A model generated the notes under the pieces. It saw only the letters and a program-made list of their open reading frames with translations. It was not told the DNA's origin and did not search any database. Of a stretch of 43,313 nt of DNA, positions 1-43,313 are shown piece after piece. A program made the translations under genes and the position numbers. The stretch is taken from NCBI GenBank assembly GCA_002506875.1, contig DAYJ01000014.1, positions 1 to 43,313 on the forward strand. The letters are read 5' to 3'. Each line of letters begins with the position of its first letter. Position 1 is the first letter of the stretch. Source of the DNA: Euryarchaeota archaeon UBA40 (GTDB taxonomy: Archaea; Thermoplasmatota; Poseidoniia; Poseidoniales; Thalassarchaeaceae).

Positions 1-398
1 CCCTGTTGACGCATTTCTCCATTGACTGATAACTGCACTTCGAATACCCCCTCTTTGTAAGGGTGCCATGGACCGTGAGGTGCTGAATTCGGGAACGCTT
101 TCGCATCACTCCAGGGTAAACCATCACGTTTTGCGATCTCTTGTTCAGTTCGATTTGTTAGATCTAAGCCGACACACATGGCATCCGGACGTCCATTTTG
201 GCCAATTCTGAATACTATCTCTACTTCATGATGAATAGTACATGAGGGATTAGGATGAGGCATTTCTCCGACTCCACTCTCAAATGAGAGAAGGCTCGCA
301 GGAGGCATTAGAAAGAAGAGGGGGACACTAGGTGGATCTGAACCCATCTCCTTCGCATGGGCATGATAGTTCCGTAGAACACCCCAGCCCATCGCCAT
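1..398 (-). CDS. Fumarylacetoacetate hydrolase (FAH) family protein, FAHD1/YcgM-like. Only the N-terminal 132 codons are present; the gene runs off the left edge.
   Basis: I translated the minus strand from the ATG at 398-396: MAMGWGVLRNYHAHAKEMGSDPPSVPLFFLMPPASLL..HHEVEIVFRIG..GLPWSDAKAF..LSVNGEMRQQ. It shows the RNY-H-E, FL-P, HHE-E and LPW-AK-F blocks typical of FAH-fold enzymes. It is not in the ORF track because there is no stop codon in the window. Confidence 0.75.
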   Translation of the reverse strand, partial: MAMGWGVLRNYHAHAKEMGSDPPSVPLFFLMPPASLLSFESGVGEMPHPNPSCTIHHEVEIVFRIGQNGRPDAMCVGLDLTNRTEQEIAKRDGLPWSDAKAFPNSAPHGPWHPYKEGVFEVQLSVNGEMRQQ

Positions 399-477
399 GT
401 CAATAATTACGAGGAACTGCATTACAGGCCTTGCGGTGCGGCGGGACATTCATTGGACGTCAGAAGGAGGAGATGGT

Positions 478-996
478 ATGGCAAAGCGGAGGATGAGGAA
501 GAGGAAGCCAGTACGACTGAAGGTCGTACGACGCATCCTTGATTCCCTCAATGAGAATCTAGGCATCGAAGATGACTTCTCCGACGTATTCCTTGAAATC
601 GCTGAATTCGGTGAACTAAATCTCCTACTTGGTGATCGTGTTCCTCTCGTGATGACAATTGATCGACCAGATGATTTAGGTGATGTTGGAGCAGTGATTT
701 TTCCTACGCTTCGTGGACTCTTACGTTGGAATCTTGAGGTTAAGTGGTGCGCAGTCGACAGAGGCGCAATTCCATTTCTGATGAATGGTGCAGACTGTAT
801 GGCGGCAGGCGTACAGATGGTTGACCCAAACATCGAACGAGGCGATCTAATCTGGATTCGTGACGAGGAACATGGTAAACCAATCGCAATGGGATGGGCA
901 TTGTTAGATGCTGAGGAAATGAATGCTGCCATCAAAGGCAAGGCTCTCAGAACAATCCACTGGATTGGTGATGACTTGTGGGAAGTTGAGAGTTAA
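478..996 (+). CDS. PUA-domain RNA-binding protein (archaeal COG2016/MCT-1-like)
   Basis: I trimmed ORF 397..996 to the ATG at 478, which has AAGGAGGAG at 464-472. A basic N-terminus is followed by a PUA-like C-terminal half (DRGAIPFLMNGADCMAAGV..GDLIWIRDEEHGKPIAMGWAL). Confidence 0.7.
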   Translation: MAKRRMRKRKPVRLKVVRRILDSLNENLGIEDDFSDVFLEIAEFGELNLLLGDRVPLVMTIDRPDDLGDVGAVIFPTLRGLLRWNLEVKWCAVDRGAIPFLMNGADCMAAGVQMVDPNIERGDLIWIRDEEHGKPIAMGWALLDAEEMNAAIKGKALRTIHWIGDDLWEVES

Positions 997-1056
997 GAAA
1001 TATAGTATCAGGAATAGCAAATCGTTGAATAGGTCAAGTACACGAACAACATATGC

Positions 1057-1632
1057 ATGAGGCCTCTGATTCCACTTGCAATAGTCATGATTCTCATCTC
1101 TGCAGCCACCGTCTCTGCTGCATCAGAAGGCGGCGTAAACAAATCAGTTGACGAACTTTCAGATTCAGGACTTGACAATGTGGATTCCCCCTCTGTCTTC
1201 AGTCAAGATGGGGATTTCGTAATCAGTGTAAGTATCAACGAAAGTTCGGACGCAGTGAAAATTTATGCAACCACACAGATTTGTGTCAACTCTGGCCTCT
1301 GTTACCCACCTGAACAAACTGAGATGATAACTGGAGATAATGTCACATGGACCACCACTGTATCGCCAATGATTGATCAGACCTATGTGAATTGGAATAT
1401 TATTCTTGAAAACGCATCAGAGAACCAAACGAAAATTCCTGAGACAGGATTCGGTTGGAAGGTCTGGTCCGATTGTTGGAATGATGGAACTGATTGGGGC
1501 GGTGAAGGTTACGATGGTGGTGAAAGTTGTAACGATAGTAATTCAGAAGATTCTAGCCGAGCTGTTCCCACTGTTGGTATCGCAGCAGTAATCTCAGTAT
1601 TCGTAATGGCTGCAATCATCCGTCATCGTTGA
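1057..1632 (+). CDS. Secreted, probably glycosylated surface protein with a C-terminal TM anchor
   Basis: N-terminal signal peptide (MRPLIPLAIVMILISAATVSAAS), several N-x-S/T sequons, and a Ser-rich linker. The C-terminus is a hydrophobic helix plus a basic tail (VPTVGIAAVISVFVMAAIIRHR). Confidence 0.6.
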   Translation: MRPLIPLAIVMILISAATVSAASEGGVNKSVDELSDSGLDNVDSPSVFSQDGDFVISVSINESSDAVKIYATTQICVNSGLCYPPEQTEMITGDNVTWTTTVSPMIDQTYVNWNIILENASENQTKIPETGFGWKVWSDCWNDGTDWGGEGYDGGESCNDSNSEDSSRAVPTVGIAAVISVFVMAAIIRHR

Positions 1633-2062
1633 TTGTAACATGTTCAATAAATCGAGATAGGCAACGCCTTGCTTCAATCCCCCAAGCTTCAATTGTCACT
1701 TGAGCCCCACATCCATCAACATCGATTTTTCCTTCTCTTAATCCCGGTGATGCAAGGTCACTAGGGACAAACGGAAGACGATGCTTGCTCTCAAAGGTAA
1801 GTTGGATGGCATCATCGCCTATGTCTACCGTTAATCCTTGAACTGAGAGGCTTCCGTCCTCAATGGATTCTATTTCACATCCAATCGATCGGAGGTGACG
1901 CACTACTGCATCGAAAATCTCCTCAGGAGGAGCCTTTGCTTGCGATATATCGTCTTCCACCTCGGATGCAGGACCATATGCAGAGAGAAACGGGAGATCC
2001 ATCTCATTCTGGGCCATGAGATCGTCTAGCCCACGACCAAGTCCACGTCTCTCATCACTCAT
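1616..2062 (-). CDS. Small ParA-partner candidate. It has a ParB-type N-terminal peptide (MSDERRGLGRGLDDLM) but no recognisable ParB HTH or ParB/Srx domain.
   Basis: I trimmed ORF 1616..2185 to the ATG at 2062-2060. That ATG lies 7 nt after AGGAGGT (complement of 2070-2076) and overlaps the ParA stop by 8 nt (ATGAGTGATGA). The RGLGRGL motif is the conserved ParA-activating N-terminus of bacterial ParB. Confidence 0.7.
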   Translation of the reverse strand: MSDERRGLGRGLDDLMAQNEMDLPFLSAYGPASEVEDDISQAKAPPEEIFDAVVRHLRSIGCEIESIEDGSLSVQGLTVDIGDDAIQLTFESKHRLPFVPSDLASPGLREGKIDVDGCGAQVTIEAWGIEARRCLSRFIEHVTINDDG

Positions 2063-3008
2063 CTCGAAGACCTCCTGGAAACCAGATTGCTTCCAGTTCG
2101 GTAGCCAATGCTGCATAATCTTGGCCACCATGACTCTGTGGAGCATGGAACTGAATCGGTACACCTTGACTCGGGGATTCTGCAAGGCGAATGTTACGTC
2201 GAATCGCCGGCTCTATGACCAAATCTCCGAAGACCTCTCTGAGATGTCCTGCAACCTGTGTATTCAGGAGAGTTGGTGCATGCATAGTCATAATCACGCC
2301 ATCCACGCCAAGACGTGGATTGAGTAAACGTCGCACTTCATTGAGAGTTCCTGTCAACAATGCAACTCCTTCCAGAGCAAGATACTCTGTTTGTACTGGT
2401 ATTAACACGGCGTCTGAAGCCGCCAGCGCATTGATTGACACGATACTCAATGAAGGAGCTGTATCGATTAGGATTAGATCGTAATGTGGCTTGAGTGGTT
2501 CAAGAGCCTCACTAAGACGGTTTTCTCGCCCTAGTTGTGATGCAAGAGCCTCCTCCAATCCAATGAGATTCCTATCACCTACTATCAGATGTAGCCCATC
2601 CACAGCAGTCGCATGCCGGGCTTGTGTCGCCATAGCAGGTGTAAGTACAACATCTCTCGTCGTAATTGTGACTCGTGACTTGTCAATACCTAATCCTGAA
2701 GCACAATTCCCCTGAGCATCACAATCCACAACAAGAACACGCCCCCCTCGCATCGCAACATGTGCTGCGATATTGATTACCGAGGTGGTCTTTCCAACTC
2801 CACCTTTCTGATTGGTCACGGTAACTACACGTGCAAGGCCTGCAACTGTTGGTTCTGCCCTAGGTAATTCGATGGACTCACGAGGACGTGCCTTCGTATC
2901 GAATCCCTCTGATTCAATTGGATGTTCAACTTCGTTGAATGAGACATCTGTGATGAGATTATCATCAATAGATAATATGTCCACGACCGGATACTCATCC
3001 GAACCCAT
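2055..3008 (-). CDS. parA: ParA/Soj family partition ATPase (deviant Walker A) with an acidic N-terminal extension of about 70 aa
   Basis: Motifs VTVTNQKGGVGKTT, VLVVDCDAQGN, LILIDTAPSL and PVQTEYLALEG. I chose the start at ATG 3008, preceded by GAGGTAA. The longer ORF start at 3035 has no SD. Confidence 0.9.
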   Translation of the reverse strand: MGSDEYPVVDILSIDDNLITDVSFNEVEHPIESEGFDTKARPRESIELPRAEPTVAGLARVVTVTNQKGGVGKTTSVINIAAHVAMRGGRVLVVDCDAQGNCASGLGIDKSRVTITTRDVVLTPAMATQARHATAVDGLHLIVGDRNLIGLEEALASQLGRENRLSEALEPLKPHYDLILIDTAPSLSIVSINALAASDAVLIPVQTEYLALEGVALLTGTLNEVRRLLNPRLGVDGVIMTMHAPTLLNTQVAGHLREVFGDLVIEPAIRRNIRLAESPSQGVPIQFHAPQSHGGQDYAALATELEAIWFPGGLRDE

Positions 3009-3071
3009 CGTTACCTCAGCGAATGCCTGAGGCATTCAAGGTGACGCCCGTATAGAGGTTAGAGTGACGTT

Positions 3072-5171
3072 TCATTCAGTCGTACTTTGGAGCCAGCCTA
3101 CCATCCGGCCTCGTTCTGCATCCATTATCAGATCGAAAGAGTTCTCTGAATTCCCATCTGTCCATGATCTGGAGGCGGTGAAGGTAACCTCGCCCTCATC
3201 GATATCATCAATAAAATCGAGAAGATCTGTATCTTGAGTAACTACGAGACGTGAAGTGAATTCAACGTCTGAACGTAGCACACCTCCATCCATCAGCACC
3301 TGAGTCGCTCCAAGGAAGTCCGAAGTATCCATCATTCTGGATTGCATCTCAGCAATGGACAATGTATTGGGAATCGCGTTGAGGTTGTACTCCGGCGCAT
3401 CCGACGGGGCAAGCGTTCCGTCATTCACAACAGTGCAATCGGTGCCTGAAGAACGTACCAAAGTCCATCCTGCATCCGAATCAGGATCAACCCAACTGAG
3501 GTTCCATGTCTCTTCAGCACCATCATTTGCATGATTCATTCTGTACAGATAACCATCGTTATTGAGGGCAGAACGTACACCATTTCCAGCGCTCGAATTC
3601 ATGAGACATTCAACTGCTTCTTCAACTGTAAATGCATGAATTGTCGATTCGTCAGGCATATGGCCATCCCACTGCACCTGCGTATTTGGAATCCCTTCAC
3701 CTGCCCCTGGTCGACTATTGTATAGGTCGCCCCAAACAATGGCACGTTCCCCAGCAGTGAAAGTAGATTCACGAAGTGTGTAAGTAATCACCAATTGACC
3801 ATCAGGAACAGCGAAGTCGAGAGCTGCGGATTCATGCCAACTACAATCACTTGATTCACGTGCCTTGTCAATCAGAATATCCACCTTCTGCTCCACGGGC
3901 CACGGCGCCCCCTCTCGTACAAGAAGGTCAAGTTTCGCATGTCCAAGACATGTGGCAATACTAGGTTGCTCCATCTTGATAGGAACAAGAAGTTCGCCGT
4001 TTACACGCTGCGCTGGTTCAACTGTATAGTCCCAACCTTCCGCAGTTCCGGTAGAACCCTCTTCAAGAAGAATGGAACCGAAGGTAGAGCGTAAATCCAA
4101 CGGAACAGCGGGTTGCAAAAAGAGCGGTAATGCTTCATCTACAGCTGCGATTCCTGTACCTCCAAAGGCGGTGTTCTGCAACATACTCCGGTCCCCATCT
4201 GGAGTGACAAAATCCACTGTCGCTTCAGAACGGATTGTTGTCGCTTCAGTCAACTCCTCCCAAGAAGTAACGGATATATCTACTGAATTCGCATTCATTT
4301 CCCATGTAAGACTACTACTACAACGACTTCCGTCCGTAGTCCATGTCCTTCCTGAGAGGTCGGTTAGAAGATCGTAAGAAAGCGATCGTTCGGCTGCAAG
4401 ATGAATGCGGCCATAACCATCCCTCGTCTCAGTAGCCCCTGCATTATCCCGATCAGTAGGGTCACCAATCTCCGATGTCGGAGCATCACGATAGGCAATA
4501 CTTGACATCCCATTCATCGTAATTGCAAGATCTCCACAAGCCTTCTCCAACGCAGAACCTGTATTATCACGAAGCAGAGCGACCATGTCGTTACCATTTA
4601 CCTGAACTGAACCACCCGTCATCGTGAACTCCATACTATCTCCATAGCGTGCAGGTTCAACAGCGAAAGCTTGCTGATCCTGCATCCAAGTCCACCAGTA
4701 GCCTCCACCAGCCAAAGCCGCTACTAGTAGGAGGCCTCCAAGGAAAATGGCTCGGCTTGACTTCCTACTATCACCTAGGGACATTGATGCGTTTGGCTTA
4801 CTGCGAGCCTCGGACCTCGGCTTTGCTTCCGACGGATCTACAATTACGGCTTCGAGAATTGTTGCCTCAAGAACCTCGGTACTATCTTTCTCTACCTTTA
4901 CTTCAATTACAGAAGGTGGATCTTCTGAAGGAATATCTAGTGATTCAATCTCCTCCTCTTCGAGCAGGAGGAAGCTATCATCGTCGTTGGATTCTTGAAT
5001 CTCTGATGGAGTATCTTCATCGGAATCCTCAGTATCCTGTTCATCAAGTCGCAGAGAATCGATAATGCGATCAATCAATTCTGACTTTTTACCAGAACGT
5101 GGGAGCCCCATCGCTTCGAGAAGAACCTTGAGATCAGCGACTGTTCGCTTCTCGAGATCACTTCGCTTCAT
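3072..5171 (-). CDS. Single-pass membrane protein: cytoplasmic N-terminal SAP/HeH-like motif, acidic linker, one TM helix, and a ~530-aa extracytoplasmic domain
   Basis: TVADLKVLLEAMGLPRSGKKSELIDRIIDSL fits the SAP (or Rho_N/HeH) helix-extension-helix pattern. A basic stretch precedes the TM AIFLGGLLLVAALAGGGYWWTW, which implies N-in topology. The large C-terminal part has no recognised family. Confidence 0.6.
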   Translation of the reverse strand: MKRSDLEKRTVADLKVLLEAMGLPRSGKKSELIDRIIDSLRLDEQDTEDSDEDTPSEIQESNDDDSFLLLEEEEIESLDIPSEDPPSVIEVKVEKDSTEVLEATILEAVIVDPSEAKPRSEARSKPNASMSLGDSRKSSRAIFLGGLLLVAALAGGGYWWTWMQDQQAFAVEPARYGDSMEFTMTGGSVQVNGNDMVALLRDNTGSALEKACGDLAITMNGMSSIAYRDAPTSEIGDPTDRDNAGATETRDGYGRIHLAAERSLSYDLLTDLSGRTWTTDGSRCSSSLTWEMNANSVDISVTSWEELTEATTIRSEATVDFVTPDGDRSMLQNTAFGGTGIAAVDEALPLFLQPAVPLDLRSTFGSILLEEGSTGTAEGWDYTVEPAQRVNGELLVPIKMEQPSIATCLGHAKLDLLVREGAPWPVEQKVDILIDKARESSDCSWHESAALDFAVPDGQLVITYTLRESTFTAGERAIVWGDLYNSRPGAGEGIPNTQVQWDGHMPDESTIHAFTVEEAVECLMNSSAGNGVRSALNNDGYLYRMNHANDGAEETWNLSWVDPDSDAGWTLVRSSGTDCTVVNDGTLAPSDAPEYNLNAIPNTLSIAEMQSRMMDTSDFLGATQVLMDGGVLRSDVEFTSRLVVTQDTDLLDFIDDIDEGEVTFTASRSWTDGNSENSFDLIMDAERGRMVGWLQSTTE

Positions 5172-5266
5172 CGGATCATGCTCCCTTTCCTTGCATGGAC
5201 GTCTCCGTCGTCACTATCAAACCGTTGGACTCGCAGTGTGAATGATGGAGATTTGAGACCCTACCA

Positions 5267-6544
5267 CTAGTTGCCGCGATGTTGTGCGATTTGTTCCGGT
5301 GACCATCCTGCAGCAAGTAGTTGTTCATCGGTATATCCACCAATCTGTGCAGACCCTGAATTGTCACTATCAGTGCCACTCTGCTCAACCTCGGCAGGAG
5401 ATTCGGTAGCTGATTCAACCGGGGATTCATCCTCGGAAAGTGCCTCCTCAGGCATGGTCGGACTTTCGTTGGTAGCATCAGTGTTCTCTGCGCCAGTAGT
5501 TAGATCCATGCCGAGTTCTCGCTCAGCATCTGCTGCATCAAGTACCTGTTCTTCTGTTGATTTATCTGAAGCCTCTGGATATCTGACTCTCTTGTATGCA
5601 GCACCTGCCTTCTGTGCAGCAATGATGGTAGCTACCAGTAGAGGGAGGATAATGAGGCATATTGGAAGCAATAAAGCGCGTGGCCAGAACATCTGAGCCT
5701 CTGCATCCACAGTGGCCTTCCACTGAGAGTTCGTGCCCTGCCATTGGTCCGAACTCAATTGTTGACCTTCGATGTACTGGAACACGAGGCAATGCCGTCC
5801 CGGCTTCACTGTAAGGGCATATTCCACCTCTTGACCTGAAGGAAGAGCAGGTGCATCTGACTGATCATAACGAATCACCTGAGATTCTGTTGTGATATCT
5901 TCCATCTCTGAGGAGGTTTCCCATGGGAGAGCGGATGGCATCATCGCGCAGCCGTTAGGGGCCTCAAATAAACCAAGGCGAAAAGAGGTGTTTCCGCCAT
6001 CGAATCGATGGCCTTTGAGACTCACTTTGACCTGAACATCATTGATTGGACCCAGATCCAGAATCGGGAAACCGATTATCAATTGATTCAAATCTTGTTC
6101 GAACGAGCCAGCATTGGGATCACTGCCATCCCAAATCTTGTTTTCTGCACGGTCATTAACCTCCTCTAGCGACCAATGAGGATTCGGATTCGCATCTGAA
6201 GTATCCATCCAAGACTCGACCTCGATTGCACTAAGGTTCTGATGAGGATTCTCGGAATGGTTTCCTTGTGTCACAGGGAAAAACGAGAACGTGAATAGAA
6301 TAGTAAGGACTCCAAGAACAAGATAAACATTCATTCTCTTATTGGAGCGGTTCTCCTTGAGATTACTCAATTGCTTTTCGCGCCGCTCCTTGCGATTTCT
6401 TCGATCTTCCATCTCAGAGATGGGGTCAAACGCTGCTGCTGGAGCGGATTTAGGCCCAACAGGTGGTGCCACTGATGGGCCCTGTACAGAGGCAGGTGTC
6501 TCTGCTGATGATACCTCGCTAGCGGGTGGATTCCCGGGTTGCAT
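5267..6544 (-). CDS. Two-TM membrane protein with a basic N-terminal and an acidic C-terminal cytoplasmic region around a ~240-aa ectodomain
   Basis: ORF 5267..6574 begins with TTG. The first ATG is at 6544. TM1 is MNVYLVLGVLTILFTFSFF, preceded by RRNRKERREK. TM2 is ALLLPICLIILPLLVATIIAA, followed by KAGAAYKRVR. No family recognised. Confidence 0.5.
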   Translation of the reverse strand: MQPGNPPASEVSSAETPASVQGPSVAPPVGPKSAPAAAFDPISEMEDRRNRKERREKQLSNLKENRSNKRMNVYLVLGVLTILFTFSFFPVTQGNHSENPHQNLSAIEVESWMDTSDANPNPHWSLEEVNDRAENKIWDGSDPNAGSFEQDLNQLIIGFPILDLGPINDVQVKVSLKGHRFDGGNTSFRLGLFEAPNGCAMMPSALPWETSSEMEDITTESQVIRYDQSDAPALPSGQEVEYALTVKPGRHCLVFQYIEGQQLSSDQWQGTNSQWKATVDAEAQMFWPRALLLPICLIILPLLVATIIAAQKAGAAYKRVRYPEASDKSTEEQVLDAADAERELGMDLTTGAENTDATNESPTMPEEALSEDESPVESATESPAEVEQSGTDSDNSGSAQIGGYTDEQLLAAGWSPEQIAQHRGN

Positions 6545-6653
6545 GGCTTGACCGATGACGGACTTCGATTTCAATCGAACCCATGTCTTCGATGCGCCCT
6601 CTCAAGGGATGATTTGAAAATGGAAAGGGGTGGCTCGGTCAATGATGAGGGCG

Positions 6654-7805
6654 ATGCGTCTGTGTATCTTATCCCGCGGCCCGCAGCTGTATAGCACGCG
6701 GCGTTTGGTAAAAGAAGCAGAAAATCGCGGAGCAGAGGTAGAAATTGTCGACCCGTTAGAAACAAGCCTAGTTCTCGGCGAACGGAATGGACAGGTTATC
6801 CACCGTGGCTGGCCCATTCAGGCTGACGCTGTGATTCCAAGAATTGGTTACTCCGTGACATCTGAAGGGGTACGTGTTGTCCGACAGTTTGAGTCACAAG
6901 GCGTCTATGTTGCCAACTCAGCCGACTCCATCCTTCAAAGTCGAGACAAACTGACTGCATCTCAAATTCTATCGCACCAGGGAATCCCAGTCCCACGAAC
7001 CGCACTCGTAACCTCTTGGCGAGATACAGAAAGGGCGATCTCGAGAGTTGGAGGAGTGCCTTGCGTGATTAAGGCGAGTCAAGGGACTCAAGGAAATTCT
7101 GTCCATCTTGCTCATTCAATCCGAGATGCAAGCGAACTCGTCTATCGTTTACTCGCAAATCGAGAAACTGTTCTCGTCCAGGAGTATATTCGAGAAAGTC
7201 ACGGAAGAGATGTACGTGTAATTGTGGCTGGAGGCGAAGTAGTTGCTGCGATGCGTCGCGTGGCGAGGGGACGTGAATTCCGGTCAAACTTCCATCTTGG
7301 AGGACAAGTGGAAGCGATTGAATTGATGGATGAATACGCTAAGGTTGCTATTCGTGCCGCAAATCTGCTTGGCATTGAGGTCGGTGGTGTCGATCTCCTT
7401 GAGGGACGAAGCGGGCCAATCCTTCTCGAAGTTAATTCGAGTCCGGGGCTTGAAGGAATTGAGAAGGCTTCGAAAATAAATGTTGCAGGGAAGATTATCG
7501 ACATGATTTCACAGCGTCACAGAATTCAGTCCACCGACCTTCAAGAGGTTATTCGCCGTCGCTCCGGTCATGGAGCATTGACTGTCCGGATCAAGGATTG
7601 GCCAGAATTCATTGGACGACGAATCAAAGACGTGCAAATGGGAGAATCACGTGCATTGACGCTATTGCGTGGTAAGGACCACATCTGGTCTCCCAACGAG
7701 GATCTCGTTCTACAGCCAAATGATGAACTCGTGATCTATGGAGAAATCGCGTCCATTCGCGCTCATATGCAAAGGCGCAATACTGCTTCGGAAGAAAGAT
7801 TCTGA
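6654..7805 (+). CDS. rimK: RimK-type ATP-grasp alpha-L-glutamate ligase fused to a C-terminal TrkA_C/RCK_C-like domain
   Basis: MRLCILSRGPQLYSTRRLVKEAENRGA aligns with the E. coli RimK N-terminus as I recall it. An ATP-grasp core is present (VIKASQGTQG, VLVQEYI, GVDLLE..LLEVNSSPGLEGIE). The last ~70 aa (VRIKDWPEFIGRRIKDVQMGE..LLRGKDHIWSPNEDLVLQPNDELVIYGE) fit the TrkA_C pattern. The start could instead be 6630 (GTG) or 6642. Confidence 0.8.
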   Translation: MRLCILSRGPQLYSTRRLVKEAENRGAEVEIVDPLETSLVLGERNGQVIHRGWPIQADAVIPRIGYSVTSEGVRVVRQFESQGVYVANSADSILQSRDKLTASQILSHQGIPVPRTALVTSWRDTERAISRVGGVPCVIKASQGTQGNSVHLAHSIRDASELVYRLLANRETVLVQEYIRESHGRDVRVIVAGGEVVAAMRRVARGREFRSNFHLGGQVEAIELMDEYAKVAIRAANLLGIEVGGVDLLEGRSGPILLEVNSSPGLEGIEKASKINVAGKIIDMISQRHRIQSTDLQEVIRRRSGHGALTVRIKDWPEFIGRRIKDVQMGESRALTLLRGKDHIWSPNEDLVLQPNDELVIYGEIASIRAHMQRRNTASEERF

Positions 7806-7890
7806 CGATCAATTCCCCCACTCGACCCCCTGTTGAAATGAGAGGGTTCAAACCCGACACCTCGTTCCACATTTACCCTTCGGGGATGGG

Positions 7891-8943
7891 ATGGGACCCA
7901 TGGACGACCAACGACAGCGGAGCGGATGGGCTGCAGATGGCCCAGCGGGCCGCATCGCTACTCCTTTTGATTCATCTATCACAGGCAACAACCAAGTTCT
8001 CCCTGCACGCTTAGTTCGAATTCAGCATCTTGCCTGTCTTCCGCTTTGGGAGACCCAATTAAGATCTGAAAAGAAGAGTAATCATACAATTCGATCATAT
8101 ATGTCCACAGCACGACGATTCTCAGCGACAATTATTCCTGGAGAAGAGGAGGTTGATATCGAGGAAATATCAATCACAGAAATGCACGACCGCTGTAATC
8201 CAAACAACGGACGACTAGACCTATTCATTCAGGCCATCGCTAATCTAAGACCTGCGACAATCAACGCACGTATTGCTGCAGTAAGTCATCTGTTTCGTTA
8301 CATAGGGCACCGGATACCCGATTGGGTACATCGCCCCACTGCTTCTCGGCCTCTACCACGAACCCTCACTAGAGAAGAGGTCATGCGTGTTCGTAGGGCT
8401 GCTCAAGATTCAGAAAACCCCCTTGCTCATCCCATCATCACGCTTCTCCTTGATACCGGAATGCGTGTATCCGAGTTATGCGCTCTTGAGACTGGGACCA
8501 TCGATCTAGCTGACTGTTCAGCCAGAGTCTATGGAGGTAAGGGTGACAAGGATCGTACCGTACTATTCACAGAGCGCTCAGTAGATGCGATGGAAGCCTG
8601 GTTCGGGACACGGAGATTATTGATTCAAAGAAAGAATCCCCCTAACGACGATGTAGATGCCGTTTTCCTAACCAATCGCGTTGCACGTATCAGTACCCGC
8701 TATGTTCAGAAAATGATGGATGTCATTGCTGACGATGCCCTCATCCCGAGAACACGTCTGACACCTCATACCCTAAGACACAATTTCGCAACAGGCCTTC
8801 TTGAACGAGGAGTTGATCTTGTCTCAATCCAGAGGCTTCTAGGGCATTCCAACATTCAGACGACGCGGATTTATCTAGACATCAGTGATCAAACGTTGAG
8901 AGAAATCTACCATCGGGCCCAAAGTGCGTCTCTAGAAGAGTAA
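7891..8943 (+). CDS. xerA: Tyrosine recombinase, XerA/XerC/XerD-like
   Basis: Catalytic signature TGMRVSEL (Arg), GKGDKDR (Lys), HTLRHNFAT (H-x-x-R), LLGHSNIQTTRIY (His/Tyr). There are about 45 extra residues N-terminal to the core-binding domain. Confidence 0.85.
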   Translation: MGPMDDQRQRSGWAADGPAGRIATPFDSSITGNNQVLPARLVRIQHLACLPLWETQLRSEKKSNHTIRSYMSTARRFSATIIPGEEEVDIEEISITEMHDRCNPNNGRLDLFIQAIANLRPATINARIAAVSHLFRYIGHRIPDWVHRPTASRPLPRTLTREEVMRVRRAAQDSENPLAHPIITLLLDTGMRVSELCALETGTIDLADCSARVYGGKGDKDRTVLFTERSVDAMEAWFGTRRLLIQRKNPPNDDVDAVFLTNRVARISTRYVQKMMDVIADDALIPRTRLTPHTLRHNFATGLLERGVDLVSIQRLLGHSNIQTTRIYLDISDQTLREIYHRAQSASLEE

Positions 8944-9141
8944 TCACCGTTTCCGGCCTGGTCGCTTCTTGTTCTCACGCTTTTCGATATCTTCGGGACC
9001 TGTCCAATCCTTGGTTGCACGAACAATATTGCCAGTATGGCCTGGAATCGGACAGTGCTTACCAGAACGGCAACGAGAGCAATTGTCCTTGGGCGGAATC
9101 TCAAGAGGCTTCGTTAGCCGCCCGTACTTCCGCCTTGGCAT
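8944..9141 (-). CDS. Small, very basic protein with a zinc-knuckle-like Cys/His cluster
   Basis: 65 aa. CSRCRSGKHCPIPGH gives a C-x2-C-x4-H-(C)-x4-H pattern. Both ends are Lys/Arg-rich. It lies 38 nt downstream of the HhH gene on the same strand. No family recognised. Confidence 0.4.
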   Translation of the reverse strand: MPRRKYGRLTKPLEIPPKDNCSRCRSGKHCPIPGHTGNIVRATKDWTGPEDIEKRENKKRPGRKR

Positions 9142-9179
9142 GATTGCATTCCCGAGTTGAGGGGAGATAGTGAATGCGG

Positions 9180-9548
9180 TTAATCCGAGCGTCGAATACG
9201 CTTCATCATATCCTTAACACTCTTCGGAGCACTCAACTTTTTACCGATTTGATCGCCACGAACACCACTCTCTGTATCACTGATAGTAGACTTAGAAGAA
9301 GGGGCCTTCTTTGCTGGCTTCTCGGTTATCTTCTTCTTGGCCTTGGTAATTGCACTGGATGCGACCGCTTTGGCAATCTTGGTTGCAGTTCCTGCACTGA
9401 TGCCCGCTGCCTTGAGACCCTTAAGGCCGGCTTTAGCGACATCTGCCTTGGATTTCATACCAGCACCTGCCAACTTCTTCGCCGTTGCTTCCCCAACACC
9501 TGGGATAGCAGTCAACGCATCAATCACCTTCTTGCTTGGCTTCGCCAT
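9180..9548 (-). CDS. Helix-hairpin-helix (HhH) protein, Lys/Ala-rich; likely non-specific DNA binding
   Basis: I trimmed ORF 9180..9584 to ATG 9548 (MAKPSKK). It has the HhH motif LTAIPGVGEATAKKLAGAG and a second GISAGTATKIAKA, followed by a KKKITEKPAKKAPSSK tail. Confidence 0.55.
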   Translation of the reverse strand: MAKPSKKVIDALTAIPGVGEATAKKLAGAGMKSKADVAKAGLKGLKAAGISAGTATKIAKAVASSAITKAKKKITEKPAKKAPSSKSTISDTESGVRGDQIGKKLSAPKSVKDMMKRIRRSD

Positions 9549-9603
9549 GGTTAGGTTGGATTCTCGGCCGTGTATGAACATCACGCTGCATTACACCGGA
9601 TGA

Positions 9604-10386
9604 ATGATGACCGAGGGATGGAATCCAATCTCCATGGAGGACCGGTTCATCCTATGGGCGCAAGTGCGAAGTGGCACTCCGAGAATGCGTATCGACTCAG
9701 GAGGAGTCCTGCGGCCAGAACGATGGCCTGAGGGTGGAGGAATAGTATACCTCGGCGATGTTGCGAGTTCCTTCCTCAGCGCACTAGGACCGCATGCACC
9801 TCCAGAATTCATCGAACGTCCGGGATTCGACGAACAACGATGGACTCTAGCAGCATCCTCTAGCGGCTTACAGATTATCATCCGCAGCGAATCGTACTGG
9901 GGTTTCGCGCTGCTTGCTCGATGTTATCTAAACCGTATCGAGATTATTGGTGAACGCAGTGATGTCGGTCGGCTCGTGATGGATGTCTTAGCTAGCCTTG
10001 GCCATAATCCATGGAATGCTGCATTTGGTTGGGCTTTCAAACGGCATACGAACCTATCAATCCCTGAACATCGAGAAGAATGGTCAGGATTAGCGTCTTC
10101 AGGTAAAGAGGAAATGGATGCTGCAATCGATCTACTTGAGGATAGATTACGAAAACTGCAAGCAGGAAGTGAGAATGTTAGAAAGGTCCATGTCGAAGAA
10201 GCCAGAAATGACATCGATCGAGCAAGAAAAGCACTTCTCGAACGAAACCTACCTTCCGCGATGCGCGCAATGGCTCGTGCTGAGAAAGAACTCATCCTCG
10301 CAGACCCTGATACTAGATCGGATATTGATAAAATGGAAGAGAATGATGAGGGAATTCCCTATGTCGATCTGACTGGTGAGGAATAA
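9604..10386 (+). CDS. Hypothetical protein with a helical, coiled-coil-like C-terminal third and an acidic C-terminus
   Basis: Long ORF with no competing frame. No recognised motifs. C-terminus is ..MEENDEGIPYVDLTGEE. Confidence 0.45.
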   Translation: MMTEGWNPISMEDRFILWAQVRSGTPRMRIDSGGVLRPERWPEGGGIVYLGDVASSFLSALGPHAPPEFIERPGFDEQRWTLAASSSGLQIIIRSESYWGFALLARCYLNRIEIIGERSDVGRLVMDVLASLGHNPWNAAFGWAFKRHTNLSIPEHREEWSGLASSGKEEMDAAIDLLEDRLRKLQAGSENVRKVHVEEARNDIDRARKALLERNLPSAMRAMARAEKELILADPDTRSDIDKMEENDEGIPYVDLTGEE

Positions 10387-10575
10387 TCAACCAATTTTTT
10401 CCCAAATCCACTGCCAGACGCCGTGGTTTGCAAGATAAATGACGATAGATAAGGCAAAACAAGCTGCATATACTGCACTCTTCGGAATTTGAAGGGCATC
10501 TTCAGACTCCTCATCGAAGTACCGAATGAGCCCTGCAGCTTGCTGGATGCCGCTGTTATCCTTCTTCTTCGCCAT
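10387..10575 (-). CDS. secG: Preprotein translocase Sec61-beta (archaeal SecG/Sec-beta)
   Basis: MAKKKDNSGIQQAAGLIRYFDEE followed by a single C-terminal TM (AVYAACFALSIVIYLAN). This is the hallmark AGLIRYFDE box of archaeal and eukaryotic Sec61-beta. An alternative start lies at 10584. Confidence 0.8.
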   Translation of the reverse strand: MAKKKDNSGIQQAAGLIRYFDEESEDALQIPKSAVYAACFALSIVIYLANHGVWQWIWEKIG

Positions 10576-10637
10576 GCGAACCATTCTTCCCGACCGAGGG
10601 GGCCTATTTGACCGTGACGCACACGGATTCGCCGTAA

Positions 10638-11069
10638 TCAGGGTGCTAAAGCTTCGACAAGAACGACGCCGTCGTGGAATTCTACGATACGTGAAGCGGA
10701 TTCTACCGCTGCATCGAGAGTATGAGTCATGAATAGTTCACGGCGACGACCATCCTTCATCTGTAACACCAAACGATGGGTTAGTTTGGAAAGCGTTGAT
10801 CGGTCAACTGTTTGCCAAACCCAGTGGTCGGTCTCAATGGTCACAAGAGCTTCAACAGGTACCAATGCACCTTCTGCACGCCCATAGAGGCGTGCCCGAT
10901 CGGTCAAGGAACGTAGTTTACGTACTGTTTCGTTCGTGTTCGTACGAATCAATCGACCCTCGTCCTTAGCGTATCTCGATGACCTTCGGCTAATCTGTTC
11001 CTGCATTTCCATCCCATCCCGACCTTTGCAGGTCGATGCATCCAATCTTGAAAATAGATATTTAATCAT
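10638..11069 (-). CDS. Hypothetical protein
   Basis: 143-aa ORF, 28 nt downstream of the membrane-protein gene on the same strand. No motif recognised. Confidence 0.4.
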   Translation of the reverse strand: MIKYLFSRLDASTCKGRDGMEMQEQISRRSSRYAKDEGRLIRTNTNETVRKLRSLTDRARLYGRAEGALVPVEALVTIETDHWVWQTVDRSTLSKLTHRLVLQMKDGRRRELFMTHTLDAAVESASRIVEFHDGVVLVEALAP

Positions 11070-11097
11070 GATTGCAAATTAACTATTGATACGCCGT

Positions 11098-12162
11098 TTA
11101 AGGGGAGGATGATTTAGAGCCAAAGTGTCGATCAAGATAATTCCAAGATTGAGATACGAAGAAGAGAGGTAGGCACCCCAATAGGAGGATTAGGCTAGGT
11201 TCAGATGTGATTACCAAGAGAGCAATCCCGGCAAATCCACCGAATATGGCTCCACGATGTGCTGACCTATTCCTGAGATCCATACCGATGCGAGGTAATT
11301 GCGAGCCTAGAGCTCCAAGTGCAGACACTGTACCAATTGTCCATAGGACTGAAAGATTAGGTGCACCCCCTACGAATACAGCTATTCCTGGTCCAAGCAG
11401 AGTTAGTAGTGTAATGCCAAAAGATGGCCAGGTCATTCCACTAGAATACCGGCTGGATTCAGTTGTTCCCCCCATCATGTCCGAAACAGAGAACATCATG
11501 AGAACAACAACCAGATGGTACGCTCGTACCACCGGCTCAAGTTCCAATACTGAATCCGGTCTAAGGGTCAGTAAAGTAGTCATGAGGGCGATAGCAAATC
11601 CTAGATTTGCATCAGATTTACGTACTCTTCGACAATTCATCGATGATGATGTTCGGATCAGAAGTTCGGCAATCAGGAGTCCTTGGATTGAATTAATCAT
11701 CAATGAGGTGAACGATGGTTCGGGTACAAATGAGGATATTTCGAACGATGATGATACTGGAGTAAAAGCCCCGGATGATGTACCCACAGCGATTAGAGGA
11801 AGAAGATGAGCCGTCATCATGATCCAAGGCCCTGATCCACGTCTTCCTTGGCAAATTAGAATCCATACTGATCCGGTAAATGCGCAGATCAGTATGCCTC
11901 CCTCAGGCCCCCCTGCAAGATACTGGACTGCAGTAAAGATGGAATCAGAAACTCCCCAGAGGGTTGCATGAACATGAGATGGTTCGCCTCGATGGCCACT
12001 CACGGCAAGAAGAATCGCAGTACCCAGTAAAGCGATAGGAATCAAGAGAAGAAGACGTTCGAAACGTTCTGCTTCGCTGGTAAAACGTCTTCCAATAGCT
12101 GGCCCAAACCAAATCAATGGTAAAATCAGGACCTGGATAAGAAGCAGGTCTTCGATGCCCAT
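11098..12162 (-). CDS. Polytopic integral membrane protein (about 9-10 TM), function unknown
   Basis: Hydrophobic segments run throughout. The ORF track start at 12165 is TTG, and ATG follows at 12162. Confidence 0.5.
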   Translation of the reverse strand: MGIEDLLLIQVLILPLIWFGPAIGRRFTSEAERFERLLLLIPIALLGTAILLAVSGHRGEPSHVHATLWGVSDSIFTAVQYLAGGPEGGILICAFTGSVWILICQGRRGSGPWIMMTAHLLPLIAVGTSSGAFTPVSSSFEISSFVPEPSFTSLMINSIQGLLIAELLIRTSSSMNCRRVRKSDANLGFAIALMTTLLTLRPDSVLELEPVVRAYHLVVVLMMFSVSDMMGGTTESSRYSSGMTWPSFGITLLTLLGPGIAVFVGGAPNLSVLWTIGTVSALGALGSQLPRIGMDLRNRSAHRGAIFGGFAGIALLVITSEPSLILLLGCLPLFFVSQSWNYLDRHFGSKSSSP

Positions 12163-12164
12163 CA

Positions 12165-13859
12165 ATGCGGCTCTTTACACACAAGGCATTGAACCGTGCG
12201 GAAGTCTGTCGCTACAATCATTCGATGGTGGATGGACGGATAGTCGTGGGAGACGACCAAAGGCCGTGGAGGCAACAAGCCGAGGAGAGCCTTCTGCTTG
12301 TTGCTATGGAGGCATGGCACGGGGAATCTGATATATGGCTTGAAGCTGCACTTCCTCGGTTGGATGAAACCTTACGTGTAAATCCACTTCGCAGAGAATG
12401 CGACTGGGTTCGACAACGTATCGAAGAAATGGGAGGGAGGGCCCTCGGTTGGGTTCCTAATGCCTATGTTATGCCATGGGAGCGAGGGGGAGCTCCTGCA
12501 GATATCAAGCCCCTGTTCAATGCGTTCCATGAAACTGGACGTACCACTAGACAGGAAGCTGTATCCATGATTCCACCAATGATGTTTGATCTAAATCCTG
12601 GAGAAATCGTTCTTGACATGTGCGCATCACCTGGATCAAAGAGTACGCATCTCGCCGAGATACTCGCTGGAAAGGGGGGGGTGATTGCCAACGATGTTTC
12701 TCGTTCGCGCACAAATACATTGGTTGCAAATGCTCAACGAGCATCATGCTCCAATCTAATGATAATTCAACACGATGGTCGGCATGTTCCCAGAGGTACT
12801 GGTCAGGGATACGATGCTGTACTCGTCGATGCACCTTGTACTGGATCGGCAACCACGCGGAAGAATCCCGATGTTTGGAGAAAATGGCAACCATCTGCAG
12901 GACTGGAATTACACAAATTGCAGATATCTCTACTGAATCGAGCAATTGATGTTGTTCGACCCGGTGGCACTGTGGTCTACTCTACCTGTTCAATTGATCC
13001 AGTAGAAAATGAAGCCGTCATTGCACGGATTCTCGAAGAAAGAGATGATGTCGTGTCTATCCAATTCGAACCATCCCGTACACCGGGCCTCATTTATCGC
13101 CCCGGCATGGATGAATGGGCCGTATTTGATGACGATATGGAGATTATTTCAGATGGATCTGGTGCTCCTCCACATAATCCCAAAATTCGAGAAGCACTTG
13201 GCAAATGTGTTCGATTACTTCAACAAGATACGGGGCAAGGTGGATTCTTCTTCGCAATTTTACAGAAGAAGGCAGATGCGATGATGGAGATTAGACCAGA
13301 TGCTCGTCGAATTATTCCAAACTCCAAACGAAAGGGCATACACCCCTCTATAGTAAGCGAAGAAACCCTAGATATAATCCAAACAGATCATGACCCAATA
13401 CTCTCAGATGCTTCAATCTGGAAGAGAGGGAAACGCATCCTCTGGGCGAGTCAAGCGATGAAGAAGCGTGTATGGGATATGGATACAAATTCACGACCGG
13501 ATCGAATACATCTAGGAAAACAATGGTCGCCGCTGAATATCATACATGTAGGGGTCCGAGGTTGGGAAGATCGCGGAGGTAGGAACATTCGTCTGTCCTC
13601 TGAAGCGATGCATAGTATCCCACTCGGAACGGAGGGAGAGAGAATTCACGATGTTACTCCAGAGGCCCTAATACGGATTCTCAAACAGGAGGAGCCCGCT
13701 GAAAATGAGCAAGGTTATGATTCTGGTGGGCACATCCTAAGATGCGAGTTTGATGGAGTAGAGTGGAGACTACCTGTATGGGTGGGTGAGCGTATCACTG
13801 GAATGTGGAAGGATACAGAAGCACTCATCTTATTGGATCGATTCAAGGACGTGATCTAA
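12165..13859 (+). CDS. NOL1/NOP2/Sun-family RNA (cytosine-C5)-methyltransferase with a C-terminal extension of about 200 aa
   Basis: SAM-binding motif VLDMCASPGSKSTHLAE. Catalytic motifs DAPCTGSATTRKNPDVW and VYSTCSIDPVENE. The start is uncertain: ATG 12165 abuts the divergent gene start, and ATG 12225 (MVDGR) is an alternative. Confidence 0.85.
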   Translation: MRLFTHKALNRAEVCRYNHSMVDGRIVVGDDQRPWRQQAEESLLLVAMEAWHGESDIWLEAALPRLDETLRVNPLRRECDWVRQRIEEMGGRALGWVPNAYVMPWERGGAPADIKPLFNAFHETGRTTRQEAVSMIPPMMFDLNPGEIVLDMCASPGSKSTHLAEILAGKGGVIANDVSRSRTNTLVANAQRASCSNLMIIQHDGRHVPRGTGQGYDAVLVDAPCTGSATTRKNPDVWRKWQPSAGLELHKLQISLLNRAIDVVRPGGTVVYSTCSIDPVENEAVIARILEERDDVVSIQFEPSRTPGLIYRPGMDEWAVFDDDMEIISDGSGAPPHNPKIREALGKCVRLLQQDTGQGGFFFAILQKKADAMMEIRPDARRIIPNSKRKGIHPSIVSEETLDIIQTDHDPILSDASIWKRGKRILWASQAMKKRVWDMDTNSRPDRIHLGKQWSPLNIIHVGVRGWEDRGGRNIRLSSEAMHSIPLGTEGERIHDVTPEALIRILKQEEPAENEQGYDSGGHILRCEFDGVEWRLPVWVGERITGMWKDTEALILLDRFKDVI

Positions 13860-14929
13860 TGAATATTCGATTCTGCGTATTGAGTATATTCTTGGCGGTG
13901 CTCCTGATGCCAATGGTACAGGCAGCCCAATTGATTGAGGTGTTCGTTCCAAATGGAGGAACCATTCAGGATATCGTAGATGAGGAACTCCTAGAGGAAG
14001 TGCAATCAAGTGAAGCTATCCTCATCTCATGGCACTCTGATAATGAGGACCCATTGAACATCCTCGCTGCAGAACAGAGAGCCGTTGCACTAAATGCCTC
14101 AACAGGAGATATTCGGTATGATGGAACGCTCCTAGCAGGAGATATTCAATCGGGACAAGATATCCAAGTCCATACCCGATGGACAGAGACAGGAGACATT
14201 TCAATCGACGCTCAGATACGACTCAACGAGACAATTGGAGACGAAGTAATCATCCGATGGTTGATTCTACGGCCATCAATCTCTGTTGATAGTCACCCTC
14301 TAGCTCCTAATGACTTGAATGTGGTCGCCTACCATGCATGGACTTCAACCTTCAACCGTAGCGAAGGGGCAGATGAGGTATGGAACCATGTAGTGCAACC
14401 AACGACTTTGTTGGAATGGGGTATCGAACCAGGAGAAAATGTCCGGGTTGTAACCAGCCTGATTTCGATGAATGATCATCTAGTCCATGCTTCTGGAATT
14501 AGTCATCTTGATGCACATGTAGCCGAGAAAGGTGCGAAGAGTACTGCAACTGCAAGCCTCATTATGGGTATTGGAATCCTTTCCCTCACAGCAGTATTTA
14601 TCGGTGAAAAAAAACGGCAACAGTCAATGCCTAAAATTCGGCCAATCGTGACTGGTAACGGCGACAATATCCAACACCGTATCCATGTTCAAGCTGGTGC
14701 AGCTGGTATCGTAATTGATGGTATCGAAGGAGGGCGGACATGGAGAATGGTTGCACGACGGAATCTACCAATAAGATTGGAGCCAAAAGAGGAAACAGAA
14801 ATTCAAATTCGAAAATTACGGGCAATTGAACATGATGACCCCTGCACAATCAAGATGGAAGTCGACGGGCATGACCGGTGGATACTAGATCTAAGGTTCC
14901 CGAGAAAAGTTGCGAGTGAGGAAGAGTAA
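13859..14929 (+). CDS. Type I membrane protein: signal peptide, ectodomain, one TM, and a ~100-aa cytoplasmic beta-rich domain
   Basis: I trimmed ORF 13805 to ATG 13859, which overlaps the upstream stop (TAATG). Signal peptide MNIRFCVLSIFLAVLLMPMVQAAQ. TM LIMGIGILSLTAVFIG followed by EKKRQQ. Confidence 0.5.
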   Translation: MNIRFCVLSIFLAVLLMPMVQAAQLIEVFVPNGGTIQDIVDEELLEEVQSSEAILISWHSDNEDPLNILAAEQRAVALNASTGDIRYDGTLLAGDIQSGQDIQVHTRWTETGDISIDAQIRLNETIGDEVIIRWLILRPSISVDSHPLAPNDLNVVAYHAWTSTFNRSEGADEVWNHVVQPTTLLEWGIEPGENVRVVTSLISMNDHLVHASGISHLDAHVAEKGAKSTATASLIMGIGILSLTAVFIGEKKRQQSMPKIRPIVTGNGDNIQHRIHVQAGAAGIVIDGIEGGRTWRMVARRNLPIRLEPKEETEIQIRKLRAIEHDDPCTIKMEVDGHDRWILDLRFPRKVASEEE

Positions 14930-15004
14930 CTGTTGGAACTAGGTTATTCGCTGGAAACTTCAAGAGCGGCGGACCGAACTGCGTAGCCCCGAAGGCGATG
15001 TGGA

Positions 15005-15469
15005 ATGCTCGACGACACCGACCGTGCAATCCTCGCCCAATTGATCGAGGATGGGACCCGTTCCAATCGAACCGTTGCAGAAGCGATTGGTGTCTCACAA
15101 GGAACTGTCAGCAATCGAGTAAAGCGATTAGAAGAACTGGGCGTCATCCTCGGATATACTGCACGCATAGATCCAGAGAAGGTTGGATGGAGAATTACAG
15201 TAGTGATAGGCATCCGAATAGAAAAGGGACGATTACTCGAAATCCAAGGGAGAATTGCAGAAGACCCGCGTGTTATCTCAGTATACGATGTCACAGGGGA
15301 TTACGACTCGATGGTAATTGCTCTCGCCAAAGACAGAGAGGACCTCAACGATTTGACAAAAACCGTCCTCTCCATCGATGGTATCGAACGTTCTCACACA
15401 CATATGGTTCTGAACACAGTAAAGGACTCCAAGATAGAGATGCCGAAGAATCACAAAGATGGCGCTTGA
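15005..15469 (+). CDS. lrp: Lrp/AsnC family transcriptional regulator
   Basis: LDDTDRAILAQLIEDGTRSNRTVAEAIGVSQGTVSNRVKRLEELGVI (HTH) plus a C-terminal RAM/AsnC_trans_reg-like domain (VYDVTGDYDSMVIA). Confidence 0.9.
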   Translation: MLDDTDRAILAQLIEDGTRSNRTVAEAIGVSQGTVSNRVKRLEELGVILGYTARIDPEKVGWRITVVIGIRIEKGRLLEIQGRIAEDPRVISVYDVTGDYDSMVIALAKDREDLNDLTKTVLSIDGIERSHTHMVLNTVKDSKIEMPKNHKDGA

Positions 15470-15486
15470 TATGGCCTCGGCCCCAT

Positions 15487-15491
15487 GAGGT
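15487..15491 (+). promoter_or_regulatory. Shine-Dalgarno sequence (GAGGT) for the SNF2 gene
   Basis: GAGGT lies 6 nt upstream of ATG 15498 and only 18 nt after the lrp stop. This suggests lrp-SNF2 co-transcription. Confidence 0.5.
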
Positions 15492-15497
15492 CGTCTC

Positions 15498-18368
15498 ATG
15501 ACATTGCAAAATCCATCTACTGGACAGAGGACTTGGGCCGCTATCGAATCCGATCTTAAGATTCGGCAACCCGCTTCGGATCAGAACATGACCCTTCATT
15601 TCGGTCGATGGGAAGATCAACCTCACCAACATCTACCAGTTGCCCGTATGTTTGCGGGGCCATGGAAAGGTATTCTCGTAGCTGATGAAGTGGGCCTTGG
15701 AAAAACCATATCTGCGATGATCTCGATTCGAGAACTCCATGCTAGAGGTGAAACGGGAGGTATTCTAATTGCTTGTCCAGGGAGCCTGCGATCAAAATGG
15801 AAGAACGAACTCGCACATCGAGTCGACCTTGAAGCAAAAACGCCCGCGACCTGCGCCTCCTTCCTCGAAGAACTCGATGCTCTACAGAACGGCTCAAACA
15901 ATGTTGTAATCGTCAGTCACGGTGTTCTCCGGCGAGCCGAAACGCTTGATTCGATGGTAGGTCAAAGGATGGATTTACTCATGACAATTGTCGATGAAGC
16001 CCACCATGTTCGAAATCCGAAATCAAGGCTTCATGATGCGGTCCAAATGCTCTTCCTATCATCGCGCTGGAAGATGCTTCTCACAGCAACACCAGTCAAT
16101 CTTGATAATGAGGATCTTTTTGTCTTACTCTCTCTCATCGCTCCAGATCGATGGCCTGATATCCATTCCTTTCGTGCTACTATGTCCCCCACTGCCACAA
16201 TACACAGTGCTATCGATGCAGTATGTACAAAACCAATTCAAGCCGATCAACTCAGAAATGAAATCGGTCGATTAAGCAATTACGTCGCAATGCAAGATGA
16301 TCCTCGATTGAGGGATATTCGAGTTCTATCTGCTGAAGGTGAATATCTTTCATCAAAATCACATCGTGAACTTGTCGACCTATTGAGAGAGATGTTGCCG
16401 CTGAACGACATGCTCGTTCGAACGCGGCGGAAAGACCTCGACATGGAGCTTGCTCAACGATCTCCGGTCATACTTCACGTCAATCTAACCGAAGAAGAAT
16501 GGGCTCTCTACAGGGCAGCACGAACCTGGTCATATCGGCTCCAGCGTCTAAGAGATCCCGATGGTGGCTTTGATTGGGCATCGATTATGCCAGAACGAAT
16601 GGCATCATCCTGTCTGCAAGCCTACGCATCCCATGTGCTCCATAAAATCGAGAAAGTATTGGAGACTCCTCCCGATGAAGAGGAAGAAGACGCTCGAATT
16701 ATTGATGCATGGAGGAACTTGCCGGAACATCGAGAACTTGTACGCGCAGCGAAATCTCTTGGGCATCGAGATACGAAATATGAGGCGCTAATCGGATGGC
16801 TAAGGAAACAAGAAACAACAGATGGTTTTGATGGAGGGGTCCTCCTATTCTCCCAATTCCATGGTACCCTTGAACACCTTCTGAAAAAATTGAACGATGA
16901 CGGGCTCAGAGCAGAGTTGCTGACTGGAAAAACGCCACTTGCAAGACGAGATGAAATCCGAGAGCGGTTCGCTCGTGGCGAAATGGATGTACTCCTAAGC
17001 AGCGAAGTCGGAACAGAAGGGCTCGATCAACAACACTGCCATCGACTCGTCAACTACGACCTCCCATGGAATCCAATGAAGCTAGAGCAGCGAATTGGGA
17101 GGTTAGATCGCTATGGACAGAGGAGTCCCGTAATACACATCGCAAACATGTGTGTTCAAGGTACGATCGATGCTGCAATCCTAGGTCGATTGCTATTCCG
17201 TATCCAGATCTTTGAAACATCTCTTGGAATGGTTGACCCGATGCTAGGTCGAGCCGTCCGTGTTCTTGCTCAGAACGAGATCTCACGAAATGCCGTCAGA
17301 GAGGATGCAGAACCAGGTTTCCAATTCATGGATCTTGACCATTATCTTGAGATTGAGAATGACGAGGACGTCGAGGAGATTCTTCAGGAGAGAAATCGAT
17401 GGGTTACCGAATCGGCACTCAAAGAGCGAGAGGTCATTGGAGCGGATCCAGGTGTTCGACGCGTACGTTCTGCAATGGAAGAGCATCGAGTAGATGTCAA
17501 ACCAGAAGATGTCCGACGGCAAATCGAACGTTGGATGATTACGAATGGAGGGGATCACTACGAAGCGTCTGACGGCGTCTGGATGATTCGGTTATCCAAT
17601 GAATGTCTGGAGAAATTGAGTTCATCCAGACACGGAACGACGGATTGGAAGGAGCTCATATGCCGACTCAGTCGACGTGCTGGACCACAATGGCTTGAGA
17701 TCACGTATAGTCAAGCCATCGCTCGAGAACGTACTGATCTTGAATTTGTCAATCCTTGGCATCCTCTGATGCGTATTTCTCTCGATGAATCTACCCGAGT
17801 GTTCGGAGAGGATGTGATTGCCTCTGAAATTCTTAGTGTGGGGTCTGCCGACTCTCTTCCCACTGGAACTGCTTGTGTCGTGGCAATTGAGTGGCGAGTT
17901 CATGGGCTCAACGAACACCGAATTCGGCGATGGCTTGCTCTAGATGAAAAGTTCAATCCGCTCATTACCCTCGACCACAATCCGTGGATGGATACCGAGG
18001 AAATACCTCGAGTAATAATGCGAGACGATTCCTTGATTCAACACTTAGAAGAAGCTCGAACTCGACTCCATGGTGAATTACTATTCCATGAAAGAAATCG
18101 ATTAGCCCCCTTGCTGAATGAACTGACTATCAATACTAATGCGGCGTGGAAATCAAGAATTGAAGCAGAAGAAGTACAAATACAGAAAGCAGAATGGAAT
18201 GCTACGCTCCGTGACGAAATTGTCGATATACGGTGGTTGCGTATGAAGCGGGGTATCATCAATCGGCTCCATGAGCAATTGAACGAACGTATCGAAGAGA
18301 TAGACAGAATTAGGCAATCTATGCAAGCAAGCATAGCCATTCCAATCGTTGTCCTTATCGGGGAATAA
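15498..18368 (+). CDS. SNF2-family ATPase with a RapA/HepA-like core and a ~370-aa uncharacterised C-terminal region
   Basis: VADEVGLGKT (motif I), VDEAHHVRN (II), LLLTATPVN (III), LLSSEVGTEGLDQQ (V), QRIGRLDRYGQ (VI). These are near-identical to the RapA motif wording as I recall it. There is no long N-terminal domain. Confidence 0.9.
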   Translation: MTLQNPSTGQRTWAAIESDLKIRQPASDQNMTLHFGRWEDQPHQHLPVARMFAGPWKGILVADEVGLGKTISAMISIRELHARGETGGILIACPGSLRSKWKNELAHRVDLEAKTPATCASFLEELDALQNGSNNVVIVSHGVLRRAETLDSMVGQRMDLLMTIVDEAHHVRNPKSRLHDAVQMLFLSSRWKMLLTATPVNLDNEDLFVLLSLIAPDRWPDIHSFRATMSPTATIHSAIDAVCTKPIQADQLRNEIGRLSNYVAMQDDPRLRDIRVLSAEGEYLSSKSHRELVDLLREMLPLNDMLVRTRRKDLDMELAQRSPVILHVNLTEEEWALYRAARTWSYRLQRLRDPDGGFDWASIMPERMASSCLQAYASHVLHKIEKVLETPPDEEEEDARIIDAWRNLPEHRELVRAAKSLGHRDTKYEALIGWLRKQETTDGFDGGVLLFSQFHGTLEHLLKKLNDDGLRAELLTGKTPLARRDEIRERFARGEMDVLLSSEVGTEGLDQQHCHRLVNYDLPWNPMKLEQRIGRLDRYGQRSPVIHIANMCVQGTIDAAILGRLLFRIQIFETSLGMVDPMLGRAVRVLAQNEISRNAVREDAEPGFQFMDLDHYLEIENDEDVEEILQERNRWVTESALKEREVIGADPGVRRVRSAMEEHRVDVKPEDVRRQIERWMITNGGDHYEASDGVWMIRLSNECLEKLSSSRHGTTDWKELICRLSRRAGPQWLEITYSQAIARERTDLEFVNPWHPLMRISLDESTRVFGEDVIASEILSVGSADSLPTGTACVVAIEWRVHGLNEHRIRRWLALDEKFNPLITLDHNPWMDTEEIPRVIMRDDSLIQHLEEARTRLHGELLFHERNRLAPLLNELTINTNAAWKSRIEAEEVQIQKAEWNATLRDEIVDIRWLRMKRGIINRLHEQLNERIEEIDRIRQSMQASIAIPIVVLIGE

Positions 18369-18377
18369 CACCGAGAA

Positions 18378-18980
18378 TCACAAAAATCGACCGGGAGGAG
18401 GATCGACTGTATCGATTAGAGGATTCAACTCGTTCACGTGTGTCTTCAAACCCTCAACTGTAGACCCTTTCATTGCCATAGACCTCATTAGGACTCTGCG
18501 AGTTGAATCATCGATTCTCATATCGAGGCTCCGCATTCTAACACGCAGACGATCGTGAAGGCGTTCACCAGTTCGGTCCCAATCCATCATCAACATCACA
18601 GATGCACCGCCATCAAACGGATTTCTCCGCCCATACCTGTCATGGAGATGAGCAATCAATCGACTCTGACTCCAACCCCTGTTGACCAGTTCAATGGGGC
18701 CATCAAAACCTAAGGCACGAAGTGTCTCAAGATCTCTGCGCCCTTCGACTATAATTGGGCATCCAGAACCGCCTTGGATAGGATTCCTATTTCTTGACCT
18801 CGCACGAGCAAGTGCACGAGCAGAGGACATGAGGGACTCTTCTCCTAGAGGATTTCGACGACCAAAGTTGGATGACATCAGAATTCTTTCTCCATACCTA
18901 TCCGGTACCCATCGGCACGCCGAAGTTCGAAGCCCCCTTGGTAGAACGATTTTACAAGGTAGTTCTTGAATGCGAAGCAT
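18378..18980 (-). CDS. Small Toprim-domain protein (COG1658 / UPF0292-like)
   Basis: PIIVEGRRDLETLRALG (Toprim Glu) and VMLMMDWDRTGERL (DxD). The true start is probably internal (ATG 18878 or 18830), which would leave a realistic divergent promoter region toward coxB. Confidence 0.65.
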   Translation of the reverse strand: MLRIQELPCKIVLPRGLRTSACRWVPDRYGERILMSSNFGRRNPLGEESLMSSARALARARSRNRNPIQGGSGCPIIVEGRRDLETLRALGFDGPIELVNRGWSQSRLIAHLHDRYGRRNPFDGGASVMLMMDWDRTGERLHDRLRVRMRSLDMRIDDSTRRVLMRSMAMKGSTVEGLKTHVNELNPLIDTVDPPPGRFL

Positions 18981-19030
18981 AGAATCTCTCTAATCAAAGG
19001 AATTCTTGCCCACTCAACCATCTACTAACT

Positions 19031-19831
19031 ATGGGTCTTGAGTATGGATGGTTGAGGCCCACGAATGCTTATCTACGGGAGTCAAGACGCTTTGAACGAG
19101 GGTTGGGAATGGGCATAGCGAGCGCCGCATTCGACAGTCTTTGGAATGAGTACTTGGTATGGTCCGCAATCGTCGGTTCTATCACGTTTATTTGGCTAGC
19201 ACACCACTCACTCACCTACCGCTCAAAAGATGAGGGGGATGATTGGGTTGATGTCGACGGAATAGAAGTAGGCGTCTTCCCAAAACACAACGACAACATC
19301 TCCCTTGAACTAGCATGGACGATTATTCCATTTATCCTCATCATCTACTTGACATGGATTTCTTGGGGCCCGATTAACGATATCTGGGCAGACCCTACTG
19401 ATCCTGACAGCCAGTATGGCCTCGATTGCACGGATGCTGCTGCTGACCCAAACAAGTGCTACCACACCATCGATATTCAAGCGCAGCAATGGTTCTGGTC
19501 CATCGACTGCCGTGACCTCGGGCCTACACTCTGTGATGCATCACAGTATCAAGATTTGAATGGAACTACAGTCCCGGTGATATCTTTGAAAGAAGGGCAA
19601 TTCTATCTCGCAAATCTCACTTCAATCGATGTAACCCATGCTCCATGGTTCGTAGCATTCGGGGTGAAAGAGGATTCAGTACCAGGACTTGACACTCAGG
19701 TCTGGATTATTCCGACCTGTGATGAAGCCGACTGTGGCGGAGAAGAGGGAGAATCATCCCTACTTCTATGCACAGAATATTGCGGTGACGATCACGCCTA
19801 CATGGCCGCTGTGGTGAATGTTCACAAGTAA
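19031..19831 (+). CDS. coxB: Heme-copper (cytochrome c / aa3-type) oxidase subunit II with a CuA centre
   Basis: Two N-terminal TM helices and a cupredoxin domain. CuA ligands are DVTHA ... CTEYCGDDHAYM (H, C-x-E-x-C-G-x2-H-x2-M). No fused cytochrome c domain. An alternative start lies at 19109 (MGIASAAF). Confidence 0.9.
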   Translation: MGLEYGWLRPTNAYLRESRRFERGLGMGIASAAFDSLWNEYLVWSAIVGSITFIWLAHHSLTYRSKDEGDDWVDVDGIEVGVFPKHNDNISLELAWTIIPFILIIYLTWISWGPINDIWADPTDPDSQYGLDCTDAAADPNKCYHTIDIQAQQWFWSIDCRDLGPTLCDASQYQDLNGTTVPVISLKEGQFYLANLTSIDVTHAPWFVAFGVKEDSVPGLDTQVWIIPTCDEADCGGEEGESSLLLCTEYCGDDHAYMAAVVNVHK

Positions 19832-19843
19832 GGTGTTGAAGAT

Positions 19844-22234
19844 ATGAAGCAGAATACTCTTCTTCGAACTCTTGTCCTACTAACCGTTCTCGGCCTAGCT
19901 CTAAGCATGGCACCTCAAGCAGATTCTTTGCCCAATGGGATTATTGGACAAAGCGAAAAGGGGTGCACTTGCCACGGTGCCATCCCTGATTCCGGTGTGA
20001 CTCCTTCCATCGAGGGGCTCCCGGCGACATTCAACGCCAGTACTACCTACACCTTGACTATTTCATTCACAGGAGGGCCTTCGGGGCAATCAGGTGACCC
20101 CCACAACCTGGGAGGATTCAATTTAGCTGTATCTTCTGGAATTCTCGAAGCAGTCGATGATACTGTCAAGATTGATGCAGATCAAGCCACTCATAATGGA
20201 ATTGATGATGATTTAGATGGGAATGGAATTCAAGATGCAATCGAAGCCGGAGGGGCTGCAATCGTCAGTGGTAACGATTACACCTCATGGTTAGTCAACT
20301 GGACATCGCCGTCAAGCGGATCAAGCACTTTCACACTTGCAGTCAATTCTGTTAACGGAGATGGGCAAGCAAGCGCCGATGACGCTTGGAATCTAATGGC
20401 CATTACAGTTGCAGGACCCTCTACTGGAGCAGCGGCCGAGGAATTACAATCTGCAGATCCCTTTGTCGTACTTGTAACACTCATCATCGTGTCTGCATTC
20501 TTACTCGCCACCGTCATCCTCTACACATTCTATCGAGTTAGCCCGGACGGATTTAACTGGGAAAGTTTCGCCCCATGGATTATTGAGTGGTTAACATCCA
20601 CGGATCACAAGAAAGTTGGGACTCTCTACTTCCTAGCAGGATTCTTCTTCCTAGGCGTGGGAGGAATCATGGCTCTTCTAATCCGAATCCAACTTGCTGT
20701 CCCAGGCAATGATTTCCTCACTCAAGACCAATACAATGCATTCTTCACGATGCATGGAACGACGATGATTTTCTTGGCTGCTATGCCATTAATCAATGGA
20801 TTAGCGAATTGGCTAATCCCACTACAAATAGGAGCCCATGACCTTGCTCTTCCACGAATCAACGCGATGTCTTTCTGGCTACAACCATTCGCAGCTATAC
20901 TGATTTTCACAGGTGTATTCAGTGGGCAAGCTGCTGATGTAGGATGGACTGGATACGCGCCTTACATTGTCTCAGAAACCGCGCATACTGGAACTACACT
21001 ATGGGTTGCTGGACAAATTATGCTGGTAGCATCGTCCACACTTACTGGAATCAATTTCCTAGCAACGATTTGTGGCATGAGAGCCCCGGGTATGGGTTGG
21101 ATGCAGATGCCGTTGTTCACTTGGTCTATCTTCATAGCCAATCTGATGCTCTTCCTTTCCATCCCGGCTTGGGGTGTTGGACTTATTCAGGTCTATCTAG
21201 ATCGTACCATTGGCACTGCATTCTACCATGTTGCATCCGGAGGAGACCCACTTCTGTGGAGTCATCTATTCTGGTACTTCGGCCATCCAGAGGTGTACGT
21301 AGTGATTGTTCCAGCCTTCGGTGTAATCTCTGAAGTTCTTGCCACCTCTGCAAGGCGCTCCGTCTTTGGATATCGGTCGATGGTCTACGCAATGGCAGGC
21401 ATCGGTGTAGTGGCCTTCATCGTATATGGCCACCATATGTTTACCTCTGGAATGTCCCCTACCCTCCGCTTCGTAACCATGCTCACAACGATGCTTGTCG
21501 CTGTCCCAACTGGAATCAAGATATTCAATTGGCTCAAGACAATGCACAAAGGATCTCTTGTCTATCGGACTCATACTCTATGGGCGCTAGGATTCCTCGT
21601 AACATTCACCCTCGGTGGAATCTCAGGGATGTTCTTCCCCTCGCTAGCCATGGATACTCATCTACACGAGACATACTTCGTCGTTGCACATTTCCATTAC
21701 GTATTCGTAGGTGGAACTGTATTCGGCGTGTTCTCTGCTGTATACTACTGGTTCCCTAAGATGTCAGGGCGGATGATGGACGAAAAGTGGGGACTCCTAC
21801 ACTTCCTAACCGGATTTATTTCCTTCAATGGTATCTTTTGGCCAATGCACAAGCTTGGTGTCCTTGGAATGGCTCGACGTCACCACACATGGTTCATTAC
21901 AACGGATGATTACGCAAATATCCCAGCAGAAATGGCATCTTGGAACTTATTCATCACTGCCTGCGCTTTCCTCTTCTTCTTCTCAAACTTCATACTCGTC
22001 GGGAATATAATCAAGACGATAGTGTCCGGCAAGAAAGCTCCAGCAGATCCATGGGGGGGTTGGTCCTTTGAGTGGATGTGCTCCTCGCCGCCACCAACTC
22101 CTTCGTTCGATCCACACAATCCACCAGTTCTTCGAGATGCGAACGAACATATTGCATCCGAGCCTTCACGGCTTGCAAAATGGTTTGAAGGTCTCATGAT
22201 GGCAGAAGAAGACGATTCGGAGGTGAGTCATTGA
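19844..22234 (+). CDS. coxA: Heme-copper oxidase subunit I fused to a ~240-aa N-terminal secreted domain plus an extra TM helix
   Basis: The core starts near aa 245 (STDHKKVGTLYF, FFTMHGTTMIFL, WSHLFWYFGHPEVYVVIVPAFG, GHHMF, VAHFHYVF). An AAGGTG SD lies 8 nt upstream of the ATG. The N-terminal part has a signal peptide and no oxidase homology. Confidence 0.95.
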   Translation: MKQNTLLRTLVLLTVLGLALSMAPQADSLPNGIIGQSEKGCTCHGAIPDSGVTPSIEGLPATFNASTTYTLTISFTGGPSGQSGDPHNLGGFNLAVSSGILEAVDDTVKIDADQATHNGIDDDLDGNGIQDAIEAGGAAIVSGNDYTSWLVNWTSPSSGSSTFTLAVNSVNGDGQASADDAWNLMAITVAGPSTGAAAEELQSADPFVVLVTLIIVSAFLLATVILYTFYRVSPDGFNWESFAPWIIEWLTSTDHKKVGTLYFLAGFFFLGVGGIMALLIRIQLAVPGNDFLTQDQYNAFFTMHGTTMIFLAAMPLINGLANWLIPLQIGAHDLALPRINAMSFWLQPFAAILIFTGVFSGQAADVGWTGYAPYIVSETAHTGTTLWVAGQIMLVASSTLTGINFLATICGMRAPGMGWMQMPLFTWSIFIANLMLFLSIPAWGVGLIQVYLDRTIGTAFYHVASGGDPLLWSHLFWYFGHPEVYVVIVPAFGVISEVLATSARRSVFGYRSMVYAMAGIGVVAFIVYGHHMFTSGMSPTLRFVTMLTTMLVAVPTGIKIFNWLKTMHKGSLVYRTHTLWALGFLVTFTLGGISGMFFPSLAMDTHLHETYFVVAHFHYVFVGGTVFGVFSAVYYWFPKMSGRMMDEKWGLLHFLTGFISFNGIFWPMHKLGVLGMARRHHTWFITTDDYANIPAEMASWNLFITACAFLFFFSNFILVGNIIKTIVSGKKAPADPWGGWSFEWMCSSPPPTPSFDPHNPPVLRDANEHIASEPSRLAKWFEGLMMAEEDDSEVSH
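22219..22226 (+). promoter_or_regulatory. Shine-Dalgarno sequence (GGAGGTGA) for coxC
   Basis: It lies 4 nt upstream of the TTG start at 22231, which overlaps the coxA TGA stop (TTGA). This supports the non-ATG start. Confidence 0.6.
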
Positions 22235-23385
22235 GCGCAGATTACGGCCATGATAATCATGACCATCATGCCTCCCCCTGGGGACCTCATGATTGGAGTC
22301 ACGGTGCACCGCACAACTCGTTTGCACCGCTAATCATGAGCGCTGGTTTTGCGATGTTCCTATACGGATTTGCCCATGTCTTCATCGGTGGAGATGTTGC
22401 TGATCTTGGCGCACTTAGTGGTGTAATGCTTGGCCTAATCATTATCACAATGGGCTTGCTCGTCTGGTGGCGGCAAGATATGTCAGCAGATGGAGTATAC
22501 GAACCAAAGGCAACTGGTGCACCATTCCGTAATATCGATATTCGCAAGGTTTCGATGTGGATTTTCTTGATGTCCGAGATGATGGTATTCACCAGTCTAT
22601 TCAGTACCTATATCCGCTATCGTCTAGGCATCCAAAACTGTGGAGACGTCTTCCTCTCTGGGGAATGGGTCGAAGGTACGTCCGTGGTATGCTTTGAGCC
22701 CGCAGCACATCTAATTGCAAGCAGTTGGTTCCATCTCGCACCAGGAGCAGTGAACACATTTGCTTTGATTATCTCATCATTCACTATTGTCCTTGCACTC
22801 AAGACTGCGAAGATGAGCGACAAAAAGTACGCTGATAAGTATGAAATTGATATGGAAAGTGTCCAGAAGCATCGAAGTCGCAAGGTTGCTATGTTCCTTG
22901 GCTCGACCCTCTTCCTCGCAACACTCTTCCTAACGCTGAAGATGATTGAATGGTTCATTGGTTTCCCTACCCCTGGTCCTCTGACTGACCTAAATCACGG
23001 CCACTCAGAAATTGCCTCACTTTACACTGAAGGATACACTATCCATGCAAATTCATACCAGCATTACGCGTATGATACATCATATCACGATGGCCACGAG
23101 ATCCCTCACGACAGCGCCCTCTACAGCATGATGCAAGCAGGAACGCATCCAGGTGGAGTGATGATGGCGGATATCCGAGTTGGTGCTTCGACCTTCTTCG
23201 TGACAACAGGCACCCACGGAGTACACGTCCTCGCAGGAATGATTGGGCTATCCTACATGACTTTCAAGGGACTCCGTGGAGGCTATGGTCCTTCGAATGC
23301 TGTTTCGATTGAATACTTCGGCCTTTACTGGCACTTCGTTGACCTAGTATGGGTGCTCGTCTTCCCATTCTTCTATCTGTTCTGA
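22231..23385 (+). CDS. coxC: Heme-copper oxidase subunit III, enlarged (384 aa)
   Basis: The C-terminal signature GLYWHFVDLVWVLVFPFFYLF is present, with multiple TM helices. TTG start with a strong SD. It has a His-rich N-terminus and a His/Tyr-rich loop insertion. Confidence 0.85.
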   Translation: MSADYGHDNHDHHASPWGPHDWSHGAPHNSFAPLIMSAGFAMFLYGFAHVFIGGDVADLGALSGVMLGLIIITMGLLVWWRQDMSADGVYEPKATGAPFRNIDIRKVSMWIFLMSEMMVFTSLFSTYIRYRLGIQNCGDVFLSGEWVEGTSVVCFEPAAHLIASSWFHLAPGAVNTFALIISSFTIVLALKTAKMSDKKYADKYEIDMESVQKHRSRKVAMFLGSTLFLATLFLTLKMIEWFIGFPTPGPLTDLNHGHSEIASLYTEGYTIHANSYQHYAYDTSYHDGHEIPHDSALYSMMQAGTHPGGVMMADIRVGASTFFVTTGTHGVHVLAGMIGLSYMTFKGLRGGYGPSNAVSIEYFGLYWHFVDLVWVLVFPFFYLF

Positions 23386-23390
23386 GGTGA
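23384..23390 (+). promoter_or_regulatory. Shine-Dalgarno sequence (GAGGTGA) for the subunit IV-like gene
   Basis: It overlaps the coxC stop and lies 6 nt upstream of ATG 23397. Confidence 0.6.
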
Positions 23391-23396
23391 TGAAAT

Positions 23397-23726
23397 ATGG
23401 CACACTACACGATTTTAGGAAAAGATCCCTACTGGATGAACTTCTGGGGTCTGATGATACTTACTGCAATTGAGGTGGCTGCTGTCGGTGTTGAATTAGG
23501 CGACACTATTACGATGAGTATTCTTATCGGAATCGCTATCCCGAAGTTCATCATGATTGCAGCGATTTTCATGCACCTATACGGCGATGCGGATTCAAAA
23601 ATCCTCACAATGACGGCGCTCTTCCCAGCGTTCTTCATCATCGTCATGGTTTTCTTCATCGGCCTAACTAGCCCGGGAACCGCAACCGAGCTCCCTGCAT
23701 GGTGCCGACCCGGATATTGGACCTGA
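23397..23726 (+). CDS. Small 3-TM protein, prokaryotic cytochrome oxidase subunit IV-like (caa3 CoxD/COX4_pro-like)
   Basis: It sits in the fourth operon position with three hydrophobic helices. LTAIEVAAV and KFIMIAAIFMHL resemble the COX4_pro pattern. Confidence 0.6.
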   Translation: MAHYTILGKDPYWMNFWGLMILTAIEVAAVGVELGDTITMSILIGIAIPKFIMIAAIFMHLYGDADSKILTMTALFPAFFIIVMVFFIGLTSPGTATELPAWCRPGYWT

Positions 23727-23770
23727 AATGCACAAAGCGTGAAATCTACCTTAGGATTCGAACACCTGTA

Positions 23771-23853
23771 GCTGACGTCGCATAGCCTGGTATTGCGCCG
23801 GATTTGAAATCCGGTGTCCCTTGGACTCGGGAGTTCGAATCTCTCCGTCAGCG
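23771..23853 (+). tRNA. tRNA-Ser (anticodon UGA), class II with a long variable arm
   Basis: I folded this by hand. Acceptor GCTGACG/CGTCAGC. Anticodon stem CCGGA/TCCGG with loop TTTGAAA. Variable arm GTCC-CTT-GGAC. T arm GGGAG-TTCGAAT-CTCTC. Discriminator G. CCA is not encoded. Confidence 0.9.
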
Positions 23854-23903
23854 CCTACCTTCAACTCGGGAAATCTATTCAACGCCGATGTTGCTCCGTA
23901 ACC

Positions 23904-25424
23904 ATGGGCGTGCGCAGAACGGGACCCTCACTCATCGTTCTCATGCTGTCATTGAGCCTTGTTGGATGCCTCGCTGCAGCTCCTGCAGAATGGGGAACAG
24001 GACAAGGAATGGTCTCCGTAGAAATGTCCAATGATGGGACGAGTGTGACCATTCACGAACGTCTCTCTAGTGACTCCAATAATGACATCGTTGGAGTCGA
24101 CGTTCCAGTCATTGGCTGTAACACCAATGAAAATGGTACTATTCCTCAGAAATCACAAGATGTGACAGCGTCCGACCATGGTGGAGATCCGATTAGAATC
24201 GAAGGATGGCTTGCTACATCGAAGTATTTTCCAGATGACGAAGGGCCTTCAATTCAAGCAATCATCGTCGATGTGATGCCAATTGAAGAAGCACAGGACA
24301 CGAAAGGGGTAGAGCGAGACCCTGGACAACAAGTTCCAGGTATCCAAGACAAACGATGGGCTACTCCTCTCTATGCTGAGGCTCAATTCGGGCAGGACTA
24401 CGACGCCGTCGAAGAAAAGCGTGGTTGGGCCCTGATTGGTATTATTCCAGGTAATGAGAATGTGCTCGATGGAATGGCTGGACTACAAGAATGGAATCGC
24501 CCAGTTGCCTTAGAGGGTTACATGATCCACGGATCGGTTGGAGGTACAGTGACTATTCCATCAGGTTCATCCGTACAGGATTGTGAATTGAGTTCTAACA
24601 CTCGATTTGCTGCTCACATGGTAATCACCAGCATCGAAATCGGAGGCGTGACTGCATCAGAATCCGAGGCATACTCTATGGGAAGTATACCTCTCATCGG
24701 CGGTCCACTCTACCTAATGATCGTCCTTATCGGAGGTGGGGCGGGTGCTTTCGGGACATTTACCTACGCTTCAATCCAGATTCGCACTGCTGCATCCAAA
24801 CAAGCAGCTACGCTGATGTCGGAGAAGCAGATCAAAGCAGCAGGAAGTGTTGCGAAGGAACTCAAGAAGCACAAGAAGGAAGTTGAGAGTATCAACAAAG
24901 ACAGAGAAAAATCCGAATCTGTCGGTGTAGTTGACGACACCAGTGTGAAGAAGGTCGAAATCAAAGAATTTGATATCTCAGCAACACTAGACGGACCCGC
25001 AGATTCTATGGAGGCGTTGAACAGTGTCTCACGAACCCCTGGTGCAGGAGTAATCCAAACCGAGGCATCAATCGAGATGGCCGACAAATTACGCGAAGTC
25101 ATGGAATCCGCGATGGAAGAAACAAGTTCTCCATCTTCTGGTCCAAGTGGGCGTCGAATGGGTGGAGGCGTAACTGGCAGTGGTGGCCCAGGAAGTCGAC
25201 GAACCATGTCGAGTTCGACTAGTTCCAATGAGATTGTTACTGAGGATGAATCACAACCTGAGCCAGTAAAGCGGAGCCCCCCGGTCAAGAGGAAGCGGGC
25301 GGTTCGCACACCAAAGGAAGAAATCATCGATCCTGAACCAGAAGAAGAACCAGAAACGCGGGCCGACACTCGTGAAGGTCCAAGTATCTCAGATGATGAT
25401 GAATTCTCAGACTTCAGTTTCTAA
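23904..25424 (+). CDS. Membrane-anchored (lipobox-like) surface protein with one TM and a long charged cytoplasmic tail
   Basis: I trimmed ORF 23814, which would overlap tRNA-Ser, to ATG 23904. Signal peptide MGVRRTGPSLIVLMLSLSLVGC. TM GGPLYLMIVLIGGGAGAFGTFTY. The tail is ~190 aa, Lys/Glu/Ser-rich, and ends in DDDEFSDFSF. Confidence 0.55.
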   Translation: MGVRRTGPSLIVLMLSLSLVGCLAAAPAEWGTGQGMVSVEMSNDGTSVTIHERLSSDSNNDIVGVDVPVIGCNTNENGTIPQKSQDVTASDHGGDPIRIEGWLATSKYFPDDEGPSIQAIIVDVMPIEEAQDTKGVERDPGQQVPGIQDKRWATPLYAEAQFGQDYDAVEEKRGWALIGIIPGNENVLDGMAGLQEWNRPVALEGYMIHGSVGGTVTIPSGSSVQDCELSSNTRFAAHMVITSIEIGGVTASESEAYSMGSIPLIGGPLYLMIVLIGGGAGAFGTFTYASIQIRTAASKQAATLMSEKQIKAAGSVAKELKKHKKEVESINKDREKSESVGVVDDTSVKKVEIKEFDISATLDGPADSMEALNSVSRTPGAGVIQTEASIEMADKLREVMESAMEETSSPSSGPSGRRMGGGVTGSGGPGSRRTMSSSTSSNEIVTEDESQPEPVKRSPPVKRKRAVRTPKEEIIDPEPEEEPETRADTREGPSISDDDEFSDFSF

Positions 25425-26483
25425 TTAGACGATTAGACGTATTGCCTGTGGCATGACTTGCATATCCAGAGGTGTACATCCAATGAGTTCACCATCAATG
25501 TTGATTGCCATTGGTTCATTCGTCTCGATTCTTAGATGTTTGAATCGGTGATAGATAACGCTGGGATGGAAAACATGTCTCCCCTCTTTCTGGAGCATGC
25601 CAAATGCCTTCAGCAACGATGGGCGACTCATCCTCTGTAATATGCCAAGATCCATCTCACCATCATCAACTGATGCACCTGGTCCGAGTTTCAATCCAGA
25701 ACCACCAAGCTGGGTATTCTGAATCAAGAAAAGAGTGTAGTCACCCTCCATTCGATGACCATCAAGAGTCAATGTGGCACGACGACGACGATTGACAAGC
25801 ATCATCATGACAATTCCTACATCGTAACGTATTGGACCCATCCAACGTAACTTCTCTGCGAGAACGACTGAATCTACCCCCAACCCCCATGTTACGAGAT
25901 TATGACTATACCATGTCATCTCAGGGCCTGGGTCCTTACGATTCCCTGATCGCAGATTCACCTCGGCAAGGTCAATCGCTTGAGTACGGCCTCGAAGAAT
26001 TCTAGATACACCATCATCTACCCCTGAGATTCCGAGTTCTGTTCCTTGAGAGTTCCCGGTTCCAGCTGGGATGACTGCGAAGATTGGTGTCGTTGTTGGT
26101 TTAGTTCTCATCCAACCAGTAATTGCTTCAGAAAGGCTACCATCACCACCAACCACAGCAATACAATCTCCATCACTCAAATCTAGAGATGCGGCAATCT
26201 CGACAAGATGGCTTGCATATTCTGAATGATGTACGTCAACAACTACTCCTGCCTCAATGAGGAGACGTTCGGCTTCTTGACCAACCAAGAGACCTTTCTT
26301 CCTACCAGAATATGGATTGACAAGGAGATGCACTTTGGAAGGGATTGACACATCAATTGCTGGCTGAGTGAAAAAAGGAGCGAAGATTGGGCGATGGACG
26401 CCGCTACGCTTTTTGGAAGAGGTGTCTGCTTCGAAGATCAAACGATCAACGGAATCGCCCATGAATTGAAAGAGAGGGCCCAC
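25425..26483 (-). CDS. Diacylglycerol-kinase catalytic-domain lipid kinase (YegS/BmrU/LCB5 family)
   Basis: VHLLVNPYSGRKKG, AVVGGDGSLSEAITG and IPAGTGNS. The track start is GTG 26483; ATG 26462 is an alternative. Confidence 0.75.
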   Translation of the reverse strand: MGPLFQFMGDSVDRLIFEADTSSKKRSGVHRPIFAPFFTQPAIDVSIPSKVHLLVNPYSGRKKGLLVGQEAERLLIEAGVVVDVHHSEYASHLVEIAASLDLSDGDCIAVVGGDGSLSEAITGWMRTKPTTTPIFAVIPAGTGNSQGTELGISGVDDGVSRILRGRTQAIDLAEVNLRSGNRKDPGPEMTWYSHNLVTWGLGVDSVVLAEKLRWMGPIRYDVGIVMMMLVNRRRRATLTLDGHRMEGDYTLFLIQNTQLGGSGLKLGPGASVDDGEMDLGILQRMSRPSLLKAFGMLQKEGRHVFHPSVIYHRFKHLRIETNEPMAINIDGELIGCTPLDMQVMPQAIRLIV

Positions 26484-26530
26484 AACATGAACCCTGTCCT
26501 GAACTATACCATAATTGAAGCGAAGCCATC

Positions 26531-27670
26531 ATGATAGATGCATCCCCCCCATACAACATGGAGCCAGAGGTGCGGTTCATGGCAAGAGCCATCGAGATTG
26601 CAGAACGTGGTCTCGCGCGAGTTTCTCCAAATCCACCAGTAGGTTGCGTCCTAGTACGGGATGGGCGGATTATCGCAGAAGGGTGGCACGATCGTATTGG
26701 TAACTTGCATGCCGAACAAGCAGCAATCGCAGATGCAGAAGAGCGTGGAGAGCCAACGGAAGGAGCCACCGCATACGTGACACTGGAACCATGCAATCAC
26801 TTTGGACGAACGCCCCCTTGCACTCAGGCTCTGCTATGGGCTGGAATTGATTCGGTAATAATCGCCGCCAAGGACCCGAATCCTAACGTTCGTGGCCATG
26901 GAATTAGAGTTCTCGAAGAAGCAGGCATCGAAGTTCGTTATGGCATGTTAGAATTAGAAGCGGAAAAGCAAATGCAGGCATTCATGCGTTGGTGTCATCA
27001 TCGACGACCCATCGTAACTCTGAAGATGGCAGTCGATGCAAAAAATCGTGTCGACACAGATTCGGGACCTTCTGCCCGTTTCACCACAGAAAAATCACTC
27101 GATTTCGCTCATGCTTTACGACGACAGACAGATGCAATCCTTGTCGGCTCAGGGACTGTAATCCGTGACAATCCATCGCTCACTGTTCGCCACGTCCCTC
27201 TTGATGGAGTTGACCAACCATTACGTATCGTTCTGGATCGACGAGGCCGTGTCTCATCGGATGCAAAGGTCTGGAATCGAGAGGCACCAAGCCTTCACAT
27301 CCATGGATTAGAGGATGTTGAAGAAAAAATGGATGTCGAATCCATAGCAATCGCTGATCTCAATGAAGAGAAAGGATTGCACGATCTACTCGATCTACTT
27401 GGGGATCGAGGTATCCAAGAACTTCTGATCGAAGGCGGCCCCCAAATCTGGACGAGTTTTCTTGATGCAGGCCTTGTAGATCGTCTAATCCACATCCGTA
27501 GTCGTGAAGATATAGGAAACGGACCAAAGATGATGCTAGATGAAGTATACTTGGATTCAAACAATCTCTTACTACATTCCGAATCTGAAGACACAGGTGA
27601 TTGGATTCAAATCTACACAAAATCGAACTTTAAGCCCCCAAATTCAGCGTGGCCCTACCCGTCGAGTTGA
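26531..27670 (+). CDS. ribD: Bifunctional riboflavin biosynthesis protein RibD (pyrimidine deaminase plus reductase)
   Basis: FMARAIEIAERG..SPNPPVGCVLV..GWH..HAEQAAI..GATAYVTLEPCNHFGRTPPC (CDA zinc motifs), followed by a RibD_C reductase domain (TLKMAVDAK.., ILVGSGTVIRDNPSLTVR, LLIEGGPQIWTSFL). Confidence 0.9.
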   Translation: MIDASPPYNMEPEVRFMARAIEIAERGLARVSPNPPVGCVLVRDGRIIAEGWHDRIGNLHAEQAAIADAEERGEPTEGATAYVTLEPCNHFGRTPPCTQALLWAGIDSVIIAAKDPNPNVRGHGIRVLEEAGIEVRYGMLELEAEKQMQAFMRWCHHRRPIVTLKMAVDAKNRVDTDSGPSARFTTEKSLDFAHALRRQTDAILVGSGTVIRDNPSLTVRHVPLDGVDQPLRIVLDRRGRVSSDAKVWNREAPSLHIHGLEDVEEKMDVESIAIADLNEEKGLHDLLDLLGDRGIQELLIEGGPQIWTSFLDAGLVDRLIHIRSREDIGNGPKMMLDEVYLDSNNLLLHSESEDTGDWIQIYTKSNFKPPNSAWPYPSS

Positions 27671-27696
27671 AATCAATCCGCCCGGTCGAGAAGGCT

Positions 27697-27770
27697 GGGC
27701 GATTGGTGTAGTCTGGATATCATCTGGCGCTTCGGACGCTAGGACACGGGTTCGAATCCTGTATCGCCCA
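27697..27770 (+). tRNA. tRNA-Arg (anticodon UCG)
   Basis: I folded this by hand. Acceptor GGGCGAT/ATCGCCC. Anticodon stem TGGCG/CGCTA with loop CTTCGGA. T arm ACGGG-TTCGAAT-CCTGT. Discriminator A. No intron, and CCA is not encoded. Confidence 0.85.
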
Positions 27771-27773
27771 CTC

Positions 27774-28913
27774 TCATATCGGTTGCAAGCGAAGTAGAAG
27801 TCGCGCTAGACTCCGGTGGACATGGATGGAGTGCGCGACATCGATACGGAGGTTTTGTTCAGAGAGAATGCGACTAAACACGTCGCCTTCTCCATCAAGA
27901 GCCAATGCAACATTTCCTGATCGAATTAATTCAGATTTATCTGGAGAAATAGGGAGGAGAATAACGAAACAACCTGTAGAGATCGCTTGGCAGGATTGGA
28001 CTGTTCGTTGAAAGAGATCCATTCCTTCACCATCCGACCAAGAATTTCTGCCATATGGTGGATCGAACACAAAGGCAGAGCCTTCCATTCCTGGCCAGAG
28101 TTCCTCCAATTGAGTTGCATCATGAGTGAACAACTTGTACAAAGATGGATCAATCTCAATCTGCTCTAGATTCTGTCGTGAACCTTCCACCATCCGGACA
28201 TCAAGATCAGAGCCGAAAACATGGATCCCACTGAGAGCGGCTTCGATGAGAATGCCTCCTGTTCCACAAAATGGGTCAATGATGGCGCTTGGTTTTTCAC
28301 CTAAGATTCTGGTCAGATTAACCATGGTTCGTGCAAGACGGGGATCAAGGCTGACTGGCCTAAAATAAGCTCGGTCGGTTGCACTCCGTGAAGCGAATAT
28401 TCCTCCACCTTGGCCCTTTTGAGCAACTACACCCCATATCCATCCATGCTCACTTACGTATTCCGATTCAGGATGTGTGGGCTCTGTAGCTGGGCCACAT
28501 GGATGAATCATCAGCGTCAAATCTGGACTGTCGAGATCAATTGATCGTCCTTGATTGTGTAACAATGCACCAACTTCTCGTTCCAAGACCTTGGTATTCT
28601 CATCCTCAATGAAGCCAAGACGATGAACTCGCACCATCACTGTTTGATTGATACTGGGGTGAGTATCATTGAACCAAGATGCTATCGATTCTGCTGAGGG
28701 ACGTTCTTTTGATTGACTGAACGGATGGAGAAGGCGATCAATTAGAGATGATTCGGAAATATTCGGAATTCCCGTAACAATCACAACACGAGGGTGGATT
28801 ACATCTTGGATTTCAGCGAAACTACCTGCTTCCGAACGGAACAAGGGTGGATGCCAACCGCTCCCAACCAACATGGACTGAGGGGGGGTCGCCATGGTAG
28901 TTGGAGGGACCAT
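27774..28913 (-). CDS. THUMP-domain tRNA guanine-N2 methyltransferase (Trm11 / archaeal Trm-G10 family)
   Basis: SAM-MTase motifs IIDPFCGTGGILIEAAL and GSDLD, and the N-methylase motif VFDPPYGR, preceded by a THUMP-like N-terminal half. An alternative start lies at 28895. Confidence 0.75.
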   Translation of the reverse strand: MVPPTTMATPPQSMLVGSGWHPPLFRSEAGSFAEIQDVIHPRVVIVTGIPNISESSLIDRLLHPFSQSKERPSAESIASWFNDTHPSINQTVMVRVHRLGFIEDENTKVLEREVGALLHNQGRSIDLDSPDLTLMIHPCGPATEPTHPESEYVSEHGWIWGVVAQKGQGGGIFASRSATDRAYFRPVSLDPRLARTMVNLTRILGEKPSAIIDPFCGTGGILIEAALSGIHVFGSDLDVRMVEGSRQNLEQIEIDPSLYKLFTHDATQLEELWPGMEGSAFVFDPPYGRNSWSDGEGMDLFQRTVQSCQAISTGCFVILLPISPDKSELIRSGNVALALDGEGDVFSRILSEQNLRIDVAHSIHVHRSLARLLLRLQPI

Positions 28914-28954
28914 TGGCCTTCAATCCTATAACACGCGAAGGACTCCAACAGCCC

Positions 28955-30574
28955 ATGGTGGGCGCATCCGGTCGACAGCGGACGGCTTTGTCCCTGCTTC
29001 TGATTATCGTGTTCTGTGTACCACTCTTCCTTTCAGGGATTCAAGCCCAAAGCGAAGATCCGCGAATTCTCAGTCATGAAAGGAACACTCTCTACTTCTA
29101 TGGAACCAATGACGGCGGCGCATCGAGTGCATGGCCCATGTGGAATCACGCTCAAGCATCCGATACAGACAGCGATGATAGCGTAAGTGAGAGTAATGCA
29201 TTCGTGCCAGGTGATCCGAACAATGGCGGAGGGACTAGAGAATTCACCTTTGATGGAAAAGTGTCTAACAGCAATGTCACTGAGATTAATCAAGAAGTGA
29301 CCATTACAGGAACACTCCGATTAGACATCTTCTGTCAGCAAGGAAGTTGTTCCAAGGATGTTACCGTTTACCTCCGTAAAGGTGGGGTCGATACTACCTC
29401 AATCACGATTTCTCCTGAGAATGAAGGAGGAGATACCTATGTCTTCGAATTCTTCCATAATATCAAGGAGGTGAAAGCAGGGGAAACTATTGGACTTCGA
29501 ATTCAATTCACGAAGCCATCTGGAGTAGGTGATGGGTATCAACTATACTTGGGCCAGAATAACTTCCAGATGGACATACCCGTGATTGCACCCGATACAT
29601 CAGATATTGGTGATGTACTTCTAGCAGATGGTGCCAACTGGGAAACTCCCTATGCAGATGCAGGTCTAGGTTTCCAAAGCCAAACAAGCAGTACCGTTGG
29701 AATCTTTCTTCCAATCCTCTTAGGAATCCTTCTTCTCGCTGGAATGATTTGTGGCATTGTATTCACCCCAGGGATGCCTGGAATTACCGCTGCTGCAGTA
29801 TTGGCTTGTTTGTCACTAATAGGGCCTGTTGTTGCTGCACCAATTGTTGGATATCTGGATATTGCACATCATTCAGATGTCGACATGGAGCCGAATGTCT
29901 ACACTGTAGATCAATTCGCAGCATTAGAAGCTAGTTCCGGGAGTTTCCTGACAGATTTCCGCGCTGGTGATGAGTTCGAAATTTGGGTACCTCTTGATGG
30001 AAGGGAGGTCTATTCGAAATCAATCCAACACAATGGAAGAAATGCTATCCTCTGGGGTTTCGGTCATCAAGAGCATAACGAAATCCTCGGGAATCCAGAG
30101 GTTACAACCGTCGCCGGCCGAGAAGCAATTCAACTCTACTTCTCAAGCATCATCCAATACACAGATGGTGCAGAGTGTGAAGGTCAAGATCCTAATGGAA
30201 CAGAATCCATTGCAGGAGAGGATTTCGATCCCTGCGATGAGTTTGACTTGACCAAGAGTGCTGGTGTTATGATGAGGGTCATCCTAGCTCAGGATGGCGA
30301 TTCTATACGCCCAATCAACAATGTGAATCTCACTCTAACAGATGGCAGTCCACGGAATGCAGTCGTTTGGACCGATGCTGAACCCATGGGTATGCCGCCA
30401 AGTTGGAGTATGTACAGTATGGCCGGAATGATTCCTACACTCGGATGTCTAGGATTCGGATTATTTTCTCTAATGAAGGAACGAGGAGGTTCCATATCGA
30501 ATGATGATGATGATGAGTTCTACGAAGATGACGATGACTTCGACGACGACTTCATTGATGACCTCGAACTCTGA
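28955..30574 (+). CDS. Multi-domain membrane protein (signal peptide, ectodomain, TM hairpin, second domain, TM) with a poly-acidic C-terminus
   Basis: I trimmed ORF 28901 (TTG) to ATG 28955, which gives the signal peptide MVGASGRQRTALSLLLIIVFCVPLFLSGIQAQS. TMs are near VGIFLPILLGILLLAGMICGIVF, AAVLACLSLIGPVVAAPIVGY and GMIPTLGCLGFGLFSLM. The tail is NDDDDEFYEDDDDFDDDFIDDLEL. Confidence 0.55.
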   Translation: MVGASGRQRTALSLLLIIVFCVPLFLSGIQAQSEDPRILSHERNTLYFYGTNDGGASSAWPMWNHAQASDTDSDDSVSESNAFVPGDPNNGGGTREFTFDGKVSNSNVTEINQEVTITGTLRLDIFCQQGSCSKDVTVYLRKGGVDTTSITISPENEGGDTYVFEFFHNIKEVKAGETIGLRIQFTKPSGVGDGYQLYLGQNNFQMDIPVIAPDTSDIGDVLLADGANWETPYADAGLGFQSQTSSTVGIFLPILLGILLLAGMICGIVFTPGMPGITAAAVLACLSLIGPVVAAPIVGYLDIAHHSDVDMEPNVYTVDQFAALEASSGSFLTDFRAGDEFEIWVPLDGREVYSKSIQHNGRNAILWGFGHQEHNEILGNPEVTTVAGREAIQLYFSSIIQYTDGAECEGQDPNGTESIAGEDFDPCDEFDLTKSAGVMMRVILAQDGDSIRPINNVNLTLTDGSPRNAVVWTDAEPMGMPPSWSMYSMAGMIPTLGCLGFGLFSLMKERGGSISNDDDDEFYEDDDDFDDDFIDDLEL

Positions 30575-30580
30575 GGTGAT
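30573..30580 (+). promoter_or_regulatory. Shine-Dalgarno sequence (GAGGTGAT) for fen
   Basis: It overlaps the upstream TGA stop and lies 3 nt before ATG 30584. Confidence 0.6.
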
Positions 30581-30583
30581 ACG

Positions 30584-31594
30584 ATGGGTTGTAACCTGAA
30601 GGATTTAGTTCGTCCTGAATCCATTGATTTGAATGACCTTGCAGGGGAAAAAGTCGCAGTGGATGTCTTTCTATCTGCTTACCAATTCATCACAGCGATG
30701 ACTGGAGAAGATGGTCGACCTCTCTCGAGAGATGGGAAGCCTGTCGCACATATCATGGGTTTCTTGGATCGGGCAACGACACTAATCGCCTCAGGGATTG
30801 ATCCAGTCTTCGTATTTGATGGTCGGCCCCACAACCTCAAACGAGATACTCTGAATGAACGTCGGGAACGTAAAGAGGGAGCGAAGAATCGGTGGAAGGC
30901 TGCTATTGAAGATGGAGACATGAAGGCTGCAAAGAAACTTGGGCCTCAAATTGCAGAATATACGAGAGAGATGGTTCAGGAGACGAAGGACCTCTTCGAT
31001 ACCCTAGGTGTAACTTGGATTGAAGCTCCTATGGAAGCTGAAGGGGCTGCTGCTGTGCGTGCACGCCGTGGTGAAGTACATGCTGTGGCAACGCAGGACT
31101 GGGATGCTCTATTGTACGGTTCACCGATAATGATTCGAAATCTAATGTCCCATGGTACACGTAAATTTGGACGGACTCTTACCGCAGAAAGAATTGTGCT
31201 AAGTGATGTGTTAGAAGAACATGATATCACACAAGAGCAATTAGTTGATCTCGGTATCATGATTGGGACTGATTTTCATCCCGGATTCCGAGGTATTGGA
31301 CCGAAAACAGGACTCAAACTAATCAAAGCCCATGGTTCATTGGAAGCTGTCGCCGAGTTGAAGGGGCACATCGTTCCCGATGACATAGAAGACATTCGTG
31401 ACCTCTTTCACAATCATCCAATTCATGCTAATGTGAATCTTCCAGAATCCGGCCGAGCAGTAGAAGAGCGTATTCGCCATTTCGTTCAGAAAGAAAGAGG
31501 CTTCTCAGAGGGGCGAACGGAACGGGCTTTGGAGCGTCTTGCATCAGTCGGTCGCCTCCGATCAGAGTCAAAGCCCACACTCTTCGATTTCTGA
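30584..31594 (+). CDS. fen: Flap endonuclease 1 (archaeal FEN-1)
   Basis: XPG-N/XPG-I architecture: VAVDVFLSAYQF, PVFVFDGRPHNLK, IEAPMEAEGAAA, ATQDWDALLYG, and H3TH GTDFHPGFRGIGPKTGLKLI. The C-terminus ends in ..PTLFDF, a PIP-box-like sequence. Confidence 0.92.
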   Translation: MGCNLKDLVRPESIDLNDLAGEKVAVDVFLSAYQFITAMTGEDGRPLSRDGKPVAHIMGFLDRATTLIASGIDPVFVFDGRPHNLKRDTLNERRERKEGAKNRWKAAIEDGDMKAAKKLGPQIAEYTREMVQETKDLFDTLGVTWIEAPMEAEGAAAVRARRGEVHAVATQDWDALLYGSPIMIRNLMSHGTRKFGRTLTAERIVLSDVLEEHDITQEQLVDLGIMIGTDFHPGFRGIGPKTGLKLIKAHGSLEAVAELKGHIVPDDIEDIRDLFHNHPIHANVNLPESGRAVEERIRHFVQKERGFSEGRTERALERLASVGRLRSESKPTLFDF

Positions 31595-31635
31595 ACAGCG
31601 AAACCTCATTCCATGTATCCTCACCTCAAGGTTTC

Positions 31636-33204
31636 ATGGGCTCGGAGGAGAGGAGTGTGTCATCATCTCTCAGTCAATCGAGTCAGTTGTGGACTGGACT
31701 TCTTCTCCTTGGAATCTTGCTGAATGTTCTTGTTGTGTTTACCAGTAATCTCGGCCTCGACACCCATGTCCATATGGCCCGTGCTGCGGAGGAAGACCGG
31801 ACAGGAGAAGCAATGCTTCCATGGGGACATACACGTCCGATTGATTCGATGTCTAGTGACCCTGCATACGCACCTATCACTGAAGAGGGGTGGTTTGAGA
31901 TTATGCCGAACACCGAAACTGAGGCGCATGCTCTTGGTCTCGGACTTATGCTGATTCTGTGTGGAGGCTCCTACCTCGTATTCTGGAAACTCTTTGGTCA
32001 TCAAGCTGCAATTTCTACCACTGCGTTAATCTCAATTCATCCAACATTCATATTTGCAACTGGGCGGACCTTTCCAGAAGTCGCAATGGCAATTCTAGGA
32101 CTCATGTTAGTCTTGGCCATACTATTCCATCGGATTGAACCAAACTGGAAAGGGGCGATATTCTCAGGACTCTTTTCGACTGTGACAATGGCAGGTATAC
32201 TCCAGGTCAAGGGTATACCCATTCACTTTTCGGTAGCCTATGGCTTGCTTATCGCTGGATGGCATATACTCGATAGCATAGAACGTATGAGAATCCTGAC
32301 TCGATCACCGAAGTACGTTGCAATGGTAAGCAGTATCGGAATTGGGACTGGTATCCTCCTCTACGGTGGATTATTTGGAACGGGGACTATCGGAACGATT
32401 AGTGAATTTCCTGAACGCTATGCATTCGCATTGATAATCGCAACTTTCGATGCTATCGGAATATTCGCATTATTCGGAATGGTCCTCTGGCCATTCTTAC
32501 GAAGTACAATACAGAGGCTTGGAAGCATCGAGGATCACAGCATAGCGACTGTCACTGGATTGATTACGGGTTTAGCGACTGTAATTACAATCTACATTGC
32601 TGCACTATGGACCTATGAAGCAGCACTCTGGAATGCTGAATGGCCAACAGTAATGTGGACAATGGGGAACAACGGACGCTATATCTCGATGCTTATGCTT
32701 CCCGCAATTCTCCTCATACATCTTGTCGGACTAAACAATCCTTCAGCTGAGACACAATCAAATCCTCAATCGAAAAAGAAGGCGCTACTGCTTGGTATCA
32801 TCCTCATACTCCCCCTCTCTATCCTGGCCGCAGTACATGGCCAAACCATGTGGACTGATGATGCTGGAGAATCCATGATCGATCTCGGCCTCATGGAGGG
32901 CGACGACTTCCTATTTATCTCCGAAGCCACGCTTGGGATGCATTGGCTCTACACCTTCCGTATCGAAGTCGACCCCAACGGTGAGAATGACATTATTGGA
33001 CACTGGAGAGATACCGATTCTGGATGGATTGAGGATCTGAGTCGAAGTGAGCCATTGCCAAATCGGGGAGATTTGAAGAATGTCCGATTCATTGTACTTT
33101 CACCCGGAATCAACACCATCCCGAACGGTTGGAATGTGGTAGATGAAGGAAAAGCTCCATGGATGAATGGTGGAGGGACTTGGCAGGTACTAAGTCAATC
33201 CTGA
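31636..33204 (+). CDS. Polytopic membrane protein (about 11-13 TM) with a ~130-aa C-terminal soluble domain; possibly a GT-C-like glycosyltransferase
   Basis: The hydrophobicity pattern and overall size and shape resemble ArnT/PMT-like enzymes. I could not identify a diagnostic catalytic motif. Confidence 0.4.
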   Translation: MGSEERSVSSSLSQSSQLWTGLLLLGILLNVLVVFTSNLGLDTHVHMARAAEEDRTGEAMLPWGHTRPIDSMSSDPAYAPITEEGWFEIMPNTETEAHALGLGLMLILCGGSYLVFWKLFGHQAAISTTALISIHPTFIFATGRTFPEVAMAILGLMLVLAILFHRIEPNWKGAIFSGLFSTVTMAGILQVKGIPIHFSVAYGLLIAGWHILDSIERMRILTRSPKYVAMVSSIGIGTGILLYGGLFGTGTIGTISEFPERYAFALIIATFDAIGIFALFGMVLWPFLRSTIQRLGSIEDHSIATVTGLITGLATVITIYIAALWTYEAALWNAEWPTVMWTMGNNGRYISMLMLPAILLIHLVGLNNPSAETQSNPQSKKKALLLGIILILPLSILAAVHGQTMWTDDAGESMIDLGLMEGDDFLFISEATLGMHWLYTFRIEVDPNGENDIIGHWRDTDSGWIEDLSRSEPLPNRGDLKNVRFIVLSPGINTIPNGWNVVDEGKAPWMNGGGTWQVLSQS

Positions 33205-33704
33205 GTAGTTCCATCAACTTCGATAATCTCTGCCAACGTCTCCTTCTCTTTTCTAAACCAGCGAAGACGCTTCTTCGAAGGGTCAGGGACGTAATCATGA
33301 GACCGAAGGATACTCGGTAGCATTGAATCGGGAATCACACGAAATGGCATGACAAAAGCAGCCACTCCAAGGAACATCTCGGCGCCAGGTAGGCTGAATA
33401 CACGAAGAGGAGGGAGGGCAGTTCCTGCCATTGCGAATTTTTCAACCGCGTTCTTCCGTTCCTTCTTTGTTGTCCGTCGTCCAATCTGGATTTTGTAAAG
33501 TGTAAGAAAAGCATCCTTGAGTTCAAACGACTCTTCCTTGACCTTGTCCCACCCCGAAGAAAGGGAATCCCCCCAACCTTCAGGATCCTTGACAATGGCC
33601 TTAGCGGCCTCAGCTTGCTCTGAACTCATCGCACCCCTCGCCTTCTTAGCCCCCTTAACGGCCATTGAGCCGTAGGAGAAGATGCGGAGGAGGGCTCCAA
33701 ACAT
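33195..33704 (-). CDS. Hypothetical protein with a LETM1-RBD-like segment
   Basis: RRTTKKERKNAVEKF..LPPLRVFSLPGAEMFLGVAAFVMPFRVIPDSMLPS resembles the LETM1 block LTRRERRQ..LVPF..VPFMEFLLPV..LFPNMLPS. This is recalled from memory and not verified. Confidence 0.4.
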   Translation of the reverse strand: MFGALLRIFSYGSMAVKGAKKARGAMSSEQAEAAKAIVKDPEGWGDSLSSGWDKVKEESFELKDAFLTLYKIQIGRRTTKKERKNAVEKFAMAGTALPPLRVFSLPGAEMFLGVAAFVMPFRVIPDSMLPSILRSHDYVPDPSKKRLRWFRKEKETLAEIIEVDGTTQD

Positions 33705-33746
33705 GGACGTAGATGAGGGGTCTGGTCTTTGTCCCTATCGTCGTTT

Positions 33747-33926
33747 TTACTCGCCTCGTTCATCCTGGATCTTGGCACGGACGTCCTTACAGGTCTTAGC
33801 AATCTCAGAGAGTTTCTTGCGAAGGCGACGACTTGCTGCGTCAATACCGCGGTCGTGCTTTGCAGCATCTGCAAGGGCATCGTTCATGTTTTGAATTAGG
33901 CTATCAATATCTCCGGTTACGGGCAT
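33747..33926 (-). CDS. 59-aa basic helical protein resembling the Hc1 (histone H1-like) N-terminal domain. Absent from the supplied ORF track, which omits ORFs under 60 aa.
   Basis: My own translation: MPVTGDIDSLIQNMNDALADAAKHDRGIDAASRRLRKKLSEIAKTCKDVRAKIQDERGE. It fills an otherwise empty 220-nt gap on the same strand as its neighbours. Confidence 0.5.
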   Translation of the reverse strand: MPVTGDIDSLIQNMNDALADAAKHDRGIDAASRRLRKKLSEIAKTCKDVRAKIQDERGE

Positions 33927-34029
33927 AAGGGGTCCTGAGAATTACCCTTCAAAACTCTTCTCAATTTAGGTTCAGAATATCGAGTTAGAAACCATACCAT
34001 ACAGGGCTGTTTATGGATTGAAAATCAGG

Positions 34030-37026
34030 TCAAATTTTGGTGATGTCATCTCGTTCTTCCATATCGATTGATGCTAGAAATTCAGAATAGAGAGGGGCCT
34101 CAATCAACCCCGATCTAACCAAGGCAGATAGTGTATCAAGAACAATGCTGTCAGAATCAACACCATAGAAACGCCTCAATGCTTCACGTGTATCCGAACG
34201 ACCAAAACCGTCTGTTCCGAGGACATGGAAAGTGCCACTAACCCATGGACGAATCAAATCAGGGACTGCTGCTATGTTATCGCTAACTGCAACTGTAACT
34301 GGGACTTTGTCGTCTAATTGCTGTTGAACCCAACTTGATTTGGCTGCTTGACTTGGATGGTGACGATTCCAATCTTCAGATTCCATGGCCTCACGTCGAA
34401 GTTCACCATACGATGTTGCAGAGTAAACTTCAGTAGAGATTCCGAGAGAGCGTAGTTTTGTTGCAGCAATTTCAACCTGGGGGAGTATAGATCCTGAACC
34501 AAGAAGGCGAACTTGAGCATCATCCTCTGTCTCGATACGATGTAACCCTCTCAAGATTCCTTCATCGGCCTGTTCGGGTTTGGAAGGCATTTCCAAATTT
34601 TCGTTATATGCGGTAATGTAGTACATTACATCAGATTCATCAACATACATCTCATTTATTCCATGACGAATAATTGTCGCCATCTCATATGCGTAAGCCG
34701 GATCATATGCACGTACTGCTGGATTAGACATAGCAAGAAGAAGTGAGTGACCATCCTGATGTTGCAGGCCCTCTCCATTGAGCGTTGTTCGTCCCGAAGT
34801 TGCACCTATTAGGAAGCCGCGGCAACGGCTATCAGCAGCAGACCATACTAAATCTCCAATTCTTTGGAAACCGAACATCGAGTAAAAGATGTAGAACGGG
34901 ATTGTAGGTGTTCCTTGAGTAGCATAAGATGTACCGGATGCAATGAATGTCGACATCGCACCAGCCTCATTGATTCCCTCTTCAAGAATCTGCCCAGATT
35001 TGCTTTCTTTGTAGCGCATCAATACCTCATAATCCACAGGTGTGTACAACTGTCCTGAAGGTGAATAAATTCCCAACTGGCTAAACAATGGATCCATTCC
35101 GAAAGTTCTAGCTTCGTCTGGAACAATTGGTACAATTCGAGAACCTATGCCATCTACTCGTGTTAAATTACGCAATAATCGAACAAATGCCATTGTCGTG
35201 CTTACAGCTTGTCCATTTTGAGAGCCCGCATCGAATTCAGAAAATGTCTCCACGGGAGGTAGTGAAAGATCTAGTGGATGTGGGCGTCGTTCGGGTAAGA
35301 ATCCGTCCAATGACTCACGACGTTCACGTAAGTATGCAACTTCATCTAGACGATCCTCTGGAAGGATATATGGTAACTTTTCAAGTTCTTCATCTGAAAG
35401 AGTCAAGCCGATTTTATCTCTCATGAAATGAAGAGCAGAATGATCTGCTTTCTTTTTCCCATGCGTTGCGTTGCGTCCTGCAAATGTTGGACCTAGCCCG
35501 TATCCTTTGATTGAACGGGCGAGAATTACTGTTGGCCGACCTTTACAAGCAATAGCGGCTTTGTAAGCAGAGTAAATCCGATGTAAATCATGCCCTCCCA
35601 TATCATCTGTTAGAACTTCAAGTTCAGAATCTGATAAATGGTCAACCAAAGAGGCAAGATCAGGGGAATTGAATAGTTCCTTCCGGATAACTTCGCCGGA
35701 TGCTGTCATGAGACGTTGCTCATCGCCATCAGTTAGGCTTGCTAGGCGGGTCGCGAGTAGACCATGGACATCCGCTGCAAATAACGGGTCCCACATACGC
35801 CCCCATAGACACTTGATGACGTTCCATCCAGCACCAGTAAATCGAGAGGCGAGTTCTTGAACGATTTTCGTATTACCTCGAACTGGACCATCTAGTCGCT
35901 GAAGATTACAATTCACAATTATAGTCAGATTATCGAGGCCTTCTCGGCTTGCAAGAGTTAATTCTGAGAGAGATTCAGGTTCATCGGATTCTCCATCACC
36001 CATGAAGTACCATACTCGGCTACTGTCGGTATCCACGACCCCTCTATCTCTTAGATATCGATTGAAACGGGCTTGGCGTATGGCAGTCATTGCACCAAGT
36101 CCCATACTTACAGTAGGGTATTCCCAATATTCTGGCATCAAACGAGGGTGGGGGTAAGACGAGAGGCCGTCCGTGAAAGCCTCACGGCGAAAATGTTCGA
36201 TTTTATCGATAGTGAAACGACCTTCCATCCAAGATCTCGCATATAGCCCAGGGCTAGCATGACCCTGCCAATAGACGTGATCACCATGACCATCTCCATC
36301 CTTACCGCGGAAAATATGATTCAAACCTACTTCCCATAGAGTTGCAATACTGGCATATGTCGAGATATGACCACCAATACCATCGAAATTCTTGTTAGCA
36401 CGTGTAACCATCATCATTGCATTCCAACGAAGGATGTCTAGGATTCGATTCTCTGTATCGATATCACCTGGGTAATCAGGTTCCTGATGAGGAGAGATTG
36501 TGTTGAGATACGGCGTCTCGGTTAACTCACCGACTGGAACTCCGGCTTCTTTTGCCGCTTCTACAGTATTGGACAGAATCTGATGAGCACGTAACGACCC
36601 CTTATGCTGATTAACTGCAATAATTGAATCACGCCATTCAACAATTTCCTCAGGGTCATCCGCTGTAGAGATTGGATTGATACTTGGAATGGCCTCCGAT
36701 TCACCGGTTGGTGGAAGTTCATCCGAAGAAGATGAATGGCCATCATCTAAATCAGAGGTGGGGGGAAGTTGAGATGTTTCTTCGTTTTCAATCTCAAATT
36801 CAGCACATATTTGACCAACTGGGAGAATGTCTCCAACATCCCCTGTTAAACGAGTGACTACTCCTGTAACTGGAGATGGAATATCTACTGTTGCTTTATC
36901 GGTCATCACCGAGAGTAGAGGTTGGTCCTCAACAATAGATTCCCCGACGGCCACGAGCCATTCAACTACCTCTCCTTCAACAACGCCCTCTCCAATATCT
37001 GGAAGGCGAAAGGAATGAACGACCAT
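34030..37026 (-). CDS. aceE: Pyruvate dehydrogenase E1 component, homodimeric AceE type, with an N-terminal lipoyl-attachment domain
   Basis: The first ~80 aa form a lipoyl domain (FRLPDIGEGVVEGEVVEWLV..LLSVMTDKATVDIPSPVTGVV; Lys44 codon at 36895-36897). A Pro/Ser/acidic linker follows, then colinear similarity to E. coli AceE: RWNAMMMVTRANK, GGHISTYAS, YWQGHASPGLYAR, LSSYPHP, FMGDGESDEPES, NCNLQRLDGPVRGN, GRTTLNGEGLQHQDGHS, LGTDGFGRSDTRE. Confidence 0.92.
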   Translation of the reverse strand: MVVHSFRLPDIGEGVVEGEVVEWLVAVGESIVEDQPLLSVMTDKATVDIPSPVTGVVTRLTGDVGDILPVGQICAEFEIENEETSQLPPTSDLDDGHSSSSDELPPTGESEAIPSINPISTADDPEEIVEWRDSIIAVNQHKGSLRAHQILSNTVEAAKEAGVPVGELTETPYLNTISPHQEPDYPGDIDTENRILDILRWNAMMMVTRANKNFDGIGGHISTYASIATLWEVGLNHIFRGKDGDGHGDHVYWQGHASPGLYARSWMEGRFTIDKIEHFRREAFTDGLSSYPHPRLMPEYWEYPTVSMGLGAMTAIRQARFNRYLRDRGVVDTDSSRVWYFMGDGESDEPESLSELTLASREGLDNLTIIVNCNLQRLDGPVRGNTKIVQELASRFTGAGWNVIKCLWGRMWDPLFAADVHGLLATRLASLTDGDEQRLMTASGEVIRKELFNSPDLASLVDHLSDSELEVLTDDMGGHDLHRIYSAYKAAIACKGRPTVILARSIKGYGLGPTFAGRNATHGKKKADHSALHFMRDKIGLTLSDEELEKLPYILPEDRLDEVAYLRERRESLDGFLPERRPHPLDLSLPPVETFSEFDAGSQNGQAVSTTMAFVRLLRNLTRVDGIGSRIVPIVPDEARTFGMDPLFSQLGIYSPSGQLYTPVDYEVLMRYKESKSGQILEEGINEAGAMSTFIASGTSYATQGTPTIPFYIFYSMFGFQRIGDLVWSAADSRCRGFLIGATSGRTTLNGEGLQHQDGHSLLLAMSNPAVRAYDPAYAYEMATIIRHGINEMYVDESDVMYYITAYNENLEMPSKPEQADEGILRGLHRIETEDDAQVRLLGSGSILPQVEIAATKLRSLGISTEVYSATSYGELRREAMESEDWNRHHPSQAAKSSWVQQQLDDKVPVTVAVSDNIAAVPDLIRPWVSGTFHVLGTDGFGRSDTREALRRFYGVDSDSIVLDTLSALVRSGLIEAPLYSEFLASIDMEERDDITKI

Positions 37027-37099
37027 GTCTCAACCAACCTCTTGTTGAGTATTGCTCTGCACACCTGCATTTATGCATTATGAATTCAGTAGAGTCATA

Positions 37100-37921
37100 C
37101 TATTTCGGAATCTGAAGAGGTGGTTGCCAATGTCCATTCAAACGTGCATGATCCAATAAGTGCCAATAGACACTCACCACTGCATCAGATTTGGATAGGA
37201 TTTCCTCATCATTTGCATGTTCTGCACTCCTTAATCTCCTCCATGAAAGACGAGAATGAAATCGAAGAGCAGGGTGGTGGAGAGCAGGTCCATTTACAGG
37301 CAGATAATGACGTGTGTACCATTCTCGTTCAACGATACTCGCTGCAATCATTGATTCCCGAATCGATTCCCATCCGTTGACCTTGCCTAAGGCATCACGA
37401 CCTGTCTTGTGACGAAGAAGAAAAACTGGATTTATCGAGGAGTCCATGGAGATGCCTACGGAGGCGAGTACGGGTGCCATCCAAGGTGCAATATATCCTC
37501 CAGGTGCTCTGAACCAAGGTCGGAAAGCTGAACCTACTTTGAAAGAAATAAGTTCGATGGATTTCTCAAGTATTGATTTGAATTCATCAGGACGAGGGCC
37601 CCATGCAGACCAACAAATATGATTCCAGCCATGGATACCAATGGTAATACCAGGCCTTAATCCAATAATATACTGTAAACGTTGAACGAAATTAGGATCC
37701 TCAAGTTGTTCGCCAATCACAAAGAAGGTGATCCTTGAATCCTCAGACTGTGAAGACCACCAGGACTCAAAGCCATCAAAACCTCGACTTAAACGCTCAC
37801 TCATCGTTCGAAGAGATTGATTTTGTGGCCAAGGAGTATCCTTAGAACGGCTAGGGTGACCAGATATTGCTGGATGATGATGAACATCATCTGTATCAAG
37901 GGAGCACCAGATTCGTTGCAT
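37100..37921 (-). CDS. Polysaccharide deacetylase (NodB/CE4-like) family protein
   Basis: ITFFVIGEQL, IGIHGWNHICW and WFRAPGGYIAPW resemble NodB motifs 1-3, but the canonical Asp pair is not obvious. The ATG at 37921 overlaps the upstream stop (TAATG). An alternative start is 37804 (MSERLS). Confidence 0.5.
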   Translation of the reverse strand: MQRIWCSLDTDDVHHHPAISGHPSRSKDTPWPQNQSLRTMSERLSRGFDGFESWWSSQSEDSRITFFVIGEQLEDPNFVQRLQYIIGLRPGITIGIHGWNHICWSAWGPRPDEFKSILEKSIELISFKVGSAFRPWFRAPGGYIAPWMAPVLASVGISMDSSINPVFLLRHKTGRDALGKVNGWESIRESMIAASIVEREWYTRHYLPVNGPALHHPALRFHSRLSWRRLRSAEHANDEEILSKSDAVVSVYWHLLDHARLNGHWQPPLQIPK

Positions 37922-38502
37922 TATCTAATGCCTCCAGTGGTAATCCAATACGATACATACAGTACATCATTACCGTCATCAGATGTCACCCATCGTTCTA
38001 CCTCGGATGGGAATCCATCATACCGCTCAACCGCAGAAAGTATAGTACGAACGCCTCCTTCATTCCGCGGATCCGCCATCAACTCAACCACATCCACTTC
38101 ACATTGTCTTGCTACGGAAATCATAGCATTGATACTCACCGTAGCAAGACCATGCCCCCGCTCCTCGGGTGCAATCCAATAACCAAGGTTCCAATGGATA
38201 CCTCTTCGGGTCCTCTGCTGTTCAGGAGTTCTAAATCGAACTACATCGAATCCGATAATACCGAGATATCCTCCTCCAATATTCTCTCGAATTAACCAAT
38301 GATGGTAATTCGAAGCATTCGGTCCCGAGGATACGTCGACAATAAATGAGGCAATTTGGGGCCCTATTGGCTCGTTACGAGACAACCATGGCATAGCACG
38401 ATGCACAGAGTCAGGGTCTTCCCTGAACATCTCGACTATTTTCATCACATCCACCTCCTTTAGAGGGACAAGGACATGATCCTCGCCTGCTGGGTGACTC
38501 AT
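37921..38502 (-). CDS. GNAT-family N-acetyltransferase (RimJ/RimL-like)
   Basis: NLGYWIAPEERGHGLATVSINAMISVA is an acetyl-CoA-binding R/Q-x-x-G-x-G/A type motif. The size is right for the family. The track start at 38517 is GTG; the first ATG is at 38502. Confidence 0.7.
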   Translation of the reverse strand: MSHPAGEDHVLVPLKEVDVMKIVEMFREDPDSVHRAMPWLSRNEPIGPQIASFIVDVSSGPNASNYHHWLIRENIGGGYLGIIGFDVVRFRTPEQQRTRRGIHWNLGYWIAPEERGHGLATVSINAMISVARQCEVDVVELMADPRNEGGVRTILSAVERYDGFPSEVERWVTSDDGNDVLYVSYWITTGGIR

Positions 38503-38542
38503 TTGAGTGGGGTGCACGAATGTCGCATGACAAGACAGTGAT

Positions 38543-39871
38543 TCAACTCAACTGTTTGAGGGCAGCAAGGACATGCTCATCATCCGTGTAATCCTTACGT
38601 GCAATCTCAAGCATGGACGATAGATCATCTGAACGTCCTAGACTCTTCAATAGAGCGCCAATGTAGAGCATCAATCGCGTTCGATCTCCAAGATGGGGGC
38701 CAATCTCATCTAGAATCAGGACTGCCTCCTCCTTCCTGTTCATTTTGGCCGCCTCCATTGCGTTCTTCACCTTGCCAGCAAGAAGACGATCATCCCAAGG
38801 TTCCGCTTGCGGCCAAGGCCAAAGAGGCAGGGGGCTCGCAGAAGCAACTTCAGGAGGAGCCACGGGGGCAGTAGGGAGATTCGGCATTGGAACCGCTACT
38901 GGAGTTGTAACGGGTGATGGTGAAGGGGCAGGCGGCGCAATTGACATCATTGCTCCTTTTGGAACACTATCATGGATATTTTGAGTGATATTGTAGGTAA
39001 TCTGAGTCGAGGGTTGAGGAGCAGGTTGTACGTTAGGCTGTACTGGTGGAAGGGCTCCAGGAAGAGTCGGAAGGCTTGCAGGATTAGTGTTAGCAAACGC
39101 TTCTGGAGGAGGAGCAGCAACTGGATGAGATTCAACTGCAGGAGGAGGGGTTGACACATCTTGATACTCTGGCTCGGGAGGAGTTACTGTTTCAATTGAT
39201 TCTGGATTAACGGCAGGCATTGCCGGCATAGCAGGCATCGAAGTCGGAACTGAATTATCTGGAGGTGTTTCCATCTCATCGGTTTCATTCTGAGGTAATA
39301 CCGGCGCAGTGTCCGATTCTGACCAATCCGCCGTTAGTAGGTCCTCGTCCATTCCGGGACCTTCCTTTGATACTGGGTCGACAATGGCAATACGTGCAGG
39401 TTCAGGGATGGAGAGGTCTTCCTCTTCCCCTTCTGGAACAACAAACTTCTCGACCGATGAAGGGGCGTCGTCGCTTGTGAGAGTGTACTCCTCTTCTTCC
39501 TCTTCACCACCTACCTCTTCATTACTGACTAGTTGACGAGCAAAACCAACCGTCGATGAAACCGTGACATCCTCTGAATCGCCATAATCGCTGACTTCCA
39601 CGCTAAGATCGCTCATATCGAAGGAATGGCCAGTCCAATCCACATCGATACCATCCTCTTCAGAATCTGAAACTTCGGCATTCAGCTCATTGAGAAGTGA
39701 ATTCACCACCTTTTCATCAGAACTCCGAGACTGTTGGTGAGTTCCGACTGTGAAATCATAATAGCATCTTGAACAGGACTCAGCACTCAAAGGATTCTCG
39801 AGAGTACATAGAGGGCAGGTTAGCCCATCCTTTGTCTCCTCCTTCTTCCGCCGTCCAAACACCGATTCCAT
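38543..39871 (-). CDS. Zinc-finger protein: N-terminal RanBP2/NZF-type C4 finger, acidic region, Pro-rich region, and a C-terminal TPR-like helical domain
   Basis: CPLCTLENPLSAESCSRC matches C-x2-C-x3-N-x6-C-x2-C exactly. The middle is low-complexity (MPAMPAMPAV, PPxP repeats). The C-terminal ~90 aa are helical. Confidence 0.55.
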   Translation of the reverse strand: MESVFGRRKKEETKDGLTCPLCTLENPLSAESCSRCYYDFTVGTHQQSRSSDEKVVNSLLNELNAEVSDSEEDGIDVDWTGHSFDMSDLSVEVSDYGDSEDVTVSSTVGFARQLVSNEEVGGEEEEEEYTLTSDDAPSSVEKFVVPEGEEEDLSIPEPARIAIVDPVSKEGPGMDEDLLTADWSESDTAPVLPQNETDEMETPPDNSVPTSMPAMPAMPAVNPESIETVTPPEPEYQDVSTPPPAVESHPVAAPPPEAFANTNPASLPTLPGALPPVQPNVQPAPQPSTQITYNITQNIHDSVPKGAMMSIAPPAPSPSPVTTPVAVPMPNLPTAPVAPPEVASASPLPLWPWPQAEPWDDRLLAGKVKNAMEAAKMNRKEEAVLILDEIGPHLGDRTRLMLYIGALLKSLGRSDDLSSMLEIARKDYTDDEHVLAALKQLS

Positions 39872-39998
39872 CCCCCGGTGTTTGCACCGTAATGCAGACC
39901 GTGGTTAAGTCCTCCCTGTCCCTGTTGATGCAATTGCCCTTCAAGGGCCAAACTGTTCGTATGGGAGGGACCATACACGATGACTATGCCCCCATACC

Positions 39999-41981
39999 AT
40001 GGGTCGTGACGATGGACGTGTTCATCGCATTGATACCTCTGGTACGAAGGAACTGGAATCTCCAATCTCAAGAAAGAGTCAGGATCACCATGCTCGATTC
40101 ATCGAAGCAATTCGATGGGAGCTTGACGATGAAATGGAACTGGTTGAGGACCGTTTGAGAAACTGGAGTCGTGCAAGGTTACTTGCTCATGGAGTAAGTC
40201 TCTTCGATCTCAAAGCACGTTCAGCAGGATGGATGTATGGAATGCGTCTACTCCGATTAAGTATGGAAAAAGGAGGTCCGATGCCATCACACCGTTTCAA
40301 GCATGGAGATATCGTTCTTCTAAGTCGAAACGAGCCTCTTGGCCGACAGGCGGTAGAAGGAGTTGTAGCTCGAAGAAGTCGGAATCATATCGTTCTCGCC
40401 ATGAATGACCTCCCGAAAGGACATCGACAAGGGATTTGGCGTATTGATCGAGGTGCTAATCGAATTGCTCATGATCGCATGAGAGATGCGTTAAACGCCT
40501 TCCTTGGAGACGAAAAAGCGACTTCGCTAACGGGTCTACTTCTTGGACAGGGCCGCGATATAGAACAATCTGCCAGTGTAGATCATGGAATCAAGGGTGG
40601 TAAAAGATCAGAATTGAAGGATGAAAGCGATCTCAATTTAGCCCAAAACGAGGCTCTCAATGCGGCGACTACACGGCGATTGACACTTATTCAAGGACCT
40701 CCAGGTACTGGTAAGACACACACAGCAGTTCGAATTCTTCGGAGATGGTCATTAGAAGGAAATGCACCGATTCTCGCTGTAGCTGAATCAAATGTTGCAG
40801 TTGACAACCTGTTACAGGGACTCCTTTCGATTGGAGTCGATGCTGTGCGGTTAGGACAGCCCGTAAAAGTCCGAGAATCCCTACGGGAAGCAACCCTTGA
40901 TGCAAGAATGGACCGACATCGGCTTCAAAAAGATCTGAAAGCGATCATAGATCTAAACGAGAGCCTTGCACGAAAGATATCCGGATTAAAGGGCAAAGAG
41001 AAGGGGCTTGCTCACAAGGATCTCAAGCGAGGCTGGGGTGAAGCACGGCGTATTGAGCAACAGATGAAAGAAGACATACTGAACACAGCGACGGTCATCT
41101 GTGCAACTTGTATTGGATCAGGTCACAATATCCTTGATGGTCGAAGATTTCCACGAGTTCTAATTGATGAGGCGACCCAAGCTACAGAACCAGCTACGCT
41201 TGTTCCAATTGTGCGTGGCTGTAGACAACTTGTCCTTGTTGGTGATCATCGACAATTACCTCCAACCGTTATCTCAAGGAGGGCAGAAAAAGGTGGTTTG
41301 GGAGTATCTCTATTCGACCGCATGAGGGAACGTGGGGTCCATTCAATCATGCTCAAGGAGCAATATCGGATGCACCCAATTATCTCACAGTTTCCATCTA
41401 TGCAATATTATGACGATGCTCTCATCAATGGTGTGAAGGCAGAAGAACGACCCGCTCCTGCCGGTCTAATATGGCCTGATTTCGATAGACCTGTAGCTTT
41501 CCTACCAATCGAAGGAGGCGAGGTAGTCTCTGAAGATGGACATTCGCGGGCGAATCCTGCTGAAGCCTCGTGTGTAGTTCGTATACTCAGTATGCTGCTT
41601 GAGCCTGGTGATCTCAATACTACTGACATTGGCGTTATTACTCCCTACAATGGACAAGTGCGAGTAATCTTAGATCTACTTGAACAGTCAGGTGGCACCA
41701 CGTTAGGCGACCGTTGGCATGGTATAGAAGTGAGATCAGTTGATGGATATCAGGGTCGAGAAAAAGAGGTCATAATCCTCTCAACAGTCAGATCAAACCC
41801 GGAAGGTGAGATTGGATTTCTTGATGATTCACGACGATTGAATGTGGCGATAACTCGAGCAAAACGTGGTCTAATCGTCATCGGAGACCAAAATACATTG
41901 AGAAATCAAAGAGATTGGGACTTCTGGCTGACTTGGGCACAAGAACGAAGCCTCATGGCTTGGCACCTACTGCACATGTAG
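39999..41981 (+). CDS. SF1B Upf1-like helicase, IGHMBP2/Smubp-2-like
   Basis: LIQGPPGTGKTHT (I), VLIDEATQATEP (II), LVLVGDHRQLPPTV (III), QYRMHP, VDGYQGREKEVIILSTVRSN (V), RRLNVAITRAKRGLIVIG (VI). The N-terminal beta-barrel region (HGVSLFDLK..HRFKHGDIVLLS) is colinear with the IGHMBP2 N-terminus as I recall it. Confidence 0.88.
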   Translation: MGRDDGRVHRIDTSGTKELESPISRKSQDHHARFIEAIRWELDDEMELVEDRLRNWSRARLLAHGVSLFDLKARSAGWMYGMRLLRLSMEKGGPMPSHRFKHGDIVLLSRNEPLGRQAVEGVVARRSRNHIVLAMNDLPKGHRQGIWRIDRGANRIAHDRMRDALNAFLGDEKATSLTGLLLGQGRDIEQSASVDHGIKGGKRSELKDESDLNLAQNEALNAATTRRLTLIQGPPGTGKTHTAVRILRRWSLEGNAPILAVAESNVAVDNLLQGLLSIGVDAVRLGQPVKVRESLREATLDARMDRHRLQKDLKAIIDLNESLARKISGLKGKEKGLAHKDLKRGWGEARRIEQQMKEDILNTATVICATCIGSGHNILDGRRFPRVLIDEATQATEPATLVPIVRGCRQLVLVGDHRQLPPTVISRRAEKGGLGVSLFDRMRERGVHSIMLKEQYRMHPIISQFPSMQYYDDALINGVKAEERPAPAGLIWPDFDRPVAFLPIEGGEVVSEDGHSRANPAEASCVVRILSMLLEPGDLNTTDIGVITPYNGQVRVILDLLEQSGGTTLGDRWHGIEVRSVDGYQGREKEVIILSTVRSNPEGEIGFLDDSRRLNVAITRAKRGLIVIGDQNTLRNQRDWDFWLTWAQERSLMAWHLLHM

Positions 41982-41986
41982 GAGGA
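41981..41986 (+). promoter_or_regulatory. Shine-Dalgarno sequence (GGAGGA) for the RDD gene
   Basis: It lies immediately after the helicase TAG stop and 2 nt before ATG 41989. This implies helicase-RDD co-transcription. Confidence 0.55.
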
Positions 41987-41988
41987 AG

Positions 41989-42558
41989 ATGGCTTTGGAC
42001 CCGATTTCGACACATGGCGGCATTACCAATCTCGCCAAGCATATTGTCTCAGTAGAACATGGGCATTGGAAAATTCCTGATGGGACTATTCTCGCTCCGA
42101 TACACAAGAGAGCTGGTGCATTCATGCTTGACGTAATCTTCGTCAACGCTCTACTCTCAATTCTGTCAGGGTCACGAGTGATGTTCGCTTGGAGTCTATC
42201 GATGTGGACCTCTGCTGATTGGGACCACTCATTTGCATGGGCCATCGCAATTCTGTTCGGACACTTTCTGTATTGGAGATACACTGGATTGATGCTATCC
42301 CGATCTTTAGGACAGCGTCTTCTAGGCTTGGCAGTCGTTCGAGATAATGGTGATGCCATGGAGTCAGAAGATTGGGACCAACGGTCCGTTCGTAAGTTGC
42401 TCTACCTACTTCCAGTAATCAATATCTGGTTCATTGTTCGCGACGTGTTTCGCATGCATCAGCGGCATACACATCAGAGTGAGATTGACCTTGCCGCAGG
42501 AAGCATTGTGGCTATTGCGAATTCGCTCCCTGTCGCTCACCGAGGGCCCATTCGCTGA
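41989..42558 (+). CDS. RDD-family membrane protein
   Basis: AGAFMLDVIFVNALL.., YWRYTGLMLSRSLGQRLLGLAVV and three TM segments fit the RDD-domain layout. Confidence 0.65.
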   Translation: MALDPISTHGGITNLAKHIVSVEHGHWKIPDGTILAPIHKRAGAFMLDVIFVNALLSILSGSRVMFAWSLSMWTSADWDHSFAWAIAILFGHFLYWRYTGLMLSRSLGQRLLGLAVVRDNGDAMESEDWDQRSVRKLLYLLPVINIWFIVRDVFRMHQRHTHQSEIDLAAGSIVAIANSLPVAHRGPIR

Positions 42559-42606
42559 AGACCACATGGAACGATTTCAAGTATCGAATCTCCCCCTGCT
42601 TTCGTC

Positions 42607-43313
42607 ATGGCCCTTCCGACGACGCTCCGCATCGGAGACATCGTCGTTCACATTACTAGTATCCAGAATGACATTGACGAAGAGGACCGGGATGCAATTC
42701 TCATTGGAATTGTAGTCCAGAATAGCAGTTCGGAAGATGCTTCTGGAATTTCGCTATCGATAGAGACCTCTGGTGCAATAACTAGTGTTTTCAAGGCACT
42801 TCCATCAAACATCCCTTCTGGCACTGCAAACGAGGCGATGTTCTTCCTTCCTATTGGCTGCGGTGCCTGGATGCTTTCAGTCACTCATGCTGGTCTACGT
42901 GGAGAATTGGGCCCCTTCCCTGATGGTCATCGGCATGTGATTGAGGCTCCATCCCTCTCCGAATCAATCTCATCTACTTCGACTAGTAATTCAAGCACTG
43001 GAGGTGATGCTTTTGCTGATGCCTTCCAATCTGCGCTCTCTAGCTTCGGCTCTGAAACAACAGCAGATGCAGCAATTCAGATGAATGGAGACGATCCACT
43101 TGCAGCAGCATTCATGAATTCAGGAGCCGCACAAATTCGCACTTCAACACCTGATACAGTGCAACAGGTGCCACCATCTCCGCCTACACCACCGGTTCCA
43201 TCTCCACCAACCTCATCTGAAACTTCAGAAATTGTGACTGCAAATACTCCTACTGATTCACCTGAATCAACGATTGAGGCTGGACCTCAAATGGGACCTG
43301 GACCAAGGGGGCC
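42607..43313 (+). CDS. Hypothetical protein with a Ser/Thr/Pro-rich C-terminal part. Partial; it runs off the right edge.
   Basis: My own translation from ATG 42607 is open to the window end: MALPTTLRIGDIVVHITSIQNDIDEEDRDAILIGIVVQNSS..PPSPPTPPVPSPPTSSE... Not in the ORF track because it has no stop. Confidence 0.5.
   Translation, partial: MALPTTLRIGDIVVHITSIQNDIDEEDRDAILIGIVVQNSSSEDASGISLSIETSGAITSVFKALPSNIPSGTANEAMFFLPIGCGAWMLSVTHAGLRGELGPFPDGHRHVIEAPSLSESISSTSTSNSSTGGDAFADAFQSALSSFGSETTADAAIQMNGDDPLAAAFMNSGAAQIRTSTPDTVQQVPPSPPTPPVPSPPTSSETSEIVTANTPTDSPESTIEAGPQMGPGPRG

What the first reader, a model, noticed from the sequence alone, without database searches (positions are those of the whole stretch)
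1616..6574. Candidate membrane-anchored DNA partition or tethering module: two membrane proteins, ParA, and a ParB-peptide adaptor in one minus-strand cluster
Four consecutive minus-strand genes make up the cluster. The first is a 2-TM protein with a basic N-terminal and an acidic C-terminal cytoplasmic region (5267-6544). The second is a single-pass protein whose cytoplasmic N-terminus is a SAP/HeH DNA-binding-type motif (3072-5171). The third is a Soj-type ParA (2055-3008). The fourth is a 148-aa protein with only the ParA-activating GLGRGL peptide (1616-2062), and its ATG overlaps the ParA stop. I recognise no canonical ParB (HTH plus ParB/Srx domain) and no SegB-like RHH partner. The only DNA-binding-type module in the cluster sits on a membrane protein. 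That layout suggests ParA-driven positioning of DNA relative to the membrane. It is conceptually similar to eukaryotic HeH/LEM/SAP inner-nuclear-membrane tethers. I do not know of a described archaeal system with this composition, and I cannot search the literature here.
Basis: partly seen in the sequence, partly recalled or inferred. Interest (0 to 1): 0.75.

Follow-up and report, generated by a model that had tools for sequence, protein, structure and literature searches.

The report
ParB-less ParA operon with membrane partners
Marine Group II archaea carry a bacterial-type ParA ATPase, but the short peptide that normally switches ParA on sits on a small lineage-specific protein, or directly on a membrane transporter, instead of on the DNA-binding protein ParB; the gene always lies next to a membrane protein with a DNA-binding-type SAP domain, which points to an undescribed link between chromosome and cell membrane.

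Summary
Four co-oriented minus-strand genes encode:
- g1, a 2-TM protein;
- g2, a single-pass protein with an N-terminal SAP domain (Pfam E 7.6e-11);
- a Soj-type ParA (best PDB matches are bacterial ParA/Soj, E 1e-54);
- g4, a 148-aa protein whose N-terminus carries the ParB-type ParA-binding motif LGRGLxxL[LIM].

The motif occurs once in the six-frame window. The g4 ATG overlaps the ParA stop codon.

g4 has more than the peptide. It also has a second conserved motif (DLPFLSAYG) and a confidently modelled, acidic ~100-aa domain with no PDB relative.

All relatives are Poseidoniales. Across 80 species-level loci the module is plastic:
- Type I (~34 loci): g1-g2-ParA-g4.
- Type II (21 loci, one clade): no g1 and no g4 domain; in 14 the peptide is fused to a 10-TM EamA protein.
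- Type III (9 loci): g1-g2-g4-like, no ParA.

ParA lies downstream of g2 wherever it occurs, nearly always immediately.

Best reading: the ParA activator is membrane-tethered, so the system couples the nucleoid to a membrane complex. No function has been tested, and a ParB encoded elsewhere in the genome is not excluded. I rate it a new variant of the ParA/adaptor kind.

The parts
5267..6544 (-). g1: 425-aa two-pass membrane protein. N- and C-termini are cytoplasmic by the positive-inside rule. It has a ~190-aa external loop and an acidic C-tail ending in YTDEQLLAAGWSPEQIAQHR.
   Evidence: ORF; hydropathy and charge; no Pfam or NCBIfam family. Homologues lie directly upstream of g2 in type I and type III loci and are absent from all type II loci.
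3072..5171 (-). g2: 699-aa single-pass membrane protein with a cytoplasmic SAP domain, an acidic linker, one TM segment and a ~530-aa external beta-rich domain with 6 conserved cysteines.
   Evidence: The family was found only in Poseidoniales: 58 protein clusters and 158 genome loci. The ectodomain has only weak fold matches (DUF1849 6NTR E 4.7e-4, LolA-like).
5049..5159 (-). SAP (helix-extended loop-helix) domain of g2, residues 5-41.
   Evidence: Pfam PF02037 E 7.6e-11, above the gathering score. Invariant L14, G27, K29, L32, R35 across homologues down to 26% identity. AF2 gives two helices at pLDDT about 80. pI 9.4.
4839..4877 (-). Conserved acidic amphipathic motif EVLEATILEAVIV (g2 residues 99-111) in the otherwise variable cytoplasmic linker.
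   Evidence: A103 and A108 are invariant and E102 nearly invariant across all three locus types. Its partner is unknown.
4692..4751 (-). Transmembrane segment of g2, residues 141-160.
   Evidence: Hydropathy. It is preceded by a basic stretch (KPRSEARSK...RKSSR).
2055..3035 (-). Soj-type ParA ATPase, 326 aa (alternative start at 3008 gives 317 aa), with a ~65-aa acidic N-terminal extension.
   Evidence: Mapping onto M. xanthus ParA and TtSoj: signature Lys K77 and catalytic D106 are kept. DNA-contact positions read P254/R266/R280/R283 (TtSoj R182/R194/R208/R211; R283 corresponds to Mx R238). Peptide-pocket residues L196, I198, I201 and L238 are kept.
1616..2062 (-). g4: 148-aa acidic protein (pI 4.3), translationally coupled to ParA.
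   Evidence: The family has only 68 cluster representatives among 1.84 billion proteins.
2015..2047 (-). ParB-type ParA-binding motif RGLGRGLDDLM (g4 residues 6-16).
   Evidence: It is the only match to L[GSA][RK]GL..L[LIMV] in the window. The residue pattern equals the functional residues of M. xanthus ParB (PMC12462528). It is invariant or nearly invariant in homologues next to ParA.
1973..1999 (-). Second conserved motif DLPFLSAYG (g4 residues 22-30).
   Evidence: Invariant columns D22 L23 P24 F25 L26 Y29 G30. It is retained in ParA-less type III homologues and, as GPDLxS[YF]VS, in the EamA fusions.
1619..1930 (-). g4 C-terminal alpha/beta domain (residues 45-148), net charge -11.
   Evidence: AF2 pLDDT is mostly 80-96. 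No significant fold match in PDB: best E 0.097, TM 0.31. No sequence relative in PDB. Acidic in the great majority of homologues.

Best explanation
This is a ParB-less, Soj-type ParA module specific to Poseidoniales, in which the ParA activator is tethered to the membrane.

Shown by sequence:
- The ParA is of the bacterial chromosomal kind.
- It keeps the catalytic residues and three of the four Soj DNA-contact arginines. One of them is the equivalent of M. xanthus R238, whose loss abolishes non-specific DNA binding.
- The ParB-type ParA-binding motif is carried either by g4, a small acidic protein with a novel fold, or, in one clade, by the cytoplasmic N-terminus of a 10-TM EamA protein.
- Wherever ParA is present it lies downstream of g2, a single-pass membrane protein with a cytoplasmic SAP domain, nearly always immediately.

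Inferred:
- ParA-ATP dimers sit on the nucleoid.
- They are captured, and their ATPase is triggered, by the peptide held at the membrane. The peptide is held there through g4 bound to g1 and/or g2, or directly on EamA.
- The SAP domain of g2 adds a direct, ATP-independent contact with DNA.

The net effect would be a dynamic coupling between the nucleoid surface and a membrane or envelope complex. It would work like the diffusion-ratchet systems in which ParA-like ATPases position cargo through an adaptor that bears an N-terminal peptide.

Unresolved: whether the chromosome is positioned relative to the envelope, or the membrane complex is distributed over the nucleoid.
For: - ParA class and residues: with PMC6393308 and PMC12462528.
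- The peptide matches the functional ParB motif and is unique in the window.
- g4 is unlikely to be a centromere binder. Its C-domain has pI 4.4, no HTH, RHH or ParB fold and no Pfam or NCBIfam hit.
- Natural 'Rosetta-stone' fusion: 14 species-level genomes have [KR]GLGRGL...GPDLxS[YF]VS fused in frame to EamA immediately after ParA. The fusion is kept while the EamA bodies diverge to 51% identity.
- g1 and the g4 domain co-occur in all type I and type III loci and are both missing from the EamA clade. This is what one expects if g4 plus g1 is replaced by peptide-on-a-membrane-protein.
- ParA lies downstream of g2 in all 62 informative ParA-containing loci, within about 130 nt in 59 of them.
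- Operon-like spacing: gaps of 95 and 36 nt and an 8-nt overlap.
- A deep-branching lineage (L004) has the full four-gene layout, so the layout is probably ancestral.
Against: - No experiment and no complex model supports any of the proposed contacts.
- The co-loss of g1 and the g4 domain is a single evolutionary event, because type II is one clade.
- Six type II species keep an intact ParA while EamA has lost the peptide, and one has a degenerate RGLGMGL. No other such peptide lies within +/-6 kb. The fusion is therefore dispensable in some lineages, or another activator exists.
- Type III genomes keep g1-g2-g4-like without an adjacent ParA yet retain GRGLDHLI. Either ParA is encoded elsewhere or the N-terminal region has another role.
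- In the window's ParA the residues that receive the peptide arginine in M. xanthus have diverged: Y81->R127, E82->D128, D110->N156, E117->A163. So has the TtSoj R182 position (P254).
- The whole neighbourhood is syntenic across the order, so adjacency is weaker evidence than it would be between distant taxa.
Confidence: 0.4

Rival explanations
1. Conventional two-protein chromosome partition system. g4 is a functional ParB analogue whose C-terminal domain binds a centromere, as HpaB and SegB do for their ParA-like partners. g1 and g2 are unrelated envelope proteins that happen to be neighbours.
For: - ParA and g4 overlap by 8 nt, like parAB, hpaAB and segAB.
- The peptide is of the ParB type.
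- There is precedent for a bacterial-origin ParA paired with a novel archaeal partner (10.1101/2025.11.19.689047).
- ParA keeps most DNA-contact arginines.
Against: - The g4 C-domain is strongly acidic (pI 4.4; net -1 to -12 in nearly all homologues).
- It is modelled as an alpha/beta fold with no HTH or RHH and has no PDB relative.
- In a whole clade this domain is replaced by a 10-TM transporter-type protein, which cannot be a centromere binder.
- There is no parS-like site above chance and no repeat array near the operon.
- g4-like genes persist next to g2 where ParA is absent.
Confidence: 0.15
2. Synteny without shared function. ParA works with a canonical ParB or another partner encoded elsewhere, or acts as an orphan regulator. 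g1-g2 form an envelope or surface complex unrelated to DNA. The conserved order only reflects the generally conserved gene order of Poseidoniales.
For: - Flanking genes (PUA, the 191-aa protein, RimK, Xer, the HhH protein) are just as conserved in position.
- g1-g2 occur without ParA (types III and L010-L012).
- ParA persists after loss of the peptide in six species.
- I could not search whole genomes for ParB.
Against: - The one unambiguous ParA-binding motif in the window sits on the gene coupled to ParA.
- The peptide was retained when its carrier changed from g4 to EamA.
- g2-ParA adjacency survived rearrangements that changed the genes on both sides, such as loss of g1 and insertion of EamA, a nitroreductase or a peptidase.
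- Intergenic gaps are short and all four genes share one strand.
Confidence: 0.2
3. A spatial regulator rather than a partition system. ParA on the nucleoid, activated at the membrane, marks where an envelope process such as division, surface-layer insertion or secretion may or may not take place. This would work like MinD/MinE, MipZ or PomXYZ. The g2 ectodomain would be the effector.
For: - The activator is membrane-located.
- g2 has a large conserved ectodomain with weak LolA/DUF1849-like similarity.
- ParA-like ATPases with non-DNA roles are well known (reviewed in PMC9178275, which was listed but not read).
Against: - The ParA is far closer to chromosomal Soj/ParA (E 1e-54) than to MinD (about 1e-14 to 1e-15); MipZ scored only a weak Pfam match (PF09140, E 1.1e-08 against AAA_31 8.3e-51).
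- No division gene lies in the operon or the window.
- This reading does not explain the SAP domain.
Confidence: 0.15

Closest known systems
Bacterial chromosomal ParABS (Soj/Spo0J; M. xanthus, T. thermophilus, H. pylori)
   Same: - The ParA is the same kind of protein: E 1e-54 to 1e-38 to solved Soj/ParA structures, with the deviant Walker A and the signature lysine.
- Three of the four DNA-contact arginines are kept.
- The partner is encoded immediately downstream and has the same N-terminal LG[RK]GLxxL[LIM] ParA-binding motif.
   Different: - No ParB/Srx CTPase domain, no HTH and no ParB C-terminal domain.
- No parS-like site in the window.
- The peptide carrier is an acidic protein of novel fold or a 10-TM membrane protein.
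- The operon includes two membrane proteins.
- The host is an archaeon.
HpaAB of Haloferax volcanii (bioRxiv 10.1101/2025.11.19.689047) and SegAB of Sulfolobus (PMC8682754, PMC12139799)
   Same: - An archaeal ParA-family ATPase with a non-ParB partner encoded just downstream with a short overlap.
- The partner is thought to contact the ATPase through its N-terminus.
- HpaA is also described as being of bacterial origin.
   Different: - HpaB (predicted RHH) and SegB (DNA-binding fold) are DNA-binding centromere proteins. g4 has neither fold and is acidic.
- HpaA groups with MipZ/McdA and SegA is a distinct type, whereas this ParA is Soj-like.
- Neither system has membrane proteins in the operon or a membrane-fused activator.
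ParA/MinD-like cargo-positioning systems with peptide-bearing adaptors (McdAB, PomXYZ, PpfA-TlpT)
   Same: The logic is the same: a nucleoid-bound ATPase plus an adaptor that carries a short N-terminal activating peptide and links to a non-DNA cargo. (This comparison rests on established knowledge and was not tested here.)
   Different: - Those ATPases are divergent ParA-like proteins with their own peptides. Here a bona fide Soj-type ParA is paired with a bona fide ParB-type peptide.
- The presumptive cargo or anchor is integral to the membrane.
Eukaryotic HeH/LEM/SAP inner-nuclear-membrane tethers (Heh1/Heh2, MAN1, LEM2); bacterial Noc and RacA as membrane-DNA tethers
   Same: A helix-extended loop-helix (SAP) module sits at the cytoplasmic, DNA-facing end of an integral membrane protein. 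The concept is a DNA-membrane tether.
   Different: - No homology beyond the ~35-aa SAP motif.
- DNA binding is untested.
- The rest of g2 is an extracellular domain.
- Noc and RacA are soluble proteins that reach the membrane in other ways.

Membership tests
ParABS (type I chromosomal partition system) | Walker-type ParA with the deviant Walker A (KGGxGKT), closest to Soj/ParA | tested here: met
   AAA_31 E 8e-51. 8RAY E 1.3e-54 and TtSoj E 3.6e-52 against MinD at about 1e-14 to 1e-15. K77 and D106 are kept.
ParABS (type I chromosomal partition system) | ParB with a ParB/Srx CTPase domain and an HTH that binds parS | tested here: not met
   No ParBc or HTH hit in g4 or in any 150-aa-or-longer ORF of the window. 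The g4 profile finds no ParB in PDB. The whole genome could not be searched.
ParABS (type I chromosomal partition system) | N-terminal ParA-binding motif on the partner (L-G-R/K-G-L-x-x-L-L/I) | tested here: met
   g4 residues 8-16 read LGRGLDDLM and are the only match in the window. The functional residues follow PMC12462528.
ParABS (type I chromosomal partition system) | parS centromere sites near the operon | tested here: not met
   The consensus TGTTTCACGTGAAACA with up to 3 mismatches gives 1 hit at 43254, no more than chance. No repeat array in 1-10500. A non-canonical site cannot be excluded.
ParABS (type I chromosomal partition system) | Non-specific DNA binding by ParA through a basic patch | tested here: inconclusive
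   Three of four positions are kept (R266, R280, R283; R283 corresponds to Mx R238). The TtSoj R182 position is Pro, as in the MHxP context of HpSoj. No binding assay is possible with these tools.
SegAB (archaeal) | SegA-type ATPase and a SegB DNA-binding partner with its conserved N-terminal motif | tested here: not met
   The SegA-type chain 7DUT scores only E 2.7e-11 against 1e-54 for Soj. g4 is modelled as an alpha/beta fold, not a helical DNA-binding fold. SegB homologues are reported only in Thermoproteota and a few Euryarchaeota (PMC12139799).
MinD/MinE | MinD-clade ATPase with a C-terminal membrane-targeting helix | tested here: not met
   NCBIfam minD_arch 51.9 bits against a cut-off of 201.75. 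PDB MinD E about 1e-14 to 1e-15. The C-terminus aligns with the last helix of Soj. Amphipathicity was not analysed separately.
SAP/HeH-domain membrane tether | SAP (helix-extended loop-helix) domain | tested here: met
   PF02037 E 7.6e-11, above the cut-off. AF2 gives helices 11-20 and 29-43. G27, K29, L32 and R35 are invariant.
SAP/HeH-domain membrane tether | Integral membrane anchoring with the SAP domain on the DNA-facing side | tested here: met
   Single TM at residues 141-160 with a basic stretch on the N-terminal side. The ectodomain is acidic and has 6 conserved cysteines. This is a prediction only.
SAP/HeH-domain membrane tether | DNA binding by the SAP domain and tethering of DNA to the membrane | not testable with these tools
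   Needs EMSA, ChIP or imaging.
ParA-like cargo positioning with a peptide adaptor (McdAB / PomXYZ type) | An adaptor links the ATPase to a non-DNA cargo | tested here: inconclusive
   Indirect evidence only: the acidic non-DNA-binding-type g4 domain, the peptide-EamA fusions, and the joint presence or absence of g1 and the g4 domain.

The most novel reading that the evidence does not exclude
Poseidoniales archaea attach their nucleoid to the cell envelope through a dedicated complex. It consists of a SAP-domain membrane protein (g2), a 2-TM partner (g1) and a small adaptor (g4). A bacterial-type ParA, switched on by a membrane-held ParB-like peptide, moves or spaces these attachment points so that chromosomes are segregated by way of the membrane. 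This would be a prokaryotic counterpart of HeH/LEM/SAP nuclear-envelope tethers and a modern form of the replicon-model idea of membrane-linked segregation, working without any centromere-binding ParB.
Probability: 0.25. Interest if true: 0.85.

Novelty: new variant of a known kind. Interest (0 to 1): 0.62.

Why it matters
Chromosome segregation in archaea is poorly understood outside Sulfolobus (SegAB) and, recently, Haloferax (HpaAB). Nothing is described for Marine Group II, the most abundant planktonic archaea of surface oceans, and my paper searches found no mention of ParA in this order.

The locus shows that the ParB N-terminal peptide is a portable module. It can be detached from ParB and grafted onto unrelated carriers, including an integral membrane protein.

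If the membrane-tether reading is right, it gives a testable example of ParA-driven coupling between nucleoid and envelope. It also gives a prokaryotic membrane protein with a SAP domain facing the DNA.

The three natural variants (with ParA, with the peptide on EamA, without ParA) amount to a ready-made comparative experiment.

Tried and rejected
1. Fold identification of the g4 domain. Foldseek against PDB gave nothing significant (best hit TraF N-domain, E 0.097, TM 0.31). A profile search against PDB sequences gave only a spurious hit at E 0.3. I rejected the RHH, HTH and ParB C-terminal-domain readings.
2. Fold identification of the g2 ectodomain. Only weak matches to open beta-barrel proteins (DUF1849 6NTR, LolA-like, LmcA). 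This is too weak to assign a function.
3. Search for a centromere. No parS-like site above chance and no repeat arrays.
4. Defence-system or viral origin. PADLOC and PHROGs hit only the generic ParA P-loop. The context is chromosomal housekeeping on contigs of 0.86-1.18 Mb. Rejected.
5. Extending the g4 family beyond Poseidoniales. A profile search of 1.84 billion representatives gave only 68 hits, all small proteins of the same kind or fragments.
6. Testing whether ParA exists elsewhere in type III (Poseidoniaceae) genomes. The ParA homologue search returned only the 120 closest proteins, at 61% identity or more; the few that carry a source name are labelled Thalassarchaeum or Euryarchaeota. 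Unresolved.
7. The idea that this ParA has lost DNA binding because the BsSoj R189 / TtSoj R182 position is Pro. I dropped it after mapping showed the other three positions are kept, including the M. xanthus R238 equivalent, and that HpSoj has the same MHxP context.
8. Literature search for the motif string (GLGRGL / LGRGL) found nothing relevant.

Full report
**1. What is in the window**

Window 1616-6574 holds four co-oriented minus-strand ORFs. I call them g1, g2, ParA and g4.

- **g1 (5267-6544, 425 aa).** It has two hydrophobic segments, at residues 70-94 and 284-316. A basic juxtamembrane stretch precedes the first. After the second comes an acidic tail (net -23) ending in YTDEQLLAAGWSPEQIAQHR. 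It matches no curated family.
- **g2 (3072-5171, 699 aa).** It has a Pfam SAP domain at residues 5-41, E 7.6e-11 and above the gathering score. An acidic linker follows, then one TM segment at residues 141-160, then a ~530-aa external domain.
- **ParA (2055-3035, 326 aa).** The Pfam hit is AAA_31, E 8e-51.
- **g4 (1616-2062, 148 aa).** It begins MSDERRGLGRGLDDLM. Its ATG lies within the last two sense codons and the stop of ParA, an 8-nt overlap.

The gaps are 95 nt between g1 and g2 and 36 nt between g2 and ParA.

The strict ParA-binding pattern L[GSA][RK]GL..L[LIMV] occurs once in the six-frame translation of all 43 kb, at g4 residues 8-16. Composition-matched shuffles give 0.02 per window.

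**2. The ParA**

Its best solved relatives are bacterial chromosomal ParAs:

| Solved structure | E-value |
|---|---|
| M. xanthus ParA (8RAY) | 1.3e-54 |
| T. thermophilus Soj | 3.6e-52 |
| H. pylori Soj | 1.6e-38 |
| MinD | ~1e-14 to 1e-15 |
| SegA-type chain 7DUT | 2.7e-11 |

I mapped the alignments onto published functional residues.

- The signature lysine (K77) and the catalytic Asp (D106) are kept.
- The four-residue DNA patch of Soj is TtSoj R182/R194/R208/R211 (PMC6393308). Here it reads P254/R266/R280/R283.
- R283 is the equivalent of M. xanthus R238, whose mutation removes non-specific DNA binding (PMC12462528).
- The Pro sits in an MHxP context that HpSoj shares.
- The hydrophobic pocket that receives the ParB peptide in M. 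xanthus is L150, L152, L155 and L192. It is kept as L196, I198, I201 and L238.
- The residues said to receive the peptide's arginine have diverged in this lineage: Y81, E82, D110 and E117 become R127, D128, N156 and A163.

I conclude that this is a Soj-type ParA that probably still binds DNA and a ParB-type peptide. This is inference from residues, not a test.

**3. The small protein g4**

PMC12462528 shows that L11, R13, L15, L18 and I19 of M. xanthus ParB are the functional residues of the ParA-binding motif. g4 has L8, R10, L12, L15 and M16 in the same spacing.

g4 has more than this peptide.

- The alignment shows a second invariant block, D22-L-P-F-L-x-x-Y-G30.
- AF2 models residues 45-148 as a compact alpha/beta domain with pLDDT mostly 80-96.
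- That domain has no significant structural match in PDB (best E 0.097, TM 0.31). It also has no sequence relative there.
- It is acidic, with pI 4.4 and net charge -11, and is acidic in the great majority of homologues. DNA-binding proteins in the same window are basic.

This argues against g4 being a centromere-binding ParB analogue of the HpaB or SegB kind.

The family is tiny: 42 clusters in the 5.8-billion-protein search and 68 representatives among 1.84 billion.

**4. g2**

The family has 58 clusters, all with SAP, from marine metagenomes and MAGs named Euryarchaeota, Methanobacteriota or Poseidoniaceae.

Across homologues down to 26% identity the following are conserved:
- the SAP core (L14, G27, K29, L32, R35);
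- a short acidic motif in the linker (EVLEATILEAVIV, residues 99-111);
- the TM region;
- six cysteines of the ectodomain.

AF2 gives two SAP helices (residues 11-20 and 29-43, pLDDT about 80). The linker is disordered, and the ectodomain is confident and beta-rich. Foldseek finds only weak similarity to open-barrel proteins: DUF1849 6NTR at E 4.7e-4, and LolA-like folds.

**5. Comparative genomics**

A scan of one genome per GTDB species with the g2 alignment found 158 relatives, and all 80 that were kept are Poseidoniales. I classified these 80 loci with BLAST and HMM searches.

| Type | Loci | Gene order | Notes |
|---|---|---|---|
| I | ~34 | g1-g2-ParA-g4 | As in the window; peptide [RK][GRV]LGRGL |
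| II | 21 | g2-ParA-EamA | No g1, no g4 domain |
| III | 9 (plus L010-L012) | g1-g2-g4-like | No ParA within +/-6 kb |

Details of type II:
- In 14 species the EamA ORF starts ..[KR]GLGRGL(x11)GPDLxS[YF]VS.. That is the ParB-type peptide plus a version of the second g4 motif, fused in frame to a 10-TM protein.
- The fusion persists while the EamA bodies diverge to 51% identity.
- One species has a degenerate RGLGMGL.
- Six species have EamA without the peptide although ParA is intact. No other such peptide lies nearby.

Details of type III:
- The N-terminus is shortened to M-S-G-R-G-L-D-H-L-I, which loses the first Leu of the motif.
- In the L012 lineage it has decayed further to S-R-D-F-D-H-L-I.
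- The second motif, LxFLSAYG, stays intact.

ParA, when present, lies downstream of g2 in all 62 informative loci. Three loci have a larger gap than usual: about 0.4 kb (L084), 0.6 kb (L032) and 3.6 kb (L066).

A neighbour-joining tree of g2 gives three results.
- Type II is a single clade nested among type I lineages.
- The peptide-less species are nested within type II.
- The deep-branching L004 lineage, which has the full four-gene set, groups beside type III.

The four-gene layout is therefore probably ancestral to the order, with later losses.

**6. What this says about function**

The most informative fact is the natural fusion. When the g4 domain and g1 disappear together, the ParA-binding peptide reappears on an integral membrane protein at the same position in the operon.

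The simplest reading is that the peptide normally works at the membrane. g4 would be the adaptor and g1 and/or g2 the anchor. The second motif, present in all three types, would then contact something common to all three, and g2 is the only cluster gene that fits.

Together with a DNA-binding-competent Soj-type ParA and a SAP domain on the cytoplasmic end of g2, this supports a dynamic nucleoid-membrane coupling. The data do not tell which of the two is the cargo.

Caveats:
- The g1/g4 co-loss is one event.
- The peptide was lost at least twice within type II without loss of ParA.
- Type III keeps part of the peptide without a neighbouring ParA.
- The flanking genes are equally syntenic across the order: the PUA protein, a convergent 191-aa secreted or anchored protein, a divergent RimK-type ligase, a Xer-type recombinase and a small HhH protein.
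- I could not search whole genomes for a ParB or for a second ParA.

**7. Other checks**

- No ParB, SegB-like or Orc1/Cdc6 gene is among the 150-aa-or-longer ORFs of the window. The window otherwise encodes housekeeping functions: cytochrome oxidase, the E1 component of pyruvate dehydrogenase, FEN1, helicases and two tRNAs.
- No parS-like site or repeat array was found.
- There is no defence-system or phage signal.
- Close relatives lie on contigs of 0.86-1.18 Mb near DNA polymerase B and ribosomal protein genes, so the locus is chromosomal.

**8. Comparison with known systems, and novelty**

The system works most like ParA/adaptor positioning systems and uses genuine ParABS parts: a Soj-type ParA and a ParB-type peptide. 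It fails the ParABS membership test on ParB and parS. It fails the SegAB and MinDE tests on the class of ATPase and on the partner fold.

The nearest archaeal precedents are HpaAB (10.1101/2025.11.19.689047) and SegAB (PMC12139799). Both pair a ParA-family ATPase with a DNA-binding partner and have no membrane component.

Paper searches found nothing on ParA in Poseidoniales and nothing on archaeal SAP-domain membrane proteins.

I rate this a new variant of a known kind. It is interesting mainly for two things: the portable ParB peptide, seen here on a membrane protein, and the possible nucleoid-envelope tether. The mechanism remains inferred.

Noticed in passing
L015 11364-12341 (also L040, L041, L043, L045-L047, L049, L051, L054, L059, L060, L063, L065, L068): An EamA/DMT-family 10-TM protein encoded right after ParA carries the ParB-type peptide ([KR]GLGRGL) plus GPDLxS[YF]VS at its N-terminus. 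In L070, L071, L075, L077-L079 the same EamA lacks the peptide, and in L083 it has decayed to RGLGMGL.
   Followed up: yes
window 6630-7805 (+): A RimK-type ATP-grasp ligase with a TrkA_C domain is transcribed divergently from g1. In relatives that lack g1 it is divergent from g2. This adjacency holds in all three locus types, so it is the most constant neighbour of g2. A link between this glutamate-ligase type and the very acidic cytoplasmic segments of g1 and g2 is conceivable but untested.
   Followed up: partly
window 7891-8943 (+) and 9180-9584 (-): A Xer-type tyrosine recombinase and a 134-aa helix-hairpin-helix protein with a lysine-rich tail lie just beyond RimK. Both recur at the same place in relatives (L001, L007, L010). 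I looked for no dif-like site.
   Followed up: no
window 1057-1632 (+): A 191-aa protein with an N-terminal signal-like segment and a C-terminal TM anchor converges on g4 and overlaps its 3' end by 17 nt. Homologues lie downstream of g4, g4-like or EamA in all locus types, directly after g4 or g4-like in many and separated by one or two inserted genes in others. It has only a sub-threshold DsbD_N hit.
   Followed up: partly
window 4839-4877 (g2 residues 99-111): A conserved acidic amphipathic motif, E[VI][LM]EA[ET]I[LV][ED]A.., lies in the otherwise variable and disordered g2 linker. It is present whether or not ParA is in the locus. It may be a docking site for an unknown partner.
   Followed up: partly
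window 5267-5330 (g1 C-terminus); L082: The g1 tail ends in [YW]TDE[QE]L.A.GW[ST]..QI, and L082 has this motif twice. Pfam gives only a sub-threshold SAM_SMF (HhH-like) hit. In type III and in L004 it is replaced by a different terminal motif (GDGW[YF]FRK...YVPY).
   Followed up: partly
L066 8109-11770; L012 10147-15620: Insertions split the cluster in some genomes. In L066 about 3.6 kb lies between g2 and ParA. In L012 an S8 peptidase and a 630-aa gene lie between g2 and the g4-like gene.
   Followed up: no
window 2840-3035 (ParA residues 1-65): ParA has a ~65-aa acidic N-terminal extension. Its distal part (ELPRAEPT.. just before the core) recurs in relatives as LDLPRAAPTPDG. From memory, this resembles the PRP-type extension of some bacterial chromosomal ParAs.
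   Followed up: no
window 3072-4667 (g2 ectodomain): The large external domain of g2 is confidently modelled as beta-rich with six conserved cysteines. It shows only weak similarity to open-barrel, lipid-carrier-like folds (DUF1849, LolA-like, LmcA).
   Followed up: partly

Follow-up and report, generated by a model that had tools for sequence, protein, structure and literature searches.

A lipoyl domain fused to the homodimeric E1 of pyruvate dehydrogenase in a clade of marine archaea: a probable E1-tethered swinging arm

The whole stretch of DNA analysed here (43,313 nucleotides, hereafter the 43-kb window) encodes a homodimeric, AceE-type pyruvate dehydrogenase E1 (E1p) that carries a lipoyl domain at its own N-terminus, and the most likely reading of this architecture, which we consider probable from sequence comparison, is an extra swinging arm tethered to E1 that feeds a shared E2 and E3. 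In the textbooks, the 2-oxoacid dehydrogenase complexes exemplify how lipoyl swinging arms, which belong to the E2 core, channel substrates. The gene is a single intact open reading frame (34030-37026, minus strand) with an ATG start, 998 codons and a stop codon, and the lipoyl-AceE fusion proposed in a preliminary description of this DNA is real, since both Pfam and NCBIfam recognise its domains. The features of the locus are the following.

34030..37026, minus strand: the whole fused gene, coding for lipoyl domain, linker and AceE, from the open reading frame, Pfam/NCBIfam and homologues P0001-P0004
36787..37026, minus strand: lipoyl domain, residues 1-80, from PF00364, the 2L5T match, structural model, dN/dS and metatranscriptome
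36895..36897, minus strand: codon of Lys44, predicted lipoylation site in the motif SVMTDKATV, AAA read directly
36661..36786, minus strand: flexible linker, residues 81-122, Glu/Asp/Ser/Pro-rich, from its hypervariable sequence and pLDDT below 50
34030..36660, minus strand: AceE-type E1p body, residues 123-998, including the N-terminal DPxExxxW segment, from TIGR00759 and the E. coli E1p alignment
35905..36000, minus strand: ThDP/Mg-binding motif G343-D-G ... N372-C-N374, from invariant columns and the E. coli alignment
37027..37099, minus strand: 73-nt intergenic region 5' of the start codon, candidate promoter/translation-initiation region

Domain architecture of the fused protein

The N-terminal part of the protein is recognised by Pfam as Biotin_lipoyl (residues 5-76, E 3.8e-18, 65.5 bits against a gathering threshold of 22.1), and its best solved single-domain match is the E2 lipoyl domain of Thermoplasma acidophilum (2L5T, 74 bits). 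In a separate 100-residue AlphaFold (AF2) model, residues 1-82 are all-beta with pLDDT values of 84-90, and Lys44 sits in a hairpin turn between strands 36-41 and 46-50, where the DKA lysine of a lipoyl domain is expected, i.e., at a hairpin tip of its flattened beta-barrel. Foldseek comparison of this model with solved lipoyl domains gives target-normalised TM scores of 0.79-0.86. Lys44, the codon of which was correctly located in the preliminary description, falls, in the alignment, on the lysine that is lipoylated in solved lipoyl domains and lies in a TDKA motif that differs from the biotinyl (A/V)MKM, and both sequence and model thus predict it as the lipoylation site. A lack of conservation of this lysine would have spoken against the fusion; instead, Lys44 is invariant in all fused homologues and across 55 lipoyl-domain sequences, as is the surrounding motif SVMTDKATV(E/D)IPSP. 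Moreover, the lipoyl part is under strong purifying selection (dN/dS 0-0.08, vs. 0.01-0.04 for the E1 core).

The linker is somewhat shorter than the ~60 residues first assigned to it, i.e., ~42 (residues 81-122). Its sequence is hypervariable among the fused homologues with a composition that is always acidic/Ser or Ala/Pro-rich, and pLDDT falls below 50 from residue 83 on. Geometry suggests that a linker of this kind could reach the active site; the full-length AlphaFold model, built on a 36-sequence alignment, has pLDDT values of 22-44 at residues 1-128 and is uninformative on the docking of the arm.

The remainder of the protein is an E1p. The NCBIfam equivalog model TIGR00759 (aceE) scores 1182.6 bits over residues 123-986, above its cutoff of 859.9, while TIGR03186, the exception model for AceE-like 2-oxoglutarate dehydrogenases, scores 1053.9 bits, under its cutoff of 1408.3. 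Residues 124-990 align end to end with residues 9-877 of E. coli E1p (PDB 1L8A, 872 bits), and a single chain contains Transketolase_N (193-405), PDH_E1_M (594-814) and Transketolase_C_1 (831-957), the three-domain transketolase-like architecture expected for AceE (about 890 amino acids). The residues G343-D-G ... N372-C-N374, matched to the E. coli ThDP motif, are invariant in the alignment (A1), and E638, E687, H522 and H756 are the conserved equivalents of the E. coli catalytic residues E522, E571, H407 and H640. The E2-docking N-terminal segment of E. coli E1p is also kept in the alignment; D124, E130 and W131 of its DPxExxxW motif, which lies within the E2-binding region of E. coli E1p, are invariant in both fused and unfused MGII (Poseidoniales) AceE. 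E. coli AceE therefore resembles the fused protein in its ThDP motif, catalytic His/Glu residues and E2-binding segment, but has no lipoyl domain, its substrate domains being the three of AceF, the product of the next gene.

In the 73 nucleotides upstream of the start codon, direct reading reveals a TATA-like stretch rich in A/T, TTCATAATGCATAAATG, together with the motif GAGGT, which make this region a candidate promoter. Metatranscriptome contigs with at least 99% identity span the lipoyl-coding part of the fused gene, and one of them runs from the lipoyl domain through to position 37096.

Distribution and origin of the fusion

Intact fused open reading frames form four clusters at 90% identity, with 353 sequences in total, and the full-length homologues P0001-P0004 are 99-73% identical. 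The fused gene is also present in several MAGs at NCBI and on long contigs (1.9-2.0 Mb), occurs in rearranged neighbourhoods and belongs to genomes of 46-65% GC. In a neighbour-joining tree the fused proteins are monophyletic (100/100 bootstraps), sister to the unfused AceE of Thalassarchaeaceae and nested inside the AceE of Poseidoniales. AceE had been called atypical for archaea, which is true in general; within Poseidoniales it is the rule, as the best 120 matches of the fused protein are all MGII AceE-type proteins. In an exhaustive search, 121 of the best 150 matches cover the N-terminal part of AceE only, 26 the lipoyl domain only and three both. The N-terminally extended members of those 121 owe their extension to low-complexity sequence or mis-called starts and have no lipoyl domain. 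As part of the overall explanation that we judge probable, the fusion arose once, in a subclade of Thalassarchaeaceae, and is genuine and selected.

The alternative that the fusion is an artefact, with two neighbouring genes brought together in error through a frameshift, mis-assembly or contig chimerism, draws on database entries in which a short separate ‘lipoyl protein’ lies 5' of a truncated AceE (P0125-P0127, P0130), the very arrangement that had been named beforehand as grounds for rejecting the fusion. However, the assemblies behind these entries are of low quality or built from error-prone long reads, and the tails of the entries prove to be the same fused gene translated out of frame, with frameshifts visible by tblastn, so that they are frameshifted assemblies of the fusion. 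Independent assemblies repeatedly yield the intact open reading frame, a lipoyl remnant upstream of AceE was not found in the unfused relatives, and the purifying selection on the lipoyl part also stands against an artefact, which is effectively refuted and to which we assign a negligible probability. A family of free lipoyl carriers was likewise considered and discarded, because the small lipoyl proteins are either these same frameshifted genes or truncated N-termini of ordinary E2 proteins. The inverted AceE gene was also checked for inverted repeats on either side, which gave only 14-15-nt matches at chance level.

The fused lipoyl domain shares 67-74% identity with the lipoyl domains of MGII E2 proteins and merely 32-37% with those of SAR11. 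In the high-GC genus, the SVMTDKATVEIPSP segment at the lysine is identical between the fused and E2 domains, and the copy in the window differs by a single D-for-E change. Judging from its identity to the MGII E2 domain, the fused domain is a duplicate of the organism's own E2 lipoyl domain. The fusion would thus have originated when this domain was duplicated and linked, through ~42 residues, to the N-terminus of a resident AceE of bacterial type.

Partner genes and proposed working

The earlier remark that E2 and E3 genes are lacking nearby extends to the entire window. Pfam analysis of its large open reading frames detected no E2, E3, LipA, LplA or E1alpha/E1beta, and in a six-frame tblastn of the window with all MGII operon components the sole match was the fused lipoyl domain itself. 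Unfused AceE is equally orphan at all other MGII loci examined, and the absence of partner genes from the neighbourhood is therefore a trait of MGII AceE and not of the fusion. The neighbours of the fused gene include a deacetylase and a GNAT, both confirmed by Pfam. An Hc1 gene, also described as a neighbour, is found at the equivalent position in relatives, whereas the small open reading frames of the window have no Pfam match.

Partner genes do occur elsewhere in the genome of a fused-clade relative. The search for E2, E3 and lipoylation genes, which had been recommended from the outset and is negative for the window, succeeds in a MAG of the fused clade and in a sister genome. The MAG GCA_049616045.1 holds the fused gene on JBMZGS010000030.1 and a LipA-E1alpha-E1beta-E2 operon on JBMZGS010000017.1; it is one MAG, from a different (high-GC) genus of the fused clade, of the kind of bin that can be chimeric, and its E2 runs off the end of the contig. 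The protein pair that places E2 and fused AceE in this one MAG, MGB1432464.1 and MGB1432769.1, was confirmed through the contig names. The whole operon is seen at locus L090 of the sister genome (89.6% nucleotide identity), where the catalytic domain of E2, E3 and LplA are all encoded. MGII E2 proteins (420-424 amino acids) consist of one lipoyl domain, a PSBD and a catalytic domain. The DNA runs that contain the fused gene are all metagenome-sized and provide no same-genome proof by themselves. A further candidate partner locus, L008 (LipA-E1alpha-beta-E2-E3 operon, 2,019,020-bp contig), was rejected for L007 (fused AceE, 2,019,152-bp contig); these belong to different organisms because their GC contents (41.7% vs. 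64.8%) and tetranucleotide profiles (r -0.41) disagree.

These genes bear on the proposal of a rewired or minimal 2-oxoacid dehydrogenase that works without partners, i.e., a lipoyl-E1 without a classical E2/E3 core in which the protein's own arm is acetylated, another enzyme (e.g., the neighbouring GNAT) or hydrolysis removes the acetyl group, and a different redox partner reoxidises the arm. The window without E2 or E3 would fit such a system, as would the synteny of AceE with the deacetylase-GNAT pair across MGII and the location of the three genes on one strand in both the window and L093. Nevertheless, the same synteny exists at unfused AceE, where the pair is convergent with AceE and therefore not co-transcribed with it, and the MAG of the fused clade and the sister genome together hold the full E2/E3/LipA/LplA set. 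In addition, the fused domain closely copies that of E2, down to the surroundings of the lysine, and thus fits the same E2 and E3 sites; AceE has kept its E2-docking segment; and in SAR11 (see below) the fused E1 always adjoins the gene for the E2 catalytic protein. A self-sufficient minimal system is accordingly not supported, and we regard it as very improbable.

Another alternative is that the arm serves a different, second E2 rather than that of the E1alpha-E1beta operon, or that AceE uses a 2-oxoacid other than pyruvate. The 1054 bits of TIGR03186 are in favour of another substrate, but this score is well under the 1408-bit cutoff whereas aceE is above its own. Against a second E2, it is the operon E2 whose lipoyl domain gave rise to the fused one, and among the matches listed for the fused lipoyl domain and MGII E2 all E2-type relatives are of one type. 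This alternative seems unlikely to us.

Building on the architecture and its conservation under purifying selection, on where the domain came from, on the genes for E2, E3 and lipoylation in a fused-clade genome and on the SAR11 parallel, the E1-tethered arm would work as follows. Lys44 would be lipoylated by LplA or LipA, and the ThDP site of the same dimer would decarboxylate pyruvate and reductively acetylate the tethered lipoyl-lysine, either in cis or across the dimer. The conserved N-terminal segment may then dock E1 onto the E2 of the LipA-E1alpha-E1beta-E2-E3 operon, encoded elsewhere, so that the acetylated arm enters the E2 catalytic site and yields acetyl-CoA, after which E3 would reoxidise the arm. 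The ‘self-acylating E1’ suggested earlier is thus retained as the first step of this mechanism, in which E2 and E3 are still needed. The outcome would be a hybrid complex where two E1s, E1alpha-beta and AceE, share a common E2 with a single lipoyl domain, and the fused domain acts as the private arm of AceE. The MGII E2 comes from an E1alpha-beta-type operon, and its PSBD may bind a bacterial-type AceE in the proposed complex.

Parallels in SAR11 and in known complexes

A second lineage with the same architecture is SAR11, in which all complete aceE genes examined (30/30) are lipoyl fusions located directly 5' of aceF; among the public genomes with the fusion is that of Ca. Pelagibacter sp. 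Uisw_113 (complete, NZ_CP159809.1). The SAR11 proteins (1010-1039 amino acids) have the same order of lipoyl domain, long flexible linker and homodimeric E1p, and SAR11 bacteria, like MGII, are abundant marine plankton with small genomes. In 10 SAR11 genomes, aceF consists of PSBD and catalytic domain only, without a lipoyl domain, and the E1-borne domain must therefore be the carrier there. The SAR11 fusion resides in a classical aceE-aceF operon with an E2 of one or zero lipoyl domains, whereas in MGII AceE is orphan and the only E2 seen, from the E1alpha-beta-type operon, keeps its own lipoyl domain. The lipoyl domains are 32-37% identical between MGII and SAR11 vs. 62-74% within a lineage, the E1-borne domain of each lineage is closest to, and a copy of, the E2 lipoyl domain of that same lineage, and the two AceE clades are separate and each monophyletic in the tree, which does not fit a common ancestry of the fusion; sequence comparison thus indicates that both fusions were independently derived. 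Given partner genes in a fused-clade genome and this independent SAR11 design, the MGII protein appears to be an unusual variant of a known machine rather than a stand-alone enzyme.

The SAR11 genes also weigh on the possibility that the lipoyl domain mainly anchors AceE to E2 or E3, or informs E1 of the acetylation/redox state of the lipoyl pool. It is known that lipoyl domains can serve as binding platforms, e.g., for PDH kinases on L2, and such structures are among the Foldseek matches of the fused domain; since the MGII E2 is not a cognate aceF-type partner of a bacterial AceE, an extra contact could aid assembly. However, pure docking would not need the invariance of the lysine and of its SVMTDKATV(E/D)IPSP surroundings, and as the operon's sole lipoyl domain in 10 SAR11 genomes the E1-borne domain has to act as carrier in them. 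We give this possibility a low probability and favour the E1-tethered arm as a carrier.

The view that lipoyl domains are found on E2, E3 and E1-beta only agrees with the literature found, in which, according to PMC7873978, non-E2 lipoyl domains are borne by E3 or E1-beta. An E1-borne case is the pyruvate dehydrogenase of Zymomonas mobilis, with a lipoyl domain on E1-beta (Neveling et al., 1999, cited in PMC7873978), and no other published E1-borne lipoyl domain was found in the literature searched. As in the fused AceE, this domain is N-terminal on an E1 subunit and is additional to those on E2, but its host is the beta subunit of an alpha2beta2 E1, of a family other than homodimeric AceE, in a bacterium with a normal PDH cluster. 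Arms on E3 are those of Neisseria meningitidis P64K, Alcaligenes eutrophus PdhL, Mycoplasma hyopneumoniae PdhD and the haloarchaeal LpdA fusions. In these systems the arm was likewise moved or duplicated onto a peripheral subunit, and the lipoyl domain of P64K (1GJX) has a fold close to that of the fused domain (Foldseek TM 0.81); however, the arm is on the reoxidising enzyme, and in the fused AceE on the loading enzyme. The fused AceE hence fits the class of lipoyl domains placed N-terminally on a peripheral PDH subunit beside a normal E2, such an E2 being seen in the fused-clade MAG, and none of the published cases found has homodimeric AceE as its host subunit. Actinobacteria are comparable to the proposed MGII hybrid in that several E1s use one lipoyl-bearing E2 and fusions rewire functions (PMC7568260, PMC10415282). 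AceE and OdhA of Corynebacterium share a single E2, AceF, and OdhA is a fusion of an E2 catalytic domain with E1o; OdhA thus gained an acyltransferase domain but no lipoyl domain of its own, whereas the MGII E1 gained a lipoyl domain and no acyltransferase.

The searches of the literature, which left most subscription journals outside, gave no account of AceE carrying a lipoyl domain, whether in MGII, in SAR11 or elsewhere. Of the two parts of the earlier caveat that the architecture might be common and already characterised, the first applies, as it is standard in SAR11, and a characterising paper was not found. What can be said is that lipoyl-AceE has become fixed in an uncultured clade of marine archaea, where selection acts on it, and that it arose separately in SAR11. 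Those SAR11 genomes whose E2 has no lipoyl domain imply that an E1-borne arm may suffice for catalysis, and we tentatively suggest, as possible rather than probable, that MGII and SAR11, two streamlined plankton lineages among the most abundant in the ocean, converged on tethering the arm to the homodimeric E1. If true, substrate channelling in PDH would be organised from the periphery (E1) and not from the E2 core, possibly with an altered stoichiometry or smaller assemblies, and in MGII a horizontally acquired bacterial E1 would be coupled to an archaeal E2/E3 of E1alpha-beta type. These lineages would provide a natural experiment on the anchoring of the arm to the core, on how an orphan acquired E1 joins a resident complex and on the competition of two E1s for a single-arm E2.

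Several NCBI entries begin at Met41, which halves the lipoyl domain and leaves 958 amino acids, and all such entries are named only ‘pyruvate dehydrogenase, homodimeric type’; owing to these starts and to this generic product name, the lipoyl-AceE feature is invisible in current annotation. The Met41 start accounts for the 958-aa NCBI entries, and not for every protein of that length, the length of P0268 being due to a C-terminal assembly frameshift.

Architecture, integrity and conservation of the fused gene

The gene considered here is an uninterrupted open reading frame of 998 codons with an ATG start, in which a lipoyl domain and a linker precede an AceE-type pyruvate dehydrogenase E1 (E1p).

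Features of the fused gene and its product
34030-37026, minus strand: fused lipoyl-AceE open reading frame
Residues 5-76: Biotin_lipoyl domain (Pfam, E 3.8e-18)
Residues 81-122: linker of about 42 amino acids
Residues 193-405: Transketolase_N (Pfam)
Residues 594-814: PDH_E1_M (Pfam)
Residues 831-957: Transketolase_C_1 (Pfam)

The NCBIfam equivalog model TIGR00759 (aceE) matches residues 123-986 with 1182.6 bits (cutoff 859.9), and on the related NCBIfam 2-oxoglutarate exception model the protein scores under that model's own cutoff. Residues 124-990 align to residues 9-877 of Escherichia coli E1p (PDB 1L8A; 872 bits); the ThDP motif is kept, and E. coli E522, E571, H407 and H640 are conserved as E638, E687, H522 and H756, respectively. 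Beside these assignments, the use of a different E2 or substrate is unlikely. The intact reading frame, the Pfam and NCBIfam domains and the E. coli alignment bear out the fusion claimed in the preliminary description, which was also right that a linker is present but made it too long (about 60 residues). The lysine codon it named, 36895-36897, is confirmed on the DNA. In alignments to solved lipoyl domains this residue, Lys44, falls on the lysine that carries the lipoyl group; among solved single-domain structures, 2L5T, from the E2 of Thermoplasma acidophilum, matches best. In a structure model of residues 1-100 that rests on a 55-sequence alignment, residues 1-82 are confidently predicted as all-beta (pLDDT 84-90), Lys44 occupies the turn that joins strand 36-41 to strand 46-50, and disorder is predicted for residues 83-100; the lipoyl model compares with solved lipoyl domains at TM 0.79-0.86.

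An artefact would have been indicated if the lipoyl domain belonged to a separate upstream gene in related genomes, and many short 'lipoyl-only' proteins were indeed recovered when the first 140 residues served as query. The apparent cases are frameshifted copies of the fused gene: P0125-P0127 and P0130 carry out-of-frame tails and come from long-read or low-quality assemblies, and at the high-GC locus L007 tblastn finds the lipoyl portion and two fragments of E1 spread over different reading frames. The remaining short proteins are truncated N-termini of ordinary E2 proteins, and a free-standing lipoyl carrier family was rejected. No lipoyl remnant was seen upstream of AceE in unfused relatives. 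Full-length fused homologues form four clusters at 90% identity (P0001-P0004, 99-73% identical, 353 member sequences), with members on 1.9-2.0 Mb contigs and in several Candidatus Thalassarchaeaceae NCBI MAGs, in differing neighbourhoods and in genomes of 46 to 65% GC. Three contigs of the fused clade are near-complete: taylor_4__contig_21158 (1.93 Mb), boult_4__contig_16558 (2.02 Mb) and 21580_2__contig_33182 (1.97 Mb), of which the last is closest to the window. The fused gene is not an artefact, and the residual chance that it could be one is negligible.

Among the fused homologues the lipoyl domain is strongly conserved and Lys44, whose conservation had been in question, never varies; the linker, although hypervariable in sequence, retains its character. 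By the Nei-Gojobori method, dN/dS is 0-0.08 for the 74 lipoyl codons, and 200 codons of the E1 core give a comparable 0.01-0.04. The lipoyl-coding part is covered by contigs of three marine metatranscriptomes, all at least 99% identical, one contig extending 70 nt upstream of the ATG, and a contig from a fourth (95-99% identity) covers the E1 N-terminus.

In NCBI MAG annotations the gene has been called from Met41 (MTDKATV...), inside the lipoyl domain, in HII49424.1, RAH12481.1, MBC89010.1 and RCH73913.1 (958 aa) and likewise in DAC38350.1/HIH52662.1 (962 aa), so that half of the domain is lost; every fused entry is named just 'pyruvate dehydrogenase, homodimeric type'. A 33-residue N-terminal extension is found in the MGII protein P0032 and about 25 similar 922-aa AceE entries (relative's locus L006, 10001-12769), where it overlaps an upstream 499-aa gene. 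Because the similarity that tblastn detects with the window protein sets in only at residue 123, the extension probably reflects a wrongly called start rather than a domain.

Lineage and partner genes

FEN1, a cytochrome oxidase operon and SF1/SNF2 helicases, all encoded in the window, point to an aerobic archaeon as its source. The best 120 matches listed are all MGII AceE-type proteins, so AceE is normal for Poseidoniales; the closest unfused AceE (69% identity, 889 aa) is labelled Thalassarchaeaceae or Poseidoniales. A neighbour-joining tree built from 861 E1-core columns unites the fused proteins as a clade in 100 of 100 bootstraps, with unfused Thalassarchaeaceae AceE as sister group, and it sets all MGII AceE apart, as one clade, from proteobacterial and SAR11 sequences. 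These groupings indicate that the fusion arose once, in an MGIIb subclade.

It had been noted that no E2 or E3 gene lies near the fused gene, and this holds across the window: none was detected by Pfam on large ORFs, and six-frame tblastn with MGII LipA, E1alpha, E1beta, E2 catalytic domain, E3 and LplA gave the fused lipoyl domain as sole match. Unfused AceE is equally isolated in every other MGII locus examined. MGII genomes carry a Thermoplasma-like LipA-E1alpha-E1beta-E2-E3 operon, with LplA about 6-7 kb downstream (loci L008 and L090), whose E2 (420-424 aa) comprises lipoyl, PSBD and catalytic domains with a DHRVVDG active site. Assembly GCA_049616045.1 contains both an E2 N-terminus (P0142, MGB1432464.1) and a fused AceE (P0310, MGB1432769.1); its contig JBMZGS010000017.1 carries LipA-E1alpha-E1beta-E2, the E2 being cut by the contig end, and JBMZGS010000030.1 carries an intact fused gene (1005 aa). 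L090, at 89.6% DNA identity to JBMZGS010000017.1, shows the E2 catalytic domain, E3 and LplA. A genome of the fused clade thus probably has the full set, with an E2 that keeps its own lipoyl domain, and we infer the same for the window's own species. The isolation of the gene had suggested a partner-less minimal complex; with these contigs such a reading is not supported, and a partner-free system is very improbable.

The operon of L008 (2,019,020 bp, 21580_2) was rejected as partner of the fused gene of L007 (2,019,152 bp, boult_4). The two contigs come from the same study and are only 132 bp apart in size, yet their GC contents of 41.7% and 64.8%, respectively, mark them as belonging to unrelated organisms.

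Origin of the lipoyl domain, the SAR11 parallel and a putative private arm

With the lipoyl domains of MGII E2 the fused domain shares 67-74% identity, with those of SAR11 only 32-37%. In the high-GC genus, the segment SVMTDKATVEIPSP around the lysine does not differ between fused and E2 domains; the window departs from it at one position (D for E). Judged by these sequences, the fused domain arose by duplication of the resident E2's arm, which argues that the orphan AceE already used this arm as its substrate.

An exhaustive HMMER search with residues 1-280 against 1.84 billion representatives gave 26,592 matches (E <= 0.001), and among the best 150, classified locally, lipoyl plus AceE occurs in only two lineages, the MGII fused clade (P0311) and an AT-rich lineage (P0334 and P0335, 37% identity). 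When GTDB genomes were scanned with P0335, the AT-rich lineage proved to be Pelagibacteraceae (SAR11), complete genomes of cultured strains included. All 30 complete aceE genes in the SAR11 genomes (L010-L041, L050) code for proteins of 1010-1039 aa in the lipoyl-linker-AceE order, three further genes cut by contig ends being left outside this count, and none of the 47 other bacterial AceE from the scan, nearly all proteobacterial, is fused. Of the preliminary interpretation, a real and unusual fusion stands; the SAR11 genes show that it is not unique, and the partner-less complex falls with the MGII operon. The SAR11 domain on E1 shares 62% identity with its counterpart on SAR11 E2, which makes this fusion one of the same kind but an independent event. 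Fused SAR11 aceE lies directly upstream of aceF (e.g., L010 10001-13965; L019 10001-14312). The aceF product has one lipoyl domain in 23 genomes and none in 10; in these 10, aceF codes for only about 300 aa, with PSBD and catalytic domain, from an ATG that overlaps the stop codon of aceE. The E1-borne arm is thus the only arm of these 10 operons, which gives strong comparative support to the view that an E1-tethered lipoyl domain can act as a working swinging arm.

Lipoyl domains outside E2 have been published for E3 of Neisseria, Alcaligenes and Mycoplasma and in haloarchaeal LpdA fusions. PMC7873978 cites one on E1-beta of the heterotetrameric Zymomonas E1, whereas the lipoyl-bearing E1 of MGII and SAR11 is the homodimeric AceE. 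In actinobacterial OdhA, according to PMC7568260 and PMC10415282, an E2 catalytic domain is fused to E1o and arms are borrowed from AceF. Domain databases certainly display the SAR11 architecture, and lipoyl-AceE is not categorically new. No description of a lipoyl domain on homodimeric AceE of MGII or SAR11 was found in the incompletely covered literature, nor, in the literature searched, of lipoyl-less aceF beside fused aceE in SAR11, and a paper that deals with the copy number of aceE in SAR11 makes no mention of a lipoyl domain on AceE. The swinging arm was moved or duplicated onto E1 convergently, and under selection, in two dominant marine lineages.

In the proposed mechanism, Lys44 would be lipoylated and its arm reductively acetylated by the ThDP site of the same E1 dimer. 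The N-terminal DPxExxxW segment, in which D124, E130 and W131 are invariant, may dock E1 on the PSBD of E2, by analogy with E. coli, and the acetylated arm would then reach the E2 catalytic site and subsequently E3. In crystals of E. coli E1p the N-terminal AceE segment is disordered, and in the fused protein it follows the 42-residue linker; on geometric grounds, linker and segment together should reach either active site of the dimer, the full-length model being uninformative for the N-terminus. Since the MGII E2 has one arm that must serve two different E1s, a plausible advantage is that a private arm would guarantee AceE access to its substrate. A docking or regulatory role of the fused domain is improbable beside the invariant Lys44 and the SAR11 operons; the domain is probably a private extra arm that works with the resident E2 and E3.

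Gene neighbourhood and other features of the window

Around unfused MGII AceE, synteny is kept in the order FEN1 ... AceE, convergent with a deacetylase-GNAT pair, followed by an SF1 helicase and an RDD protein. The pair, a polysaccharide-deacetylase-like gene and a GNAT (Acetyltransf_3) gene at 37100-38517 in the window, is syntenic with AceE throughout MGII, fused or unfused (L002, L003, L006, L007, L092, L093). In the window and the 90%-identical L093, AceE lies directly downstream of the pair on the same strand. Compared with L002, L003, L006, L007 and L092, where AceE converges with the pair, the AceE gene alone (34025-37026) is inverted relative to both conserved flanks, and no flanking inverted repeats that explain the inversion were found. 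In unfused Thalassarchaeaceae (L003/L004/L005, 6539-9823), AceE and the Hc1-like gene are separated by a 1094-aa gene with no Pfam hit, which the window lacks (33195-34030 compared).

Other features of the window
7891-8943: tyrosine recombinase (Phage_integrase family)
19031-23385: cytochrome oxidase operon, with an unusually long subunit I (796 aa) and a subunit III-like protein of 384 aa
23771-23855: tRNA-Ser(TGA)
27697-27771: tRNA-Arg(TCG)

The mechanical open reading frame 23814-25424 overlaps the tRNA-Ser gene, and its true start must therefore lie further downstream.
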